Below, piece after piece: positions 1 through 57,798 of a stretch of 57,798 bases of DNA. A model generated the notes under the pieces. That model was not told where the DNA came from and searched no databases. It was given only the letters and a program-made list of their open reading frames with translations. How positions within the stretch are numbered: position 1 is the stretch's first letter; the number at the start of each line of letters is the position of its first letter. The position numbers were made by a program, and so were the translations under genes. Source of the stretch: a virus (Duplodnaviria > Caudoviricetes); IMG/VR virus record IMGVR_UViG_3300032893_000052, positions 1 through 57,798 of that record. The stretch is one strand, 5' to 3'.

Positions 1-64
1 CTACAGCATCAACTATACGTGGATACCCGTCACGCGTAAGAATTCGTGTATCACCACTCACACA
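1..64 (-). mobile_element. Intein 2 in NrdJ (N-terminal part only, runs off the window)
   Basis: After ESFELC the frame continues CVSGDTRILTRDGYPRIVDAV, a typical intein block A that shares TRILTRDGY with intein 1. Confidence 0.85.
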
Positions 65-2371
65 ACATAGCTCAAACGACTCTAGACTCTGTTCTAAGCA
101 CTGTCCTGTGATTATGCCTTCAAAACAACCAGAGTGGTTCAGAGGTTCATCAAAGCAATACACAACATCCGCAACACCACACTTCTCAACACTCTCTACC
201 GTAACAAACCGGCGTGCGTCACGTTGAGGACATTTCGCCGGCAAATCCAAACGATGCGTACGCAAACCCAAAGACACCAATCTGTACGTGTCCTCGGCAT
301 TGACATTCAGTACCCAAGCCGTTTGACAAAAATAGTCCTGCATACCTCCATGACCATTCGGCATGCTACGCATACCTTCTTCTGCGCGTTTAGTAACTTT
401 AGCCTGTACGCCTAACGTAGTAAGCATTAAGCGCACATCCATAAGAAACGACAAATTCACACTACCCAACTGGATGCCGACGCTGTTTGGATTACGTACT
501 ACGCACCCATCCGCATCCAACAAACCAGCAAACCACTGAAGCTTAGACGTAACGTCCGCTTCATGTGGCACCGTAAACTTGTCAGGAATACTACAAGGAA
601 AGCCTTTCCAAACACGTCCATACTTGTCCGGTTCGCCGGAAGACTGTCCATCCAAATGAGGAAGCAAATCAATCTTCACACCGTACAACAGCGCGCCCTT
701 GTATCCACCAGCTGTAGTCTGTCCGTCACCACAAAAAAATCCATGCGTGTATGCATGTGGAAGTGGAATACCAGCCTCCACCACAGGCATGTCATACTTC
801 GACAATGCATCACCTGGTTTCAAATCTTGCGCGCGTACACGCACCTCGCCTGTGTTGCGCCGACCTGAAGCGATCAGCCATTCATGGTATTCAGTACACA
901 CAAGACTCGTATTGTCAGAGAGAACAACACGTACAAGCGGCTCATCCTTGCCTGTAACACGCGGACGAACTGTAGACCACTGATCTCCATTCCATACCAC
1001 AACATCCTGATCTACTAACGTATCAATAGCCTTGTAACCATCGCGTGTAAGAATACGTGTACCTGCTGGAACGCAAGGATTTCCCCCAGCAGCAGCATGG
1101 TCTTTGTGATCTGGTTGGTCTACCATACGCGAATACTCACGCGCATTGTCCAACCACATGTATCCAGGTTCACCGTTGGATGCTGTCCGTTCCGCAAATG
1201 ACGAGTAATCCATGCCGACCTTCGCAAAGATCGAGTTGTTGGATGCCCAACGGTGTGTGCGTAATGGATGCTCTTCAATACGCTGGTTCAGCGCGTGAAG
1301 CTCATCTGCCATTTGCTTCAAAGACTTACCACGATCACTGTCAACCACTGCAGTACCGTTGACAACCTCTTCACCGACCTGCATGTTCAGAATGGTTTGA
1401 CGTATCTGTGATTGACGAGCCTCCATAGCGTTAAGCTCAGTCGGATCTTTGAGCGCATTGAACTCAGTGTCATTCGGATCACCGAACCCAATCTCCGCAC
1501 TACGCCGAACGTTACCAGACACCACACACCGACCTTCTAGATTGAACAGATCAGCGATGGCAGTGGATGTAATCGGCTTACCGATCAATGGGCGCAGAAC
1601 TTTGTGGATCGACTCTACAAGCTCTTTGAGCGGACCAGGACCACTAGCAGTACCACCGAACGTACGTATAGGTGAACCAGCTGGACGTACTCTGCTGTAA
1701 TCTATCTGCTTAGGACACTTTGTGACACGTACATACGACTCCAGTACGTTGCGAACAAGGTCAACCCATCCCTCACGGCTGTCTTGTACTTCGAACACTT
1801 TGTCGCTGTATATCGGTTCTTGGATCGTGACCTTACCGGCGCCTTTAGTGTCCCAGCCAACGCCTACACCGAGCATTGACATGTCCATCAAAAAACAGAA
1901 TGGCGCAGAGAAACTGGCTTTTAGTTCAACCGTTGACACGAACGCACAATTATTGAGCGCTGCGCCGCCGATCTTGTCTACATAACCTGTTCCCATCATC
2001 CACAGCCCACGACCAGGAGGTGTGAACTTGAAATCCCATATACGCCTAAACATCTCCTGCGCGGACGCTTGCGCTTTGTCCGCATTCCACGGCAGTCGTA
2101 GAGTCTGACAGTGTGTCTGCTGTATGCGGTATGTGCCTTCTATTACACGCTGACAGGTCTGCCAAAACTCCTCATACGCTCCATTGTTTAGCCGTCTAGC
2201 GTATGTGCGCTTGTATGTGACGTAACCTAATGGTCCCCAGTTTGGTTGTCTGCCATGGTACTGTGCTAGAAACTTAGTGTCTAACGAGAATGGAGGATGT
2301 TGAGTCAGCCTCCCTGGCACAGACATAAGCAACCCATCACCAACAGGCAAACCTAGACCACGCAGATCCAT
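1..2371 (-). CDS. nrdJ: Class II (B12-dependent) ribonucleotide reductase, 3'-truncated, containing two inteins
   Basis: Translated by hand because the ORF track misses it (no stop codon in the window). ATG at 2371 follows GAAAGGGGA. Motifs: YKRTYAR, PPGRGLWMMG, ALNNCAF, MSMLGVGVG, DSREGW, FGGTASGPGPL, CVVSGNVRRSA, SNNS, NGEPG, and NP|C-LEQSLESFELC around the catalytic Cys. Confidence 0.95.
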   Translation of the reverse strand, partial: MDLRGLGLPVGDGLLMSVPGRLTQHPPFSLDTKFLAQYHGRQPNWGPLGYVTYKRTYARRLNNGAYEEFWQTCQRVIEGTYRIQQTHCQTLRLPWNADKAQASAQEMFRRIWDFKFTPPGRGLWMMGTGYVDKIGGAALNNCAFVSTVELKASFSAPFCFLMDMSMLGVGVGWDTKGAGKVTIQEPIYSDKVFEVQDSREGWVDLVRNVLESYVRVTKCPKQIDYSRVRPAGSPIRTFGGTASGPGPLKELVESIHKVLRPLIGKPITSTAIADLFNLEGRCVVSGNVRRSAEIGFGDPNDTEFNALKDPTELNAMEARQSQIRQTILNMQVGEEVVNGTAVVDSDRGKSLKQMADELHALNQRIEEHPLRTHRWASNNSIFAKVGMDYSSFAERTASNGEPGYMWLDNAREYSRMVDQPDHKDHAAAGGNPCVPAGTRILTRDGYKAIDTLVDQDVVVWNGDQWSTVRPRVTGKDEPLVRVVLSDNTSLVCTEYHEWLIASGRRNTGEVRVRAQDLKPGDALSKYDMPVVEAGIPLPHAYTHGFFCGDGQTTAGGYKGALLYGVKIDLLPHLDGQSSGEPDKYGRVWKGFPCSIPDKFTVPHEADVTSKLQWFAGLLDADGCVVRNPNSVGIQLGSVNLSFLMDVRLMLTTLGVQAKVTKRAEEGMRSMPNGHGGMQDYFCQTAWVLNVNAEDTYRLVSLGLRTHRLDLPAKCPQRDARRFVTVESVEKCGVADVVYCFDEPLNHSGCFEGIITGQCLEQSLESFELCCVSGDTRILTRDGYPRIVDAV
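101..1075 (-). mobile_element. Intein 1 in NrdJ (325 aa) with LAGLIDADG homing endonuclease
   Basis: Begins CVPAGTRILTRDGY after NP. Block B is LVCTEYHEW. LAGLIDADG helices are YTHGFFCGDG and WFAGLLDADG. Ends VYCFDEPLNHSGCFEGIITGQ, followed by Cys at +1. Confidence 0.95.
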
Positions 2372-2401
2372 AGCAAGTATCCCCTTTCGAAAACGAGACT
2401 G

Positions 2402-3700
2402 TTAGAGCCTGTTCTCTTTTCTCAGGCGCTGATACGTCTCGTTTTGTTTCAACCAGCTGCGATCGAAGTAGTGCTGTGCACTGCTTCCTTTAGCGAATGT
2501 GAGCAAAATCTGCTCTTCCGTAGCGTTGTGCACTTCCATCAATCGCTTTAACGTACGGTCTCCGTGTTGAAGAAGCACTGCCACTGGAATCTTAGGTGAC
2601 GTACGCGCGTGACCGTATATGTTACGCTGCGGATCCACTGTGCCTTTGGCAATCTCGCGTAGATATGCGCGTACACGCTCAGTAGCAGGCATCTTATGGT
2701 CAGCGTCATCTGACGACACAAGCTCCCACACGCGCGGCTCGCGATTGAACCATTTGTCAAACCAGTAGAACTGCGCTTTGACATACACATCATACGTTAC
2801 GCCTAGAGCTTCAGCGTTCGCTGCAGCTTTGAGCAAGCACGTGTACTCACGGTTACCAGGTCCAATCGCTGCTAGCTGCACAGGAGCGCCCCAATTACCG
2901 TGAATCTGACGTAGAGACGCAAACGTCTGCGCTACAGCAAATGCTCGCGCACGGTCTTCGCTATCTGTCACACGTGCATTGCGATTAGGCGCTTCGCGTG
3001 TAGCTCTAATCAAATCTGCAGCTGCCGCTTTGGCGTAAGAGTCGGCATTGAAATTGCTACGCGCGCGCGGATCTGGGATCTGAGATCTGATCTGATCTGG
3101 ATCCAGATCAGGAGATCTAGATACTGGGTATGAGTGGAATTCCAGACCCGCTTTTCCCTTCGGGAAATAGCTCTCTGGAATTCCACCGTCGCTGACGCGA
3201 CGAAGCAATCCCCCAGACCCGGACCCAGAGGCTGCAGTTAACGTAGCATTATCGTTGAGTTTTTCATGAACATTCTGCGTAGCATAATCGATGGAAACTG
3301 ATTCTGGCTTTCTAGAATCACGTAACGTAGCATTATCACGCGGCTTTTCTGTAGAATCATCAACCGGAGCGGCAGTCGTTACTGATTCTGGCTTTCTAGA
3401 ATCACCAGAGACGGACGACTCATTGACGCGTTGATTTTGTAGGCCCTGCGCAGCGTCAGAAGATTTTAGCTCTTGAATACGGGCTTTGCCTTGTCTGGTT
3501 AGCGTATACTCGGTGCCCCTCAATAGGAACCACATGCGCTGAACGCCACGGTCCACTACAGCAGCGACTAGTCTCGGGTGACACTGTATTAGCTGAGTGA
3601 CGTCACTGTGATTGAAAGGCCGTTGCCATTGTCTAATTCCAAAAACTCTAAGCAGTGATTCTAGGCGTGCTTCGATCGGATCTTGACACAGCTCTGCCAC
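2402..3700 (-). CDS. Putative replication initiator / origin-binding protein
   Basis: Long ORF between the helicase/J-protein genes and RNR. Possible N-terminal HTH (HSDVTQLIQCHPRLVAAVVDRG). The central low-complexity linker carries DNA repeats and a PDLDPDQIRSQIPDPRAR stretch, as in phage replisome organisers. The start was moved to GTG 3700 (preceded by CGGAGGGA). Function is inferred. Confidence 0.5.
   Translation of the reverse strand: MAELCQDPIEARLESLLRVFGIRQWQRPFNHSDVTQLIQCHPRLVAAVVDRGVQRMWFLLRGTEYTLTRQGKARIQELKSSDAAQGLQNQRVNESSVSGDSRKPESVTTAAPVDDSTEKPRDNATLRDSRKPESVSIDYATQNVHEKLNDNATLTAASGSGSGGLLRRVSDGGIPESYFPKGKAGLEFHSYPVSRSPDLDPDQIRSQIPDPRARSNFNADSYAKAAAADLIRATREAPNRNARVTDSEDRARAFAVAQTFASLRQIHGNWGAPVQLAAIGPGNREYTCLLKAAANAEALGVTYDVYVKAQFYWFDKWFNREPRVWELVSSDDADHKMPATERVRAYLREIAKGTVDPQRNIYGHARTSPKIPVAVLLQHGDRTLKRLMEVHNATEEQILLTFAKGSSAQHYFDRSWLKQNETYQRLRKENRL
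3061..3125. repeat. GATC-dense tract (8 GATC in about 48 bp) next to a GCGCGCGCG run
   Basis: GATC at 3070, 3077, 3084, 3089, 3094, 3100, 3106 and 3114. Confidence 0.9.
3239..3405. repeat. 84-bp-period direct repeats (candidate iterons)
   Basis: ACTGATTCTGGCTTTCTAGAATCAC occurs exactly at 3297 and 3381. TAACGTAGCATTATC occurs at 3239 and 3323, with a third CGTAGCATAATC at 3278. Confidence 0.85.
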
Positions 3701-3766
3701 TGATAATCCCTCCGAAGTCCTTGAAACCCTTAGGTTTCTGTCAAAGTACCAACAGTCGGAGCTGTC

Positions 3767-3796
3767 ACAATACCGGGCAATTTTTGTAGGTGTCAA
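3767..3796 (-). promoter_or_regulatory. Sigma70-like promoter
   Basis: TTGACA-N18-TATTGT upstream of the GTG at 3700. Confidence 0.55.
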
Positions 3797-3821
3797 CACA
3801 CTGTTGCATCTGTCGGAAACT

Positions 3822-4319
3822 TCACGATTTTTTCGTACCACCGTCGGAGCGTCGACTGAGAATCGCCTTGTATGCGGCACTGATCTCGCGGAAACGTTCC
3901 GGATTCCCACCAGCAATGTCAGGATGGTAGACCTTCGACAGTGCCCGGTAAGCGGCCTGCACTACAGTCAGTGGCGCGTCGTCAAGCAAAAACAGTTTCG
4001 CAAATGGGCTCTCGTCCAGTCCCTGCATGTCAGCTAACAGGTTCGCACCAGCTGCTAACAGCTGCCATTCCATCGGCAGCGCGCCGTAATTGACTTCATA
4101 TCCGTATGAGCGTGACAAATGAACCAACCACGACAACCACGACAAATGCACTGACCACACATGAGTCTTGGCGTTATACTCACGGTAGTTCGCTTTCACT
4201 CCATATCGAACTGCAGTGAGGAGTTTTCCGCCGAGACCGCCGATGTCCACCCAGGCTGGCGGGCGCGCAGTCAGCGTCAAAACCAGCGGCGCGGTGTGGG
4301 CATCACTGGCGGTGGACAT
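3822..4319 (-). CDS. J-domain (DnaJ-like) co-chaperone
   Basis: C-terminal VVQAAYRALSKVYHPDIAGGNPERFREISAAY contains the HPD motif. Confidence 0.9.
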   Translation of the reverse strand: MSTASDAHTAPLVLTLTARPPAWVDIGGLGGKLLTAVRYGVKANYREYNAKTHVWSVHLSWLSWLVHLSRSYGYEVNYGALPMEWQLLAAGANLLADMQGLDESPFAKLFLLDDAPLTVVQAAYRALSKVYHPDIAGGNPERFREISAAYKAILSRRSDGGTKKS

Positions 4320-4355
4320 TGACCACCTACCATCCTACTCTCAGCTTGAGAAGCT

Positions 4356-5822
4356 TCAAGAGGAGCTTGTGATCAAAAAGCAAGCCTCATCTTTGTAGGT
4401 TTTCAGGCGCTCAAGTGAGTGCCGCAACAGCCACTTGTGGCAGAAGTTGGCAAAATCGTAGACCAACAGACGTTTTTTCCCTGTGTTGGTTCTCAGTCCA
4501 CGCCCTACCCGCTGCAGGAGTCGGATCTTGGCTTTCCCACCTGCACAGAGAATGAGTACGTCGATATTCGGTATGTCGACACCCTCGTCTAGAATTGGCG
4601 TCGCGACCAAAATGTTCACTTGGCATTCGGTGAACTGTTGGAGCACTTTCAACCGCTTCTCGCCCTTCTCTGAGCCTGTGAGGTACGCCCAAGGTTTGTC
4701 TGAGTGTTTCTCGAGTAACAGGCTGAGTGCTTTGCCTTGCGCCTTCTTGTCGACAAGCATAACCACTTGTTCGCCATTGCGTGCGTGTTGAATGGCAAGC
4801 GTAGCCGCTTTGGTGTTTAGGTGATTGTTAGTCACAATACCGAGTGTCTCTACGTCTCTGTATGTGAGCGCGCCTTTGTGCGGAATGATGGGAGTGTGGA
4901 TCTTCACCATCTCCACAGACGGAGGGACGGAGATACCGCGCTCGACAAGCAGCTTGTTCGAGACGTCGTACAGAACCGGGCCAGTCTGTGCGAGGAGGCG
5001 TAGATCAGCACCGTCTGAACGGTCGAGTGGTGTACCGCTCAACCCAAACCGAAAGTACGCGTGCACATGCGACAAAACATCGTAATGCGTATCACCAGCT
5101 ACGTGGTGACACTCGTCACTGATCACTACCTGAATCGTGGAAAGCAGCTTCTTGACGTCCGGCAGGTCGAGACGGTTGGTGAGAGACGCAGGGGTTGCCA
5201 CAGTGATCCATTTCCCCAGGCGGTACTCCCCGTCGCCTACAAAGCCGATGTCCTCCTCGCGCATTCCCAAGCGCTTGGCGAAGCGAGAAACGGTCTGGTA
5301 GACCAGGACCACCCGGTCCACCAGAAACAGCGTAGGGAGCGCGATATGCTTCGTGACCGCACACGCCACCTCAGTCTTCCCGCCATTTGTTGCGATGCGC
5401 AGTATGCCTTTCTTCCCCTCTACCATCGCCTTCGCAGCAGCAAGCTGGTAGTCGAACACACCTTTGCCGAACTCGATTCCCAGTAACGAAAAACCCTTGT
5501 TACCTATCGGAGGACAATTGGCAGCTGAGTCGTCAACCAAACGCACACTGCCTTGCGGATCGTAGACCTTCAGCTCTTCTATCACCAAAGGCACCAAGCC
5601 AGCAGGCATAGAGTTTGAGACTTGATCAAACAGATGCTTCTTACCGTCCCACACACGGCGTTTGTACGCTTTGGAGTATATGAAACCGTCAACATAGTAG
5701 GACGTAGCCTTACGTACCACTGCCAACGGAAACCGACCATCAATGTAGGCTCTATGCCCCACGATTGAGATCGTGCAGTCAGTCTGTCCAGCAGTGATGT
5801 GTTGAGGCTGAATCAATCCCAT
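4356..5822 (-). CDS. Superfamily 2 DNA helicase (UvsW-like)
   Basis: Motifs: DYQ Q-motif, ATNGGKT, DECHH, GLSGTP, EGVDIP, QRVGRGLR. Confidence 0.92.
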   Translation of the reverse strand: MGLIQPQHITAGQTDCTISIVGHRAYIDGRFPLAVVRKATSYYVDGFIYSKAYKRRVWDGKKHLFDQVSNSMPAGLVPLVIEELKVYDPQGSVRLVDDSAANCPPIGNKGFSLLGIEFGKGVFDYQLAAAKAMVEGKKGILRIATNGGKTEVACAVTKHIALPTLFLVDRVVLVYQTVSRFAKRLGMREEDIGFVGDGEYRLGKWITVATPASLTNRLDLPDVKKLLSTIQVVISDECHHVAGDTHYDVLSHVHAYFRFGLSGTPLDRSDGADLRLLAQTGPVLYDVSNKLLVERGISVPPSVEMVKIHTPIIPHKGALTYRDVETLGIVTNNHLNTKAATLAIQHARNGEQVVMLVDKKAQGKALSLLLEKHSDKPWAYLTGSEKGEKRLKVLQQFTECQVNILVATPILDEGVDIPNIDVLILCAGGKAKIRLLQRVGRGLRTNTGKKRLLVYDFANFCHKWLLRHSLERLKTYKDEACFLITSSS

Positions 5823-6343
5823 ACGTCAAACTTCCCTCGACGCTCCACAAGTGTAGGTGGTGGCGTATGGTTTTTCTTTGTATTGTCAGCATTCAATGCT
5901 TCCAATGCTTCTTGCTCATTATTCAGTGCGTTCACTGCTTTCAGCGCTTCTTGCTCAATGAACTTCTCTTTCTCTAGCTTCTGAACTACGTCAGTACCTA
6001 CACCGCGTGAATTGTCAACTATGTAGCCTGTTCCTGTGAGCTTTTCCCTTACCAAGCGTGTGTACAATGCGGTTATCTTCGCAGCGTCTGTTGTCGGCTT
6101 GTCTTGTACTTTGTAGCCTTCTATCCACTCGTTCTTGTTCTTGTCGAACCAACGCCACCGACTATGTATCTGCATGTGATGGTGAGCCAACACTATTTCG
6201 ATCCAGTAGGACGGTGTGCGTGCCCACGTCTTCCGAAACGCCACACTAGCAAGCACTGGCGCGTTTGGATCCGGGGCGATGTCCTCACCGAGCGCTGTTC
6301 GCGCAACCTGAATCTGGTTCAGATCAACTTTTCCAAGTGACAC
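5813..6343 (-). CDS. WGR-domain-like protein
   Basis: YWIEIV...IHSRWRW...LYTRLVREKLTGTGY resembles the WGR pattern (W.I...RWGR...L..EK..KGY). Confidence 0.45.
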   Translation of the reverse strand: MSLGKVDLNQIQVARTALGEDIAPDPNAPVLASVAFRKTWARTPSYWIEIVLAHHHMQIHSRWRWFDKNKNEWIEGYKVQDKPTTDAAKITALYTRLVREKLTGTGYIVDNSRGVGTDVVQKLEKEKFIEQEALKAVNALNNEQEALEALNADNTKKNHTPPPTLVERRGKFDVWD

Positions 6344-6352
6344 AGTAGACTG

Positions 6353-6385
6353 AGACTACCCTCTTTCCACTTGACAGGTCAAGAA
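6353..6385 (-). promoter_or_regulatory. Sigma70-like promoter with palindromic -35 element
   Basis: TTGACC-N18-TAGTCT, whose -10 ends 9 nt before the GTG at 6343. The -35 lies within the palindrome CTTGAC-AG-GTCAAG. Confidence 0.6.
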
Positions 6386-6852
6386 GCGCGGAGGGTAACC
6401 AGCTGATTTGCCAGTGGGTTCGACTGCAGAAACACAGAATCAGGAATAGTCCAGGCATAGGCAGTGCCTACTGTCTTCATCTTCTCCCACACGGAACGGT
6501 TGAAAGTGATGAGGCGCGGCTCTGTCATATCTCGCCGAAAAACACCCGCTCTGTGTGAGTCAGGTTTGTCGTGATGTTTGAAGTAGAGCAGCAACACGAC
6601 CACATCAGGAAATGTGTCGAAAATGTACTTCGTACGCATCACCAATTTGTCCATGCACGATTGGTTACGCGGACACACATCGTGTGCTAGACAGAACAGC
6701 GGGTGCAGTTGAGGCGCATCCGATGTCAGCATAAGACACTCGGGGTACAGCTTGACGAGTTTGAGAAACAGGACAGCCTTGCCTGAACTGCCTGTCACCT
6801 TCAACGCCACAGCATCGTGAAACTCGTCTCTAAACCCGTCTGGCTGACTCAT
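6379..6852 (-). CDS. Hypothetical protein
   Basis: 157-aa ORF tightly packed in the operon; no recognised motif. Confidence 0.75.
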   Translation of the reverse strand: MSQPDGFRDEFHDAVALKVTGSSGKAVLFLKLVKLYPECLMLTSDAPQLHPLFCLAHDVCPRNQSCMDKLVMRTKYIFDTFPDVVVLLLYFKHHDKPDSHRAGVFRRDMTEPRLITFNRSVWEKMKTVGTAYAWTIPDSVFLQSNPLANQLVTLRAS

Positions 6853-6856
6853 ATTC

Positions 6857-7489
6857 TTAGCCCGTGAGTGGGAACGTAAAGCCTGACGTGAAGCCTTGGT
6901 TTGCTGCGGGTGAATCAGGCGGTGGCGGAGGAACTACGCTTCCTGTTCCACTGTCTACTGGCGCGACGAACAACGCTTTGTCTACCGACAGAATGTGTCC
7001 ACCAATCAGATGATCCGAACGTCCTAAAGCGTTGAGAATCTCTCTCATATAGGCGCCTGGACGATAGTCGTAGATTGGTGACCCCACGGACGTACGAATA
7101 TCAATCTTCGTACGATGTCCTCTGAAGTAGGCAAGGTCAGTTCCTATTGTCACATTGTCAGCTGTGACTAGCGTACCTACGATTGACACAGCATAGGCTG
7201 CTCCGTGCGACGGCTGCGTAATGTTCAAGTAGATCTTTGCAGTGGTAACTGAAGTGCCTGGACGTACTGCAGTTACTGTGACAGCTACTCCATTCACCAC
7301 ACCGTCTTCTATTGTGCGGTACACTTTGTAAGAAGCCACAGAGGACGCTGCTGCATCCACCTTGATGGGATTCGAGAAGATCAGCTCAAGCGTGTCTTTG
7401 GCCCACAAGTTGACCTTGATCAGCTTGGCAGAGGCTGTACTCGGATCGCCTCCAAGCGGAAAGACAAGCTCATGTACTAGATGGGCCAT
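6857..7489 (-). CDS. Putative tail/baseplate structural protein with Ig-like fold
   Basis: Beta-rich N-terminal half (TLELIFSNPI...Y.V.I.GTL), located directly after the fibre genes. Confidence 0.5.
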   Translation of the reverse strand: MAHLVHELVFPLGGDPSTASAKLIKVNLWAKDTLELIFSNPIKVDAAASSVASYKVYRTIEDGVVNGVAVTVTAVRPGTSVTTAKIYLNITQPSHGAAYAVSIVGTLVTADNVTIGTDLAYFRGHRTKIDIRTSVGSPIYDYRPGAYMREILNALGRSDHLIGGHILSVDKALFVAPVDSGTGSVVPPPPPDSPAANQGFTSGFTFPLTG

Positions 7490-7495
7490 GTTCTA

Positions 7496-10400
7496 TCACA
7501 TCTGAAAGAACTGAGTGCCATCGTAGTAAAGCAACAATGGAGTGTTCGCCACCGAAGTCGTTAAATCACCGCCTGACTTCATGAAGATTTTGGCGCCAGC
7601 TCCTGTACCGTTGTTCTTCACCGTCAATCCAGACGAAACTAGAATCAGCGGAATCAGCCCAGGCTGCCAATTCGTTGCGATGATCGTATTTATTGTCGTG
7701 GTGCCAGTTATTTTGAAGGATGTGCCGTCTGTGCCGAGGGTCATGTCCCCAGCCGACGCAACATCTGCTCCTCTGGCAGCACCGAAGCGACCTTCGACGA
7801 ATAGTTTCACATTGGGGTCTGAAACGGTACCCCCAACCCGCATATTTCCATTGGTATCGTGGATGTAAGCACGCTGCGTATATGCACCGCCATCCCATGT
7901 AGATAATGTGAGGGGAACTGAGTTGTCAGACGTGAGATCGAACGCGCTAGGAAGTGCCCGCATGACACCGATGCGATTTGCCGTGCCCTCTTTACGTACC
8001 CACAACTCATTAGCTACTACACGCTGCGATGATGAGCCGTCACCACCAAAATCGAAGGTATTACCAGCCCCCTTCAGCACGTTACCATGATTGTCACGCA
8101 CAACGTAGGTTGCGAGAGCTGTATATGCTAGAAAGGTGCCGCCCGCGATGCGAATATCACCAGCACTCCCTGTCACCGTCACAGCACCAGAACCACCCTG
8201 ACCGATGGCAACATCCATTCCATATGCATCACGTACGTCAATCCCAAAGCATCCTGCGTTGAGTGACCCTATGCAGTCATCAATAGCAACTGGACAACCG
8301 TACACACCTGGATTGATTACTCCTGATTGACCGGTAAATGGTGTGCCGAGTGATATGGCAGCAGTACCTGTCAACAGGGTTGAGTATGCGGAAAAATCGA
8401 TGCCATTGATGGCTGTGGGTCCGAACACAATCAACCCACCGTGATTGCCGCTGTTCGGAACAAAGCGTGTTCTTCTCTGACTGGTTGATGCCTTGCCAAC
8501 TCCGTTGTTGTTCTGGAACCTGCAGTACAGTATTACTTGACCCTTGACGTATGATCCACCGGAGAACATAACTATAGGAGCGCCATCCCACTGTAATCCG
8601 CTCGCATCATCACATGTGTAGGCTATTGAATCTGCTTTGATCAAGTCAGCTTGTAGACGGGAAGCACCTGCCATCAAAGCGCCAACACCTACAGACCTTG
8701 CCGTTCCTGACTCATCGGGATAGCTCGGCTGAAGCGTAATGCGATGAGTGCCAGTGTATGACGAAGACACAATGTTGCTGGTCGCGCCTGTCTGGTGCAC
8801 GAAACTGTAAGTAGCGTTTCCGCCTGCTATGCCCAATGCTACTCGGTTAGCAGTAGTAGTATTGAAAGCAATTCCAGCTAATACAGGAGTCGAGAAATCC
8901 GATGTGCCAAGCGGACCGCCGCGGCCTGCATTTTCTTCTTTGAAGCCAGCAAACACAACACCTGGTTTCTCTATGTACACCGAATCTCCCGCAGCGGGCG
9001 CGGTTCCAAGGTCTGTGCCTATTGTTACGACAGTACCTGTGTTCGCGTTGATGAAACCACACACATTCGCAAGTGCGCCAGTTACGTCACCCTTGAACCG
9101 CACACGACAACCAACCACAGCATCGGTAGAACCAAGAGACCCGGAGCTGACGGTAAAACTACTGACTGTAGCACCGCCCGAGATCGGAAATGATCCGTCT
9201 CCGTTGGGACCCACTACTGCTTGAATTGCTCCAAGCGTAATATGGTCCGCAGCACTGTTTGTGAGATCGGTGCTGCCTCTGCGTAGCAGGTAACCATAAC
9301 CAGAGATTCCAGTGAAATCTAGGTCGTCGTCGGTGGTTGTGTCCTGTTTCTTGTATGTAGCTCCAGCACTACGAGGTTTGATCAAGATCACGCACTGACG
9401 CCCATTGCCGTATTTTGGCAATATCTGGAATAGGCGCTCTGCTGTCTTGATTGCAAGACCAGTTGGAGTGAGCGTGGCGCCAGCAGCAGCATCCACATAT
9501 CCGATGTGGGTATCATCACCTCCGTCGTAATCGAGGAGGTAGTAACGAACCAGGGTAGGATTCCACAAGGCGGTACCAGTATTTAACCCTCCCACGCCAA
9601 GATAGATATTGCCCGTCCGGTCAACGTAGCCTGCTTTGGCCAGGTAGGTATGGGCGAAAATGCTGCCAGCTGTCCGGACATCGCCGACGCTGCCAGTGAC
9701 GGTATTTACCGCACTGGTGCCTAGGCTAATCACCTTGCCGTATTGCCCAGATACGTCGATTCCAACATCAGTATTACCAGACGATCCAGTCACTCCATCT
9801 ATCGTGACCAGACCGCCATCGGTAAGAGTGAGCGCCGGTGTTGCACCTGCATTGGTAATATCGAATTTCTGAACAGTGGCAGGACCGGAGATGACCAAAC
9901 CGCCACTTACACAACGAGTAGACTGTGCAAAAGCACTGTTTGTACTCCAGATAACAACCCCACCTGTAGAAACCAGGGTAGGTGCTTTAGCGAAGTATGA
10001 GTTAGTAGCTACCTGTCCTGTCGATACAGAAATCGTAATAGGAGCAGAGCTGTTGATCGCAGCTATTGAGCTGATAGAGCCTGGCCCATTGAAATTGATG
10101 ATGATTCCACCAGCAATACGAAGGGTAGGCCCGACTCGCGTGAGATCCGTTCCAGTCTCATCCGTGTAATTACGGCCCATAACGAGGCTGCCTGCCTCGC
10201 TCGCCCCACCATTGGTGCCGGATGATCCAGCTACAAACGTGGCATTGGTAGTAGAGCCGATTCCCTCACAGAAGTGGATTCTAGCTTGACCAAGAGCGCG
10301 TAATGCACCAACAGATGTGGATGTGAATCCGATACCAGCTATAGTCATTAGCTGGTTTGCTGGAAGTGTCACTGTTGAGACAAGAACACCTGGACGGTCA

Positions 10401-12823
10401 ACGTAGATCGTGTCGCCGTGGTTAGGAGTTCCGCTCATGTTCGGACTCACCGTGAGCGAAGTAGAAGTGTTGGCAACGATGTGGTCGCCTTCAGTGGTTC
10501 CTAGACGCAGGCGGAAACCTACTGCTGTGTCTGTCGAACCAAACGAGCCGGAAGCGATTGTCACACCGGATGTGGTAGCCGTATCGACGGCAAAACTGCT
10601 TCCAGCGCCAGGGCCAGCAATCGCAATTCGTGCTCCTAAGACAATCTTATCTGTAGCACTGTTGGTAAGGTCGGAACCACGTACAAAGGGGAATCCAGAG
10701 GCGTATCCTGTTACCCCAGTGAAATCAAGATCATCATCTGTAATGGTGTCCTGTTTCTTGTATGTAGCGCCTCCTGATCGCGGCTTGATTAGAATCACAC
10801 ATTTACGTCCGTTGCCATGTCGAGGCAAGATCTGGAACAAGCGCTCAAGAGTCTTGAGTGATCCGGTAGTCGTTACCGTGGCTCCTGCAGTCGCATCAAC
10901 GTACCCAATGTTCCCATCCCCACCGCCATCGTAGTCTACAAAGTAGTACCGAACTAGGCTTGGATCCCAATCAGCGGCAGATGCAAATGACTTTCCAGTT
11001 CCTACAAACTGATTGCCCTGTGCATCGGCGCGTGTGTATTTCGTGAAGTAGCTGTGCGACAGAACTACGCTGTCCGCTATGATGATGTCGCCTAGTGACC
11101 CAGTGACAGTGTTGGCGACTTGTGTACCGAGACGCAGAGTGCAGTTGTAGACGGCGGTAGTGTCTATACCACAACGAGTGTTGCCGCTTGATCCGACAAC
11201 ATCGTCGATAGCCACACGCATAAACTGGTTGTTACCTATGTACGAACTAGCCCCCAGCGCAATTGCGGCGGAGGACCCGGCGCCGGTGATGTTTACGCCG
11301 TAGATGGACACCTCATTCATGTTGACTGCCAGGTTTCCGATCAACCTGGTACGGCGCTCCACTGACCCGGCCCCGAGGAAATCCAAATAGCCAAAGGTGG
11401 AAGCACCCCCCTCGACCTTGGCCGCGCCGCCCACGAGGCGGACTCCACCAGCGAAATAAGACCCTTTGCCACCGACTCCGATACTCGCTGCCTGAGTAAT
11501 CAGACTGACGTCACCTCCTGGCGCCCATAAGAATGCGGAGGAGTAGGCTACAAACGCTCCAAGCGTCTTGATTCCGACGCGTCCTGCTGATCGAAGTCCA
11601 GCACCAGTTACTACCACCGCTCCAGTCTCATCTTGATAGAAATCTTGAATCCAAACAGTTCCTAGAGCACCACCGTTGCCAACAACAGACGTTGCGGAGC
11701 CGTTGATAACTTCGACGAACGAATACGTGGCTTGGGCGCTCGCTCCTATGGTAAACGTCATTGACGAACTTGTGCCGGCAAACCCCACTGTGCTGAGTGT
11801 CCGCAAAAGGTCGTTAGCGTTGGTTGGTGCGTATGCAGTGAATTGAGCCAAAGGCCATGCGGTGGCGCTGTCTGCCTCCTTGAAGGAGGCGATTCTCACT
11901 CCCGGGCGTTCTATCCAGAACGTGTCACCATTGACGGGCGAGGTTCCTAGGTTACCGCCTATGGTTATTGTTCCTACCCCCGACGTCTGTGCGTTGATGA
12001 ATCCGCATACATTACGTAGCGCTGTAGTCGTGGTGGTGGGTGTGAAGCGAATGCGGTAGCCCACCAAACTATCCGTAGTTGGGAGGGTACCAGCATTTAT
12101 CGTAATACTCGAGGTGCTGCCTGACCCCACCGTCCAAGATGAATCACCGTTTGGACCCGTTGAGGCTATGATCGCGCCTAGAGAGATACGATCTGAAGCT
12201 GAGTTTGTAAGGTCTGTGCTTCCGCGGCGCAGTATGACTGCGTAACCATTAACTCCTGTGAAATTGAACCCATCATCAGTTACGCCATCTTGCTTCTTAT
12301 AAGTCGCTCCACCAGATCGTGGTTTGACCAAGACCGCAACCATACGTCCAGACCCGACTTTAGGAAAGATTTGGTGGAAGCGCTCAATGGTCTTGAGCGC
12401 CTTGCCAGTGGGTGTAATCGTTGATCCAGGAGCAGCATCAACATAACCAACGTTTCCGTCGTTGCCGCCGTCATAGTCAATCAGATAGTAGCGGCACACG
12501 CTGAGGGACCACGTAGCGTTATCGCCAGTGCTTGGCGGCGTGATAGGCGCGTATGCGCCTCCGTTCACGGAGGCTTCTAGGAAGTTGCCACTGTTGAAAC
12601 GAAGTCGCGCAGTGCCTGCTGTTGATAGACCTACAGAATCACCGACCGCGAATCCAAAATACTGGGCGTTGAGCAAGCCACCGCGCACATCCAACAGCGC
12701 TTGCATTGCCGTATTCCAGTCACCCGCAGCCAGATACTGGCCTGGGTCGCCTCCGGGCGGGACAGTGAAGAGATTGGTCTTCGGAAAGACCAGCGACGTG
12801 TTGTCGTACACGAAGTTGGACAT
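7496..12823 (-). CDS. Long tail fibre / receptor-binding protein with three ~500-aa internal modules
   Basis: 1775 aa, Gly/Ser/Thr-rich. Three copies of RYY.DYDGG.D...GYVDA...KT.ER..QI.P..G.GR...KPRS.GATYKKQD. The N-terminus is shared with 14038..18315. Confidence 0.8.
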   Translation of the reverse strand: MSNFVYDNTSLVFPKTNLFTVPPGGDPGQYLAAGDWNTAMQALLDVRGGLLNAQYFGFAVGDSVGLSTAGTARLRFNSGNFLEASVNGGAYAPITPPSTGDNATWSLSVCRYYLIDYDGGNDGNVGYVDAAPGSTITPTGKALKTIERFHQIFPKVGSGRMVAVLVKPRSGGATYKKQDGVTDDGFNFTGVNGYAVILRRGSTDLTNSASDRISLGAIIASTGPNGDSSWTVGSGSTSSITINAGTLPTTDSLVGYRIRFTPTTTTTALRNVCGFINAQTSGVGTITIGGNLGTSPVNGDTFWIERPGVRIASFKEADSATAWPLAQFTAYAPTNANDLLRTLSTVGFAGTSSSMTFTIGASAQATYSFVEVINGSATSVVGNGGALGTVWIQDFYQDETGAVVVTGAGLRSAGRVGIKTLGAFVAYSSAFLWAPGGDVSLITQAASIGVGGKGSYFAGGVRLVGGAAKVEGGASTFGYLDFLGAGSVERRTRLIGNLAVNMNEVSIYGVNITGAGSSAAIALGASSYIGNNQFMRVAIDDVVGSSGNTRCGIDTTAVYNCTLRLGTQVANTVTGSLGDIIIADSVVLSHSYFTKYTRADAQGNQFVGTGKSFASAADWDPSLVRYYFVDYDGGGDGNIGYVDATAGATVTTTGSLKTLERLFQILPRHGNGRKCVILIKPRSGGATYKKQDTITDDDLDFTGVTGYASGFPFVRGSDLTNSATDKIVLGARIAIAGPGAGSSFAVDTATTSGVTIASGSFGSTDTAVGFRLRLGTTEGDHIVANTSTSLTVSPNMSGTPNHGDTIYVDRPGVLVSTVTLPANQLMTIAGIGFTSTSVGALRALGQARIHFCEGIGSTTNATFVAGSSGTNGGASEAGSLVMGRNYTDETGTDLTRVGPTLRIAGGIIINFNGPGSISSIAAINSSAPITISVSTGQVATNSYFAKAPTLVSTGGVVIWSTNSAFAQSTRCVSGGLVISGPATVQKFDITNAGATPALTLTDGGLVTIDGVTGSSGNTDVGIDVSGQYGKVISLGTSAVNTVTGSVGDVRTAGSIFAHTYLAKAGYVDRTGNIYLGVGGLNTGTALWNPTLVRYYLLDYDGGDDTHIGYVDAAAGATLTPTGLAIKTAERLFQILPKYGNGRQCVILIKPRSAGATYKKQDTTTDDDLDFTGISGYGYLLRRGSTDLTNSAADHITLGAIQAVVGPNGDGSFPISGGATVSSFTVSSGSLGSTDAVVGCRVRFKGDVTGALANVCGFINANTGTVVTIGTDLGTAPAAGDSVYIEKPGVVFAGFKEENAGRGGPLGTSDFSTPVLAGIAFNTTTANRVALGIAGGNATYSFVHQTGATSNIVSSSYTGTHRITLQPSYPDESGTARSVGVGALMAGASRLQADLIKADSIAYTCDDASGLQWDGAPIVMFSGGSYVKGQVILYCRFQNNNGVGKASTSQRRTRFVPNSGNHGGLIVFGPTAINGIDFSAYSTLLTGTAAISLGTPFTGQSGVINPGVYGCPVAIDDCIGSLNAGCFGIDVRDAYGMDVAIGQGGSGAVTVTGSAGDIRIAGGTFLAYTALATYVVRDNHGNVLKGAGNTFDFGGDGSSSQRVVANELWVRKEGTANRIGVMRALPSAFDLTSDNSVPLTLSTWDGGAYTQRAYIHDTNGNMRVGGTVSDPNVKLFVEGRFGAARGADVASAGDMTLGTDGTSFKITGTTTINTIIATNWQPGLIPLILVSSGLTVKNNGTGAGAKIFMKSGGDLTTSVANTPLLLYYDGTQFFQM

Positions 12824-12894
12824 GTCACATACCTCTCAGACTGAGAACCTACCGAAGGTGCACCAAAAGCAACAAGTACTGCTTATGCGTTCAA

Positions 12895-13335
12895 TTACTG
12901 CAATGAAGCAGGAGGAGGAGGAGGAGGCGTAGCCTCTTGCGGATCAGGGACTAGTGTGGCGTTGAAAATGGCGTCCAACATAGGAATAAGCTGCACACTC
13001 ACTTGCGGATGAAAACCGAATCCGACCACAACAACAGGTCCATTCGGCGTGACTATGATCTGCTTTGGAAACATAGCCGCTTCCGACAGCATTCTCCACG
13101 CATCTTCAGGCAGTACCAGCTCTTCACCGTCAAACAATGCATTCACAGCTGTAGAAATGACTGACGCGGCCTTGAGATTGGTGTACGTCTCTACCCATTT
13201 CGGGTTAGTCAACAAGTTGTTGATGAAACTACGAAAAGAAACCACCTCTTCCGGTGTTCCATCGTCTTTTCGCAGAACTTTCATTGTATGTGGGTTATGT
13301 AGCGTGATCGGAAACGGTACCTTGATGTGGCGCAT
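12895..13335 (-). CDS. Hypothetical protein, possible fibre assembly chaperone
   Basis: Small ORF between fibre genes; the role is inferred from position only. Confidence 0.5.
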   Translation of the reverse strand: MRHIKVPFPITLHNPHTMKVLRKDDGTPEEVVSFRSFINNLLTNPKWVETYTNLKAASVISTAVNALFDGEELVLPEDAWRMLSEAAMFPKQIIVTPNGPVVVVGFGFHPQVSVQLIPMLDAIFNATLVPDPQEATPPPPPPASLQ

Positions 13336-14041
13336 ACACTCTCTCCTCTGTTGCTAACGGGTCGAAGTCATCACCATAGTAATTAGTAGGAAGTCTAGCT
13401 ACTGATCCACGTAATGAAAGCTCTGGGTGAGCGGCGGATACCTCACCGATGTGTCTGACGAGAGCAGGAACACAGATCCCGTACTGAGGCCATGGAGAGG
13501 CCTCCAAAAGCTTTCCAAGCGCAGCATCGGCATGGTGGACAGGAGCGTAATCATACACAGGATCACGCTGCACGAGCCAGTCAATCGTCCTGCGTGGAAA
13601 CATCATGCACTGATTGCCAATATATTTGTGACGCAACAGTCCATCGAACCTACGGACATGCAAACCTCTTGAGGCACCACTTCGCAGTTCAACCATGTCG
13701 TGAAAGTCTACAAACGCACAATCTTCTGGGACGCGTGTTTGTAGTATGTGGCGTACAGCATTACGACAGGGAGTAATGTCGTCTTCACAGTACAGCAACA
13801 TGTCTACGTCACGTTGTTTTGCGTAACGAAACGCACGCCACATGACTGCGCGCACGCTACACACAAGCACATGCGATACGGTAGTCCAACCACGGGGCTT
13901 ATCGTCTAGCACACCGTCAACTATCACCGCCTTGTACGTACAGTGATCTGCTCCCTCACGTAACAACGCCTCAGCGGTCTCACGCAGGTATGAGACACCT
14001 CCCGGACGTGCACACGTAGTAATTGTGACTGCCGTTATCAT
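13295..14041 (-). CDS. GT-A fold glycosyltransferase (MGAT4/GT54-like motifs)
   Basis: ITTCARPGGVSYLRET, LLYCEDDI (metal-binding EDD), HADAAL, PALVRHIGEVS. Confidence 0.75.
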   Translation of the reverse strand: MITAVTITTCARPGGVSYLRETAEALLREGADHCTYKAVIVDGVLDDKPRGWTTVSHVLVCSVRAVMWRAFRYAKQRDVDMLLYCEDDITPCRNAVRHILQTRVPEDCAFVDFHDMVELRSGASRGLHVRRFDGLLRHKYIGNQCMMFPRRTIDWLVQRDPVYDYAPVHHADAALGKLLEASPWPQYGICVPALVRHIGEVSAAHPELSLRGSVARLPTNYYGDDFDPLATEERVYAPHQGTVSDHAT

Positions 14042-17000
14042 GTGAATAACGATGGTCCCATCTGACCAGCCAAAGTTAGTCTTGGAACGTTCATGTTGTA
14101 CGCAACAGCATTAGCATGGGCTAGTTCAGATCCGCCTGAATCAAAGCTAGCAGCTGCTCTGATCTTGGCCCCGGCGTTAGAGGCAATAGGTATGATTCCT
14201 GCTGCCACTGAAATTATGTTTCCTGTTCCAGACAAACGTATGATTGTACCTTGGGCAGGACCGGCGTTACTATATCCAACCGTCAGTCCATTCTCGGGCT
14301 GCAACTCTAGGTGACAAACCTCATTCACATTTCCCATAGTTTGGTCAAACTGAGGAATGGCGAGTACGGCTGAAGACGGCGCAGGAGGGTTTTGTAGAGT
14401 CAAATCTAGCGTGTTTCCATCGCTAAAGGTGAGACCATTTGTGCCGTTCAATGGTTCACCGCAGCCGTAAACCCAATCACCTTGGTACGCGACATGTACC
14501 TTACGAGTCGTACCGCTATCGTTACGTGTGTAACCTATACCGATGTATGTACAGCCCATCCGGTTGATTGCTCCTCGTGCACCGAATGATGCAATGTTTA
14601 GAGCGGCACTCGCACAGCCCAAATTCATATCAGGTGTAGTGGTACTGAATACAACAGCAATGGCTGCAGGGTCAGTCACATATGAACCTGAGATATTGCC
14701 GTCACCTGACAATGGATTGTGCCTACCACCACACGCATAGATATAGAATGGCTTCAACAAAATTCCAGAGGTGTTGGTGGGCGGATGGATAGAATCATCT
14801 TCAGCACGCAGGATTCCGTTACCTTGCAATACTTCTCCATCAATTATGACAGAGTTAATCTCGCTTCGTGGACTCCAGGTTGCACTCTGTGTGAGCGTAG
14901 CAGCCGACCAGTTTGGATTACATCCCTGCAAAACTCCCCACATCTGGGACAACGGAAACGACACTCGCCGATTCAATCGACGGTAGAAAAACATACCATC
15001 TACAGTTGATGTCGATGGCGGCACATAGATCTCAAACAAAGCTGTCTTACCTGCGGGAACAGCAGGTGGTTGTGGTGTTGCTCCGGCTGTGCCTGTCAAG
15101 TAGTCAATCGTGGCTGGTTCAGTAGCGTTGTTCGCTAAGATCAGATCAATTCTGGGATTGCCACTTGTCGCCGTCAGTGTTTTGGGTGTGCTAGGCCAGG
15201 AAAATGCCTTGAAGTCAGAAGCGCCGATTGCAGCGTAGCCAGCTCCTGGACCGACTGTGATGTTAAGCGTACCCAACGACAGCGTAAGCTTGCCGGCCTT
15301 AGTCAATCCTGCAATGGGGCGAGGGTCCGCGTTCCAGTCACGGTCATATGTCGTTGTCCCATCTGTAAACAACGATGCATACGACTCGTTACGCGCGAAC
15401 GAATCTAGGTCTACAGCAGTACCAGAAGCCACTGCCGTGGCGCCAAGCGTAAGATGTACAAGCGCCGTATTGCCATCTGCTGGGTGGATAGCGACTATAG
15501 GCCCGAGTGGTACAACCTGAAGTGCTACGTTAGGCGCATCAGCTTGAGCTAAACCAGCAGTGTCCTGTGACAGGTAAGCAATGACAGGAGGTTCAGTCAC
15601 TGTCGGAGCGGGGTGTGCTCCTGAGCGATCGAATTTCACCCAGACAGGAGTTCCAACACAGCTGACAATAGCGGCAGCTTGTGTTGGTGTAGACGTGACT
15701 GTCACGCCAACAATCCCCGTCGCGTGTCCTGCCGTATCCGCTTGCGCAAGAACTACACGACGCTTACGACTATCAGCACGTTGTGTACCACGAACAATGC
15801 GATACGCAGACAACGCAGCAGGAGATGATGGATCATTAGCGTACATCTGTGTGTTGTTCAGAGCCGCACTGCCTCCAGTTACAGTCCCCGCAGCGAGCGA
15901 CACTGCTGCACCGTATGTAGTGACAGCGTTACCGTAAGCATCCTCTACACGTCCTACTGCCGCGAGATTGAACTCTGAGTACGGAAACCCGGAAGCATTG
16001 AAACCCAGGTCATTACCAAACTCAATGTCTCCAACCGCACCGCGCACTGAACAGACACTGTAATCACCTGCAGAGGATAGTGATGACTGCAGGTGCAGTC
16101 TATTGTTGCGTGATGGAGTCTGGAAACTAGAGGTTCCTAGGTCAACGCCAGTAACAAAGCCAATACCATACTGGTTTCCGTTGCTACCTGTCACTTGCAT
16201 TGCAGTGACGGAGCACCCATTTCCAGTGATAGCTACGGCAGGTGTCTGTGTGTTTAAAGACCCGTGTATGACATCAAGACCGTTGAGGATCACTGAACTA
16301 TATGCGATGGTCAGACCAGACGTAGCTATAGCTGTTCCAGAAGACTGTGACGGAAGACCTGTGATGCGGTTTGAATGAAAAGTGTTTCCAGGAGCATTGT
16401 TCGCTGATCCGATCAAAAATGCTCCATTAGACGTATACTGAATGTCTCCAGACGCACCAGTACCTCCACAGCCGATCAAGCGCAAGCCAGCATTGAAGAC
16501 ACAACCTGAGATTATGTCACCATAGCAGTGTGTAATGTCACACGAAGTGCCTGTGGTAGGGAGATGTGAAACAACGTTGAGCGACAGTCTTGATGTGTGC
16601 GCAAAAGTTAGGAAACCCAAAAAGCGGCAACCACCTACTGAAACCGACGTTCCTGTAGGAGCCGAGGAATCTGCGTAGCTACTGGCTAGCGTCAAAGAAC
16701 TACACGATGTTGACAAAAACGAATTACCAGCCTGAACGAATGCCAATACTGCAGAATCGATTCCTTCTACGTTGAGAGTAGTGCAGGTGAAGCCAGTCAG
16801 TCTAATACTGCCGCGCAACGCAGACGTGTGTGTCGAGCCATCTGCAAACCCGACGAAGTTAGAAGCAGCTGGACCGCTGAGTCCGATACGTGCAAGGGAT
16901 ACACCCGGACTCTCTATATAGAACACATCTGAACTTGACAAACCAGTCAGTTCAGTAGATGGAATTATGGTATCGACACCTAACGCAATGATATTGCTGA

Positions 17001-18315
17001 TTGTGTTGGGTATGCCAGATGAGGAGTCAAACCGCATACGGAGTCCATGCAGCGTTTTGGATGTTTCCTCATCTGTGAATCCAGGAGCAGTGTTGTCTGC
17101 CTTGACAATCTTCCAGCGCTTAGCTGTACCGGCGCTGGCTGAGTTGAACGCCAGCGATCCTGCACCAATGGAGTTGTTGAGCTGAAAGTTGTTTGAGTCT
17201 ACGACTGTAATCTTGTGGTAGCCATTGGCTGCATATACACCGCCAACACCATCAATCAACACCCAATCTCCTGTAGCGAACCCATGCGCTACACTTGTGA
17301 TGACGATTGGGTTAGCAGCAGTAGCACCTGACACAGTCTTACTAGAGAATGTCGCCTTGTATCCAGCTGAGTTGGTTCCTGCTGCGATCGTACCACCGCA
17401 TGACTTGTGATCAGCTGTGCTGCCGTCGAAAGCTGTGCACCCGGCAGAACTTACTGTGCGCGTTCCACGCCACAGAAACGAAGCAAATGAATTCAGCGAC
17501 AGAACAACATCAGCCGACGAGTACGTGGCAGCTTCAACAATGACTTCTATGTGGCGACCAAGACCCACGGTCGCGATAACCTGCATCGCACGCGCAATGG
17601 TCTTTACGGCAATCGTAGCGACAGAAGCAGTCAGATTTGTATTAGGAGCCGCATCAATGAATCCAGGATTTGCGTCATTGCCCTGTGTGTCACTCACCAA
17701 TATGTGGCGGACCGTAGAGGTACTCCATGCCGCCAGTTCCGGATAGGTTGTGCCACCACCGCCGCCAGATAGAGGAGCGTACGCACCACCGTTGACGGAT
17801 ACCTCAAATATCTGTGTTCCTGTGTTGTAGCGGATGCGTCCTTGGTTGGCATTCGATACGCCGACCGTATCACCTGAGCCTAGTTCAATGTAGTTTGTCG
17901 TTGTAGCGTTGGTTACGCTGACTACTTGAGATACGATCGTACTGATCGCGGCGCTGATCCAACGAAATGACGAGTTACCGATGCGGTATACATTGTCCAC
18001 ATCCGGCAGAAAATCTGAGTCCTTGTCTGCAAGTGACCGGCTAGACCCATCTGGACGCACGTGAATCAGTTGACCGTCGCTGTTACGAACCCAGATCCAT
18101 GACGTAGTAAATCCAGCAGGATCCGGATCAGACGATTGAGGTGAGAAACCAAAGAACTTGCCGTTAACAATAGCACCACGCAAGTCAACACTGGCTTGCA
18201 TGGCACTGTTCCAATCAGTGTCTATAATGTACTTGTTGTGGTCGGCTCCTCCCAGTGGGAAGAGATTGGTCTTTGGGTAAGCCAGACTTGTGTTGTCGTA
18301 TACGAAATTCGACAT
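14038..18315 (-). CDS. Tail fibre / tailspike protein
   Basis: 1425 aa. Same MSNFVYDNTSL..PKTNLF anchor as 7496..12823, one divergent copy of the fibre module (GNDANPG...KTIARA), and a beta-barrel insert (ATAANPIVITSVAHGFATGDWV). Confidence 0.8.
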   Translation of the reverse strand: MSNFVYDNTSLAYPKTNLFPLGGADHNKYIIDTDWNSAMQASVDLRGAIVNGKFFGFSPQSSDPDPAGFTTSWIWVRNSDGQLIHVRPDGSSRSLADKDSDFLPDVDNVYRIGNSSFRWISAAISTIVSQVVSVTNATTTNYIELGSGDTVGVSNANQGRIRYNTGTQIFEVSVNGGAYAPLSGGGGGTTYPELAAWSTSTVRHILVSDTQGNDANPGFIDAAPNTNLTASVATIAVKTIARAMQVIATVGLGRHIEVIVEAATYSSADVVLSLNSFASFLWRGTRTVSSAGCTAFDGSTADHKSCGGTIAAGTNSAGYKATFSSKTVSGATAANPIVITSVAHGFATGDWVLIDGVGGVYAANGYHKITVVDSNNFQLNNSIGAGSLAFNSASAGTAKRWKIVKADNTAPGFTDEETSKTLHGLRMRFDSSSGIPNTISNIIALGVDTIIPSTELTGLSSSDVFYIESPGVSLARIGLSGPAASNFVGFADGSTHTSALRGSIRLTGFTCTTLNVEGIDSAVLAFVQAGNSFLSTSCSSLTLASSYADSSAPTGTSVSVGGCRFLGFLTFAHTSRLSLNVVSHLPTTGTSCDITHCYGDIISGCVFNAGLRLIGCGGTGASGDIQYTSNGAFLIGSANNAPGNTFHSNRITGLPSQSSGTAIATSGLTIAYSSVILNGLDVIHGSLNTQTPAVAITGNGCSVTAMQVTGSNGNQYGIGFVTGVDLGTSSFQTPSRNNRLHLQSSLSSAGDYSVCSVRGAVGDIEFGNDLGFNASGFPYSEFNLAAVGRVEDAYGNAVTTYGAAVSLAAGTVTGGSAALNNTQMYANDPSSPAALSAYRIVRGTQRADSRKRRVVLAQADTAGHATGIVGVTVTSTPTQAAAIVSCVGTPVWVKFDRSGAHPAPTVTEPPVIAYLSQDTAGLAQADAPNVALQVVPLGPIVAIHPADGNTALVHLTLGATAVASGTAVDLDSFARNESYASLFTDGTTTYDRDWNADPRPIAGLTKAGKLTLSLGTLNITVGPGAGYAAIGASDFKAFSWPSTPKTLTATSGNPRIDLILANNATEPATIDYLTGTAGATPQPPAVPAGKTALFEIYVPPSTSTVDGMFFYRRLNRRVSFPLSQMWGVLQGCNPNWSAATLTQSATWSPRSEINSVIIDGEVLQGNGILRAEDDSIHPPTNTSGILLKPFYIYACGGRHNPLSGDGNISGSYVTDPAAIAVVFSTTTPDMNLGCASAALNIASFGARGAINRMGCTYIGIGYTRNDSGTTRKVHVAYQGDWVYGCGEPLNGTNGLTFSDGNTLDLTLQNPPAPSSAVLAIPQFDQTMGNVNEVCHLELQPENGLTVGYSNAGPAQGTIIRLSGTGNIISVAAGIIPIASNAGAKIRAAASFDSGGSELAHANAVAYNMNVPRLTLAGQMGPSLFT

Positions 18316-18326
18316 GACTCAACTCC

Positions 18327-21300
18327 TCAGATCTTTCGGATATTCAAGCCTATGTCAGCTGCAAGAGCACCTAGTGAGCCTGTAGCGGGAGTGGAAGGAG
18401 CACCAGCGGAAGTACTCTCTGTCAGAGAGTAAGCCCGCGTCCATTCCGTGGCAGCAGCAGACCCAAGCTTTCTAATGGCAACGCCTGCAGGGCTCGAGGT
18501 ACCTACTGGTACGTTGGATGCACACACGTTACCCACGCAGTAGATATTAGCATCCACAGTGGGCAGTACAATACCATCGGATGACAGTGAGTTTGTAGTG
18601 GAACCGAAACTGCACATGTTTCCTGTGACAGCTCCAGAAAAACTCTGTGACTGACTGACATCTATGCAGTTGGCGCCTACAGTATCAGATGCGATCCACA
18701 CACTGTTTCCACTCAAAGCGAATCTCAGACAATTGGTAATCAGTATACCGTTTTGTACACCTGTACCAGACAGGACAACAGCATTGCCTGTGATCGAGCA
18801 TGCAATGGCAGCAAACGCCCATATACCAATTGCAGCTCCGCTGGCGAAACAGCTATTGCCAGAGATCGTACATGCAGGCACACGGAACGTGACTCCAAGA
18901 CCACTAACAAAAATGCCGCGTACAGTGTAGTTAGAGATCACATTACCAGTAATGGCTACGCGACCACCACCGTACGTGATGTTTCTGTTCCATTGAGTCC
19001 AGATACCTGTACTTGTAGCTGACCCACCACAGTCAATCGTATTGCCATTGATGGTCACGTCTGTGACTTCAGGTGTGTCGGTGCCTGTATCGAAGTCAAA
19101 TATAGCGATACCAGTGAAGGTATCCGGTGCTAGAGCAATTGAGTTGTTGTTGATGCAGGTGAACTTACCTACATCAGTGACCATGATCGCAGCACCTGTA
19201 CTGTTCTTTACTGTCCTGATTATGTTGCCTGTAATGGTCAAGCTGTTGTGATTTACAGTAGTGTTGGTTGGAGATCGTGTGACTAGTATGGCTCCTCTGT
19301 TGAGAGCTGCAGTACCGCTGACGCCTACGTTGTCAATTACGTTGTTACTGATAACTACGCCGTCGCAGTCCTCTGTACGGATGGCACCGTAGTATGTCTG
19401 CGTGCCTCCGTTGAATGCTATGAACGCGAAGTTGTTGTCAATAATCTGGATGTCGTTCCCATTACGTACAGACACAGGAAGTACAATGTTTGGCGCTGTG
19501 ATCAGTTCAAATATGTTTCGAGCAATGATGGTGTCGCGAACTGTGGACGCGTCCAAGAAACGGAACCCAAACACATCGCTGCTTGCACCACCGAGCTTTC
19601 CCATACCGCTGAAAATATTGTCACTGAAAACACAGTCGATGATTGCAACGGTGTCAGTCTCATTGACAATGTCAAACCCAGCTATCAGACCACGATCACC
19701 TTTATAGTTGATGAACTTGTTGTGAGTGAATACAGAGTTCTCGACATTGATGGCTGACGTGTTGCCGACAAATGTAATCGCCGTGCGACCATTGCCTGTG
19801 CCATCAAACGTGTTGTGCTCAATCACACAACCAGAGCAGGCACCGAGCCGTATACCTTCGTCGAAGTTGGTAAACAGACAACCGCGTACAACACAGTCTA
19901 CCGGAGACACGAAACTCATCGCAAGTTGCGTATGCGAATCATTGTTACCGCTTTGCGTGATAGCGCAGTTGACAAACGATACGCGTGTGCAGTCAGTGGC
20001 ATTCACGAATGTCTGGTTTGTTCCAGGAGCAACCGACAGACCAGCGCTAAACAGCTTGTCAAACTCCACATCCGTGCAGTCAGACAACTCTATTTGGTTG
20101 TCACCTACCTGCATCTCACTATTCAGGAACGTGCCATTACTGCTTCCAGTCAATTGTAGACTGCCTAATGTGACTTCACCAAAGAAGCCACAGCTGTCTG
20201 CTGTGAAATTCGTGCAGTTCTCTAGAATGCACGCGTACAGTAAGGGAGCTTGTGTTGTGAACGTACACGCAGAGAAACTGAATGAGTTACCGCCGGTAAT
20301 GTGGCAAGCAGCATCGGTAGCACTAGTGGATCGTGACGCAAACTTGCAGCTAATGAACTTGTACAGCTCAACAGAAGCGTTCCAGCCATTAACACGACCG
20401 TTGAACTGAGTGTTAATAGCACAACCACTAAACACGTTACCTGTAACGCCGTCGATGATGCAGTTACGGAAGCACAAAGAGGCTGACTGACTCTGGATAA
20501 CAGAAGAGTCAGTGTGTACGGTAGTCAGTGAAATCGCGATACTATCAAACGTATAGTCAGAGTCACCGATGAAAACAGTCGTAGGACTGTTGATTGTTGT
20601 GTTTCCAGCGCCCTCACCCATGATCACGCAGTTAGCTGCAAGAAACGGTAACGGAGCAGTGAGCGTATAGTTACCTTTCTTGACCAACAACGAACCTCCG
20701 CCGCGGGAGACAATGAAATTGACAGCAGCAGTCAAAGCCGCATCGTCAGAGCCGAGCTGTTGAGAGTTGAAATCACCCCAGCTTTCACGTCCGGTACCCA
20801 CAGTTACCGTGGGAAGGCGTGACGGCAGCACGCCACCGGCTGGATCGTAGTAACGGTTTGCCCTAGCAAATGAGGTAGCGAGCGCTGGATTGGCGTCACC
20901 AACCGGCGGCGAGTTGTTGCCTATTGCGGTACTGCGAGCTGCGCCGAACTTCAATTCTCGTAGCTGGGCAGACAGCCAATCCACCTCACGTTTGAGTGAC
21001 GTGATGTTGACGTCTGAGCGCGCATCGCCAGTCTGTGTGGGATCGAGACCGATGTAGTACCCAGCGTCTGAGTCCGCTTGGAAGAATCGCGGACGTTTGT
21101 CAGACGCATCTCCATATGGAATGAACAATGACGGAGACACACCCACAATGATCACACGTGTGCCCGCAGCGTACGTACTGACTGGAGGTGTGCTGACATT
21201 TAGTATGTTGTTTGCACGATCATTGGATGTGATAGCCAGTGTCTCACCCGAATTAGCCGGATCGAGTTGCACAGACCCAGTGTCTGGCATGTCTCTCGTA

Positions 21301-21935
21301 TCCAACAGCTTGAGCTGCGCGATTCCAGGACCAACAACCGCACGAAGGACGTCCGTCCTAGCAGCAGCTGCTATGCCTGTGATTACTCCACCAAACACTG
21401 TTACGTTAGCTACTGGAATCTTTGTGCTGTTAGGATTCGAGTCAACCTCAAACCCTGTTGTCGACACAGGGGAAACGATCTGCCAATCAGGCGTAAGCCG
21501 CGTCGCTACAGGTTCCACAAACTCGCGTCCCTTAGGACGCTGGTCACCAGAAGGATCTGATCCGTTATCGAAAGACGGATCCCAGAACCCACGAGCATCT
21601 GTGTCTGACGCTGACTCTACGAACACCACTTCTAGAGAGTATGTGGCGGCGCTGTTAGGCAGTGTAATAGAGCGTTGGGCGTCTAGATCGTCTTCGTTTG
21701 TGACCAACTGACCGGAGCGGTCAAATGCCACACCATTGTGAATAGTCAACAGACGTGCACTGGTGACTTGGTTTGCGATTGCCACACGAAATCCAGCTAT
21801 GACAGCTGGCATGTTGTTGAGGATGAAATCCTGCAGCTCTTGCTTCTGTCCGCCGCGCGACAGCCCTGTTGTCTGTTGCTCAAAATCGTCAATGTCAAGA
21901 CGCTCATTAGGCAGCGTGTTCATTCTCTTTGGCAC
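18327..21935 (-). CDS. Baseplate-anchored tailspike with right-handed beta-helix (pectin-lyase-like)
   Basis: GGGSLLVKKGNY...IMGEG entry motif followed by many I.GN/I.NN beta-helix rungs. Confidence 0.8.
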   Translation of the reverse strand: MPKRMNTLPNERLDIDDFEQQTTGLSRGGQKQELQDFILNNMPAVIAGFRVAIANQVTSARLLTIHNGVAFDRSGQLVTNEDDLDAQRSITLPNSAATYSLEVVFVESASDTDARGFWDPSFDNGSDPSGDQRPKGREFVEPVATRLTPDWQIVSPVSTTGFEVDSNPNSTKIPVANVTVFGGVITGIAAAARTDVLRAVVGPGIAQLKLLDTRDMPDTGSVQLDPANSGETLAITSNDRANNILNVSTPPVSTYAAGTRVIIVGVSPSLFIPYGDASDKRPRFFQADSDAGYYIGLDPTQTGDARSDVNITSLKREVDWLSAQLRELKFGAARSTAIGNNSPPVGDANPALATSFARANRYYDPAGGVLPSRLPTVTVGTGRESWGDFNSQQLGSDDAALTAAVNFIVSRGGGSLLVKKGNYTLTAPLPFLAANCVIMGEGAGNTTINSPTTVFIGDSDYTFDSIAISLTTVHTDSSVIQSQSASLCFRNCIIDGVTGNVFSGCAINTQFNGRVNGWNASVELYKFISCKFASRSTSATDAACHITGGNSFSFSACTFTTQAPLLYACILENCTNFTADSCGFFGEVTLGSLQLTGSSNGTFLNSEMQVGDNQIELSDCTDVEFDKLFSAGLSVAPGTNQTFVNATDCTRVSFVNCAITQSGNNDSHTQLAMSFVSPVDCVVRGCLFTNFDEGIRLGACSGCVIEHNTFDGTGNGRTAITFVGNTSAINVENSVFTHNKFINYKGDRGLIAGFDIVNETDTVAIIDCVFSDNIFSGMGKLGGASSDVFGFRFLDASTVRDTIIARNIFELITAPNIVLPVSVRNGNDIQIIDNNFAFIAFNGGTQTYYGAIRTEDCDGVVISNNVIDNVGVSGTAALNRGAILVTRSPTNTTVNHNSLTITGNIIRTVKNSTGAAIMVTDVGKFTCINNNSIALAPDTFTGIAIFDFDTGTDTPEVTDVTINGNTIDCGGSATSTGIWTQWNRNITYGGGRVAITGNVISNYTVRGIFVSGLGVTFRVPACTISGNSCFASGAAIGIWAFAAIACSITGNAVVLSGTGVQNGILITNCLRFALSGNSVWIASDTVGANCIDVSQSQSFSGAVTGNMCSFGSTTNSLSSDGIVLPTVDANIYCVGNVCASNVPVGTSSPAGVAIRKLGSAAATEWTRAYSLTESTSAGAPSTPATGSLGALAADIGLNIRKI

Positions 21936-21948
21936 GGCAGAACTCCTT

Positions 21949-24465
21949 TCACGGACGCAAGCAAGTCTTGAGTAACTGTACTTCTACGCCAGCAGCGCGG
22001 ACCAGGTCCACCAAACTCGCCACACAAGACACAGGTGACGGTGGCATTCGAAGGGGATAATCGAACCCATCGGCGGACGGGACACTAGATCCAGGGCTCC
22101 AGATCACTGATTCACCAACTGTGTACCCATTGAGAAACACGCTGGGCTCATCTAGTGTAAACGTACCCGCATCGCGGCTCTTATAGTCAACTGTAGTTGG
22201 AACACCAGCATAGAACTCAATATAGTCACCAACGCTAAAGGTTCCAGCCATCGGCGCAGTGAGTGTTAAGGTGTCAGTAACAGTGTTGTTAGCACTGACC
22301 AACGCCCATTCTTGAGTAGGAAGGCCTTGCCCAATCAGAATTGGATAAGGAAAGCTGAGAGGAAAATCCGAACTATCAGCAAACGTCAACTGTGAAGATG
22401 ATGGTATACCAGTAATACGACGTCGTATCGTCAATCTGTTTGCACCAAAGTTCAGCCATAGTGTCCCAGACGATGGAAACACGGTCGCAGAACCTGGGTT
22501 GACTACCAGTTGCGTTACAAGGATTTCCACAGGGTGTCCTACACGCGTAGGAGTGTATCGATCACCAAAATGGGTCAATGTCAACGTATCAAAAGTCATC
22601 ACGTCATTCAGCAGTTCTACTGTCGCGCCGATGCTGTGAGGTGCAGTGACTGCAAACTGTAAGGTCAGTGTGCCTGGGGCCATGTTGTTGTTTTGATCTA
22701 CAAACAACACTTCCTCCTGCGGCAGGCCTCTGCTGACAACGATCCGGTACCTCGCAGGATGAGAACCGTCGGAGGAAACAGGAAGCCCTGTCGTATCCAT
22801 GCAGGTCAGCGTGGTGTCTCCGATCAAAGCACCAACCGACAGCGTTGTCTTTCCGTTTCGCGCAAGATGAATCGCTGTTAGGTGATTGTCTTCCTGGTAT
22901 CCTGTGTCGCGCCCTATGCGCACGACATACGGAGCAACGGGTGTAGGCCAATCAAACGCATTCCGCACTTCCAGACACGTACAACCGAGTGTCTGTGTGA
23001 ATGCAACAGACGTGGGATTTGGAATGGCTACCGGATTACTACCTATGCGCGAAAACGTAGTACGCAACAGTGATGGTGCGTTTCTGAACTCATCATACAG
23101 ATACGGACCCGACCACTCCGGTCTAGGGTTGACGTCTCCAGAGCTTGTCCTTAGATTGCCCTCTTCCAGATCCGTACCAGAGTAATTTTGCGACGCAGCT
23201 AAGACTACATCACCAATGTTGAATGTAGTTCCTGCTGCGTACGTCAGTGTGATAGAAGTAGCGTTGAACGCGGAGTACTGCAAATATGTTGTACCAGCTA
23301 CTAGGATGGCTCCTGTGGGGTACCGCAAGCCTGACGTGGTTACGACATGCAAAACCGTATCAACAGCAGATACAGGCGCTGTGAGTGTCGTGTTGAACGC
23401 GCTCGGAGATGCAGCATGTAGGAATGAGGCATCAGTTAGACGCAGACTGACAGTGTTCTGATCGAAGCAAATCTTTACCTTCTGTGGCTCTGTCTCATAC
23501 AACTCCCACGGCACACCAAACTGAACCACTTGCACAGTGCTGACGACGGCTCCTGGCGTTACTAGCTCTACGTACTCAGGAGTTGTGCCGCCACCCACGT
23601 GCGCGTGAGCCAGTGGTGTACGCAATGTAAGTACATTGTTGACAACATCATTGGCCGTGAACTCTACGACTTCCGCTGTCCCACCACCAGTGTTGATCCG
23701 CACAAAGCCCGTGTTAGGAAATGATCTTGTTGCATCCTCGTCGAACTGAAAGAACGTGGCTCCAGCAGCTACACTGACGAACAGTGGGCGAACCAAGAAA
23801 TCTTTCGGTGTAGGACCAGTATGTGCCTGCGTGGTGTTGCCAATCAGCGTAAGTGTGTCTGTGCTTGTGTTGTTGCCCGAAACAACCAGCAACTCTTCTG
23901 TAGAAAGACCTTTGTCTACAATGATTGCAAATTGCCCACTGGTTGGAAACGCATCTGTAGACTTCAGCACCAATGTGTGTGAGCCTGCTGGTGTATTGTT
24001 GACTACGTACGATGACACCTCAACTACAACAGGATGTGCTTTGGTTAGGGTAGTGCTGAGAAACACCTTGCCATTCACTAAGTCGCGATAGCAGAAATCC
24101 ACTGTTTCTTCTGACGCGAGACCAGGATCAATGACTATACGACCAACTTGAACCAAGTCTTGTGACGACAGCACCTGTATGTACGGGTCACTAATCGCAG
24201 CGTCTTCAGCAAGGAATGCTGTACGTGTGTGTTGTGGACCTAAACACACCTCAAGCAGCTTGAAGAACACGTTACGCACCTGCTTGAAGTCAAGCATTAC
24301 GCTCTTCGCGAGCGCGCGCCATTCATCGTCATCTATGCCCGCCAACGGTCTGTCAAGACCGAGGTTGGATGTGACAACGTTCAGACGGACGTCATCAGCT
24401 GTGTCCAGAAACAGCTGATCGCGTACCTCTTGAATCGCGCTCTGTTCTTTCTCTCTACAAGCCAT
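21949..24465 (-). CDS. Baseplate wedge protein with repeated small beta domains
   Basis: Follows baseplate J. N-terminal LFLDTAD...LGLDRP...DDEWR and C-terminal LVRAAGV, with about 6 repeats of S..FP...I..G...EE...N...LTL...H.G. Confidence 0.7.
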   Translation of the reverse strand: MACREKEQSAIQEVRDQLFLDTADDVRLNVVTSNLGLDRPLAGIDDDEWRALAKSVMLDFKQVRNVFFKLLEVCLGPQHTRTAFLAEDAAISDPYIQVLSSQDLVQVGRIVIDPGLASEETVDFCYRDLVNGKVFLSTTLTKAHPVVVEVSSYVVNNTPAGSHTLVLKSTDAFPTSGQFAIIVDKGLSTEELLVVSGNNTSTDTLTLIGNTTQAHTGPTPKDFLVRPLFVSVAAGATFFQFDEDATRSFPNTGFVRINTGGGTAEVVEFTANDVVNNVLTLRTPLAHAHVGGGTTPEYVELVTPGAVVSTVQVVQFGVPWELYETEPQKVKICFDQNTVSLRLTDASFLHAASPSAFNTTLTAPVSAVDTVLHVVTTSGLRYPTGAILVAGTTYLQYSAFNATSITLTYAAGTTFNIGDVVLAASQNYSGTDLEEGNLRTSSGDVNPRPEWSGPYLYDEFRNAPSLLRTTFSRIGSNPVAIPNPTSVAFTQTLGCTCLEVRNAFDWPTPVAPYVVRIGRDTGYQEDNHLTAIHLARNGKTTLSVGALIGDTTLTCMDTTGLPVSSDGSHPARYRIVVSRGLPQEEVLFVDQNNNMAPGTLTLQFAVTAPHSIGATVELLNDVMTFDTLTLTHFGDRYTPTRVGHPVEILVTQLVVNPGSATVFPSSGTLWLNFGANRLTIRRRITGIPSSSQLTFADSSDFPLSFPYPILIGQGLPTQEWALVSANNTVTDTLTLTAPMAGTFSVGDYIEFYAGVPTTVDYKSRDAGTFTLDEPSVFLNGYTVGESVIWSPGSSVPSADGFDYPLRMPPSPVSCVASLVDLVRAAGVEVQLLKTCLRP

Positions 24466-26297
24466 CAGTTGACGCTCACCAATGAAGTACCTGCAGCATC
24501 GATAGGTCTAGGCAATTCATTCTCAAGCACGACAACATTTGACGTAGGCAACGATACAACCACATCTGCTACACCAGTGACTGACATGACTCTGCGAATG
24601 ATCTCAGCCAGTACCACATCCGCGCCTATACCAAGTCCATTGATGTAGGCCTCCACAGTCTCACGAACAGATGGAACGAGGTCTTGCTCCTGAAAACCAT
24701 GCTTCGCTGATATTGCCAAACGCACACTCACTCTTCGTATGACTGGAGTATCTGCTATGACTCTCACGCCACCGGCGCGAAGCCCGGGATAATTAGTGGG
24801 ATCAGTCGGATCTCCGTTGATGACCTTCTGAACTTGAGCAATCAAACCTGTATAGTATGAGTAGCTCGCAATCACAGCTGAGCCAGCTGCGACACCGGAG
24901 CCTATGAACTCAATCTGACCTACTCCTCTGTTGAGGAAATAGTCGGTGTCTTCTGTCATCAGTTGAGGATTCTGTGAAGGCGGCTTGACCCACAACCGGA
25001 ACGAAGCACGCACGACAGGAGATTTGCTCAAGTCGAAAAACGACTCACCCGACTCGGCATTAGATGTCAGTTGGTCAACAACAGATACCTCAACACCAGC
25101 TATGTGTGCATGGGCGGTAATAGTCGCCAACGTCACCGTATTGGTAGCGTAGTTCACTGCTGTGAATGCTATGATCTCCATCTTGGACAAGTCACTAGGT
25201 TCAATGATCAGTACACCCTGCGACGGGTAGTTCGACACGTCATCGAGCACAACGCTCGATGCTGCTATGCCTATGTTTGTGTGCAAAAACGTACGTGCAA
25301 GCTCAACCTCATCCGGCGTGAAGCCTGTACCGTCATCCACGTATACAGTTACCTCATTCGTTACGAACGACTCGAGTACGTTGGACGTGGTCACGCGTTG
25401 ACTGGTAACAGGATCCTCTACCCCCAAAACACCCTGTTGCAGTGTCAATACTGTACCGCGGGACAAAGACTGAATGGAAGCAAATGCACGGTCTCTCAGC
25501 TCGTCATCACTCTCAATGTCACGACCACCTGAAGTGTTTGACTGATTAGTCAGTGCCGCGCCATCGAACGGAGGGCTAGATACGAATTGCGTTATTTGCG
25601 CCGTACCAACATTCCCGGCCGTACCAGGGATCTCTGCCCGTACTTTGATTGGCGTAGAACTGAGATTACCTGCTACCAGTGTGCCTGTATCTACAGACAC
25701 AAACACAACAGCAGGACTAGTAGATGTTGCAGGAACCTGTCCACGTATGCCTGGCACAAGTTGAATGTTTGTGCCTGACACAACGGACACTCTGTCACCG
25801 ACGCTGTGGCTATTATTGAGAGCTGATCCAAAAGTCAATTGTCCTGTCGTGGTGTTGTTGCCTGTGATGGTGTTGTCTTCAACCAACGTGGTACCTTCAC
25901 CAATCCTCACATTCACAGGGAATCCAGACGTAGGAAACTTAGTAGAGTTTCCTACCAACACTGTCGTCGCGCCAGGAATCGTGTTGAATGACAGCGTAGA
26001 AGTGACAAGGTTACCATTCTGAATGACAATGTATCCAGTGGCAGACTGAGGCTGCAGTCTCACTATGTTGAAGTCAGCGACACGATCATCAAGATCCTGT
26101 CCAGTCGATGATGACAGTCTGAAGGCGTCAAGCAGTTGCACCATCTGGAAGTACTGCTCATCGTCTTCTAGCGCAGCCGCTTCAATGATGGTTCGAATGA
26201 CTGATCCTACCTCGAAGTCAGTCAAGTCTGTCTGCATACGCACGTATGCAATTGCGTCATCACGGATTTCTTCAAACGTGCGTGGAGTGAACGACAT
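24465..26297 (-). CDS. Baseplate J-like wedge protein
   Basis: TDFEVGSVIRTIIEA, A.G.DLD, PGTAGNV, GGRDIESDDELRDR, LSRGT, YINGLGIG.DV. Confidence 0.92.
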   Translation of the reverse strand: MSFTPRTFEEIRDDAIAYVRMQTDLTDFEVGSVIRTIIEAAALEDDEQYFQMVQLLDAFRLSSSTGQDLDDRVADFNIVRLQPQSATGYIVIQNGNLVTSTLSFNTIPGATTVLVGNSTKFPTSGFPVNVRIGEGTTLVEDNTITGNNTTTGQLTFGSALNNSHSVGDRVSVVSGTNIQLVPGIRGQVPATSTSPAVVFVSVDTGTLVAGNLSSTPIKVRAEIPGTAGNVGTAQITQFVSSPPFDGAALTNQSNTSGGRDIESDDELRDRAFASIQSLSRGTVLTLQQGVLGVEDPVTSQRVTTSNVLESFVTNEVTVYVDDGTGFTPDEVELARTFLHTNIGIAASSVVLDDVSNYPSQGVLIIEPSDLSKMEIIAFTAVNYATNTVTLATITAHAHIAGVEVSVVDQLTSNAESGESFFDLSKSPVVRASFRLWVKPPSQNPQLMTEDTDYFLNRGVGQIEFIGSGVAAGSAVIASYSYYTGLIAQVQKVINGDPTDPTNYPGLRAGGVRVIADTPVIRRVSVRLAISAKHGFQEQDLVPSVRETVEAYINGLGIGADVVLAEIIRRVMSVTGVADVVVSLPTSNVVVLENELPRPIDAAGTSLVSVN

Positions 26298-26299
26298 GG

Positions 26300-28123
26300 T
26301 TATCGCCTTGCATCAAAGGATATGCTGACAGTCTGGTCCATTCCTGCCAAAACAAGATCAGCTGTAGTAGTGAACACATTTCCATCTACGTGGAATGACA
26401 GATTCTCCACACTACCAATGCGTGTGTCGGCTAAAAGGCTTGTGCGCGCATTCAACTGGAAACCAACAATGCTACGAATCAATGCCTTTGTACCGAGTGG
26501 GTACTGAAGACCGAACTCCGGGTGCGTAGGAAGTGTGTTCTGTTCAGTCGAAAACTTGATTTCTATGGCTTGCTCCATGTTCGGCACGCCTTCAATCCGA
26601 TCTACGTCACCGCGCTGATTGCGTGCGATGTCGAACACTGATTGTGCACCACCGACGGAATTAGCGATGAGCAAGAGATCACGACCCAGACGAGCTACAA
26701 AGTCGTCTTCAGGTTGCTTTGACACCGCCACACCAGAAAGTGGCGCGCTTCCACCTGTGACCGGTACAAGGATAGTGTCACCTGGCCTAAGAACAGAGGA
26801 TCCATCTCCTGTAGGGTCTATGTAAGGGGGTTTCAGATCGTTGGTTATGACAAGCTCTTTCCACCGTGCCTTATCACCCAGCAAACGCTGTGCAGCTGTG
26901 AATATATTCTCACTCCCCATTATGGTTGCGTTCACTGTAGCGTTGCCGGCCGATACGTTCTGTAAGTCAGTCGGACTGCCTCCAGTGTATGGAGGTCGGC
27001 TGTTGTTGTCTGTGTTGCGGTACGCAGAGGAGCGTGTGTTTAGCTTTTGTGATAGTGGCTGTGAGAACAAGCTATCTTCCGCTACGACACGTGAAACAGC
27101 GCGTTGGATGCGTTTTGCAGCTTCCCTAGCAATGATCAACTGACTCGAAATGCCGTGCTCACGGTACAGATCCATTTCTGTCGTAAAGTTGCCTAGCGAC
27201 TCATACATAGACAAGCTGTTTATAGCCAGCTGTACGAGAGACGTTCTAGGTGACGTAATCAACAATCGAGAGGTTGAAGACGTAGGAACGCTAGTCAGCG
27301 CATTGAGCAGTGTGCGCGTAGGGATCAGTATGTTGTTGATTGTTGCTTGCGCTATACCTGTAATGCGGTCACCAATAGCATTGAATGTATTCAGAGCAGC
27401 CGACAACTCTCGTACAGCTTGAGCCATACGCCCATTGAACGTCTGCAACGCGTTCCGGGTGAGCATGACATCGGTCTTAGGCTCTGACCTGAATGACAGT
27501 TTGCTGATCGTTCGCAGCTGAATATCGTATGCAAACGTCAACGGACTCGATGACTCTCTGCGAGTTTTGAACGAGATAGGCTCTACGAGATAGAACTCAC
27601 CTTCTTTGCCGTTCTGCCACACCATTATGGTGTCCGCTGACGTAGTCAGGTCTTGTACAGCGTCAAAGTACGCACGGAAGAGATTACGCAGGTCAATGAA
27701 GTCTTGGAATCCGCTTGACTCACCTCGCGGCAATAACGTCCTGGGATCAGACAACAGATTGAATGGATTAGGAGCGCTAGGAAGCGGAACACCAACAATC
27801 GGTATGATCAATGGACCTGCTTTGTTGGGGCGCAGTCCAGTAGTACCTGTGATGTTGACATTCTTGTAGATAGACCCCTGACGCTCAACAAACTGACCGC
27901 CATCTTGTGTGGGGGTGATTGTGACTGCAGCTGGTTCTTCCAAGTCAATCGTCTTTGGGTTGACCTTGAACACGAACTCCTGCGTAGCCACCTGCTGTAG
28001 CGTTGCTTGGCTTGACGTAGCGAACTTCTTGTTGAGCACAGCCAGCGCATACAATCCATCGCTGTCTGATCGTGAAGAAATCAGCCAGTTGCGTAGGTCT
28101 GCAAGCGAGCGTGTGTCAGCCAT
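26300..28123 (-). CDS. Fused tube-initiator + LysM-like + gp25-like baseplate protein
   Basis: N-terminal FVFKVNP...ITGTTG. Central AAQRLLGDKARWKELVITNDL...LRPGDTILVP is LysM-like. C-terminal NMEQAIEIKFSTEQNTLPTHPEFG is GPW/gp25-like. Confidence 0.75.
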   Translation of the reverse strand: MADTRSLADLRNWLISSRSDSDGLYALAVLNKKFATSSQATLQQVATQEFVFKVNPKTIDLEEPAAVTITPTQDGGQFVERQGSIYKNVNITGTTGLRPNKAGPLIIPIVGVPLPSAPNPFNLLSDPRTLLPRGESSGFQDFIDLRNLFRAYFDAVQDLTTSADTIMVWQNGKEGEFYLVEPISFKTRRESSSPLTFAYDIQLRTISKLSFRSEPKTDVMLTRNALQTFNGRMAQAVRELSAALNTFNAIGDRITGIAQATINNILIPTRTLLNALTSVPTSSTSRLLITSPRTSLVQLAINSLSMYESLGNFTTEMDLYREHGISSQLIIAREAAKRIQRAVSRVVAEDSLFSQPLSQKLNTRSSAYRNTDNNSRPPYTGGSPTDLQNVSAGNATVNATIMGSENIFTAAQRLLGDKARWKELVITNDLKPPYIDPTGDGSSVLRPGDTILVPVTGGSAPLSGVAVSKQPEDDFVARLGRDLLLIANSVGGAQSVFDIARNQRGDVDRIEGVPNMEQAIEIKFSTEQNTLPTHPEFGLQYPLGTKALIRSIVGFQLNARTSLLADTRIGSVENLSFHVDGNVFTTTADLVLAGMDQTVSISFDARR

Positions 28124-28125
28124 GA

Positions 28126-29250
28126 TTACTTCGTCTTCACAGCCTGACTCAGGTGTGAGTTAGGGTTGAACGATGTGATTGCTGAACTGAGAGTTGGGGT
28201 AGCGCTCGCAACAGCAGCCTGCAGTGATGGAGGCGTAATAGGAGCCGCTGCAATAGCTGCAGCAACCGCTGTGACCCATGTGCCGAGAGCAGACAACAGC
28301 GTCGCCGACGCAGCCGCCCAACCTGTGCCTTTGATGACCGCCTCCACCGCGTCAGCTGCCCCGAGCAAAGTCTGCGTCGCAGCGATGATTGCGTTGTTCT
28401 TGGCGGTAAGCGTCATGTCTCCTTGCTGCGCTGTGACTTTGACGTCTTTTCCCGCAGAGGCATCGATCAAGTCTTTGGTCACCATGATCTTGGTGTTGGC
28501 GACCGCCCTCTGCTGATTTGGCTGTGCGTTAGGTGGCCACAAAAAGTCCGGCTCGTCAGGGTCCCCCAGCACTGCCGGATTCCAGTTCAGCTCAAGCTGA
28601 GCGCTGTCCTTGACGGTCACACGCACATGGCCACCAGACGCACTAGGAGCGCGCTGGCCGTTACGAAACGGCTGGTCTGCCTCACTGGTATCCAGGAGCA
28701 CGGTACCGCTTGAGGTGACTGCCATGCGCGTACCTTGAAACCTCCGCACAAGACGACGTGCTTGCTTCAAACTGCCGTTGACACCACTAGTTAAGTTGTC
28801 ACGTGTGTTAGCTGCATGAGGCCACCAACAAGTCATGAATGGCTGGTTGATGGACCCTCCAATGAACGACACAACGCACCAATCGCCATCTAACTTCGTA
28901 ACTGAAATATCTTGCAAAGAACTCTTGACAAGCGACTCATCTATAGATCCTGTGACACCTTTTGGAATCTCTTCGGAGAAGTTATCGAATCCGCTGCTTC
29001 CCCTCGGTGTGACCACCACGCTAGGCAAGATCCATGGGCTATCACTACCGTCGTTTACGACAAGCACACGTGCTTCTACTTGAGTTCCTCGTCCGTCGTA
29101 AGCAACGTTCGATGATCGGTTGAGATCGTCATCCGACGCGTACACATTCAGCACAATACCCAACACAGGATAGTATATGTGCTTGTCGGCATAGTCGCTT
29201 GCCTGGAAACGCAAAGCGCCTTGCGAAATAGTGCCTGAACGCGTACGCAT
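28126..29250 (-). CDS. Baseplate central spike (gpV/gp5-like OB fold)
   Basis: GDWCVVSFIGGSINQPF OB-fold motif, short beta repeats, and position after the hub gene. Confidence 0.7.
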   Translation of the reverse strand: MRTRSGTISQGALRFQASDYADKHIYYPVLGIVLNVYASDDDLNRSSNVAYDGRGTQVEARVLVVNDGSDSPWILPSVVVTPRGSSGFDNFSEEIPKGVTGSIDESLVKSSLQDISVTKLDGDWCVVSFIGGSINQPFMTCWWPHAANTRDNLTSGVNGSLKQARRLVRRFQGTRMAVTSSGTVLLDTSEADQPFRNGQRAPSASGGHVRVTVKDSAQLELNWNPAVLGDPDEPDFLWPPNAQPNQQRAVANTKIMVTKDLIDASAGKDVKVTAQQGDMTLTAKNNAIIAATQTLLGAADAVEAVIKGTGWAAASATLLSALGTWVTAVAAAIAAAPITPPSLQAAVASATPTLSSAITSFNPNSHLSQAVKTK

Positions 29251-31469
29251 TAGTCGTTTGCCTCCTCTTCAGGAGTCTTGATCTGTTCAGGCACGATCGT
29301 CTTTGAACCCTCACTATCCACGTACGCCGTGATGGATTTGCCACCCTTCTTCACAAGGTTCGACTCTACGTCCACGAGGTTGTGTGCACCGACGTTAGTC
29401 GGATCTGTGCGCGTTGTAGCTCCGATCGTTGACCGCGTATCCTGCACAGTGAAGTACTGTGCGAGTCTCCCATCTCGGCTACGGTTACCAGAGGACACCT
29501 GTAACGTCAGGTTTTGGTCATTCAGAAAGACAGGTGGAATGTAGGCTGGAAACGGATCATTCCTCTGTCCGCGTGACACTTCGACTGTTGTCGTAAATGC
29601 GCCCGGATACGCCCACTGGTGTTGTACAGACTCGACGTAGTAGCTTTCATGCCTGTCGAACCAATCCAACCGGTACCCAACCCGTATCTCAGGCATGCCA
29701 CGAAGAGTGATACTGCCTGTGAGGAACTCCTGGTTGTGTAGAAACCAATGGTCCATGAGAATCGTCCACCGAATGAGATTCTTGCGCGGGAAACGATTGC
29801 CTTGCTGACCGTCGTTGGTTGAGTTTGCATAGTTCGCAAACTCTGTGGACAACTCACGCAAACGTAGCCCGTGCCTAGATATGCTGACTTGGTTGACGAT
29901 AGGGTTGAAATTGCTTAGCAGATCCCTATAGCCGTCTACAGGTACAGGTGACGTAGCGAACAGGTGAAAGACGTTAACAATGTCTTCATCACTACGCCCT
30001 ACTGAAGCTTCTTTGACATCTGTGTTGTATATGGTGATGCTGTCTATATGCTTCGTCGCCTCGGCGTCTTTGAGGTACGCAGGAGGACTCGGAGACAGAA
30101 TCTCAGGATATGTGTAAATGTGTCGCCCAGGTGTGTTTGGATTGACCGCAAACACTGGCCCCATCCACACATCACCGGCAGTGATTTCCGTGCTGTTAGG
30201 GCCACCAGGAGCTACGACTAGCTCATCCAAGTTCAAGTGCTCTACAACAGAATACGGATACTCTCGAAACAACACTGCTGGAACGTATTGCACAGCAGGT
30301 ACTGTAGCTGGCATTGAGCCAAATCCGTCAGTGTTGATTCCAAGCTCATCCGCCTCGATTGAGTATGGACCAGACACGAGTCCTGCTTGTTGTACAGGGC
30401 GAAGATCGAAGATCAGCTCATTGACCATCTCATTGCAGTGACCATACAAGAACTGAGAGAGCGTCTGGTTGCCAGCAGACCACACACCTTGACTCATATT
30501 GAACCCATCTACTGTAAGGGATTCAATGAAATCCAAGTTGAGCAAGTCATGTATACCGATCGGTAATGACGGATCCTGCACAGCTTGTACTAACGTCTGA
30601 AACGCAAGCAAATCTGCATTCGCACGAAGTGTAATAGCTGCTTGGCGTTTGGCATCGATAGCAGCAAGGTCCTCGTCGGCGTCAGTCTGCTGCGCTTGCA
30701 ACGCGGCTTCCTGCAGGATGGCGCTCACATTGTTCTCTAGATCATTTGGATTGAACCCAAGCGTAGAGATCAGCTGAATCACGTTGGTAGGTAACCGAGC
30801 TTTCGCACGCTGAACAGCACGCTTACGCACATTCTGGAGATCGGAACGCATGGGTGTATAGCTATCAGGCAGGACCCATTGCTGTTGAAAGCCGAGAAGA
30901 ATGCGAAGGAAGTTCTCAACAAAGTCAGCTGGCGTACCTGTGATGGTGACTCCAGCATTGCGCATAGCAATGCCAGCGAAATTCGTTTGAGTAGGGCGAC
31001 TAGTCCCTGAGTTAGTGCGTACAAAGCGCTCGTCTAGATTCGTACGCATGTAGTTGTTGAAGTATATGAAGGTCTTGTCAATCGCCTTCTGGAAGTCGGA
31101 CCCAATGATCACAAAGCGTGTAGTAGAGTTGCCGTTCTCATCCACACTCTCTTGGCGTTCAACCCGGTCCACATAGCCCATCATCACGCGCACCAAGCCA
31201 CGCTGGCCATCGCATGGGTCTATGTAGATGTTAACCACATCATTTGGAAACACGAGATTACTGTAGTCACGTCTCGGAACCAGCTGCATCTGAAACTTAC
31301 CCATCGCCTTTGTGTTCTTGCTAGTCGACAAGCTGATCACATCTAGCGACAGGTCTATAGCTTGTCCGTGAGAGACATCTGTGCCTGTTGTATGAGAATC
31401 TACACGCACAAGCACACGGGTGCGCATGCGTACAGTTTTCTCATCAGCAACAGAAGTCTTGATCGGCAT
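29250..31469 (-). CDS. Baseplate hub protein (gp27/GpD-like)
   Basis: GKFQMQL...MMGYVDRV and C-terminal GSITLRGMPEIRVGYRL...YYVESVQHQW...TTVEVSRG; follows the tape measure gene. Confidence 0.8.
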   Translation of the reverse strand: MPIKTSVADEKTVRMRTRVLVRVDSHTTGTDVSHGQAIDLSLDVISLSTSKNTKAMGKFQMQLVPRRDYSNLVFPNDVVNIYIDPCDGQRGLVRVMMGYVDRVERQESVDENGNSTTRFVIIGSDFQKAIDKTFIYFNNYMRTNLDERFVRTNSGTSRPTQTNFAGIAMRNAGVTITGTPADFVENFLRILLGFQQQWVLPDSYTPMRSDLQNVRKRAVQRAKARLPTNVIQLISTLGFNPNDLENNVSAILQEAALQAQQTDADEDLAAIDAKRQAAITLRANADLLAFQTLVQAVQDPSLPIGIHDLLNLDFIESLTVDGFNMSQGVWSAGNQTLSQFLYGHCNEMVNELIFDLRPVQQAGLVSGPYSIEADELGINTDGFGSMPATVPAVQYVPAVLFREYPYSVVEHLNLDELVVAPGGPNSTEITAGDVWMGPVFAVNPNTPGRHIYTYPEILSPSPPAYLKDAEATKHIDSITIYNTDVKEASVGRSDEDIVNVFHLFATSPVPVDGYRDLLSNFNPIVNQVSISRHGLRLRELSTEFANYANSTNDGQQGNRFPRKNLIRWTILMDHWFLHNQEFLTGSITLRGMPEIRVGYRLDWFDRHESYYVESVQHQWAYPGAFTTTVEVSRGQRNDPFPAYIPPVFLNDQNLTLQVSSGNRSRDGRLAQYFTVQDTRSTIGATTRTDPTNVGAHNLVDVESNLVKKGGKSITAYVDSEGSKTIVPEQIKTPEEEAND

Positions 31470-33475
31470 CAGTGTCCTGTGGAATCCTTACGACCAGCTG
31501 CAGTGGGTGCCGAGGAACTGCTTACACGCATCGGCACACCAGGGTCTGCGGGTGCTTGTGTTCTTGGCTTGTGCCTTGTTGCTTTCGCATCTGCGGCATG
31601 GTTGACCATTTCTTTGGAATTTTTAACCAGTTCCGTCAATGCAGGCACAAGCTCCGGCGGCCATTGTGACTTATCCATTTTAGTCGGGTCTAGGAACGAA
31701 GCTGTCTGTCCAGGAAGAGGATTCTTGTAGCCCCACTTGAAAAACTCAGAACCAATCTGTGCTCCAAACTTCTTCTCAATGAAGTCTCGTTGCTGCGAAA
31801 ACCGTAAACTTTCAGAGACTGTACTGCCTGCCCCGCCAGCTCCTTCGACAGGTGTTTTCATCCCTCTGTGCCAAGCGGCTTGAATACGCTTTGACAAGGC
31901 CTCATTCTTCTCTTCCCTTTCAACATCTATTCCCAAAAAGTTAGCAAACTTACGCTGTGAGTCCTTGCCGCCGATCAGCTCTTTGATCCACTTAGCCAAG
32001 TCCAACACAGCAAGTACTAGCGCACGTTGTAAGTCTTCCACAGATTCCATGATGTCTTTGATCTTGGCGCCTAGAGCTGCAGACTCGTCGAACTTGGCTG
32101 CAATACGTGCCAAGTCAGTGCGAGCTTCTTTCATCGCAATGAAGCCTTGCTCTTCGATCGGCTTGGTCTTGTCCAACTCCTCTTGCAGTTTCTTCTGTAT
32201 GTCTGTACCGTCTTTGGACTCTTCGTAGATCTTCTGAAGCGCGTCCATGTCTTGCATAGACGACGCAATACCTAGTTGCTTACCTAGATACGCACGCTCA
32301 TCGCGGTTACCACCTGACATGCGGTTCAGGTATTCCATCACGTCTCTGAACGTGTTCTGGTCCTGTAAACCTTTCTCCTGTCTGCGCGTGGCTTGGAAGA
32401 ACCCAACACCTGAGCCCGGCCGACCGAACCCTAGCGCCTGCATGATGATGGCTTGTCCTTCGTCGCCACCACCAGGTGCAGTCACGCCTTGCTCAAACTT
32501 CGCGAGCTTCGCCAGCCCGCGTTGGCCCTTGAAGCCTTCACCACCTGCGCGCCCGAACAGAGCAGCGAGTTTTGTATAGCCTGTGGCGTCTACTATCCCA
32601 GCTGCAGTAGTACCTGCTCTACGAATGAGCTGTGAGATACCTTCCGCAAACTCGGGAAAGCGTGCCTTCTCCAAACCAGAGAAGAGCGCACCTGCTTGCA
32701 CTCTCTCGAACTCACGTACACCGAGAGAGAAGACTTGCTTTTTCCCGCCTATAGTCTGTTGTTGCTTTGCGAACGAAGTACCGCCTTGACGAATGGCTCC
32801 GAACAGATCACCGACTTCACCTGCCTCCATGCCTGTGGCTCTGGTGGCAGCCATGAGAGCCCGCGCAGCCTCTGGCGTGGATTGACCTGTGGCGCGTGCT
32901 GTAAGGGGCATGAATCCCGATACATCACCAACGTTGTATCCGTAGCGAGCACCGCCAGACTTGAAAGCATTGCCGAGGATCCCACCCTTGTAACCAAGCC
33001 CGATACTTGACCCAAGTTGCTTCTGCAGCCCTAGGTAAGTTTCGTATCCCTTGAACGCAGCTCCGATCAGAATCCCACCAATAGCACCTACACCAAAGCC
33101 TATAGCACCCAGGCCGAAGCCACCTAGCTTCTTGAGAAAGCTAGTCTGCTGTTTGTTGTGGTCGTTTTCTTTCTTTTGCTCTACAGCACGGTTACGCTTT
33201 GTAAGCTGCTGGCTGCGCAACTGAATGCCAGCCATGCGCGTGTGTGCTTGTGTTTGTTGTTTGAGATGCTGCTCGTCTTTCTTTCGTTCTTGGTCTTTGA
33301 GCTTGAACAGCTCCCGAGCACGCTTCATCTCGTCTTTGTGAGCACGCTCGTCAAGCTTACGGAAACTGGCTCGTCCCTTCTCATGACGCTTCGTAAGCTT
33401 GTCCAGTTCCGCGAACGACTTTCGCAGATCCTTGAGGTCACTAGTCCATTTGATCTGGAATTTGGCTTCAGCCAT
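31469..33475 (-). CDS. Tail tape measure protein
   Basis: 668 aa, helical, Ala/Gly-rich, with a hydrophobic Gly segment; lies directly after the chaperone pair. Confidence 0.85.
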   Translation of the reverse strand: MAEAKFQIKWTSDLKDLRKSFAELDKLTKRHEKGRASFRKLDERAHKDEMKRARELFKLKDQERKKDEQHLKQQTQAHTRMAGIQLRSQQLTKRNRAVEQKKENDHNKQQTSFLKKLGGFGLGAIGFGVGAIGGILIGAAFKGYETYLGLQKQLGSSIGLGYKGGILGNAFKSGGARYGYNVGDVSGFMPLTARATGQSTPEAARALMAATRATGMEAGEVGDLFGAIRQGGTSFAKQQQTIGGKKQVFSLGVREFERVQAGALFSGLEKARFPEFAEGISQLIRRAGTTAAGIVDATGYTKLAALFGRAGGEGFKGQRGLAKLAKFEQGVTAPGGGDEGQAIIMQALGFGRPGSGVGFFQATRRQEKGLQDQNTFRDVMEYLNRMSGGNRDERAYLGKQLGIASSMQDMDALQKIYEESKDGTDIQKKLQEELDKTKPIEEQGFIAMKEARTDLARIAAKFDESAALGAKIKDIMESVEDLQRALVLAVLDLAKWIKELIGGKDSQRKFANFLGIDVEREEKNEALSKRIQAAWHRGMKTPVEGAGGAGSTVSESLRFSQQRDFIEKKFGAQIGSEFFKWGYKNPLPGQTASFLDPTKMDKSQWPPELVPALTELVKNSKEMVNHAADAKATRHKPRTQAPADPGVPMRVSSSSAPTAAGRKDSTGH

Positions 33476-33477
33476 TG

Positions 33478-34068
33478 TCAGCCTTTGTGACCTAACAACA
33501 ATTCAGTCCAGTCCTCACCTACATCTTGCAGACCACTGCCAAGCACTTTCTTCCCTAGCAAAGCACGCTCATCCGCAGATCCTGGTCTAACGAACTTGCT
33601 AGCCATTCTAGGGTCATGTAGTGGTCTAGTTCTTTGTCGTGGTCCCCGCTTCTCACGCTCCTGTTTGAGGCGTTCCTTCTCTTTTGGAGACATGCCTTCT
33701 TCAAGGTCAGGCGTCAGCCCTTGCGCAAGTTCACGCTCCCACTTGTCGATCAACTCATCGCCTGTTTCCTCGAAGTAGAATTCACCGTCTTTTGCGAATA
33801 CACGACGGGCTTCCTCCGGATGCTCAGCGAAGTAATCCTCGTAGAATTCAACGAGGAGATCAGGAATCGTGGACGCTTGAGCTAACTCATGCGTCCAGGG
33901 CAGCTGATACTTTTTGACCCACCACCGCCGTAGGAGTGTTTCCAGTGACGGTTTGCGTATGTTGAGTGCCGCTGTCTTGCGAGCGTACTCCGTCAGATCC
34001 GTTGTCTGCTGTTGGTTGTCTACTTTTGAAGCTGGCTTCGAACTTCGCCACCTCCGCATATACAGCAC
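33478..34068 (-). CDS. Tail assembly chaperone T portion, probably reached by a programmed frameshift
   Basis: Overlaps the upstream chaperone ORF by about 180 nt in its +1 frame and has no clear RBS. LRRWWVKKYQLP motif; precedes the tape measure gene. Confidence 0.75.
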   Translation of the reverse strand: MLYMRRWRSSKPASKVDNQQQTTDLTEYARKTAALNIRKPSLETLLRRWWVKKYQLPWTHELAQASTIPDLLVEFYEDYFAEHPEEARRVFAKDGEFYFEETGDELIDKWERELAQGLTPDLEEGMSPKEKERLKQEREKRGPRQRTRPLHDPRMASKFVRPGSADERALLGKKVLGSGLQDVGEDWTELLLGHKG

Positions 34069-34375
34069 GCACCAACTTCAGATTGGAGATTTCCTCCAAC
34101 TTAAACCACACTGGTTTCTGTACGATGCACACAGATAGGTGTGCAATCATACCATTGATCCAGTCAGTTTCTTCGTCTATGCCTTGACCGGTAGGATTAC
34201 CGTTTTCATCCTTCACACAATACATCCCGCCGCTCAGCTGTGCTTTCTTCACACCGACAGCACCAAAGTCCATAACAGACAGACGCTTGACAGTAAACAC
34301 ACCCTGCAAACGTTCATTATCGTCTTCATTGGTGAAATCGATGTTGAACGTATGAATGTTCTTTGGATTTGGCAT
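33887..34375 (-). CDS. Tail assembly chaperone G
   Basis: ATG at 34375, 1 nt after the tube stop codon. GVFTVKRLS...HLSVCIVQKPVWF...VYAEV..FEASF. Confidence 0.8.
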   Translation of the reverse strand: MPNPKNIHTFNIDFTNEDDNERLQGVFTVKRLSVMDFGAVGVKKAQLSGGMYCVKDENGNPTGQGIDEETDWINGMIAHLSVCIVQKPVWFKLEEISNLKLVRAVYAEVAKFEASFKSRQPTADNGSDGVRSQDSGTQHTQTVTGNTPTAVVGQKVSAALDA

Positions 34376-34376
34376 C

Positions 34377-34808
34377 TTAGCCACCAGCAGGGCGCTCGAA
34401 TTCGTCACGAAGACGAATCGTCACGAATGTGATGTTTTCGGACACCAAGCCACGTGCTGTGATGTCAAACGAGTGTTCCTGTGTCTTACAGTTCTCGAAT
34501 TGAGCGACAGTCTCACCTGTAATGTTGTCTTCAACCGAGCAAGTGAGATCTCCACTAGTGAGGATGTTCTCCTCAGTAGGAAAGATGCCAAGCGCTTTCA
34601 GTGATTGACCGACCACACGGAATACCTGCGCATTCAACGTGCAACGATACGCTACAGGCACGTATTCACGCACCTCAAGCAAATCGAGCACATCTACAGG
34701 CTCGTAGTCAATCGACTCAGTACCAGACACACCACCAGCAAAACCAACAACAGCACCGTCGATCTTGAAACGTGATCGCGCACCGCTAAACACAAAAGGA
34801 GCAGGCAT
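34377..34808 (-). CDS. Tail tube protein
   Basis: 143 aa with a strong AGGAGGT RBS, VGFAGGVSG.E...YEPV and ENITF; lies between sheath and chaperone genes. Confidence 0.88.
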   Translation of the reverse strand: MPAPFVFSGARSRFKIDGAVVGFAGGVSGTESIDYEPVDVLDLLEVREYVPVAYRCTLNAQVFRVVGQSLKALGIFPTEENILTSGDLTCSVEDNITGETVAQFENCKTQEHSFDITARGLVSENITFVTIRLRDEFERPAGG

Positions 34809-34925
34809 AGCAAACCTCCTATCTGAGCGGAACCCAACAGGGCTCTACGGACTTCGAAAAAACGACTCGTGATGGAGGTCGCGAGTGCTGCGGTTGCTGG
34901 CGCCTATGGGCGCACAGCAAACTGA

Positions 34926-34954
34926 ACGCTAGCTGATTATGGCCTTCTCGTCAA
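34926..34954 (-). promoter_or_regulatory. Sigma70-like promoter for the tube operon
   Basis: TTGACG-N17-TAGCGT. Confidence 0.6.
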
Positions 34955-34986
34955 CCTCTCAGAATGGTAGGCTATGGTCTCACCCC

Positions 34987-35044
34987 AAAAACACAGCGGC
35001 GGTGTCTTCCCACTCACCATGGTACCCCCGACCCCGCCGCTGTG
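34987..35044 (-). terminator. Intrinsic terminator with an unusually large loop
   Basis: 11-bp stem CACAGCGGCGG/CCGCCGCTGTG with a 31-nt loop, followed by TTTTT on the minus strand. Confidence 0.65.
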
Positions 35045-35053
35045 CCCGGAACT

Positions 35054-35434
35054 TTACGCCACTGTTACGCCTGCGTTGGCCCCTAGGAACCAAGCCGCAC
35101 CGTCCCAGATGAATTCGCAGGCGTCACCGATTGCTCCGATAGCGGAGACAGTCGCGAATCCAGTCGGATGAGCAGGTGTGATCGTTCCAGCAGGTGTGCT
35201 TGCGCCTGCTACACAAATGATGGACTTCCTTTGTCCAACGAAAGTGCCATCAGCAAGCGTATAAGCTGTAGTGCCTGTTACATTGAGCTTAGAAAACCTC
35301 TTCGTAACAGACAAAGCACCAGCGGCTGAGATTGTCTCAATCCCAGCTTCATACGCTGCGTGATCAAACTGAGCTTGCAGAGCAGTGATCTGCTCTGGCG
35401 TTACTGCACCCTTGAGAAAACTTGCTATGTCCAT
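35054..35434 (-). CDS. Small beta-rich virion protein (decoration or fibre-tip-like)
   Basis: YTLADGTFVGQRK...FIWDGAAWF; the C-terminus resembles the fibre end LYYDGTQFF. AAAGGAG RBS. Confidence 0.6.
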   Translation of the reverse strand: MDIASFLKGAVTPEQITALQAQFDHAAYEAGIETISAAGALSVTKRFSKLNVTGTTAYTLADGTFVGQRKSIICVAGASTPAGTITPAHPTGFATVSAIGAIGDACEFIWDGAAWFLGANAGVTVA

Positions 35435-35472
35435 TTACGTGTCTCCTTTTGTCCTTCTTCGTTTCGATCAAA

Positions 35473-37794
35473 CTACGCAGCTAGACGAGGTAGCTGCAGA
35501 CTGATTTCATTCAACTCAAACACAACGCCAGGAGCAGGGAACACCTCTACGCGTATAGTAGCAATGTTGCCGTCCAAGAACACGCGTAGGTGACGGAAGC
35601 CCGGCACAATTGTACTCAATGTTTCTGGATCGAGTGAATTGGTGATGATGTTCTGCTCGCGATACGCCTGCAGTTTAGCTGCAGCGAAGTCACGCATAGA
35701 TGCCACACTTGCAGGTGTTCCTTTGTCCCCTGTGAACTGGTCCTCCAGACTCTGGCGAAGGTCGAATGCAATGAAGCGCACCTCTTCCTTCATGTTTCCG
35801 TCTGTGAAGACAATCAGGTCATCCTGAATGTGCGTTGTCAGATCGCGCACAAAACGGATACCACCAGAAGCCTCCTCCGCAAACATCACACCACCCTGGA
35901 TGAGCTGGTTGACGTTTGTACGATCCGTTGGACTCCATGACGTATCATTGGCGATTTCGGTTGTCTTGATGAACTTGTACGTCAGTGGAGTACCAACCTC
36001 ATCAGCGCCTGAACGCATGGACGCTGCGGCTACCGCCATAGCCCACTCAGGCATGAGTGTCAACGTACCTGAGACGTTCAAGAAAGTCATCTGTTGTGGG
36101 AACAGCTGAACGTCTTGGTCATTCAGCGCAGCTGCCTGAGCTAGGATAGCAGTGAGCGTGCCTTTATAGCCAAGGTAGCCACCCATCTCGTTCTTGCCTA
36201 TGCCACGTCCAAGCTGAACGTGAGCCAGCAACTGCTGTGCGACTGAGGCGACCGTCGCAGTTGACCCGTTTCCTTCATTCGTCAGATCTTGTGAGATCAG
36301 TGGAACACAGTGGTTAGCTCGCTTCTGAATAAGAGCGTCAAAACCACTCTGGAAAGACGAGTTGCTTGAAGTACCGCGCGTTCCTCCGATGAAGTACACA
36401 GGTACATCACGCACAACACTAGAGACACCGCCAGTAAACGCAGGCAGTCCTGCCCCCTCTTGCGTGCCTGCTGTTGCCTTAACAGCTGTTGCGAGTGTGG
36501 AAAATTCGTTCACCCAATCAACAAGCGCTTGCAGGTCACGTCTGAATGTTCCTTTGGTGTTGAACGAGATCTCATGGTCAAACCTAACGTCAACGCTAGT
36601 GTTCCGTGAGTCGAAGTCAAAAGTGGACATCAACACGGTGTCACCATTCACACCGTCAGGAATCACTGCAATGTAGTTTGTATTTCCGTTTACATAGTCC
36701 ACCAACTGCTGCAGCGTCTGACCAGCTGGGAACGTAATGCTCAGATTGTCAGCAGTAGGTGATACGGTGCTTGTGAGTGTTGTTGCAACACCGTTAGCTC
36801 CGGCGATTGATGCCGTCGCCGCAGTAACATTGACAATACTGGCTGTGGTTCCGACCAAAGCAGCACCCTCAGCAGTGGTCAGGTCATGACCGGCAGCCAA
36901 AGTCACTGTGATGGTAAACGGACCCGACGTGTCAGCTGTGTTGCTGAGAATCAAACGCTGCAGACCATTCGAGAATCGCAGGATCTTACCAGCGTGAAGA
37001 TCTGCTGTTGTCGATTGAGTGACAGTCAACCCTACAGTCACACCAGATGCAGACGTGACTAGACCGGTGTCAGACACTGGCCCGCCGCCATACATAATGT
37101 TCAGCGCGCTGGTTCCACCGATCTCAGGTGAACGATTTACTGTATCACCAAAAGACACAGTAGTGACGAACCCAGTGCCGACGCCAGGCTCAACTTCAAC
37201 AGCCACCTGGTTTGTGTGTACACCCCAATCTTTTGAACTGAGAGTCACAGCTGAAGCCAAAATAACGACAGGCGTAGTCCCTGCTGGAGCGGAGGGGAAT
37301 CCAGGAGAGACAGTCACAGTTGAAGCATCGTTAGCGACAATACGACGCTTGATGTTGCTGATTTGCAGCCAACGCCCAACATGTGCGCTAGGAGTCAACG
37401 CACCTGTGGTAAGTGTGATCACTGTAGTAGTTGCGCTAGCAACAGTATCCGAGATGAGAGTAGTAGCACTCGGTAGCTGTGTACCCGACTTAGTGCTGTT
37501 GTTTGTCTTGTATGCTAAGACGCGAAACGCACCACCTGTTATACGTCTGTCACCAGACGCTGAAAATGCGATCCTAATCGCATCGGCAAGAGGACCACTC
37601 CTGAATGTTGTCTTTGCAAGTGACGGATCATCGATCTGAATAATCTGTGCTGGCTGCCCACCGTCAGCCTCACCCAGCAACTGAATTATGCCTGTCGATG
37701 TGAGTCCAATAGATGTCAGACCATCCGTGTTTATGCTGGTGAGACCACCAGGGTGAAACAGCGTCTGGCCACCCAAGGTAACTGAACGACTCAT
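35473..37794 (-). CDS. Tail sheath protein
   Basis: HPG...LLGEADGGQP...FRSGPL.DA, KDWG..TNQ, TPLTYK, LIQGGV, F.G.K; 773 aa with inserted domains. Confidence 0.93.
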   Translation of the reverse strand: MSRSVTLGGQTLFHPGGLTSINTDGLTSIGLTSTGIIQLLGEADGGQPAQIIQIDDPSLAKTTFRSGPLADAIRIAFSASGDRRITGGAFRVLAYKTNNSTKSGTQLPSATTLISDTVASATTTVITLTTGALTPSAHVGRWLQISNIKRRIVANDASTVTVSPGFPSAPAGTTPVVILASAVTLSSKDWGVHTNQVAVEVEPGVGTGFVTTVSFGDTVNRSPEIGGTSALNIMYGGGPVSDTGLVTSASGVTVGLTVTQSTTADLHAGKILRFSNGLQRLILSNTADTSGPFTITVTLAAGHDLTTAEGAALVGTTASIVNVTAATASIAGANGVATTLTSTVSPTADNLSITFPAGQTLQQLVDYVNGNTNYIAVIPDGVNGDTVLMSTFDFDSRNTSVDVRFDHEISFNTKGTFRRDLQALVDWVNEFSTLATAVKATAGTQEGAGLPAFTGGVSSVVRDVPVYFIGGTRGTSSNSSFQSGFDALIQKRANHCVPLISQDLTNEGNGSTATVASVAQQLLAHVQLGRGIGKNEMGGYLGYKGTLTAILAQAAALNDQDVQLFPQQMTFLNVSGTLTLMPEWAMAVAAASMRSGADEVGTPLTYKFIKTTEIANDTSWSPTDRTNVNQLIQGGVMFAEEASGGIRFVRDLTTHIQDDLIVFTDGNMKEEVRFIAFDLRQSLEDQFTGDKGTPASVASMRDFAAAKLQAYREQNIITNSLDPETLSTIVPGFRHLRVFLDGNIATIRVEVFPAPGVVFELNEISLQLPRLAA

Positions 37795-37803
37795 GGTGCC
37801 TCC

Positions 37804-38031
37804 TTAGTAGCCTTTGAACATTTCATCCCACGAGGACTTTGTACGCTTGCCTGTGGAACGTCCTTTGATAAATGCGAGCATGCCTAGCTTATGGTGAGCA
37901 GGCTTGCCTGTAGTTGCGAACCAACGATCGAATGACAACATCGGTTCCACGACTAGCGGCTGAGCTGGCTTCTCCGTGACCACTGTAGCCATGGATTCGT
38001 CAGATTTTTGCTTACTCATTGTGTTCTCCAC
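37804..38031 (-). CDS. Hypothetical pre-sheath small protein
   Basis: 75 aa, packed between the terminator-protein gene and the sheath gene. Confidence 0.75.
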   Translation of the reverse strand: MENTMSKQKSDESMATVVTEKPAQPLVVEPMLSFDRWFATTGKPAHHKLGMLAFIKGRSTGKRTKSSWDEMFKGY

Positions 38032-39030
38032 CTAGGCCACGTTTGTATCACTGAGAATGTATGCGCCTCCGTCAGAGGCGATAGCTTCAAGTACCACACG
38101 TAGACCACTAGCCAGGTCCTGTGGTTGCGTAAATACGTCAAACGGATACTGGAACTCCGCGGTCATCGCACGCATATACGTAAAATCTGGCTGATAGTCA
38201 GGTCGAGGTACGAAGTCTGTTGCTGACAACTTCATTGTGATGACGCCTTGACTCTCTAGGAACGTCCTAGCAATGGTCAAAATACTCTTCACAATGGCAT
38301 GTAGGTATATTGTGAACTCAGGGTTTGGACCAATGATCTGTATCTGGTACGACACACCGTACATTGCACCTAAGCGCTGTACGAAATTCGCATTTTCACG
38401 TGAGTACAAACTGCGGGGCTCACCAACAATCTCTTGCGCTTCTCCACGAACAGTGAACACAGACGTGGAGTCAGGTACTGCTGACCAACCAGGGCTGACC
38501 ATCAATGTGTCCTGACCGTTGGCAGTAATTCCACGCTGCTGTCCGAGTCCTTTTCCACCTACGATCTGAACTGTGTGTGAACCAACACGCCATTGATCGA
38601 TTGCCCATACGCGCGAATCGATCTTCAGTGTGTTGGATGTAGCTGACAGCACACGGTATGGACCGAACTTCAGTGGTCCTTCACCGCTCAATGTCGACAC
38701 AGACGCTGCACCACCTACAACAGCATCATCACTAGACAGATCGTCATATGACAACGAGTCAGGCACTGAGCCGTACCCCATACTATCTCCGAGATACGTT
38801 GTCTGCTCATCCTCACTCTTCAAAAGTATGACAATGGCAGGGACCTTCAGTGTTTCGCGCGGATAGTTAATGTCGATGTATATCTGTTGCTTCTGGAAGA
38901 ACTCACGCATCTCCTGAGCGGATTGTCTGTCCAGATTACGAAACAACTGGTCCAGCAAATGACTATCACCACGGAAGGCACGTATTCCGCGTACAATGAC
39001 AGTACGGAATATAAACTCAGGCAGAACCAT
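38032..39030 (-). CDS. Putative tail terminator protein
   Basis: INYPR...PAIVILLKSEDE...LGD; position before the sheath; carries an inserted beta domain. Confidence 0.65.
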   Translation of the reverse strand: MVLPEFIFRTVIVRGIRAFRGDSHLLDQLFRNLDRQSAQEMREFFQKQQIYIDINYPRETLKVPAIVILLKSEDEQTTYLGDSMGYGSVPDSLSYDDLSSDDAVVGGAASVSTLSGEGPLKFGPYRVLSATSNTLKIDSRVWAIDQWRVGSHTVQIVGGKGLGQQRGITANGQDTLMVSPGWSAVPDSTSVFTVRGEAQEIVGEPRSLYSRENANFVQRLGAMYGVSYQIQIIGPNPEFTIYLHAIVKSILTIARTFLESQGVITMKLSATDFVPRPDYQPDFTYMRAMTAEFQYPFDVFTQPQDLASGLRVVLEAIASDGGAYILSDTNVA

Positions 39031-39510
39031 CTAGACCTTTACACGATTGAACACAGGTGCCAGTGTTCGCTGGAGGATCTTGTCTGTCTGATCAAACACA
39101 TCCTCATGGATGTTTCTGGCTTCAAAACCAGGGTGCCACCAGCTAGAGGCAGGAGAACGCACAGACACTGTGCGAAAATCTCCGTCATGCATAGGAATCA
39201 CGCGGCTCTGTCGTTTCCTTAGGAGTCCAGGCTTCATGTCAAAGCGCTTGGCTCCTGCCTCCAACGCGACAGGCAGCCAACCTGACAATGTGGCTTCAAC
39301 ACCGTCGTTAGAGACACGCACACTGAGGCCGCTCATGTATGCGGCGAATGTGGAATTCAGTTCACTAGAGGCCTTGTCGCGCCATACACGCTCCAGCTCC
39401 TTGCCGAACGCAGTGAGACCTTGTCTGTATGCATCAACCATCGCTCTCTCACACTGAGAGGACGATGGCCCTTGCAACTTTGCACGAAAGCTTATCCGCG
39501 GGGTCATCAC
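39031..39510 (-). CDS. Putative neck/tail completion protein
   Basis: LEAG..RFDMKPGLL and FRTVSVRSPASSWWHPGFEARNI, typical of SPO1-like neck proteins. Confidence 0.7.
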   Translation of the reverse strand: MMTPRISFRAKLQGPSSSQCERAMVDAYRQGLTAFGKELERVWRDKASSELNSTFAAYMSGLSVRVSNDGVEATLSGWLPVALEAGAKRFDMKPGLLRKRQSRVIPMHDGDFRTVSVRSPASSWWHPGFEARNIHEDVFDQTDKILQRTLAPVFNRVKV

Positions 39511-40328
39511 ACGCTCAACCGTTTACCAAGCGGAATACGATCCGCACTGGTAATAAACAAGCCATCATTGACGTACGAGATGTGACGTTTCCGTAAGAAC
39601 ACTAGCGGACCGAGATCAACATTATCTCTGTCAACGCGTTCCTGAGGTGGCGCCCAAACGATCCACTCAAAGAACGCTGTGTATTTGATGACGTACTTCT
39701 TTCCTGTGATAGGTCTGTTGCCTATCCAATGAATCACACGTCCAGGTCCGAACGTGAAATCACCCTTCTCGAAGTACTGCTTACCATCTTCGTCCTCACA
39801 CCACAGTGAGTATGCTGGCTCATACCACAAGCGATCTTCATCAGCTGACACAGCAGGGTCTAACCGAATGTTCTCATCCATAGTAGCTGCGCCACGCACT
39901 ATGGTTTGTCCCTCATTTAACGGCTGCGCCCAGGTGGCAGTGAATTTGTCAGCTTCAGCGACACGACGCTGAGGTGCTCCGTTGTGATTGCAACCAAAGA
40001 ATCCAGGCGCAATACTAAACTGCATGTCACCTGGTTGAATCACACCAGCATCGATGACGTTGTTCTGCTGCCGGATGGCAGTCGCCAGTCCACGTACAAT
40101 CTGCGCGTCACGGTACAGCCATCCATCTCCACCACATCTACGACAATTGGGGAGACGCGTACCGGCTTGGCCGTCACGCAACATGTTAGCTGACACGTCC
40201 GAGGTGCGACACTTCGGGCAAGCGATCCCAATCTCGTGGATCATGTCCGAACCACGCTCTTGGACGAATCCCTCCTGCAGCCCTGGCTGGAACTCCACGC
40301 CAAGACCGGGCGACAAAATGCTTGCCAC
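39507..40328 (-). CDS. Putative head closure (stopper) protein
   Basis: ACPKC...CRRCGGDGWLY N-terminal Cys cluster; follows the adaptor gene. Confidence 0.7.
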   Translation of the reverse strand: MASILSPGLGVEFQPGLQEGFVQERGSDMIHEIGIACPKCRTSDVSANMLRDGQAGTRLPNCRRCGGDGWLYRDAQIVRGLATAIRQQNNVIDAGVIQPGDMQFSIAPGFFGCNHNGAPQRRVAEADKFTATWAQPLNEGQTIVRGAATMDENIRLDPAVSADEDRLWYEPAYSLWCEDEDGKQYFEKGDFTFGPGRVIHWIGNRPITGKKYVIKYTAFFEWIVWAPPQERVDRDNVDLGPLVFLRKRHISYVNDGLFITSADRIPLGKRLSV

Positions 40329-40368
40329 GGACTACAGAATCAACAGTGCGCGCGTGATAGTCAAGGAG

Positions 40369-40398
40369 AGACTAGCACGCCACTTGACATGTCAAGAA
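40369..40398 (-). promoter_or_regulatory. Promoter/operator with perfect palindrome CTTGACATGTCAAG
   Basis: 18/19 nt identical to 6367..6385, followed by the extended -10-like TGCTAGTCT. Confidence 0.55.
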
Positions 40399-40415
40399 CA
40401 ACCTGCCTTGCACTG

Positions 40416-42146
40416 TCAAGCTACCACCATATTTGGCCCGCGGAACGCTCCACGTAGTGACACAAGATTGTCTTTGATCCAATCGTTGTACTCTTTGATG
40501 GTCGCGCCGAATATACCTGCTTGAGCACTCTGTGTATACGACACAGACTCAGACACACCATCACGAGAGACAGACTGTGACGCAAATCCTGGACGAAATG
40601 CTTGACCTGCGATCGTCAAGATCGTCACAGCAGCTTTCTTAGCAATCAGCTCCAACAGTACTTGTGGTGTCTTACGGAAACCAACAAGTGCCTCGAAGTT
40701 CCAAAAGTTAGGCAGTGGAACTGGTCCTCTGAGGCTCTCTACCCATACGAGACCAATGAAGTTGAACACAACACCTTGGTTGAACGGTACCAGTTCCACC
40801 CAACCGGAAGCCGCATGCGTCTCTACCCACTCAAGCGCTATGTTCACGATACGTACGTTAGACAACTTACCGTACAGCTGGTCAAATCTAAGCACTGGCA
40901 AGTACGGAAACTTGAAGTTCAGCCAGTGCTTAGCTGTAGGAGCGGTATAGGTAAGTGCATCTACTACCTTGTCCCAAGTAGCCCCTACAAACTCTGTTAC
41001 GTCGCTGCCGGACTCAGACGTGACAGCGTCCGGGTTCACTTCTGTGACGATACGCGTAGGCTCAACGTAGACGCTCAGGGCGTTGTCTTCCACCCAGGAG
41101 ATAGCCTCCTCTATCAACTGCCTCATTCGTGCGTCTGTGAGCGGCGTACGCGTAACCAGCAGCTGTTCCGCATGGCTCTGAAGTGGAAGCGCAGCCAGAG
41201 ATTGAATACGTACGCGGATGTACTCCGCAGTGTCTCCACGACGCAGCGTGTACATCTTCACACCGGGCTCAATGGCTTGTGATGCACCGCCGCACCACGA
41301 AAGCAACCGAGTGATGGGAGGAGCGTCCACCTGGTTCAACAGCCCAAGCATCGTGGTAGCGGTGCCTGCCGGATCCACCAGCAGAGAATAGCTGCCACCT
41401 GTGACGCGCACATGCCCACCTTCCACAGTACCTGTCAGACCTACTCCTGCCGTCGTAATCGCTGCAGCTACTTCAGCTGCAGTCGCGGCTGCGATGTCCA
41501 CGAATGACGACGAATTGAACGTCACAATCGTCGGCGTACCTCCGTCCAAGCGCACTACCAAAGTCTGGTTGTTGGCCAGTGAGAACGGCTCAGACGTCAC
41601 GCCAAGAACAGTTGGCACATGTTCAGCACTGAAATTGTATGACAGCTCCGACCAGCTTTGCGGATGCTTAAGCGACACCTCTTCCACTGTGACACCTGTG
41701 ATAAGCACAGGCTGTTCAAGCACTGTCAATACGTTAGTCGCAAACTGATCCGTGCCGTGTAGATAGTCGGCTTTAAGGCGCGCGACAGTAATCAACGAGA
41801 TGAAGAAGTCCGATGACTCTGCGTCTACCACCGAATTGGATGAGGACACAGCATGGATGAAGTACTTACCACGCCGGATCAGTGGTATGTCGTCACTGTC
41901 TACAAGGGCAGTGAGGTCAAACGCTAATTGGTATGACTTCGCTATACTGTCCGTCAGCGTGAGTGTTTTCGTGGCTACTATCTCGTCACGTGCACGCCGA
42001 GCCTTACGCAACTCAAGCGTGACCTTCTCACCGCTCAAGTTCTGTCCTGTAGGCGTGACAGTAGCGTAGACAGTACTGCGTTCTTCCTCGAACCTGCTGT
42101 ACTCGTCTCTGTCAACCTCTACAGCGAGTGTAATAGGTGCCGACAA
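40416..42146 (-). CDS. Head-tail adaptor (neck) protein with extra domains
   Basis: C-terminal GFASQSVSRDGVSESVSYTQSA..GIFGATIKEY is typical of SPO1/Twort-like adaptors. Confidence 0.8.
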   Translation of the reverse strand: MSAPITLAVEVDRDEYSRFEEERSTVYATVTPTGQNLSGEKVTLELRKARRARDEIVATKTLTLTDSIAKSYQLAFDLTALVDSDDIPLIRRGKYFIHAVSSSNSVVDAESSDFFISLITVARLKADYLHGTDQFATNVLTVLEQPVLITGVTVEEVSLKHPQSWSELSYNFSAEHVPTVLGVTSEPFSLANNQTLVVRLDGGTPTIVTFNSSSFVDIAAATAAEVAAAITTAGVGLTGTVEGGHVRVTGGSYSLLVDPAGTATTMLGLLNQVDAPPITRLLSWCGGASQAIEPGVKMYTLRRGDTAEYIRVRIQSLAALPLQSHAEQLLVTRTPLTDARMRQLIEEAISWVEDNALSVYVEPTRIVTEVNPDAVTSESGSDVTEFVGATWDKVVDALTYTAPTAKHWLNFKFPYLPVLRFDQLYGKLSNVRIVNIALEWVETHAASGWVELVPFNQGVVFNFIGLVWVESLRGPVPLPNFWNFEALVGFRKTPQVLLELIAKKAAVTILTIAGQAFRPGFASQSVSRDGVSESVSYTQSAQAGIFGATIKEYNDWIKDNLVSLRGAFRGPNMVVA

Positions 42147-42155
42147 GCAACACCT

Positions 42156-42752
42156 CTATGGAATGCCGTTGAACAAATCTGCGCTTGCTGCATTCGGAAC
42201 AACAAGGCGTCTGCGATAGTTAGTAGCAGGAATGGTAATCTCCACATCCACTAGCCTTGCTAGCGGTAAGAAAAACGCACCATTCGCGTCCGTGAGAACA
42301 GATACCAAGTCATCCGTTAATGCAACCTGGTTCTGCTCTATCGAAGGCATGCCAAGCACTTGTGCTGACACAGCGATGCCTTGCTTAGGCGTTCCCTGCA
42401 TATCGGTTACATGTCCAGTGATTACGCACATTTCCAGAGATACAGCGGTACTTGCTTGAGCCGCAGCAACGACTGACGCAACAGTAGTTGACTGATCGAT
42501 GGTTGCGCCTGTGACAATCACAACGAAGCTGCCTAGCGTGTTCAGCTCGGTTGTAGTGAACCCAATAGTGTATACGCCTAGACCAACCTCAGTGAAATTC
42601 CCACTGCTTAATGTCTTGGACGCGAAGGCACCACCGTTCTTGGAGAACTGCGTCGTAACATCCGTGTACAGTAATCCTGTGACTGCTACTGAGTTTTTAC
42701 TCAGCAGCACAATCACATTAGCAGCTACAGATTGCGTGAACTCTTGACTCAT
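42156..42752 (-). CDS. Putative virion protein with two beta-sandwich domains
   Basis: TEVGLGVYTI...LG, and ITGHVTD.QG.P..G..V...TDANG.F (prealbumin-like fold). Confidence 0.6.
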   Translation of the reverse strand: MSQEFTQSVAANVIVLLSKNSVAVTGLLYTDVTTQFSKNGGAFASKTLSSGNFTEVGLGVYTIGFTTTELNTLGSFVVIVTGATIDQSTTVASVVAAAQASTAVSLEMCVITGHVTDMQGTPKQGIAVSAQVLGMPSIEQNQVALTDDLVSVLTDANGAFFLPLARLVDVEITIPATNYRRRLVVPNAASADLFNGIP

Positions 42753-42982
42753 TACCGCACAGTCGTTGTGCGACCTTTGACATTACGTATGTCGGTCACA
42801 AGAGTATCTGATACACGCATGAGACAAGGAACACCGTCGGAGCTGTTGATCACCTCAGCCAGCACAGCCAAGCGGTATGTGATGTCTTCCATAGAGGCAT
42901 AGCACTCTGCGCTTTTACGGTCAGTTTTAATGAACTGCCTTTCGAGCTGCTCCGGCAATCTCGCACGCTGTGGATTGATCAT
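42752..42982 (-). CDS. Hypothetical protein
   Basis: 76 aa, coupled to its neighbours by ATGA and TAATG overlaps. Confidence 0.7.
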   Translation of the reverse strand: MINPQRARLPEQLERQFIKTDRKSAECYASMEDITYRLAVLAEVINSSDGVPCLMRVSDTLVTDIRNVKGRTTTVR

Positions 42983-43287
42983 CTCCCGCCTCCTCGACGT
43001 ACATTGGTCTCAATGAAGCGTTTTTCTAGTGACTCCACAACAGCATTGAACTGACCTGCCATTTGACTGTACTTGTCATTCCAGCTGTCGCTCTTGGCAA
43101 TGTGGCGCTCCATCATCACCTTCAACTCCTCTCTGTGTGCCTCTTGGAGTTGACGAATCTCTGCTTGATACTCCCTCTCACGCTTGTCTTTATTTAAGTA
43201 CAAATACACACATGCCCCCAAAAGCACCACACAAAGGATGCCAAGAGGACCGTGCAAGAACAGTTGAGATGAGATTTGGTCAACCAC
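42979..43287 (-). CDS. BhlA/UviB-like holin
   Basis: Single N-terminal TM helix (GPLGILCVVLLGACVYLYL), then KREREYQ..I and a coiled coil. Confidence 0.65.
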   Translation of the reverse strand: MVDQISSQLFLHGPLGILCVVLLGACVYLYLNKDKREREYQAEIRQLQEAHREELKVMMERHIAKSDSWNDKYSQMAGQFNAVVESLEKRFIETNVRRGGGR

Positions 43288-43560
43288 TCATCCCTCAAAC
43301 AACAACGCAGTGTAGGTAGTGTCTCCACTGCTTGCGATGAGATAGAAGTAGTGAAACACTATGTCCTCAGCAAACTCAGCACCAGCTGAGATTGTGTAGA
43401 ACGTGTTGCCAGAGTCAAAACTGATTCCCAACGGATTAGAACCAGTGTTCTTGACACGAACGCGAAATCCGCGTCCCTTCCTTGTCTGAACTTTGACAGG
43501 GGAACTTGAGATCGTGCCAGCTGAATGCGTGGCACGAAACGTTGAAGGTGCCTGGGGCAT
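43288..43560 (-). CDS. Small beta-rich protein, possible head decoration
   Basis: VRVKNTGSNPLGISFD; GGAGAG RBS; position after the capsid genes. Confidence 0.55.
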   Translation of the reverse strand: MPQAPSTFRATHSAGTISSSPVKVQTRKGRGFRVRVKNTGSNPLGISFDSGNTFYTISAGAEFAEDIVFHYFYLIASSGDTTYTALLFEG

Positions 43561-43589
43561 ACCGCTCTCCAGTTATGTGGTGACGAAGA

Positions 43590-43811
43590 TCAGTGCGATG
43601 GGTGAGGAGCAGGCGGCAAGTGATCAAACGAAGTGATCACCTGTACGGACAACTGCAGAGCCGTAACAATCTGCGCTGCAGTCGCAGTACTGCTGTCCAA
43701 TGCAGCAACGTTAGCGACAAACGCATTCCACTGCTTGCGAATCTCACCGACAACAGCGCTAGGCGTATCAGCAACAATTGGATTAGATGTCAAAGCGGTA
43801 ATGGCGGCCAT
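43590..43811 (-). CDS. Hypothetical protein
   Basis: 73 aa with a GGAGG RBS. Confidence 0.7.
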   Translation of the reverse strand: MAAITALTSNPIVADTPSAVVGEIRKQWNAFVANVAALDSSTATAAQIVTALQLSVQVITSFDHLPPAPHPSH

Positions 43812-43814
43812 TGG

Positions 43815-44342
43815 TCATTCCTCCGTTTTTTGCACAGCAGCTCTACGCCGCTTAGCTGTTTTGGGTGTGGGCGTTTCTTCCGCCACATTTTCCGAACTCT
43901 CTACGTCACTGTCAGTTGCCCAATCAGGCAATCCAACAGGTGCTTCTTCCGTGCTCGTAACTACCTCTGTTGCTTTCACAGACGTGTCTTCTGTTGAAAT
44001 AACAGGAGGAAGCGGCAGTGGCAATCGATCCCATACATGCTCTGTTGGAATCTCTTCCACACCACTCATCTTCAACAACATGTTGAAGTCTGATCGTTCG
44101 GTAGCACGACCACGCGGCTTAACTGCGCAAATGCCTTGCTTGTCGAACGCAAATGCTGTGTTTCCAACAACAACCGTACGACCAGCAAGACGCTTGCAAC
44201 GTGCCTTCATCGTGTCTCCCGAGAACACTGACGTGTCTGTCTTAAACTGCGCTGCCGTTAGTGGGGAAATCGCGGCCATCAATGACTTTGGAGCTGTGTT
44301 ACGTCGCTTTTCGAAACGACGACGCAAATGCTCTTCATCCAT
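43815..44342 (-). CDS. Hypothetical protein with acidic disordered C-terminus
   Basis: 175 aa with a GAGG RBS; occupies the usual post-capsid position. Confidence 0.7.
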   Translation of the reverse strand: MDEEHLRRRFEKRRNTAPKSLMAAISPLTAAQFKTDTSVFSGDTMKARCKRLAGRTVVVGNTAFAFDKQGICAVKPRGRATERSDFNMLLKMSGVEEIPTEHVWDRLPLPLPPVISTEDTSVKATEVVTSTEEAPVGLPDWATDSDVESSENVAEETPTPKTAKRRRAAVQKTEE

Positions 44343-44352
44343 TGGTACCGGC

Positions 44353-45006
44353 CTACTGTACCGCCTCTTGGGATGAGAGGTCCACTAGCTTCGCCTTGAA
44401 CGCGTCGAAGGTCTGGAAATCACCTACATCTTTCATGACCTGGTCCAGCAGTAACGTCCGTCTGTAAAGTTCACGGACTGTCTCCCATTCGGTCTTAAGA
44501 TGACAACGATCACACAACGTAACTAGATTCTCTAGCCGGTGTGCTTCTTCAGGTGAATCGAAGCATCGTTCTGGAACGACGTGATGTACATGCGCGCGCT
44601 TACCTCTGACTGGAGTCATGCAGCGCCGACAAGTGTACTTATCACGCTCACGCGCCAAAATTTTCTGTGCCTTACCAATTGAGTACCAACCACCATCGAA
44701 CTTATGGTTGCCGCGGCCTGCTTGCTCATTCCTTCCATTCTTGGACATACGATGTGACATAGCACAGACACGAGAACAGTATATGTTCCAAGATTGTGCA
44801 GCAGTATTCGCACATCCTGGTTTAGCACATTGTGGACGATTCACATGGTGACGTGACTCCACAATGCGCACATGCATATCCTCATCATAAAGTAACGCAC
44901 CAGGATTATTAGCCAGATATGTTTCTGGCGTAATCCCATGCGTTCTCTGTAGATGAGAATTGGTAATCATTTTGAATGAACGCGTACAAAGTTTACATTG
45001 AACCAT
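44353..45006 (-). CDS. Free-standing HNH homing endonuclease with Zn fingers
   Basis: CKLC...HLQRTH, CAKPGC...YCSRVC, RDKYTCRRC...HVHHVVP...NLVTLCDRCH. Confidence 0.9.
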   Translation of the reverse strand: MVQCKLCTRSFKMITNSHLQRTHGITPETYLANNPGALLYDEDMHVRIVESRHHVNRPQCAKPGCANTAAQSWNIYCSRVCAMSHRMSKNGRNEQAGRGNHKFDGGWYSIGKAQKILARERDKYTCRRCMTPVRGKRAHVHHVVPERCFDSPEEAHRLENLVTLCDRCHLKTEWETVRELYRRTLLLDQVMKDVGDFQTFDAFKAKLVDLSSQEAVQ

Positions 45007-45013
45007 TAAGAAG

Positions 45014-45056
45014 CCTCCTAGGCACCTGGTCTACTACCAAGCACCTAGGAGGTCAA
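45014..45056 (-). promoter_or_regulatory. RBS-sequestering hairpin with an embedded promoter for the HNH gene
   Basis: CCTCCTAGGTGCTTGGT-AGTAG-ACCAGGTGCCTAGGAGG forms 17 bp including GU pairs. TTGACC-N17-TAGACC overlaps it. Confidence 0.8.
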
Positions 45057-45063
45057 GTGGATT

Positions 45064-45088
45064 ATCCAGCTACTTGAGCAAGCTGGAT
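45064..45088. terminator. Stem-loop after the capsid gene
   Basis: 8-bp stem ATCCAGCT/AGCTGGAT. There is no U-tract on the minus strand, so it may be a stabiliser or leaky terminator. Confidence 0.45.
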
Positions 45089-45101
45089 TTATTCACTTCA
45101 A

Positions 45102-46553
45102 TCAACGTGTCAAACGACCTACGTTGATGAATCTTAACCATTTTTTAGGGGCAAACAGGATCGGGGTCCCGTAGAGCAACACCATCCAGCGGAACGCAGG
45201 AGCCAACACCGCAAGATCCATCCGCAGCATAGGAAGCAGCTGACGGAAAGTGAGAACTGACTGTGTCATTTCACCCATGTACGCAATCTCCGTGAACGGC
45301 AGCAGGAAGTTCACATCATTGACTACCGTAGTAGCCGATGCTGCCTGGCTGGTCACAGGAACCTGCAGAATGAGCGAGTACTGCGTTACATCCGTCGGAT
45401 GTGCTGTACCGGAGGCCTGCGGCTCGGTACGGTAGATGCGCAGATACTCTGGAGGAAACGCGCCAATTGAACCAGGGTTGGTTGTGGTAAGCGCGATATG
45501 GTTTCCGTTGTTCTTCTGCGTTGCTGTGATGTCCTGCCCGTTACCGGCGATGAGAGTCGGGGCAGACTCACCAAAGCGATTAGCAGCAGTGACAGCATAT
45601 GCGTAGTTGTTTGTACCAGACGGCGCGCCCTTGTTGAAATCACCGTCTGTACCCGAACCAGTAGACGCTGTGATCGAAGCAGGCGAAGCCGGTGCGTTTG
45701 GTGAAGTAGCTGCAGACGGAGGAGTCGGCAGACGCTTCAAGAACACGTCTGGATTCAGCTCCATCACACCCGCCTGGGTCATGACAGAGTTGACGCTGAG
45801 ACCGACCATCCCGTTCTGTGGAGCTGGAAGCTGGATGCGCTCCTTCGGGTAGAAGGTCTTCACGAGGTCAGAACCTACGCGAGTACCCAACCACAGATCG
45901 GTTGGATAAGCGAAGTTCTCCACCAACTGGTTCGCACCCTCCTCAACGTCAGCTTCCTGGATCGGCTGTCCTTCCAGGTCAATGAACGAGGTTGGGTCGA
46001 TCAGAGCATCGAGACCATCCCACTGCTCAGCCTCACCGTCGAACGCAAGACTGCTGTCACCCTTGAACAATGATGACTCAATCCGCTCAAGCAACCAGAG
46101 AATGCCGTTCTGATTCTCGAGCGCGATCACGTCACCGTGTGCTGGGTGCACAACCGTCATCTGGTGAGTCACCTCACGTGTAGTTCCAATGAACTTCACG
46201 AGTGAAGTGCGACGGGCGTAGCTGGTATCCTGGGTTGGAGGCAACTCACCCTCTTGCACGAAGGCGAATGCATCCGAACCGTAGTCAATCAGCTGGTTGT
46301 ACTCTTCGACAGTGGAGTACGCTGGGCTCTTGGGAATCTTCTTCCACATCTTGATGTGGTGTGCGGTGTAAGTCAGCACCTTGAGGCTGCCTTCCAACGA
46401 CTCCACACGAAGTGAAGAGCCACCAGTCTGGTTAGTGATCTGGTAGCCAGCTTCGAGCGCCTTAGCCAAGTCTCCAATGGACTGACCTTGGTCGATACCG
46501 AAGCCGTTGAGATTCCCCGCTGCGTACGGAGAGTAGTTAGACAAACCGATCAT
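45102..46553 (-). CDS. Major capsid protein
   Basis: KALEAGY...GGSSLRVESLE, KKIPKSPAYSTVEEY, IE.SLF.GD, WDGL, QLLPMLRMDLA, LYG...APKK; SPO1/Twort-like MCP with AAGGAG RBS. Confidence 0.95.
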   Translation of the reverse strand: MIGLSNYSPYAAGNLNGFGIDQGQSIGDLAKALEAGYQITNQTGGSSLRVESLEGSLKVLTYTAHHIKMWKKIPKSPAYSTVEEYNQLIDYGSDAFAFVQEGELPPTQDTSYARRTSLVKFIGTTREVTHQMTVVHPAHGDVIALENQNGILWLLERIESSLFKGDSSLAFDGEAEQWDGLDALIDPTSFIDLEGQPIQEADVEEGANQLVENFAYPTDLWLGTRVGSDLVKTFYPKERIQLPAPQNGMVGLSVNSVMTQAGVMELNPDVFLKRLPTPPSAATSPNAPASPASITASTGSGTDGDFNKGAPSGTNNYAYAVTAANRFGESAPTLIAGNGQDITATQKNNGNHIALTTTNPGSIGAFPPEYLRIYRTEPQASGTAHPTDVTQYSLILQVPVTSQAASATTVVNDVNFLLPFTEIAYMGEMTQSVLTFRQLLPMLRMDLAVLAPAFRWMVLLYGTPILFAPKKWLRFINVGRLTR

Positions 46554-46583
46554 GGTTGTTCTCCTTCTTTCCTTGGCTTCGGG

Positions 46584-47693
46584 TTACTGCGCGCCGCCCA
46601 TTGCCTGAGCGACGAGACCGCGGACCGCTGGAGACATCTCCCCAGTCGAGTCGAACTTGACCAAATCGAGTTGGTTCATTTGGCCCTTCTTAACCAACTC
46701 GAACATGGTATTTGTGATCTGTGCTTTGTTGATTTGGTCGCTAGATACGTCGAGCCCGCCAGGACCAAATGACTTCTGCATCACCTGTGGCTGTCCAGGC
46801 TGCTGTTGGCCACCTGGAAGCGCGCGAAGATGCGACTTAGGACCACCGACAGGTGCGCTAGCCGCAGCCGCGTTCACTTCAACACCGCCAGCAAGCTGCT
46901 GACCGATGCCAATGACTGCTTCAGCAAACCCCTTATTGAAGGTGTCTTGGTGATTTGCGAATCCACCAAAGCTCTTCTCCAGCGCTTCCACGCGAGCAAC
47001 CAGCGAACCCACTGTGTTGTTGATTGCCTTGTTTACAGCCTGGATAGTGCGTGCCTCAGCTCCTTCGAGAGCAACACCGATCGCACGAGTCATCTCGTAC
47101 AGAATTGGTGACATCTCGATCCCCTTGCGGAGATTCGGCTGTGTCTGAGTTGCAGCGTGAAGCGACTTCTTAGCATCAGGCTCAATGTCCTCTTGCTTTG
47201 AAGTACCAGCATTGGTCTCCGGAGCCTTAGGAGCATCGTCCTCTGTACCAGACGCAGGAGCCTTACCAGGAGTCGTGGACGCCTTCGCAGTACCACTCTT
47301 CTTGGTCTTGTCCATGTCGTCCTTGTCATCGTCGTCATCGTCTTTGTCGAAGGGAAAACCCTTCTTCACCGCCCAGGACTCAGCTTGCGTAAGCTTGCCG
47401 CCCTTAGCGATCTTGTCAGCGATTGCACGACGAGGATCCTCACCCTTAACGATCAACACCTCGGCAGGTGTGAGCGCCTTGGACTTGGAAACCTTGTTTG
47501 CCAACGCCTTCTTCACGCCGTTGTAATCAGTGCCGTTGTCGTCGATTCCATCCTCATGCTCGTTCTGGTCAGTCTGGCCTGTGCCAGCCCACGAGCCCGG
47601 ATTCGAGTCGGACGGCGTGTGGTAGAGCTGGCCTTTCGCCAACCCTTCCAGCCTCGACAGGGCTGCGTGGAACTCGTCTCGATTGATAGACAT
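46584..47693 (-). CDS. Putative capsid scaffolding protein
   Basis: Between protease and MCP; acidic and coiled-coil; many Phi-x-K-[S/A/G] sites. Confidence 0.75.
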   Translation of the reverse strand: MSINRDEFHAALSRLEGLAKGQLYHTPSDSNPGSWAGTGQTDQNEHEDGIDDNGTDYNGVKKALANKVSKSKALTPAEVLIVKGEDPRRAIADKIAKGGKLTQAESWAVKKGFPFDKDDDDDDKDDMDKTKKSGTAKASTTPGKAPASGTEDDAPKAPETNAGTSKQEDIEPDAKKSLHAATQTQPNLRKGIEMSPILYEMTRAIGVALEGAEARTIQAVNKAINNTVGSLVARVEALEKSFGGFANHQDTFNKGFAEAVIGIGQQLAGGVEVNAAAASAPVGGPKSHLRALPGGQQQPGQPQVMQKSFGPGGLDVSSDQINKAQITNTMFELVKKGQMNQLDLVKFDSTGEMSPAVRGLVAQAMGGAQ

Positions 47694-47702
47694 GTATGCC
47701 TC

Positions 47703-48551
47703 CTACTGAGTTCCTACTGTTGTGAAAATGGCATCAGCCAGCGCCTTAGCCAACGGAAAGCTGTAACCTCTACGTGCTTGCAAATACCCCACAGCCTCTT
47801 GATATGAGATCTTGTCTGACTTGTGGACATGACCTGGCATCGTCTGCACTTTGGCAGAGCCTTCAAGCGATTGAACGCGAAGCACTCCACCCATACCGCC
47901 AACAGACAGAGCCTTTTCTTCGTCCTCTTTCTTCTTATCCTTGAGCTCTACACTCATGCTCTTGAGTGCAGGACCACATGTGCAGCAGCCGCCTTTGCAC
48001 ACGTCATCCCAAGGATGGAGACACCATTTCTGACTGCCGAGAGACTTTACAATCTCAGCCCACGTGTTTGTGTTGACTGGCGAAGCAGTGATTGCTACGT
48101 CTTGCAGCCAGCACTTAGCAATGGTGTTGCCTTCGCGGCGAAGCACCTTGCCTTGAATGGAGAAACCTACCTTACGGCTAGAGTTGTTCTCTGCGAGAGT
48201 AGTGATGTGTTCCCACCAATACTCGCTACGCTCTTTGCCCTTGTAGAGAAAACCCTTGAGCCACAAACCAGCCGGTGTCATACGGCACTCAGCAGGTTCA
48301 CCAACCTTGTGCTCAGGTCCCTCTTTGTGATCGTCGTTGATGTAGCCGTATTTCAGGAAATAGCCGTAGTCGATACCGTTCTGTCGTACAACCTCACCTT
48401 GAAGGTCACGATCATCGGTAGACGCTATCCCCTGAACCCAGCGCTTCCCATCCTTCGCCTCTGCCTTTGAAAGCTTCTCGACAGGCACGAAGAAATGGAA
48501 AGTGTCTCCATCTCCTAAGAGCTTGTCGGTAGGTGTGTCGTCGAGGCGCAT
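47703..48551 (-). CDS. Prohead (maturation) protease
   Basis: GIAST..RDLQGE, GYINDDH, GL..KG.L, GFSIQG, VAIT..PVN.NT. Confidence 0.93.
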   Translation of the reverse strand: MRLDDTPTDKLLGDGDTFHFFVPVEKLSKAEAKDGKRWVQGIASTDDRDLQGEVVRQNGIDYGYFLKYGYINDDHKEGPEHKVGEPAECRMTPAGLWLKGFLYKGKERSEYWWEHITTLAENNSSRKVGFSIQGKVLRREGNTIAKCWLQDVAITASPVNTNTWAEIVKSLGSQKWCLHPWDDVCKGGCCTCGPALKSMSVELKDKKKEDEEKALSVGGMGGVLRVQSLEGSAKVQTMPGHVHKSDKISYQEAVGYLQARRGYSFPLAKALADAIFTTVGTQ

Positions 48552-48613
48552 CGTCGAAAGGGAGTAGGCTCACAGGCCACATCCTCCCTTTACTGGAGCG
48601 ATGCTGTTCAACG

Positions 48614-48643
48614 ACGGTATGACGGCTGTATCTGAGCCGTCAA
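48614..48643 (-). promoter_or_regulatory. Sigma70-like promoter of the head operon, with an internal inverted repeat
   Basis: TTGACG-N18-TACCGT. The perfect inverted repeat TGACGGCT-N7-AGCCGTCA (48620..48642) covers the -35 and spacer. Confidence 0.65.
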
Positions 48644-48670
48644 GAATAATCTCAAGCTGAGAGTCGAAAA

Positions 48671-48916
48671 CTACTTGGCTAGGTACAGCGGCGGGCCAAG
48701 GTCGCGCGTCCATACCAATGGCAAGCGCACTTCAGAGTCACAGCTCTTACACACCGCGTACACCCCATCATGCTTCAACAGTATGATCTTGCTGCCGCGC
48801 ACTTTACCGCCGCCGTCTGACGTGCTTTTGATTATCACTTCAGAGCAGTGTGCACACGTCAAGACAGCCGATATACCGGCGTCACCACTTGTCTCGAGTG
48901 TGAGATGTACTGCCAC
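48671..48916 (-). CDS. Zn-ribbon protein (Com-like)
   Basis: LTCAHCSEVIIK...AVCKSC, i.e. two CxxC pairs. Confidence 0.65.
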   Translation of the reverse strand: MAVHLTLETSGDAGISAVLTCAHCSEVIIKSTSDGGGKVRGSKIILLKHDGVYAVCKSCDSEVRLPLVWTRDLGPPLYLAK

Positions 48917-49113
48917 TAATCATCCAAATGGTCATCGGTAAGGATTTCCTCACCGATGTGTGAATAGTCGGGATCCTCATCAGGATCATACTTGAACGCA
49001 CGCTGCGCCCACGCAATCGTGGCGTCTAGGTCAGTAGACGGAGGTAGCTCGTCAGGTGTTTCCTGACCTTGTGCAGGCACTTGTGGCGCTGGTGCGTCGT
49101 CTCTGTCCGGCAT
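48916..49113 (-). CDS. Small acidic protein (candidate antitoxin/inhibitor)
   Basis: 65 aa, Asp/Glu-rich, with an AAGGA RBS, directly after the zeta-like kinase. Function is inferred. Confidence 0.6.
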   Translation of the reverse strand: MPDRDDAPAPQVPAQGQETPDELPPSTDLDATIAWAQRAFKYDPDEDPDYSHIGEEILTDDHLDD

Positions 49114-49149
49114 AGGTAGTATTTATCCTTCCATACTATACAAGTCGGA

Positions 49150-50223
49150 TCACACGGATTGTCCACCAGAAAGATACCCCGAGTACCTCTCAGGTTCATG
49201 GATCGTCGGCTCTTCGCCGTATTTTCGAGAGTACAGCTTCCGTGGTTCCTCTCCCGGCGGTACGTTGTTGTCAAATGCTACAGCGTCATGCGTTAGTTGG
49301 GCTAACCTATCAAAATTGCCTGGAATTTTGCTGTAGGCGTCCTCGGCAAAGTCCAACGGAACCCAACGACCTGTGTTGAGTGCGCGCTCTGCGACGCGGC
49401 GTTTTCCTTCCTGAATGGGAAGATGTACGCCGACCAAGCGCACGTGGTAGCCCTTGGCCTTTAGATCCTCGACGCGCTTAGCCATCTTGTCATAGTCCGC
49501 ACCCACGCCGTCCAGCAAAACATTCTTGCGCTGAGCTAATGCTGTCTCGCGTATGTTTTTCGCTATGTCGGATGACTCTTCGTGAGTCATGCGTGCAGCA
49601 TTGAGCGCACGTCCCTTCACAGCCTCCTGATACTCAGGCAACTGAGCTTTGATTCCGTCTGGATCCACAGGAACAAAGTCGCTTATGTCCCAACCTTTGG
49701 TAGCGGATGACTTGCCCGAACCTGGGCCGCCCATCATCATGATCGCTACAGGTTTCTTGTCCGGCGGTACTGGTTTGGCTTGACTTAAGAAGTGGTCTGC
49801 GATCTGAGCGTGCAGCTGTGCGCGTTCTGGCGTGTATTGTCCGTTAGCTTGCTTGTACACACTCTGTGTGTCGGACGGAAGGTTATCGAGCTTGTCAACG
49901 AAACCCTGACTGACTAAGTGACTATACAAAGCACCGCTGTCTAGTGGCATATCCGGCGGAATCTTCATCCGCTTGGAATGCTTCTTAGACGGACCAGGCT
50001 CGGACGCAGGGTCATACGGTTTGGCTGTTGGGCTGGCGGCGGCGTTCTCTTCAGTTTGAGCTTCGCCTGGACTAACGTAGTAAGTTTCTTCAAACGTCTG
50101 ACCGTTACGCGTAACCTGACGCTTCATTGGCACGAGACTCTCAGAGCCACCGTGCTTACAGATCAGATCTAGAATCGGGTCTGACTGACCTTTCATTAGG
50201 TTAAATAGACGTTCAACTGACAT
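49150..50223 (-). CDS. Zeta-toxin-family P-loop kinase with N-terminal extension
   Basis: MMGGPGSGKS, VDPDGIK..LPEY, HEESS, NVLLDG, GYHV, R..ER...GRWVP, FDN. Confidence 0.9.
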   Translation of the reverse strand: MSVERLFNLMKGQSDPILDLICKHGGSESLVPMKRQVTRNGQTFEETYYVSPGEAQTEENAAASPTAKPYDPASEPGPSKKHSKRMKIPPDMPLDSGALYSHLVSQGFVDKLDNLPSDTQSVYKQANGQYTPERAQLHAQIADHFLSQAKPVPPDKKPVAIMMMGGPGSGKSSATKGWDISDFVPVDPDGIKAQLPEYQEAVKGRALNAARMTHEESSDIAKNIRETALAQRKNVLLDGVGADYDKMAKRVEDLKAKGYHVRLVGVHLPIQEGKRRVAERALNTGRWVPLDFAEDAYSKIPGNFDRLAQLTHDAVAFDNNVPPGEEPRKLYSRKYGEEPTIHEPERYSGYLSGGQSV

Positions 50224-51020
50224 TACAAGCCTCCGATAGCCAACCTCACCACTGCTGGCAGTTCAGGCTTCTTGCCAACGGCTGCATTGTCGTCTAATGC
50301 TGCGTAGTAATCAGATAACTGCACTACGTACGAATCGATGGTGTCACGGTTTCTACGTAGCAGTTCTTTCTGTGCCAACGTACGTGGCTTGTATACGTCG
50401 TGTCTCCAGTTAGCCAGTTTCAACTGGTTGTTGGTGAGGATTTGTACTTCCTTCACCAATCCGTCTGTATCCTTGATTGCTAGATGATAGGCGCGATAGC
50501 CAGCACGCGGCGTTTCGATATAGTCGTCGTCAGACAGTACTTGGTAACGTGCCTTCACACGCTCAGCTGTACGCATAACCTCCTCGGTAGTGTCTACAAC
50601 CAACCGTACACCTGTCAAATCCTGTAGGTCTGCAGCTGATTTGTAATGTGGCTTATCATGAAGCTTCGCCACAATACTCTCAAGTGTCTTGACACGGCCT
50701 TCTACACGCGTACCTGGCAACGACAGTTTCCGCATGTCTGCGATGAAACGTCCATAGTTAGCTCTATGCTTTGGTAGCTCGTCACTAGCAATCGCAACGT
50801 GCTCTTCGAATGATCGTCCACCTGGCATTTTGCCAGCATACTGATCACGCAGCGACTGAAGCCTGGGCGTAGTATCAACGATGTCAGTGCCGCGTGAGTC
50901 TAGCGCAGCCTCCACAGTCTTCACAACGACACTGCTTTTGGGCGAGTACCCTCGGCTTTCATCATACCAACGTCCGTAGGAATCTCTGCGTAATCGTGAA
51001 GCGAAATACCGTGTATCCAC
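50223..51020 (-). CDS. RelA/SpoT-family small alarmone synthetase
   Basis: GRVKTLESIVAK, DLTGVR, DDYI..P..GYRAYH, EVQILT; no hydrolase domain. Confidence 0.9.
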   Translation of the reverse strand: MDTRYFASRLRRDSYGRWYDESRGYSPKSSVVVKTVEAALDSRGTDIVDTTPRLQSLRDQYAGKMPGGRSFEEHVAIASDELPKHRANYGRFIADMRKLSLPGTRVEGRVKTLESIVAKLHDKPHYKSAADLQDLTGVRLVVDTTEEVMRTAERVKARYQVLSDDDYIETPRAGYRAYHLAIKDTDGLVKEVQILTNNQLKLANWRHDVYKPRTLAQKELLRRNRDTIDSYVVQLSDYYAALDDNAAVGKKPELPAVVRLAIGGL

Positions 51021-53866
51021 TGACTAAACTCTGCTTCATCAGCGGTTCTGTCAGTCAGATCGATTGTTACGTATGGGACTGGGATAGTAGGTGCAGGAAG
51101 TTCAGCAGCGCCTGCACTGCCTATTACACCACGTGCTTTCGCGTTCTGTTGCAGTACCTGCACAACGACAGGGTCAACCAGCACTTCCTGTACTAGTTGC
51201 AGAACACGCAACGGATCGGGTTCGGTGGAAAAATCGTGTCCCCACTCCAATGCTACAGTCATAAGCGCTTGATTGACTGCTTGGTCCCAGGACGCGTGAT
51301 AGTAGCTGAGAAGACGTTCTACCTCACGCGCAAACGTACCGCTAGCATGGTAGGTCTGAAGACCGAGCAAAGACACTCCCTGCATGTCCAACACACGAGA
51401 CAGGTAGTGCGGTCCCATCATCCGACGTACATTCGGATCAATCTTCTCCCGTCCTTGAGAAGCGACAGAGAACAGAGGCATGCTAGAAGGTGTGGTGTTC
51501 TTCATCACCACAAACGCAGTCAGCATCTTAGCGTCCACGTACACCTTACGTGAGCCAAGAGACACGAGCGATCCATCGATCACTACCTGGTCTGGTGTCA
51601 AAGCCGCCAGCTCAACTGCACGCACCTTGCCCTGATCGAGCAAAGCCAGTGCAACTGCAGTCATCTGGTCTTTGAGCTTGTCGGACTTGTTGAACAAATC
51701 GCTGTAATACGTACGCAGACCAGGAAGCCTGGAATCAACCAAAGCGTTCTGTTGGTTGATCGCCAGCTTAGGCAGTTGCCTTATGTCGGCATGTACGTAC
51801 GTGAACCTAAACTCACCTGTGTTTGGATCACGCCAACGACCAACCCACAAGTTCTTTGGGTCGTAGCGATTGTACTTTGAATTCCACTCAACCTGTGACG
51901 GATCGCAGTCTGGACAGCGTGTAAGCTTACGTCCGTCTGGCGTGAAATACTCCGGATTCTTATCATACAACGGTTCTGACTGGTGGAGCTTGGCATCTCC
52001 GTAGAAGTCAGCGCGATCTGGATCTCCTGTAGGCGCGTTGGTATATCGCAGGAGATTTCCTGACTGGTCTTTGTAGTAGAACCGTGGATTGTCGTCATCC
52101 CCCTCACGATGATCATACTCGTGTGTAGGATCAACGTTCTTGTCCCTTGTGAGAAACTGCAGTGCTTTGCGAAGCACACTTTGTTGCTCCGCTAGCGTAA
52201 TAATCCAGTGAGTCTCCCAGGACTTCACTAAGCCGAGATCCTTGCCCATGCCAGCGTCGGATAGCTTCTCCAAAAGCTGTGACACCATGTCAGCACGGTC
52301 ATGTTCCGGAGCTGTACGAATCGCGCGCATAGCTGTCTTGGCTTGCGCAATGATGGCAGCTTTCTCGGGTTTGGTCTGTTCCCAGCGCATCAGCACTTGT
52401 GTGAGACGAGGAAGCACGACCTTCGGATCTAGGTGCTGCTGAGACTCGGCTCGCTCTTCAGGAGTTTGGAGGTGTGCACTCTGTTCTCTCTCTTCTTCCG
52501 TAGCACCTCTCCGTGAAATCTGATCTACACCTTCATCATCATCGCTACTTCCGCTGATACGACTCTGCTTGTCTGTAGCTGCACGTTGTGCGTCTAGAAA
52601 GTAGTTGTTGATCTTGCCGTTCTTACCTGCAAGGTAGCCTGTGAAGTTTACACCAGCCTTGTTTGGATCGAAATTGTCAAGCGCAGACTCTATCGCTTTG
52701 TAGCCAACAGAGTCAGGCATCAGGAACACGTGGTCTGGTGTAGTGCCACGTGAATCAGGCAAGTCTTGCCCAATCCACTCACTCATCACCTCGCGCTTGT
52801 TGCCTTCAAAGAACGGCGTATTGGTCATACGGTCGGCTGCTTGAACCAGCTTCGGCCAATACTGTTTCGCTGCGTGCTGAACTAGTGCTGTCTTCTGTTG
52901 TGGTGTTACATCCAGCTCACGATCACGTGTAGCGTAGTTGTACTTCCACTTCATGGACGAGTGACTAAGCACATCGTCCATAGGTGGGAGCTTGTTGAAG
53001 TCAAGCGGAGGTTTCGTCTCCGTCTTTTCAGGCTCTGGTTTTGGTTTCGGCGTATCCGAACCTTCCGAAGGAACTACGGCAAGCTTTCCACGTGTTGGCG
53101 TACGTCCTAAGGTTTCTTCAATCGCGCCGTACTCATCGTCTAGCAGCTTCTTTGCGTGCGCTAGCGACACTGCGCGGGACACGCCGCCGTCCTTCTTTTG
53201 TAGTTCCTCCGGAAACGACGGGTGATAAACTACCTTGTATTGACGCTCAGGATCTGTTGACCAATCAATCTTGTTGTCTTTGGTGTTGACTTTACCAATT
53301 ACAGGAATGATGTTGAACCACGGACGTCCTTCGGGATCATTGATCGTCTGTGTGTTGGACGTCTGTAGAAACCAGTGCTCATACGCAGCATAGCTGGAAA
53401 AACTCTTCTTGCTCGCACCTTCTCCGTTCTTGCTAAACAGTGACTCAGATGCGTTGTCGTTACGCCGTAGCGTAAGCTTACCGTCACCTTCAGACACCAG
53501 GGTACAATCGGCACCCATGCGGGAGTGACGTACTGGAATAGCAGTACCAGGCTGACTTAGCGCTGTGATGCACGCCTGTCTGTATGCCTTCTCTGGCTCA
53601 ACACCTTCTGTAGCGCCCGCTACCTCTACAGTGTGAGATTTTGGAACGACCTGGAATGCTGCGCGCTCTGTCGTCTCGCCTGTACGAGGGTTTGTGATCT
53701 CTACCTTGTACGGCTTCTCATATATCTCAGGCACAGCACCAGCACCGTGTGCTTCTGCCTTCTCGCCAGTATAATCATACTGCCATTTGCCATTATCCCA
53801 CCAACGCCGGACATATTTGTGCCCCGGGCGTTCGGTGGAACCTTGTGGCGCGCCGCTGTCATTCAT
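50921..53866 (-). CDS. Multidomain protein: sigma70 region-2-like segment plus degenerate topoisomerase IB-like domain
   Basis: AIESALDNFDPNKAGVNFTGYL matches the sigma region 2.2-2.3 pattern. LPGLR...AVALALLDQGKVR...L.PDQV.I.G...LF...LQTYHAS...VALEWGH...LVDP matches the TopIB pattern. The ORF itself is certain; the domain calls are by eye. Confidence 0.65.
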   Translation of the reverse strand: MNDSGAPQGSTERPGHKYVRRWWDNGKWQYDYTGEKAEAHGAGAVPEIYEKPYKVEITNPRTGETTERAAFQVVPKSHTVEVAGATEGVEPEKAYRQACITALSQPGTAIPVRHSRMGADCTLVSEGDGKLTLRRNDNASESLFSKNGEGASKKSFSSYAAYEHWFLQTSNTQTINDPEGRPWFNIIPVIGKVNTKDNKIDWSTDPERQYKVVYHPSFPEELQKKDGGVSRAVSLAHAKKLLDDEYGAIEETLGRTPTRGKLAVVPSEGSDTPKPKPEPEKTETKPPLDFNKLPPMDDVLSHSSMKWKYNYATRDRELDVTPQQKTALVQHAAKQYWPKLVQAADRMTNTPFFEGNKREVMSEWIGQDLPDSRGTTPDHVFLMPDSVGYKAIESALDNFDPNKAGVNFTGYLAGKNGKINNYFLDAQRAATDKQSRISGSSDDDEGVDQISRRGATEEEREQSAHLQTPEERAESQQHLDPKVVLPRLTQVLMRWEQTKPEKAAIIAQAKTAMRAIRTAPEHDRADMVSQLLEKLSDAGMGKDLGLVKSWETHWIITLAEQQSVLRKALQFLTRDKNVDPTHEYDHREGDDDNPRFYYKDQSGNLLRYTNAPTGDPDRADFYGDAKLHQSEPLYDKNPEYFTPDGRKLTRCPDCDPSQVEWNSKYNRYDPKNLWVGRWRDPNTGEFRFTYVHADIRQLPKLAINQQNALVDSRLPGLRTYYSDLFNKSDKLKDQMTAVALALLDQGKVRAVELAALTPDQVVIDGSLVSLGSRKVYVDAKMLTAFVVMKNTTPSSMPLFSVASQGREKIDPNVRRMMGPHYLSRVLDMQGVSLLGLQTYHASGTFAREVERLLSYYHASWDQAVNQALMTVALEWGHDFSTEPDPLRVLQLVQEVLVDPVVVQVLQQNAKARGVIGSAGAAELPAPTIPVPYVTIDLTDRTADEAEFSQWIHGISLHDYAEIPTDVGMMKAEGTRPKAVSL

Positions 53867-53867
53867 C

Positions 53868-54221
53868 TCAGTCAGAGAGTACTACGTCTTCATTGGAAAT
53901 TTCGTACCGTCTCAACCCACCTTCTGACGTTTCGGTCAGAAGGCCTGCTCGAACCAGTTCATCAATGACTGGTCCGGTAAACCCGCGACGGAGGAGTTCC
54001 CCCCTTGTGGCTGGCCTCCGCTTGTGATCGGTGTGGTCCTTGATACGAGAGAGTAGTCCGTGGACCCAGATGGCGCCTTGACCGGCAAGCTTGGCGATGG
54101 CTGCAAGTTGGGCTGCTCTGGCGCGACTCCCAAGAGATCCTGTTGATCGAGCAAGAATCCTATGATCTCCTGCCGTGCCTGCTCTGGCGGTTGCCCCTGA
54201 AATGTGTATGCGTTGCCCCAT
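53868..54221 (-). CDS. Possible overlapping winged-HTH-like ORF (start uncertain)
   Basis: Stops 1 nt before the next ATG. TRGELLRRGFTGPVIDELVRAGLLTETSEGGLRRYEI looks like a helix-wing. Confidence 0.35.
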   Translation of the reverse strand: MGQRIHISGATARAGTAGDHRILARSTGSLGSRARAAQLAAIAKLAGQGAIWVHGLLSRIKDHTDHKRRPATRGELLRRGFTGPVIDELVRAGLLTETSEGGLRRYEISNEDVVLSD

Positions 54222-55018
54222 ATCTTACTCGCGATCTCCATCAACTGTGGGTCGGGCGCAGAACCAATACGTCCTAGCAGTTGTTGTACACCTTCAAGCG
54301 TCTCTACGTCGATGGGAGGTGGACCCATTCCCATCATGGGCATCATGCCAGGTATCATGCCGGGCATCACTGGCTGCATAGGCATTCCAGGAGCCTCGGT
54401 TCCTGGAACCGTTGGACCTATATCGTTGGGAAGTATTGCTTTGGAAGTGACGAACATCCGCTTGAACGCTTCGACAGTAGTCTCAGTCATACTGTCGAAG
54501 AAACGCGGATTGTCGTAGTGCATAAGATAGGCTGCTTTAGCTTCGCGTGGACTCTCAAAACCGAGCATGACCTTATCTTCATCATACGTCTTGAAGTCAG
54601 GCTTACGCACTTGGTGTACAATGAAAACCTTGTCTGACTTCTCGTTTGGACCAAGGAACACATCCACTTGGTCACCGTCAGCACCTTCTGTACGCCGAAT
54701 GTACCCATATGGATACGACATCTTCGTCTTGCCACTCTCTCTAGAGTGTGGGTCATACCAATCACGGTATTGTCCCTTGTCGTTCTCAATCGAGATGTCC
54801 AGTCCCTGGAAGTTCACACGACGAACGACCTTGCGTCCGCTGGACTTCTTCCAACTGACTGAACGGGTGGTGTCTACATCAAACACGTCAAAGTGACATG
54901 CCATCTCAAGCACGTCACTGGAGTGGTCGTGATCGTGCGCGGTAGTGGACTTCTTTACGGAACAAGCTCCGCTGTTACACGGCTTGCCTGTCGCGCATGA
55001 GTCACAACAAGCACCCAC
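53936..55018 (-). CDS. Protein with a polyvalent-protein-type inorganic pyrophosphatase (InPase) domain
   Basis: GLDISIENDKG...MSYPYGYIRRTEGADGDQVDVFLG...YDEDKVMLGF...AY; Cys/His-rich N-terminus and Pro/Met-rich linker. Confidence 0.85.
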   Translation of the reverse strand: MGACCDSCATGKPCNSGACSVKKSTTAHDHDHSSDVLEMACHFDVFDVDTTRSVSWKKSSGRKVVRRVNFQGLDISIENDKGQYRDWYDPHSRESGKTKMSYPYGYIRRTEGADGDQVDVFLGPNEKSDKVFIVHQVRKPDFKTYDEDKVMLGFESPREAKAAYLMHYDNPRFFDSMTETTVEAFKRMFVTSKAILPNDIGPTVPGTEAPGMPMQPVMPGMIPGMMPMMGMGPPPIDVETLEGVQQLLGRIGSAPDPQLMEIASKIWGNAYTFQGQPPEQARQEIIGFLLDQQDLLGVAPEQPNLQPSPSLPVKAPSGSTDYSLVSRTTPITSGGQPQGGNSSVAGLPDQSLMNWFEQAF

Positions 55019-55020
55019 AC

Positions 55021-55293
55021 TTACCCCTCATCTGTAAGAGACTTTAGCTTAAGACTGTGCTGCAATCGACTGTCAGCGTCTTTGCGAACTTCTTCAGCAA
55101 TGCGCTGAATGATCAATGGACCAACAGGCTGATCCGCTGCTTGAATAGCTTTTGCAAGTTCTTTCAGTGCACGCTGGTGTTCAATGCTGTCTGCAATCAG
55201 ATCACACACTACTGCAAACACACCCCTATTCTTAGGATGTGATAAACGATTCACCCCTGGTGACGTAACCTCGTCATCTTCAACAGCGCTCAT
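55021..55293 (-). CDS. Hypothetical protein
   Basis: 90-aa helical ORF packed in the operon. Confidence 0.7.
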   Translation of the reverse strand: MSAVEDDEVTSPGVNRLSHPKNRGVFAVVCDLIADSIEHQRALKELAKAIQAADQPVGPLIIQRIAEEVRKDADSRLQHSLKLKSLTDEG

Positions 55294-55298
55294 GAGTG

Positions 55299-55430
55299 TT
55301 ACTCGTCATCGTCGGAATCGTCGTCGTCTTCAGGGTCAAACCAAAACGGATCCGGGTGATACCACGCACCTGGCTCTTTGGCGGATTCGTCTCCCTCGTT
55401 GGGGAGTTGCTGTTGCGTATCTTCAGGCAC
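55299..55430 (-). CDS. Small acidic protein (43 aa, below the ORF-track cut-off)
   Basis: GTG start; MPEDTQQQLPNEGDESAKEPGAWYHPDPFWFDPEDDDDSDDDE; fills the intergenic gap almost exactly. Confidence 0.65.
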   Translation of the reverse strand: MPEDTQQQLPNEGDESAKEPGAWYHPDPFWFDPEDDDDSDDDE

Positions 55431-55432
55431 AG

Positions 55433-57055
55433 CTACACTAGCTTAAGGAACGACTCCAACGCCTTGTAAGCAGTCGGTTCCACATACGTACTCTGACTGC
55501 CTGCATTCGTTGGAGGCGACAACGGACCAGCAGCTTGTGGTCGTGGCATACCTTGCGGTGCTTGCATTGTGTTTGAACCAGCAGCGGGCTGCACTTGCGT
55601 CATACCAGGAACAGGCCCTTGCCTCAGCGGCATCGGATTACCCATGATAGGCTTTCCCTGATCCGGTGACAGCAATGCCTGCAGGCTCGCTAATGGATCG
55701 CGTGGCGCTCCACCTGGCGGTGAACCACCAGGTACACCAGGAGGACCACCAGGACCGCCACCTTGCTGCGTTCCCATGGGCGGTTGACCTTGTGGCGTTC
55801 CCATAGGCGGTTGACCTTGGCTTGCAACAGGTGGCTGTGCTGCAGGGGGCGGTGGTTTAGGCAGCGTCATACCCGGCAGACCTGTAGCAGGACTCTGTTG
55901 TTGTCCGCCACCCATGCCCATACCTGGCTGCATCATTGGTGGTTGTGGACGCGGTTGCGGCGGTGCCCCCATACCGGGAGGGGACACACCCATTCCTTGA
56001 CCGCCACCCATCCCCATGCTGGGCGGTGGTTGCTGTGGCGGACGCATTGGTGGCTGTATCTGTGGTGGCTGCTGTGGCGGTACTTGTCCAAACGGACTAC
56101 CGGAACCTGTAGGCGACGGCGGCATGCCTCCAGGGCCAGGCATTTGAGGTGGACGCACTTGCCCAGGAGGAGGTTGACCCGTACCCATCGCGCCTTGACC
56201 AGGTAGCATGCCACCCATCATAGGCGGCGGTGCTGGTTTGGCAAGCGTCGGCATGCCTCCACCCGCTTGTGGTGTAGGAGAAGGCGCACCCATTCCTGCT
56301 GAACCTGCGGGCGGAGGAGCGCCCGGCGTTCCCATTCCCTGTCCTGGTGTCTGTGGCATTCCCATTCCAGGTGGTTTTGGTGCTTGTGCCATAGGCATTC
56401 CCGCACCCGGACCTTGTAGATTGGGTTGCGGCTGTCCTGGCATAAGCGTACGTCCACCTTGCGGCGTACTGTTCATCGGACCTTGTGGCGGACCACCAGG
56501 AGCTTGACCAAACTTGGCAGCGAACCGCTCCATTGGAGACTGACTGTCGTTGCCCATCTGCTTGTGTGCAGCAGCTGCTTGCAGATGTTGTGATGTCTCT
56601 TGTGGACTAGACGCACCTGCAGCTAGACGCTCGTGATGAGCAGCAGCGGCTTCATGGTCATCTTTGCCGAAGTCTTTGTGCGCAGGGTGGAACGGATCAC
56701 CATAGATAGGGATTCCAGATGGTGCCATACCAATCGGATTACTCTGACTATTGGGCATTGCACGCGGCTGCGAAGCACCTGTCATTCCACCACCAGGGAT
56801 CTGCGGTGCACCTTGCTGTAGAGGTACGTCTGGTGTGCCGAGTGCTTTGAGCACAAGTTCCGGACTCAGCTCTGGTACAAAGGCATTCGGACGGTAAGCA
56901 GATGGATAACCGTGAAACGCACCACGAGTAGTGATTGGCGTACCCATTCTGTGGTGCACTTCCGTCCTCTCAGCATGAGAACTCGACTTTGTGATGGGTT
57001 CCGCAAACGTCGGATCAACCCAGTTGAGAGGCCGCTTAGCGCCGTGGTTTGTCAT
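55433..57055 (-). CDS. Pro/Gly/Met/Gln-rich intrinsically disordered protein
   Basis: 540 aa. A His/Ala helical motif (HPAHKDF..DDHEAAAAHH) is followed by about 340 aa of low-charge P/G/M/Q sequence. Confidence 0.85.
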   Translation of the reverse strand: MTNHGAKRPLNWVDPTFAEPITKSSSHAERTEVHHRMGTPITTRGAFHGYPSAYRPNAFVPELSPELVLKALGTPDVPLQQGAPQIPGGGMTGASQPRAMPNSQSNPIGMAPSGIPIYGDPFHPAHKDFGKDDHEAAAAHHERLAAGASSPQETSQHLQAAAAHKQMGNDSQSPMERFAAKFGQAPGGPPQGPMNSTPQGGRTLMPGQPQPNLQGPGAGMPMAQAPKPPGMGMPQTPGQGMGTPGAPPPAGSAGMGAPSPTPQAGGGMPTLAKPAPPPMMGGMLPGQGAMGTGQPPPGQVRPPQMPGPGGMPPSPTGSGSPFGQVPPQQPPQIQPPMRPPQQPPPSMGMGGGQGMGVSPPGMGAPPQPRPQPPMMQPGMGMGGGQQQSPATGLPGMTLPKPPPPAAQPPVASQGQPPMGTPQGQPPMGTQQGGGPGGPPGVPGGSPPGGAPRDPLASLQALLSPDQGKPIMGNPMPLRQGPVPGMTQVQPAAGSNTMQAPQGMPRPQAAGPLSPPTNAGSQSTYVEPTAYKALESFLKLV

Positions 57056-57222
57056 GTAATGTCCTTCACCTTCGCCGGAATCGCTGCATGCGGAAAGTAG
57101 AGCGCGATCTCTTGATCAGTCAGCTCTAATACAGTGTCGTTTGACAGAAGCAGTTGCGTTCTTGGTCCATGCTTCGTCAGTACTTCTACAACACGAACAA
57201 CAGTCCTTGACAACAAAGACAC
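57052..57222 (-). CDS. Hypothetical protein (56 aa, below the ORF-track cut-off)
   Basis: MSLLSRTVVRVVEVLTKHGPRTQLLLSNDTVLELTDQEIALYFPHAAIPAKVKDIT; ATGA overlap with the next gene. Confidence 0.65.
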   Translation of the reverse strand: MSLLSRTVVRVVEVLTKHGPRTQLLLSNDTVLELTDQEIALYFPHAAIPAKVKDIT

Positions 57223-57225
57223 AAC

Positions 57226-57699
57226 TCACCCCACTGGGTTCCGAGTAACATGACGTCCATCCACGGACCCACCACCACGACCTGCGTTGTAGTTCTCCTC
57301 TTCCTTCAACTGAGCGGATACCAACTCGCGTACTTTGCTCTTCTCAGAGTCTGAGAACTGCGTGAGGATCTCTGCTTGTTGCGGCTCCATTGTACGGAAC
57401 CGTTGTGGGAAGATCACTGTAAGCAGTGCGAGCTGTGTCGGCAGCATTCCCACAGGTGAAGCACTACGGTGAACAGCGTCAATCACCATGTTCTTTGCCC
57501 ACTCATAATCGAGTGTACCATCAGGATTACGGCGGATGACTGACATAGCGTGTGTGCTAGGTCGGTTCTCCATCTCCTTGTATTGAGCGCCGAACCGTTG
57601 GTGCGGAGCGAACGACTCATACGACGGATTGACCTGTTGTCCTGTCGCCTTTACTAGTCGCGGATCTTGGATGTGCAACGGAATTCGCGGTAAGTTCAT
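57226..57699 (-). CDS. Hypothetical protein
   Basis: 157 aa, ATGA-coupled to the upstream ORF; RLVKA motif near the N-terminus. Confidence 0.75.
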   Translation of the reverse strand: MNLPRIPLHIQDPRLVKATGQQVNPSYESFAPHQRFGAQYKEMENRPSTHAMSVIRRNPDGTLDYEWAKNMVIDAVHRSASPVGMLPTQLALLTVIFPQRFRTMEPQQAEILTQFSDSEKSKVRELVSAQLKEEENYNAGRGGGSVDGRHVTRNPVG

Positions 57700-57798
57700 G
57701 GCGTGCCCTTCTTCTCAGCGGCTGCAGGAGCATCAGGTACGACAGCAATCGGCGGCGCTGCCGGAGGTACAACACCTGTCTTGTACAGAAAAGCCTGA
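57696..57798 (-). CDS. 3' end of a gene truncated by the window edge
   Basis: Open frame ...QAFLYKTGVVPPAAPPIAVVPDAPAAAEKKGTP* with an ATGA overlap. Confidence 0.6.
   Translation of the reverse strand, partial: QAFLYKTGVVPPAAPPIAVVPDAPAAAEKKGTP

Follow-up and report, generated by a model that had tools for sequence, protein, structure and literature searches.

We propose that the minus-strand gene cassette at positions 48916-57699 of the window (the whole 57,798-nt stretch of viral DNA analysed) is a head-associated effector module, the unfused counterpart of a phage-type polyvalent protein, whose products would be packed into the capsid and injected. We give this reading a probability of about 0.6. 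The source is a large phage with a Herelleviridae-like capsid. Enzymes that related phages join in one giant protein are encoded here by separate genes, together with a conserved core of a 157-aa protein, a P/G-rich protein, an InPase protein of the 'minor head' type, a 981-aa hub protein and a small Zn-ribbon ORF.

Organization of the cassette

All ORFs of the cassette were found on the minus strand, tightly packed and at the positions given in an earlier note on this DNA. Neighbouring genes were separated or overlapped by 1-4 nt; only the 981-aa and 65-aa genes were preceded by larger gaps, of 69 nt and 36 nt respectively. The earlier note let the cassette end just before the prohead protease gene; its position was right, but an 81-aa ORF lies between the two and is part of the conserved block. 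The features are listed below.

57226-57699, minus: 157-aa head-module protein, fold without assignment; LVK|A at residues 15-18; orthologues in relatives
57052-57222, minus: 56-aa ORF; overlaps the next gene by 4 nt
55433-57055, minus: 540-aa P/G/Q/A/M-rich protein (by composition); orthologues in L001, L003 and L008
55299-55430, minus: 43-aa acidic ORF; pI 4.05, 17 D+E, 1 K+R
55021-55293, minus: 90-aa ORF; from the ORF list, compared with Pfam and PHROG
53936-55018, minus: 360-aa InPase protein, minor-head type; PF18823, E 4.3e-39
50921-53866, minus: 981-aa hub protein; homologue family and predicted structure
53771-53821, minus: aromatic beta-hairpin tag HKYVRRWWDNGKWQYDY, hub residues 16-32; conserved residues and model
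52547-52996, minus: sigma region-2-like helical domain (moderate confidence), hub residues about 291-440; VIA-align
50984-52186, minus: inactivated type IB topoisomerase (TopIB) fold, hub residues about 561-961; AF2, Foldseek and profile alignment
50223-51020, minus: RelA/SpoT-type small synthetase, longest ORF 265 aa; PF04607, E 7.3e-16
49150-50223, minus: zeta-like P-loop kinase, 357 aa; PF06414 Zeta_toxin, E 3.7e-31
48916-49113, minus: 65-aa acidic ORF, predicted kinase partner; pI 4.05, complex prediction
48671-48916, minus: 81-aa CxxC...CxxC ORF; homologues at the same place in relatives
47703-48551, minus: prohead protease (context); phrog_1028, E 3.4e-50
46584-47693, minus: scaffold (context); N-terminal L-A-K|G/A
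45102-46553, minus: major capsid protein, MCP (context); N-terminal L-A-K|G/A

The 43-aa and 65-aa ORFs correspond to the two small acidic peptides noticed earlier. The scaffold/MCP region (45102-47693) matched phrog_752 (E 2.6e-103) and SPO1-type Gp6.1 (9vel, E 1.6e-116), and the window MCP was 45% identical to capsid proteins of Herelleviridae, a family of virulent phages. Because the window is the whole contig, the portal, which is upstream in relatives, falls outside it.

Conservation and fusion in related contigs

The window was compared with seven related IMG/VR viral contigs of 160-170 kb with Herelleviridae-like capsids (eight contigs in total, L010 and L011 looking like one phage). 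In 7/7 relatives, InPase and TopIB-like domains were directly upstream of the Zn-ribbon ORF, in the common order (portal ...) 157-aa, ..., InPase/TopIB-like, Zn ribbon, protease, scaffold, MCP. In every relative the core adjoined the protease and lay on the downstream side of the portal, which bears out the head-module position given in the earlier note.

Fused versions of the same parts were found in relatives, and the suggested link to polyvalent and MuF-type proteins was supported. L009, L010 and L011 (MCP 69-71% identical) possessed a single ORF of 1508-1734 aa with the hairpin tag, TopIB and InPase. Its TopIB part matched PF01028 (E 1.4e-15) with R, H and Y in the columns of Arg-II, His and Tyr, and these residues are apparently intact. 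Other fusions were TopIB*-leader-zeta (P0010), hub with zeta (P0012), hub joined to the 495-aa cargo of L001 (P0002 and P0003), InPase-hub (P0033) and hub-InPase (P0027 and P0030). This region is also crowded with homing endonucleases and inteins in relatives.

InPase protein and other core proteins

The InPase, RelA/SpoT and zeta assignments made earlier were confirmed, each domain scoring above its own Pfam cut-off. The InPase protein is composed of a Cys-rich N-terminus, the InPase domain (residues 65-188), a Met/Pro linker and a conserved C-terminal domain (residues 186-360), and it matched PHROG families annotated 'minor head protein' and 'virion structural protein'. Its acidic columns IE, D..DV and DEDK were conserved across 10 sequences. 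Orthologues carried inserts: GNAT in L001, an intein/LAGLIDADG in L003, and DUF5661 in L002 and L008. The Pfam scan detected no MuF domain in the window protein; the L003 orthologue gave a weak MuF match (E 0.0036) below the cut-off.

The 540-aa protein is the P/G/M/Q-rich protein described earlier, with 25% P, 19% G, 12% Q, 9% A and 9% M in residues 121-480. This low-complexity core lies between two conserved ends, of about 120 aa on the N-terminal side and about 45 aa on the C-terminal side, and ITK|S, IEK|A and VKK|A were aligned in the N-termini of the protein and its orthologues. It had no family match in Pfam or PHROG, and neither did the 157-aa protein, orthologues of which were found at the same position in L001 (78% identity), L003 (58%), L008 (66%), and L009 and L010 (33-37%). 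For the 56-aa ORF, no homologue was found across the related loci at E 1e-3. The 81-aa Zn-ribbon ORF was matched by homologues in the same position in L001-L003 and L008-L011, the L008 copy alone giving weak treble-clef and DUF7562 matches.

The hub protein contains an inactivated topoisomerase fold

The hub protein had no match in the Pfam scan of the window, and its homologue search returned 104 representatives at E<=1e-3 and 49 at E<=1e-30. It was present in 7/7 related contigs. The order of its parts is aromatic hairpin tag, beta-rich domain, sigma-2-like domain and TopIB fold. In the hairpin tag, R21, Y30 and Y32 were invariant in alignment A1; the model placed strands at residues 20-24 and 27-31 with low pLDDT, and the tag motif occurred 53 times across 109 family proteins.

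The C-terminal half was modelled by AF2 with pLDDT 90.9 and pTM 0.87. All 21 of its 21 Foldseek matches at E<=1e-3 were TopIB (best 2f4q, E 2.9e-7), and both TopIB parts, the N-terminal beta domain and the catalytic domain, were matched. The active-site columns held R749, K774, Q837, H877 and L896. In a profile alignment with poxvirus TopIB, Q took the place of the LRTY Arg and L that of the KRAYM Tyr, while the equivalents of Arg-I, Lys and His were retained. Q837 and L896 were invariant in the close hub family of 11 sequences, and a column count showed that R, H and Y are kept in more distant relatives. Fold and profile alignment thus confirmed that this domain is a catalytically inactivated TopIB. 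Since Arg-II and the nucleophilic Tyr are replaced by Gln and Leu, a covalent DNA intermediate is impossible for the hub, which could therefore do no more than bind or clamp DNA, without cutting.

Of the sigma-like/dead-TopIB fusion proposed earlier, the TopIB half accordingly stands. The sigma half, hub residues about 291-440, we regard as sigma region-2-like with moderate confidence from structural comparison. With VIA-align, the top match of the region was SigB from an RNAP open complex (Z 8.1, rmsd 2.9, 90 aligned), and sigma region-2 domains made up 12 of the best 50 rows over the same residues; Z 6-8 for a helical domain is a range where common arrangements can also score. Sigma70_r2 reached E 3.5e-4 in relative P0067, under the Pfam cut-off, and Foldseek gave no match for the domain at E<=1e-3.

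Variable slot between hub and Zn-ribbon ORF

The hub gene is separated from the Zn-ribbon ORF by a variable slot, in which the enzymes differ among relatives. In the window it holds the RelA/SpoT synthetase, the zeta-like kinase and the 65-aa acidic ORF. In L001, two RelA/SpoT genes are followed by an HD_4 hydrolase. RelA/SpoT was found in 2/8 contigs and zeta in 2/8, both at once only in this window. With this patchy presence they do not form a conserved pathway, and the coordinated phosphate/nucleotide pathway of RelA/SpoT, kinase and pyrophosphatase in the earlier note was not supported; the two enzymes behave as interchangeable cargo of a single slot.

The closest solved relatives of the synthetase were small alarmone synthetases (2be3, E 8.6e-7), with GRVK, D..G.R and GYR.YH aligned. 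Its start could be GTG 51020, 100 nt inside the upstream gene, or GTG 50924, which overlaps the hub stop (GTGA) and gives a 233-aa protein. Among the N-terminal extensions reported earlier, the RRDSYGRW stretch of this enzyme exists only with the start at GTG 51020. The kinase aligned its Walker A GGPGSGKS and D-x-D with PezT and zeta, and does carry a 130-aa N-terminal leader, with LFNLMK|G followed by VTRNGQTFEETYY. Residues 3-92 of this leader were 34% identical (E 2e-9) to the leader of the L001 RelA/SpoT protein, though the two enzymes have unrelated catalytic domains.

For the 65-aa acidic ORF, binding to the kinase is predicted. Complex structure prediction gave a score of 0.64 versus 0.03 for the best control, at a mark attained by 51/78 solved complexes and 2/108 mismatched pairs; contacts agreed by at least 50% between runs and partner pLDDT was at least 52. 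Resemblance to solved epsilon/zeta complexes may account for part of this pass.

A PHI-x-K-[GAS] motif at module boundaries

The N-terminal L-A-K|G/A motif of scaffold and MCP was conserved in 5 phages. The 439-residue MCP chain of 9row/9rox/9roz starts at the residue aligned to window A32, just past ...VVK of the 463-residue chain 5lii, which is aligned to window LAK31. The shorter chain would thus be the protease-matured form.

The wider motif PHI-x-K-[GAS] is short, its background being 0.0042 per residue, and was chosen once the data had been inspected, which applies to all of the following counts. It was found at 8/8 fusion junctions examined, and in the first 75 aa of 9/14 head-side ORFs versus 9/39 other window ORFs (Fisher p 0.0086). 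It was 4-35 aa upstream of 39/53 hairpin tags against a background of 11.5% (p 1e-25) and at most 45 aa upstream of the tag in 24/33 family representatives (binomial 2.6e-12), binomial values that overstate independence because the 109 tested proteins are relatives. The window hub has no N-terminal PHI-x-K-[GAS] leader, and the window RelA/SpoT probably has none. What appears to be new is this motif, found at module boundaries and ahead of the aromatic hairpin tag and matching the start of the shorter capsid chain, together with the predicted binding of the 65-aa ORF to the kinase.

Proposed packaged effectors and alternative explanations

If the cassette is a packaged effector module, its proteins would be produced late, alongside the head proteins, enter the prohead and be trimmed by the prohead protease after the Lys of PHI-x-K|[G/A/S]. 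They would leave the capsid together with the DNA and have an early action in the next host, where the enzymes may perturb nucleotide or cell-wall-precursor pools and the hub may remain on the DNA. The 65-aa acidic protein would silence the kinase within the producing cell.

The products could instead be unpackaged late factors, encoded where the late head operon tolerates insertions and acting in the producing cell, for example in PPi clearance during DNA packaging or replication, shutdown of host metabolism or a late block of nucleotide-based defence. The variable slot resembles a moron insertion site, the crowding by homing endonucleases and inteins fits such a site, the hub and RelA/SpoT of the window are without leaders, and PPi clearance was also offered as an InPase role by Iyer 2017 (PMC5512222). 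However, the same domains are fused to one another and to the conserved hub in relatives, the boundary motif coincides with the start of the shorter capsid chain, and the matched PHROG families carry minor-head or virion-protein annotations, so we regard this explanation as unlikely. Quite unlikely, in our estimate, is a mainly structural role, with the hub, InPase and P/G-rich proteins forming a core or inner body of the head, which organises DNA or aids assembly and ejection, and with vestigial or secondary enzymatic domains. Such a role would suit a core kept in all relatives while the enzymes vary, a catalytically dead TopIB, and a low-complexity protein and linkers that could serve as spacer or core material, and phiKZ-like phages possess such ejection and inner-body proteins (PMC5694885). 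Against it, InPase has conserved acidic residues, the kinase a conserved Walker A and D-x-D, and the synthetase conserved motifs, and more distant relatives retain the R, H and Y of TopIB.

We consider it very improbable that the slot holds toxin-antitoxin or polymorphic-toxin modules (toxSAS, zeta with partner) lying in the head region by chance and serving addiction, abortive infection, superinfection exclusion or competitor killing. RelA/SpoT and zeta are classical toxin families, and zeta has a predicted binding partner in the small acidic ORF downstream. The HD_4 gene after the L001 RelA/SpoT genes recalls the hydrolase immunity of Apk2 MuF toxins (PMC12226406), and small ORFs usually come after MuF toxin genes (PMC5576092). 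Yet the toxins share their leaders with head-module proteins and are hub-fused in relatives. The Herelleviridae-like capsids of the relatives point to a virulent group, whereas MuF toxins are tied to temperate phages. This explanation also overlaps with virion delivery and does not exclude it.

Comparison with known systems

The cassette is not the candidate new system that the earlier note saw in it, because the idea of InPase, RelA/SpoT and zeta domains, fused or solo, that are encoded beside virion genes and delivered with the DNA already appears in Iyer 2017 (PMC5512222) and Jamet 2017 (PMC5576092); we rejected that claim, since the cassette is an unfused form of the phage-type polyvalent protein (PMC5512222). 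Iyer 2017 predicted packaging for polyvalent proteins with InPase and RelA/SpoT and stated that solo domain versions occur in the same contexts as fused ones (PMC5512222). The repertoire of InPase, RelA/SpoT and zeta-like kinase is common to both, with GNAT and metallopeptidase in relatives, and both adjoin virion genes, co-delivery with DNA being predicted for the polyvalent proteins (PMC5512222). True fused members occur in this lineage, while the window enzymes are separate genes. The sigma-2-like and TopIB domains of the hub do not figure in the main text of PMC5512222, where the word 'sigma' is absent and 'topoisomerase' is found once, among the references. That paper proposes processing by built-in metallopeptidases, in place of the putative prohead-protease sites at module boundaries here.

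MuF toxins and Apk2 (Jamet 2017, PMC5576092; Paulet 2025, PMC12226406) likewise combine a head module with variable toxin domains, RelA-like included; their small downstream ORF is a presumed immunity protein and head loading is hypothesised. Unlike the window genes, they are single fusion proteins linked to temperate phages (PMC5576092, PMC12226406), and a MuF domain appeared here only as the sub-threshold match in L003. In T4 and phiKZ-like phages, ejected proteins are loaded via N-terminal propeptides cut by the prohead protease (PMC5694885). As in T4 internal proteins and Alt and in phiKZ/SPN3US ejection proteins, N-terminal cargo leaders here end in the putative cut motif of the capsid protein, and unrelated cargo has a common leader (PMC5694885). 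The motif here, read from sequence alone, is PHI-x-K|[GAS] and not the L/I-x-E or S/A-x-E of the T4/phiKZ type (PMC5694885). Unlike in those leaders, the conserved aromatic hairpin would stay on the mature protein.

The kinase and synthetase families, with a small kinase partner, are those of epsilon/zeta, PezAT and small alarmone synthetase toxins. In contrast to epsilon/zeta and PezAT, the predicted partner is downstream and acidic, and the kinase has a 130-aa leader common to other cargo. The hub shares its fold with bacterial and poxviral type IB topoisomerases, and poxviruses package TopIB in the virion; the hub differs in joining this fold to a sigma-2-like domain, in a phage head module.

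Head module and cassette

The window, a complete contig of 57.8 kb, encodes a phage structural module and carries nearly all of its genes on the minus strand. Its capsid protein matched the solved SPO1-type protein Gp6.1 (E 1.6e-116). All ORFs that the earlier note had placed in a cassette upstream of the head genes were recovered at their place by ORF calling.

45102-46553, minus strand: capsid protein, 43-47% identical to Herelleviridae-type Bacillus phage capsids
46584-47693, minus strand: scaffold gene, upstream of the capsid gene in the direction of transcription
47703-48551, minus strand: prohead protease (phrog_1028, E 3.4e-50), with the cassette further upstream
48671-48916, minus strand: 81-aa CxxC...CxxC ORF between the cassette and the protease, belonging to the conserved block
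48916-57699, minus strand: cassette
50921-53866, minus strand: 981-aa protein of the cassette, here called the hub

The core of the 540-aa protein of the cassette consists of Pro (25%), Gly (19%), Gln (12%) and Met (9%), and the 43-aa and 65-aa ORFs each have a pI of 4.05. Met/Pro/Gly-rich low complexity was seen at 55700-56700 (540-aa protein) and at 54300-54420 in the linker of the InPase protein (GMPMQPVMPGMIPGMMPMMGMGPPP), and stretches of the same kind are kept in the orthologues of both proteins. A search of the protein atlas with the 157-aa protein gave no usable match. The scan for promoters and terminators over 44000-57798 stayed at the level of shuffled sequences (6 vs 8.2 and 13 vs 10.4, respectively) and was uninformative on transcription units; the strongest terminator-like site of the region, a 17-bp GC-rich hairpin with a T-rich tail, was located at 45014-45052, just downstream of the capsid gene. 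Capsid residues 44-57 (LRVESLEGSLKV) and residues ~222-235 in the C-terminal region of the protease (LRVQSLEGSAKV) have a common 12-mer that was conserved in all four phages compared, and the PHROG protease family also matches capsid residues 29-76. This 12-mer may be a docking or cleavage element.

Short contigs from a second wetland metagenome run matched parts of 48671-57699, and 7 of 10 records were at least 99% alike, indicating that this phage, or one very closely related to it, was present in more than one sample.

The hub carries a TopIB fold with a broken catalytic set

The hub had no match in Pfam or PHROG, tblastn against 50,697 phage records gave no match, and pattern scans of metagenome and genome contigs with the alignment of its 11 closest family sequences gave no confirmed relative. 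An exhaustive HMMER search collected 104 representatives, of which 49 scored E<=1e-30, and most of the 104 share only residues ~560-960 of the hub. The model of this region, folded with a 36-row alignment, reached pLDDT 90.9 and pTM 0.87. With a limit of E<=1e-3, Foldseek gave 21 matches, every one a type IB topoisomerase (TopIB): the best was the Deinococcus enzyme 2f4q (E 2.9e-7), and human, variola and Leishmania enzymes were also among the matches.

TopIB enzymes use the catalytic set Arg-Lys-Arg-His/Asn-Tyr. When the hub-family profile was aligned to poxvirus TopIB (E 1.3e-4), LQTYHAS fell on LRTYGVN and EVLVDP on KRAYMA; the Arg of LRTY and the Tyr of KRAYM are what we take to be Arg-II and the nucleophilic Tyr. 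The hub has Q837 and L896 in these two columns. Both are invariant in the alignment of 11 sequences, as is R749, and K774 and H877 are nearly so. The key columns read R-R-K-Q-H-L in 9 of 107 aligned domain rows, the window included, with the alignment of the first two of the six columns being unreliable in distant rows. In eight more distant rows, the Arg-II column holds R and the Tyr column Y, and six of these rows (family members P0063, P0065, P0067, P0070, P0081 and P0091) also hold H or N in between. The topoisomerase family PF01028 gave no match in the hub of the window and scored above cut-off in P0063 (E 1.4e-15) and P0067 (E 1.2e-11). The "dead TopIB" of the earlier note was thus confirmed, with the fold established by the structural matches and the catalytic set lost at two positions. 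In the hub, a TopIB fold would have been taken over by a phage head operon to bind DNA without catalysis, and, with apparently intact TopIB in close relatives, this would be a clear case of conversion from enzyme to binder.

The N-terminal 570 residues were modelled at pLDDT 82, and Foldseek against PDB and BFVD returned nothing at E<=1e-3 for this half. By VIA-align, the best chain was SigB in an RNA polymerase open complex, over model residues 293-431 (Z 8.1, rmsd 2.9, 90 residues), and sigma region-2 domains on the same hub residues made up 12 of the 50 best rows listed. Because a Z below 8-13 can reflect a common arrangement for helical domains, we call the middle domain sigma-2-like with moderate support only. 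Pfam Sigma70_r2 appeared only below cut-off, in the relative P0067 (E 3.5e-4), and PhyR_sigma2 at E 0.17 in one of 26. Residues 480-543, where sigma region 4 was sought, matched generic helical bundles only, and residues 1-290 form a beta-rich domain with no usable match in the protein atlas. Of the proposed fusion of a sigma-like domain with a dead TopIB, the TopIB part was upheld, and the sigma part has moderate support.

A conserved hub and InPase pair next to a variable slot

Seven related IMG/VR contigs with the same head module were compared (L001/L004, L002/L007, L003/L006, L008, L009, L010 and L011; L010 and L011 gave identical numbers). In all seven, InPase and TopIB-like domains are encoded directly upstream of a small Zn-ribbon ORF and the protease, scaffold and capsid genes. 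In the contigs that extend far enough (L001, L008, L009, L010 and L011), the portal gene is another 4-8 kb upstream, often with an intein. L001, L003 and L008-L011 all keep the 157-aa protein, and the P/G-rich protein was found only in L001, L003 and L008.

Table. Content of the slot separating the hub gene from the Zn-ribbon ORF
L008: nothing
L003: 151-aa Cys-rich ORF
L002: zeta, 99-aa Pro/Asp/Glu-rich ORF, 910-aa protein with an ATLF-type metallopeptidase match
L001: 495-aa protein, two RelA/SpoT genes, HD_4 hydrolase
Window: RelA/SpoT, zeta, 65-aa ORF

RelA/SpoT was present in two of the eight contigs and zeta in two, and only the window had both. Such sparse occurrence speaks for a cargo slot rather than a conserved pathway of three enzymes, and the coordinated pathway of nucleotide and phosphate enzymes that had been claimed is not borne out. 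The expected neighbourhood was found for the InPase and TopIB-like genes beside the protease (7/7), but RelA/SpoT and zeta vary.

Several other features were observed in these loci. The tandem RelA/SpoT pair followed by the HD_4 (SpoT-type hydrolase) gene at 14820-17186 of L001 resembles a set of synthetase and hydrolase and recalls toxins paired with hydrolase immunity. Selfish elements crowd the head module in the window and the relatives: the protease ORF of L001 (18692-20398) has 568 aa vs 282 in the window, with an insert of ~290 aa; the portals of L001 (15-1517) and L008 (1520-3640) gave intein-type matches below the Pfam cut-off; the InPase gene of L003 (3781-6351) contains a LAGLIDADG intein; and HNH genes flank capsid or protease genes (44353-45006 in the window). 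A CC-x2-C-x2-G-x2-C cluster is located at the N-terminus of the InPase protein in the window (54950-55018), L001, L002 and L003, and C-x2-CGLCCY...CC.VYE at the N-termini of the 910-aa protein of L002 (6913-9645) and the 151-aa protein of L003 (9206-9661). Both conserved clusters are possible metal sites.

Fused and split forms of the cassette

At the position of the cassette, L009, L010 and L011, whose capsids are 69-71% identical to that of the window, have a single ORF of 1508-1734 aa. It contains the aromatic hairpin tag of the hub (K-Y-x-x-R-x-W...W-x-Y-x-Y), InPase, and a TopIB whose key columns read R, H and Y. Among the family members, P0063 and P0067 have InPase and DUF5661 in the same polypeptide as TopIB, and P0103 has a sub-threshold ART-PolyVal match. 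P0010 joins a dead TopIB end (65% identical) to a zeta leader and kinase (52% identical), the hub is fused to zeta in P0012 and to the 495-aa cargo of L001 in P0002 and P0003, P0033 has the order InPase-hub, and P0027 and P0030 have hub-InPase. Several effector domains per polypeptide occur in P0063, P0067, P0071, P0103, P0010, P0033 and P0030. Unlike in these fused relatives, InPase, RelA/SpoT and zeta are separate genes in the window, as had been stated; only the hub combines domains there, and none of its domains is catalytic. Given these fused counterparts, the cassette of the window is the disaggregated state of a polyvalent protein, and the gene fusions argue that its parts act or travel together. 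The variable slot illustrates polyvalent proteins and operons of solo effectors interconverting within one lineage.

Enzymes of the cassette and the acidic partner

All three enzyme domains named in the earlier note were recovered above cut-off: InPase PF18823 (E 4.3e-39, 133.9 bits vs 26.8), RelA_SpoT PF04607 (E 7.3e-16, 58.9 bits vs 27) and Zeta_toxin PF06414 (E 3.7e-31, 108.6 bits vs 22.3). The acidic columns IE, D..DV and DEDK of InPase are conserved across ten sequences. The synthetase aligns to small alarmone synthetases at GRVK, D..G.R and GYR.YH, and its product, (p)ppGpp, (p)ppApp or tRNA modification, is not readable from sequence; according to the available part of PMC12226406, converting syn motifs left nucleotide specificity unchanged.

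The longest RelA/SpoT ORF starts at GTG 51020, 100 nt inside the upstream hub gene. An alternative GTG at 50924 overlaps the hub stop codon as GTGA, a coupling seen elsewhere in the cassette, and gives a 233-aa protein without RRDSYGRW. Neither start has a good Shine-Dalgarno sequence, and the RRDSYGRW extension claimed for this enzyme exists with the former start but not with the latter. In an independent assembly of what is probably the source run, 48711-51164 is covered with zero differences or gaps, so the junction of the two genes is not an obvious assembly indel. As a side note, a CCCAAAA heptamer in the X XXY YYZ register (~50938-50944) lies 15 nt before the hub stop codon, and a -1 slip at this site would lead on into the RelA/SpoT frame, joining hub and synthetase in one protein much as relatives carry fused forms. 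The RNA downstream of the heptamer folds no better than shuffles (z 0.52), which weakens this idea.

In the kinase, Walker A (GGPGSGKS) and D-x-D (VDPD) align to PezT and zeta. Against the 50,697 phage records, the zeta protein gave only distant matches (27-34% identity), including a "minor head protein" ORF of Cyanophage PSS2. The 65-aa acidic ORF is predicted to bind the kinase: the complex scored 0.64 against 0.03 for the best control, the mark used is one that 51 of 78 solved complexes attain, as do 2 of 108 mismatched pairs, and the score may partly reflect likeness to epsilon/zeta complexes already solved. The runs agreed in at least 50% of contacts, the partner had a pLDDT of at least 52, and the predicted interface joins kinase residues 205-214 and 271-295 to partner residues 27-53.

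A short motif and the hairpin tag as a candidate address

Over its first 90 residues, the kinase shares 34% identity (E 2e-9) with the start of a RelA/SpoT protein from L001, whereas their catalytic domains are unrelated. These leaders hold L-F-x-L-x-K-G/A, which resembles the N-termini of the scaffold (LEGLAK-G) and capsid (GDLAK-A), kept in five phages. When the zeta leader (residues 1-100) was used as query in a word-indexed search, nothing but the protein itself was recovered. The 439-residue capsid chain of 9row, 9rox and 9roz starts at the residue aligned to A32 of the window, and the 463-residue chain 5lii has 24 extra residues ending in VVK, aligned to LAK31; the shorter chain is probably the matured protein.

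A strict form of seven residues, L..[LFMI].K[GAS], matched only 7 times in 53 ORFs and was rejected as too narrow. The looser PHI-x-K-[GAS] lies up to 45 residues upstream of the hub hairpin in 24 of the 33 representatives with a locatable hairpin (binomial 2.6e-12 at p 0.17, in related sequences). In 109 proteins it lies 4-35 residues, mostly 13-15, upstream of 39 of 53 hairpins, internal polyvalent ones included (background at random positions 11.5%; p ~1e-25, the sequences again being related). It also occurs within the TopIB/InPase/DUF5661 linkers of five polyvalent proteins and at all eight fusion junctions inspected. Within the first 75 residues it was found in 9 of 14 head-side ORFs vs 9 of 39 other window ORFs (Fisher p 0.0086), a comparison to be read with the motif being short and defined after inspection of data from mutually related sequences. 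The hub of the window itself begins right at the hairpin, without a leader.

A tentative reading, to which we give about one chance in five, is that PHI-x-K followed by G, A or S, with the hairpin K-Y-x-x-R-x-W-x-G-x-x-W-x-Y-x-Y ~11 residues on, forms a portable two-part address for prohead loading and protease trimming of any enzyme, and that the hub, a sigma-2-like domain on a dead TopIB clamp, rides in on the injected genome and recruits host RNA polymerase or organises the co-injected enzymes. As such an address would mark any enzyme, cargo could be fused or split at will. Should proteins indeed be targeted to the capsid in this way, there would be a second sequence-readable capsid-targeting code besides that of T4, and virion cargo would become predictable in uncultured large phages.

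Proposed role and alternatives

For the cassette as a whole, the best-supported proposal is that its products are expressed late, associate with the head, undergo trimming by the prohead protease and are ejected along with the DNA. The conserved part would be the DNA-binding hub with the InPase protein, the enzymes would be interchangeable cargo, and a small inhibitor would shield the producing cell. As far as the available parts of these sources go, such a scheme was proposed by Iyer et al. (PMC5512222) for phage-type polyvalent proteins and by Jamet et al. (PMC5576092) for MuF toxins, and leader-directed loading with protease trimming has experimental precedent in T4 and phiKZ-like phages (PMC5694885).

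Competing explanations are that the products are late factors without packaging, that they have a mainly structural inner-head role, or that the cassette consists of plain toxin-antitoxin modules. On packaging, T4-like targeting by an N-terminal leader ending at a prohead-protease site has on its side the motif counts and the residue at which the shorter capsid chain begins, and against it that the motif is short and post hoc. As to toxin-antitoxin modules, the kinase has a predicted small partner. The epsilon-type antitoxin gene of zeta systems is absent upstream, where RelA/SpoT precedes the kinase, and the candidate partner lies downstream.

Comparison with known systems

The cassette had been put forward as a candidate new system, but the class is already known, from the available parts of Iyer 2017 on polyvalent proteins and of Jamet on MuF toxins (PMC5576092). 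Among the papers listed by the literature searches, we found no direct statement on phage TopIB in virions or polyvalent proteins, nor on capsid cleavage sites of Herelleviridae. The sigma-2-like/TopIB hub with inactivation within one lineage was not found in the main text of Iyer 2017 or the literature searched, although supplements might list TopIB/sigma architectures; neither were the fused-split series and the signature of motif plus hairpin.

MuF toxin genes are usually followed by a small ORF, the presumed immunity gene, and the window has the 65-aa acidic ORF after the kinase, with binding predicted only. The MuF domain PF04233 had no match at E<=0.01 in any window protein, and the InPase orthologue of L003 matched it at E 0.0036 (18.5 bits, below the cut-off of 29.6). 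Polyvalent proteins hold 2 to 15 effector domains per polypeptide (Iyer 2017), whereas InPase, RelA/SpoT and zeta of the window are three ORFs. Like the polyvalent proteins described in the available part of that source, the window has a phage-type domain repertoire adjoining virion structural genes.

Follow-up and report, generated by a model that had tools for sequence, protein, structure and literature searches.

The question raised by this locus is what a phage would do with a protein that joins a sigma factor-like segment to a topoisomerase IB (TopIB) apparently unable to cut DNA. The protein, P0001, is encoded on the minus strand of the 57,798-nt window analysed, which is the whole of one IMG/VR virus record (IMGVR_UViG_3300032893_000052), by an ORF of 981 aa plus stop whose start is the first ATG downstream of an in-frame TAG (Table 1). 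The ORF is present and coding as the original prediction, made from the sequence alone, had claimed, and all of the strings quoted there occur in the protein: ESALDNFDPNKAGVNFTGYL (residues 393-412), LLDQGKVR, LGLQTY, WGH and VLVDP. The gene belongs to the genome of an uncultivated myophage with an SPO1-like capsid protein; the source record (57.8 kb) is estimated to be 34% complete, and contigs related to it span 148-171 kb. At least 104 cluster representatives matched P0001 at E≤1e-3 in a search of 1.84 billion proteins, nearly all family members coming from uncultivated phages. Among 50,697 GenBank phage records, tblastn with the whole protein gave nothing at E≤1e-5 and with the TopIB module one chance-level match alone (E 0.03); Pfam gave no match at E≤1. 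A published description of such an architecture, of which the original prediction knew none, was not found in the literature either. From the N-terminus, P0001 consists of an N-terminal region, a probable homologue of sigma-70 domain 2, an acidic linker followed by a helical bundle, and finally a complete TopIB module.

Table 1. Features of the P0001 gene and its neighbourhood, in window coordinates, with the basis of each assignment.
Feature	Position	Strand	Basis or remark
Major head protein	45102-46553	-	phrog_1028 E 3.4e-50 and phrog_752 E 2.6e-103 (given jointly for head genes)
Scaffold-like protein	46584-47693	-	synteny
Prohead protease	47703-48551	-	phrog_1028 E 3.4e-50 and phrog_752 E 2.6e-103 (given jointly for head genes)
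Zeta-toxin-like kinase gene	49150-50223	-	PF06414 E 3.7e-31
RelA/SpoT-domain protein, downstream neighbour	50223-51020	-	PF04607 E 7.3e-16
Whole ORF, P0001	50921-53866	-	981 aa plus stop
TopIB catalytic-domain fold, apparently inactivated centre, residues 698-960	50987-51775	-	VIA and profile alignments
L896 in VLVDP, replaces Tyr	51179-51181	-	opposite Tyr of canonical phage TopIB YIDP
H877 in WGH, catalytic His	51236-51238	-	kept
Q837 in LGLQTY, replaces second Arg	51356-51358	-	opposite Arg of FRTY/LRTY/FRTW
R773/K774, basic pair in shortened Lys hairpin	51545-51550	-	alignment
R749, first catalytic Arg, end of LLDQGKVR	51620-51622	-	kept
Beta-rich region, residues 576-697	51776-52141	-	profile alignment to 6z01_A begins here
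Helical bundle, residues 481-575	52142-52426	-	helices in AF2 model
Acidic linker, predicted disordered, residues 441-480	52427-52546	-	pLDDT <50 at model residues 148-159
Sigma domain-2-like helical domain, residues 301-440	52547-52966	-	AF2 model and profile chain
N-terminal region, residues 1-255	53102-53866	-	no fold match
InPase-domain protein, 360 aa, upstream neighbour	53936-55018	-	PF18823 E 4.3e-39

The TopIB module and its catalytic centre

The C-terminus of P0001 is a two-domain TopIB clamp, with an N-terminal beta domain and a catalytic domain, and the TopIB outline that had been read at about 51150-51900 is recovered in both fold and sequence profile. With the AF2 model of residues 560-981 (422 aa; pLDDT 93.5, pTM 0.90), Foldseek ranks 1-22 were all TopIBs (best E 1.8e-7, 2f4q), as were VIA ranks 1-6 (Z 19.6-13.1), headed by the D. 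radiodurans enzyme (3m4a_A, Z 19.6, rmsd 2.9, 211 aligned, model residues 139-398). The family profile matched PDB TopIBs (6z01_A, E 2.9e-6; vaccinia, 2.4e-4; variola, 7.7e-4; D. radiodurans, 2.7e-3), and PF01028 was weakly matched in 4/39 closer members (best E 5.9e-4). Classification as a tyrosine recombinase (PF00589, a weak match in 1/39 members, E 0.022) was also considered and rejected: recombinases followed the TopIBs in VIA at Z ≤11.3, and P0001 has no Tyr at the nucleophile position.

Residues 576-697 are the best conserved region (55-80% identity among homologues), and their last strands align with the TopIB N-terminal domain (NLWxGRWxDPxTGxxxYTY). Identity over the TopIB module is 46-80%, compared with 14-74% in other regions; of 52 invariant columns all save the start Met lie at residues 690-960, and a family-specific C-terminal motif, EFSxWxHxxxxH, is found at E944-H957. 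The TopIB module is the most conserved part of P0001 although its centre appears lost; the dead form, a natural pseudo-enzyme, is strongly constrained.

The canonical pentad, Arg-Lys-Arg-His/Asn-Tyr, is incomplete, with two of its five residues kept. Alignment confirmed both the survivors named in the original prediction (R749, the first Arg, and H877, the His) and the replacements (Q837, where KDFRTW has become LGLQTY, and L896, where SY(I/V)xP has become VLVDP); D898-P899 is kept. A further loss came to light in the Lys hairpin: compared with intact relatives and a canonical phage TopIB, about 12 residues are missing from the target clade behind the first Arg, as are about 9 residues of the hairpin carrying the catalytic Lys, so that three of the five catalytic positions are affected, not two. 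Among 111 aligned rows, 4 of them duplicates, 50 have Q and 19 have R at position 837, while 46 have L and 18 have Y at position 896; every row of the close clade is without the second Arg and without the Tyr. The clade thus appears to have lost canonical TopIB chemistry, as the description ‘apparently catalytically dead’ had implied, and P0001 presumably no longer cuts DNA. Residual or altered activity may persist, since R749, R773/K774, H877 and an invariant Y839 remain.

Distant homologues are polyvalent-type proteins in which PF01028 (Topoisom_I) scores above cut-off (6/6) and InPase is usually fused to the TopIB module (5/6); ART-PolyVal, SAM lyase and DUF5661 are found in them as well. 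The full pentad (R, GK, R, H, Y) is kept in homologues P0065 and P0091, and in P0010 a Zeta-toxin-like domain is fused at the C-terminus (Pfam). Within this one family, a sigma-derived domain is joined to a TopIB module that exists in apparently active and in clearly inactivated forms.

The sigma-like domain and the adjoining segments

The middle segment of P0001 is predicted to adopt a sigma domain-2-like fold. Its AF2 model has pLDDT >90 over most of the domain, and 22 of the 50 VIA matches listed cover the sigma-like segment (model residues 1-158) at Z 6.1-8.0, a middling range that unrelated helical models can also reach. Each of the 22 is a sigma factor, a chain of an RNAP initiation complex or a sigma-derived scaffold, and 18 of them are named sigma; SigB (Z 8.0), pro-sigmaK (Z 7.4) and SigE-N (Z 7.2, 78/80 residues, rmsd 2.2) are among them. 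Foldseek gave no match to the middle-segment model at E≤1e-3.

The likeness of P0001 itself to sigma is weak in sequence, and the link to region 2 comes through a chain of profiles. Profile A4, from the target-side sigma-like segment, aligned with profile A5 in hhalign (prob 98.0%, E 2.7e-13), and 14/18 of the PDB matches of A5 were sigma, including all of the top 12 (best E 0.0011); homologue P0067 matches Pfam Sigma70_r2 at the equivalent place, below cut-off (E 3.5e-4). The sigma region 2 originally proposed, with its region 2.2-2.3 motif (AVxxFDPxxGxxFSTY), finds support in the predicted fold and in this A4-A5-PDB chain but not in direct comparison, Pfam giving no match, PF04542 nothing in the window at E≤10, A4 no sigma in the PDB, and hhalign against E. 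coli RpoE 0.6% for A4 and 1.8% for A5. By eye, the segment of the target clade is less sigma-like than that of intact relatives (FTGYLAGK vs FSTY...WW); a profile recognises the domain in 6/6 scanned locus-encoded homologues (L001-L006) and in most scanned representatives. Sigma region 4, of which the original prediction saw no sign, was not detected in the AF2 model or the VIA matches, one sigma-28 row of which spans the sigma-like domain and the 481-575 bundle at an rmsd of 20.4.

Residues 1-255 had no Pfam, PHROG or PDB match and no usable match in the Atlas. The region opens with a KYxxR...WxYxY motif (residues 17-32, nt 53771-53818), which a pattern search found in P0001 and its homologues in L001-L006; other cargo proteins of L003 carry it too. 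Residues 441-480 and 256-300 are the least conserved parts of the protein. The structural matches of the 481-575 bundle were generic three-helix bundles only, and within it lie two conserved Phi-x-K-[S/A] motifs, K549-S550 (nt 52217-52222) and K568-A569 (nt 52160-52165), which are kept in 7-8/9 homologues and resemble the L-x-K-A-L-E at the presumed maturation site of the capsid protein. Because these Lys-Ala/Ser motifs lie between the sigma-like and TopIB modules, the two parts may come apart in the virion; if the motifs are cut, clamp and sigma-like part would work as separate proteins.

Genome neighbourhood and proposed role

Upstream of P0001 lies what we take to be a polyvalent-protein pyrophosphatase, whose PHROG matches are minor head, virion and DarB-like proteins; downstream, the listed start of the RelA/SpoT gene overlaps the 3′ end of the P0001 gene by 100 nt. 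The gene order is shared by eight related phage contigs, in which the P0001 homologue occupies a portal-to-protease position, with an InPase homologue upstream in 7/8 (the eighth contig is cut there), the protease downstream in 8/8 and the portal upstream in 2/2 loci tested. The P0001 homologue is the constant member of this block, and the enzymes around it differ between phages. No promoter-like site was found upstream of the P0001 gene. Proteins with an InPase domain in isolates carry minor head or portal annotations. Neighbours of the InPase, RelA/SpoT and Zeta-like kinds are characteristic of the polyvalent or capsid cargo proteins of phages, and such hallmark domains are both adjacent to the P0001 gene, in a head-gene block, and fused in its homologues (InPase, Zeta, ART-PolyVal, SAM lyase). 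Since no relative was found among GenBank phages, the packaging reading rests on gene position and neighbours. The original suggestion of an injected protein accordingly draws support from the head-module position and the InPase, RelA/SpoT and Zeta-like flanks; RNAP core binding, and a role as sigma decoy, early factor or DNA-protecting protein, are possibilities that go beyond this.

The reading we prefer, at a probability of roughly 0.55, is that P0001 clamps DNA without cleaving it, is delivered in the capsid and derives from a sigma-TopIB-InPase cargo module. Its ancestor would be sought among the sigma-like/TopIB/InPase cargo polyproteins of related phages, some with all catalytic residues, InPase being a separate adjacent gene in the P0001 lineage. 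P0001 would be made late, together with the head proteins, and then loaded into the capsid, the prohead protease possibly cutting it after K549 or K568; it would leave with the DNA and, in the new cell, sit on the incoming genome, where its TopIB module would form a C-shaped, non-covalent clamp on duplex DNA without cutting. The least certain step is that the sigma-like domain would touch host RNA polymerase core, helping or redirecting first transcription. Unlikely, though conceivable, is the fuller proposal that the virion brings in a domain-2-only minimal sigma joined to a dead TopIB clamp that encircles DNA, a one-polypeptide equivalent of T4 gp55 plus the gp45 clamp. It might load on the incoming genome and enable host core RNA polymerase to begin early transcription with neither host sigma nor a -35 element, while the adjacent InPase would clear pyrophosphate. 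InPase has been proposed to clear PPi for early transcription or replication in the polyvalent-protein account of Iyer et al. (PMC5512222).

A purely structural or DNA-handling head protein, in which the clamp condenses, end-holds, pilots or protects the packaged genome and the sigma-like domain is a relic or adaptor with no transcription role, is possible, if on the improbable side. It would suit a gene of the late head operon that lacks a promoter-like site of its own and stays fixed between portal and protease while the surrounding enzymes differ, as it would the candidate protease sites between modules, a sigma-like segment degraded relative to intact relatives, and a TopIB module far more conserved than the sigma-like one. 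However, the whole clade retains the sigma-like domain, which is recognised by profile in each of the six L001-L006 homologues scanned; its confident model argues for retained function, and the conserved InPase link fits a role after entry.

It is quite unlikely that P0001 acts instead as an injected decoy, its sigma-like domain occupying the sigma site on host RNAP core and turning host transcription off, with the clamp localising it or being incidental. The sigma domain-2 fold is compatible with this, full-sigma-like promoter recognition is unlikely with region 4 not detected, and the RelA/SpoT and Zeta-like kinase cargo also points to host manipulation; but capsid copy numbers are small, few molecules fitting in a capsid relative to cellular RNAP, and conservation is strongest in the clamp, not in the sigma-like part. 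That P0001 is still an enzyme, a rewired centre (R749, R773/K774, H877, Y839 or another Tyr) cutting or joining DNA or RNA non-canonically, is highly improbable: two of five canonical residues and the basic hairpin pair are kept, the clade also conserves its Q837 and L896, and some relatives have the full pentad, but all members of the close clade have L, A, M, V, T or S in place of the nucleophile, they have lost the Arg that contacts the scissile phosphate, their Lys hairpin is cut short, and Y839 is not new, canonical TopIBs having Y or W at this place (FRTY, FRTW).

How a phage infection goes in its first minutes is decided by proteins delivered from the capsid, few of which have a known mechanism. 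For the capsid-delivered clamp preferred here, the dead form makes non-catalytic uses of TopIB (DNA gripping, end protection, transcription-factor tethering) testable and, should the sigma-like part bind RNA polymerase, it would represent a new phage way to seize or start transcription on entering DNA.

Comparison with known systems

P0001 has the same two-domain clamp fold as bacterial and poxviral TopIBs (3m4a/2f4q, D. radiodurans; 2h7f/1a41, variola and vaccinia) and shares their motif order (LPxLR, first Arg, hairpin, xxTY, GH, xIDP). Canonical TopIBs of jumbo phages are similar, examples being BN7874_227 of Phage NCTB and, among the BFVD matches, the ‘putative topoisomerase I’ of Pseudomonas phage PaBG and of Achromobacter phage Motura. 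Unlike TopIBs, P0001 has Gln for the second Arg and Leu for the Tyr, and both its Lys hairpin and the loop that follows the first Arg are shortened. It also has a conserved beta extension at the N-terminus and the C-terminal EFSxWxHxxxxH, its TopIB module is joined to a sigma-like domain, and its gene belongs to a head operon.

MrpR, SroF and Ndc10 are catalytically inert members of the tyrosine-recombinase/TopIB fold that act as DNA binders, and the VIA match list of the TopIB module includes all three (SPbeta MrpR, 8a0a, Z 8.1; phi3T SroF, 9rd5, Z 7.3; yeast Ndc10, 3sqi and 4aco, Z 4.2-3.9). Like P0001 they have the superfold without a working nucleophile; unlike it, they derive from recombinases rather than TopIB, are not head-module proteins and have no sigma-like domain.

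The phage polyvalent proteins described by Iyer, Burroughs, Anand, de Souza and Aravind (2017, PMC5512222), with InPase, RelA/SpoT, Zeta and ART domains, are multi-domain proteins whose genes lie beside head genes and which are believed to enter the capsid and be injected. The main text of their paper mentions ‘topoisomerase’ a single time, in the title of a reference, and contains none of the terms ‘sigma’, ‘integrase’ and ‘tyrosine recombinase’. The relatives of P0001 resemble these proteins, with homologues bearing InPase, ART-PolyVal, SAM lyase and DUF5661 and neighbours of the InPase, RelA/SpoT and Zeta kinds, whereas P0001 itself has its cargo split into separate genes.

A further analogy, of function only, is with T4 late transcription, whose complex 7d7d is among the VIA matches of the sigma-like segment (Z 6.3). 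T4 gp55 is a sigma reduced to domain 2 that is activated in late transcription by the DNA-loaded sliding clamp gp45, and P0001 may similarly pair a domain-2-only sigma with a DNA-encircling protein instead of region 4. The T4 components, however, are separate proteins made during infection, with a replication ring as clamp, whereas P0001 has both parts in one polypeptide and a dead topoisomerase as clamp.

Vaccinia TopIB is packaged in the virion core and is reported to aid early transcription; P0001 would likewise be a particle-carried TopIB tied to the first round of transcription. The vaccinia protein differs in being active and in belonging to a eukaryotic virus with its own RNA polymerase; if the sigma-like part of P0001 does bind RNA polymerase, prokaryotic viruses would have their own equivalent of the topoisomerase that poxviruses package in the virion.

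The TopIB module and its catalytic centre

The target ORF encodes 981 aa, as originally predicted, and is a real ORF: its ATG is the first start downstream of an in-frame TAG, and a gap of 69 nt separates it from the upstream gene. The window takes in an entire IMG/VR record (57,798 bases, estimated completeness 34%), and one strand carries every long ORF. Because a tail sheath gene (phrog_279) is present and the major head protein shares 43–47% identity with its counterparts in SPO1-like phages of Bacillus, the phage is a myophage. Searches with the target against Pfam, PHROGs and PDB sequences returned only noise, and tblastn and megablast against 50,697 GenBank phage records matched neither the protein nor 11.8 kb of DNA; the TopIB module alone (residues 560–981) found one match in these records, at E 0.03. 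The ESM Atlas offered nothing usable for residues 1–260 (TM ≤0.38), and 0/600 pattern matches from a search of genome contigs with profile A1 were confirmed, which therefore gave no prophage or host clue. Despite this silence of direct searches, the target is no orphan: 1.84 billion representatives yielded 104 proteins at E≤1e-3, and for 49 of these E was ≤1e-30. Those looked up were nameless or ‘hypothetical protein’. The core common to the homologues is the C-terminal ~400 residues, which occurs both alone (370–490 aa) and within proteins of 1,400–1,800 aa. Alignment A2 holds 56/104 homologues, short fragments and some long proteins being left out, and A3 holds 38.

The C-terminal module, modelled from 57 aligned sequences (pLDDT 93.5, pTM 0.90), adopts the fold of type IB topoisomerases. 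Foldseek against the PDB placed TopIBs at ranks 1–22, with tyrosine recombinases next; the D. radiodurans enzyme was the best match (2f4q, E 1.8e-7), and the human, variola and vaccinia enzymes were also recovered. A Foldseek-independent aligner gave Z 19.6 to D. radiodurans TopIB (rmsd 2.9, 211 residues), 16.3–13.1 to five more TopIBs and ≤11.3 to recombinases. The family profile, using sequence only, matched TopIB 6z01_A (E 2.9e-6) and those of vaccinia (2.4e-4), variola (7.7e-4) and D. radiodurans (2.7e-3) in the PDB; this alignment begins in β strands preceding the catalytic domain (NLWxGRWxDPxTGxxxYTY), and therefore the N-terminal TopIB domain is represented too. Among the BFVD matches are further viral TopIBs, some of them annotated, as in the jumbo phages PaBG and Motura. 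Structure and profile together bear out the TopIB outline of the original prediction.

Alignment to PDB TopIBs puts R749 on the first catalytic Arg (MRVG, FRVG) and H877 on the catalytic His, both of which had been predicted to be kept. The second Arg and Tyr motifs had been predicted to be altered: Q837 stands at the Arg of FRTY, LRTY and FRTW, and L896 is aligned to the Tyr of NCTB protein 227, a canonical phage TopIB (motifs ARIGSKGN, EGKK, FRTL, LGH and NYIDP). Of the 111 rows of the HMM alignment (a table that includes fragments and four locus proteins duplicating P entries), 50 have Q at position 837 against 19 with R, and 46 have L at position 896 against 18 with Y; D898 is kept in 101/106 rows with a residue there. 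All members of the close clade are without the second Arg and without the Tyr. R, H and Y occur together in five distant members, two of which (P0065 and P0091) have the full pentad because the first Arg and the GK hairpin are kept beside them. Compared with these two and the NCTB protein, the target clade is ~12 residues shorter after R749 and ~9 residues shorter in the Lys hairpin. The canonical TopIB centre has been lost, and on these alignments the target's catalytic centre is disabled.

The module is nonetheless the best conserved part of the target (identity 46–80% versus 14–74% elsewhere). Among ten close homologues, all 52 invariant columns besides the start Met lie at residues 690–960, so the clamp is under strong constraint. 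Our reading, from sequence conservation, is that the module probably became a pseudo-enzyme secondarily and evolves under strong purifying selection; a rewired enzyme is a rival explanation of the altered centre.

Two further observations concern this module. Past the TopIB core lies a family-specific C-terminal motif, EFSxWxHxxxxH, whose H957 is kept in 101/103 rows, including members with an intact catalytic centre; it is possibly a metal or partner site. Phage NCTB (LT598654.1, 258 kb) encodes a canonical TopIB of 561 aa, annotated ‘Phage protein’, which retains the whole catalytic pentad and has no sigma-like segment; among GenBank phage records, the TopIB part of the intact relative P0065 matched this one alone.

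A sigma-like middle segment

The model of residues 296–575 (39 sequences) has pLDDT 84.8, exceeding 90 across most of model residues 10–145. Foldseek returned nothing at E≤1e-3, with sigma factors scattered among the weak rows (best E 0.79). In an exhaustive structural search, 22/50 listed rows span model residues 1–158, and all 22 are sigma factors, RNAP initiation-complex chains or a sigma-derived scaffold (18 named sigma), the remaining 28 being generic helical bundles over model residues 162–259. Matches to the sigma-like part included SigB (Z 8.0), pro-sigmaK (7.4), the SigE N-terminal domain (7.2, with 78/80 of its residues aligned), AlgU (7.0) and sigma70 (6.8).

Because these Z values are middling, support was sought in sequence. 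PF04542 had no match in the window at E≤10, the profile of the target clade's own segment (A4) matched only a designed protein in the PDB, sigma was absent from the PDB matches of A3, and hhalign to a single E. coli RpoE gave 0.6% for A4 and 1.8% for A5, the profile of the same segment in distant relatives. A profile of the sigma-like segment does find its equivalent in distant family members (E 1e-11 to 1e-7), where it resembles sigma region 2.2–2.3, for example AVERAVNSYDPSKGWRFSTY. A5 comprises 7/8 such stretches, P0071 being left out because it was the weakest match. Against the PDB at E≤10, A5 recovered 18 chains, 14 of them sigma factors, including each of the top 12, the best matches being SigE (0.0011), RpoS (0.007–0.041), WhiG and FliA. 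A5 in turn matched A4 with an hhalign probability of 98.0% (E 2.7e-13), and Pfam Sigma70_r2 matches the homologue P0067 in the same place (E 3.5e-4, below the Pfam cut-off). Homology of the middle segment to sigma domain 2 is therefore likely (probability about 0.8): the sigma region 2 originally predicted is supported by the structural matches and the A5–A4 chain, although not by direct sequence tests of the target clade. Region 4, which had not been evident to the original prediction, was not detected in the target. Predicted complexes of A4 with E. coli beta-prime residues 240–340, which hold the clamp helices, scored 0.15 and 0.14 where the mark is 0.32, a result that counts neither way.

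Relatives, head block and candidate cargo motifs

Six distant homologues, chosen by length and by R/Y at the catalytic columns, were scanned with Pfam. Topoisom_I exceeded its cut-off in 6/6 (31–84 bits), and InPase follows it directly in 5/6; some also carry ART-PolyVal, an S-adenosylmethionine lyase domain or DUF5661. InPase and these accompanying domains are hallmarks of the phage polyvalent proteins described by Iyer et al. 2017 (PMC5512222), and the target descends from, or is kin to, polyproteins of sigma-like, TopIB and InPase parts. In the window, the polyvalent partner domains are separate genes.

The gene order is common to eight related IMG/VR loci (identity 33–69%; parent contigs as long as 171 kb). 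An InPase homologue lies upstream in 7/8 loci, with a homing endonuclease gene interposed in two of the seven, and the eighth ends at a contig edge. The protease is downstream in 8/8, and the portal is upstream in 2/2 loci tested. Which enzymes separate the TopIB-like gene from the protease differs between loci: a pair of RelA/SpoT genes, a Zeta-like kinase, a protein whose peptidase domain is anthrax-lethal-factor-like, or no enzyme at all. No promoter-like site was seen before the target gene, and such sites were at chance level (4 versus 4.6 expected). The target gene has a constant place in the late head block, and because of this position and the nature of its neighbours the protein is probably capsid cargo. 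A rival explanation for a gene so placed is a head protein whose role is purely structural or in piloting the DNA.

Features of the window and of related loci (L001–L003, related phages; L010, phage NCTB)
Feature	Position	Remark
540-aa ORF	window 55433–57055	upstream gene
InPase protein		directly upstream of target
Target, 981 aa	window 50921–53866 (−)	sigma-like/TopIB protein
KYxxR(T)G.PG.Y.Y.Y-type motif	window 53771–53818	target residues 17–32
EFSxWxHxxxxH	window 50996–51037	target residues 944–957
RelA/SpoT ORF, overlap with target	window 50921–51020	listed GTG start 100 nt inside target 3′ end
RelA/SpoT protein, Zeta-toxin-like kinase		directly downstream of target
Small Zn-ribbon ORF, prohead protease, scaffold-like protein, major head protein		then downstream, in this order
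EEK↓ALS	window 47703–48551	protease, C-terminal part
LAK↓G	window 46584–47693	scaffold-like protein, N-terminus
DLAK↓ALEAGY	window 45102–46553	capsid protein, N-terminus
HNH endonuclease gene	window 44353–45006	directly downstream of major head protein gene
Head-block proteins with KYxxR-type motif	L003:1221–3026; L003:2921–4252; L003:12245–14977	last: 910-aa cargo protein
Portal genes with intein-like insertions	L001:15–1517; L002:782–3784	Intein_splicing, LAGLIDADG_3
InPase gene	L002:7314–9884	LAGLIDADG-like insertion, weak Phage_Mu_F match
Canonical TopIB, 561 aa	L010:6041–7726	‘Phage protein’

The 540-aa upstream ORF was considered as the portal and rejected, since it has no portal match and related loci have their portal gene further upstream; it is unmatched in Pfam and PHROG, and homologues of ~480–770 aa occupy the same position in related loci. 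The true start of the RelA/SpoT ORF may lie further downstream than the one listed. In loci L006 and L007, a gene for a NUMOD3 homing endonuclease separates the InPase gene from the TopIB-like one. The 910-aa protein of L003 belongs to the head block of that related phage and carries a metallopeptidase domain like that of anthrax lethal factor (PF07737, 28.7 bits versus a cut-off of 27.4); homologues P0002 and P0003 have an HExxH string in their C-terminal extensions.

Head proteins across the loci share short Lys-containing motifs (arrow, candidate site): (D/E)LxK↓ALEAGY is common near residue 30 of capsid proteins, (L/M)AK↓(G/A/S) near residue 20 of scaffold-like proteins, and (E/D)K↓ALS in the C-terminal part of proteases. 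The target has GLVK↓S (546–550) and VLRK↓ALQ (565–571) just ahead of the TopIB module, kept in 7–8 of 9 homologues, and the latter closely resembles the capsid protein motif. For these two motifs only, conservation and placement are suggestive. Phi-x-K↓[A/S/G] motifs are candidate prohead-protease sites, a lead and nothing firmer because the total count in the target (5 Phi-x-K-[SAG]) is at chance level (3–4, estimated by hand). Cutting at these sites would leave the clamp and the sigma-like part as two proteins in the mature head.

The target and its homologues also open with a KYxxR-type motif, which recurs in three other head-block cargo proteins of a related phage, twice in some; a degenerate copy (HEYDHREGDDDNPRFYYKD, residues 582–600) precedes the TopIB module. 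Such a motif could serve the cargo proteins as a common tag or a small hairpin domain.

Proposed action and known systems

Polyvalent proteins are proposed to be packaged and injected, and InPase may remove pyrophosphate for early transcription or replication, according to Iyer et al. 2017 (PMC5512222). The target protein, by our proposal, would likewise be packaged, exit with the DNA and act on the entering genome, its TopIB module binding duplex DNA as a non-covalent clamp; contact of the sigma-like domain with host RNA polymerase core is the least certain step, and a sigma decoy is a rival to it.

Full-text literature searches yielded no TopIB or sigma-like domain tied to polyvalent or head proteins; in the main text of PMC5512222, ‘topoisomerase’ stands once, within the title of a reference, and ‘sigma’ never, though that paper's supplementary domain catalogues may bear on novelty. 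Phage capsid-cargo or polyvalent proteins and TopIB-fold pseudo-enzymes are kinds already known, and canonical TopIBs of jumbo phages have already been annotated. The present case adds the inactivated form with InPase split off, an inactivation traced residue by residue, and the profile chain linking the sigma-like domain.
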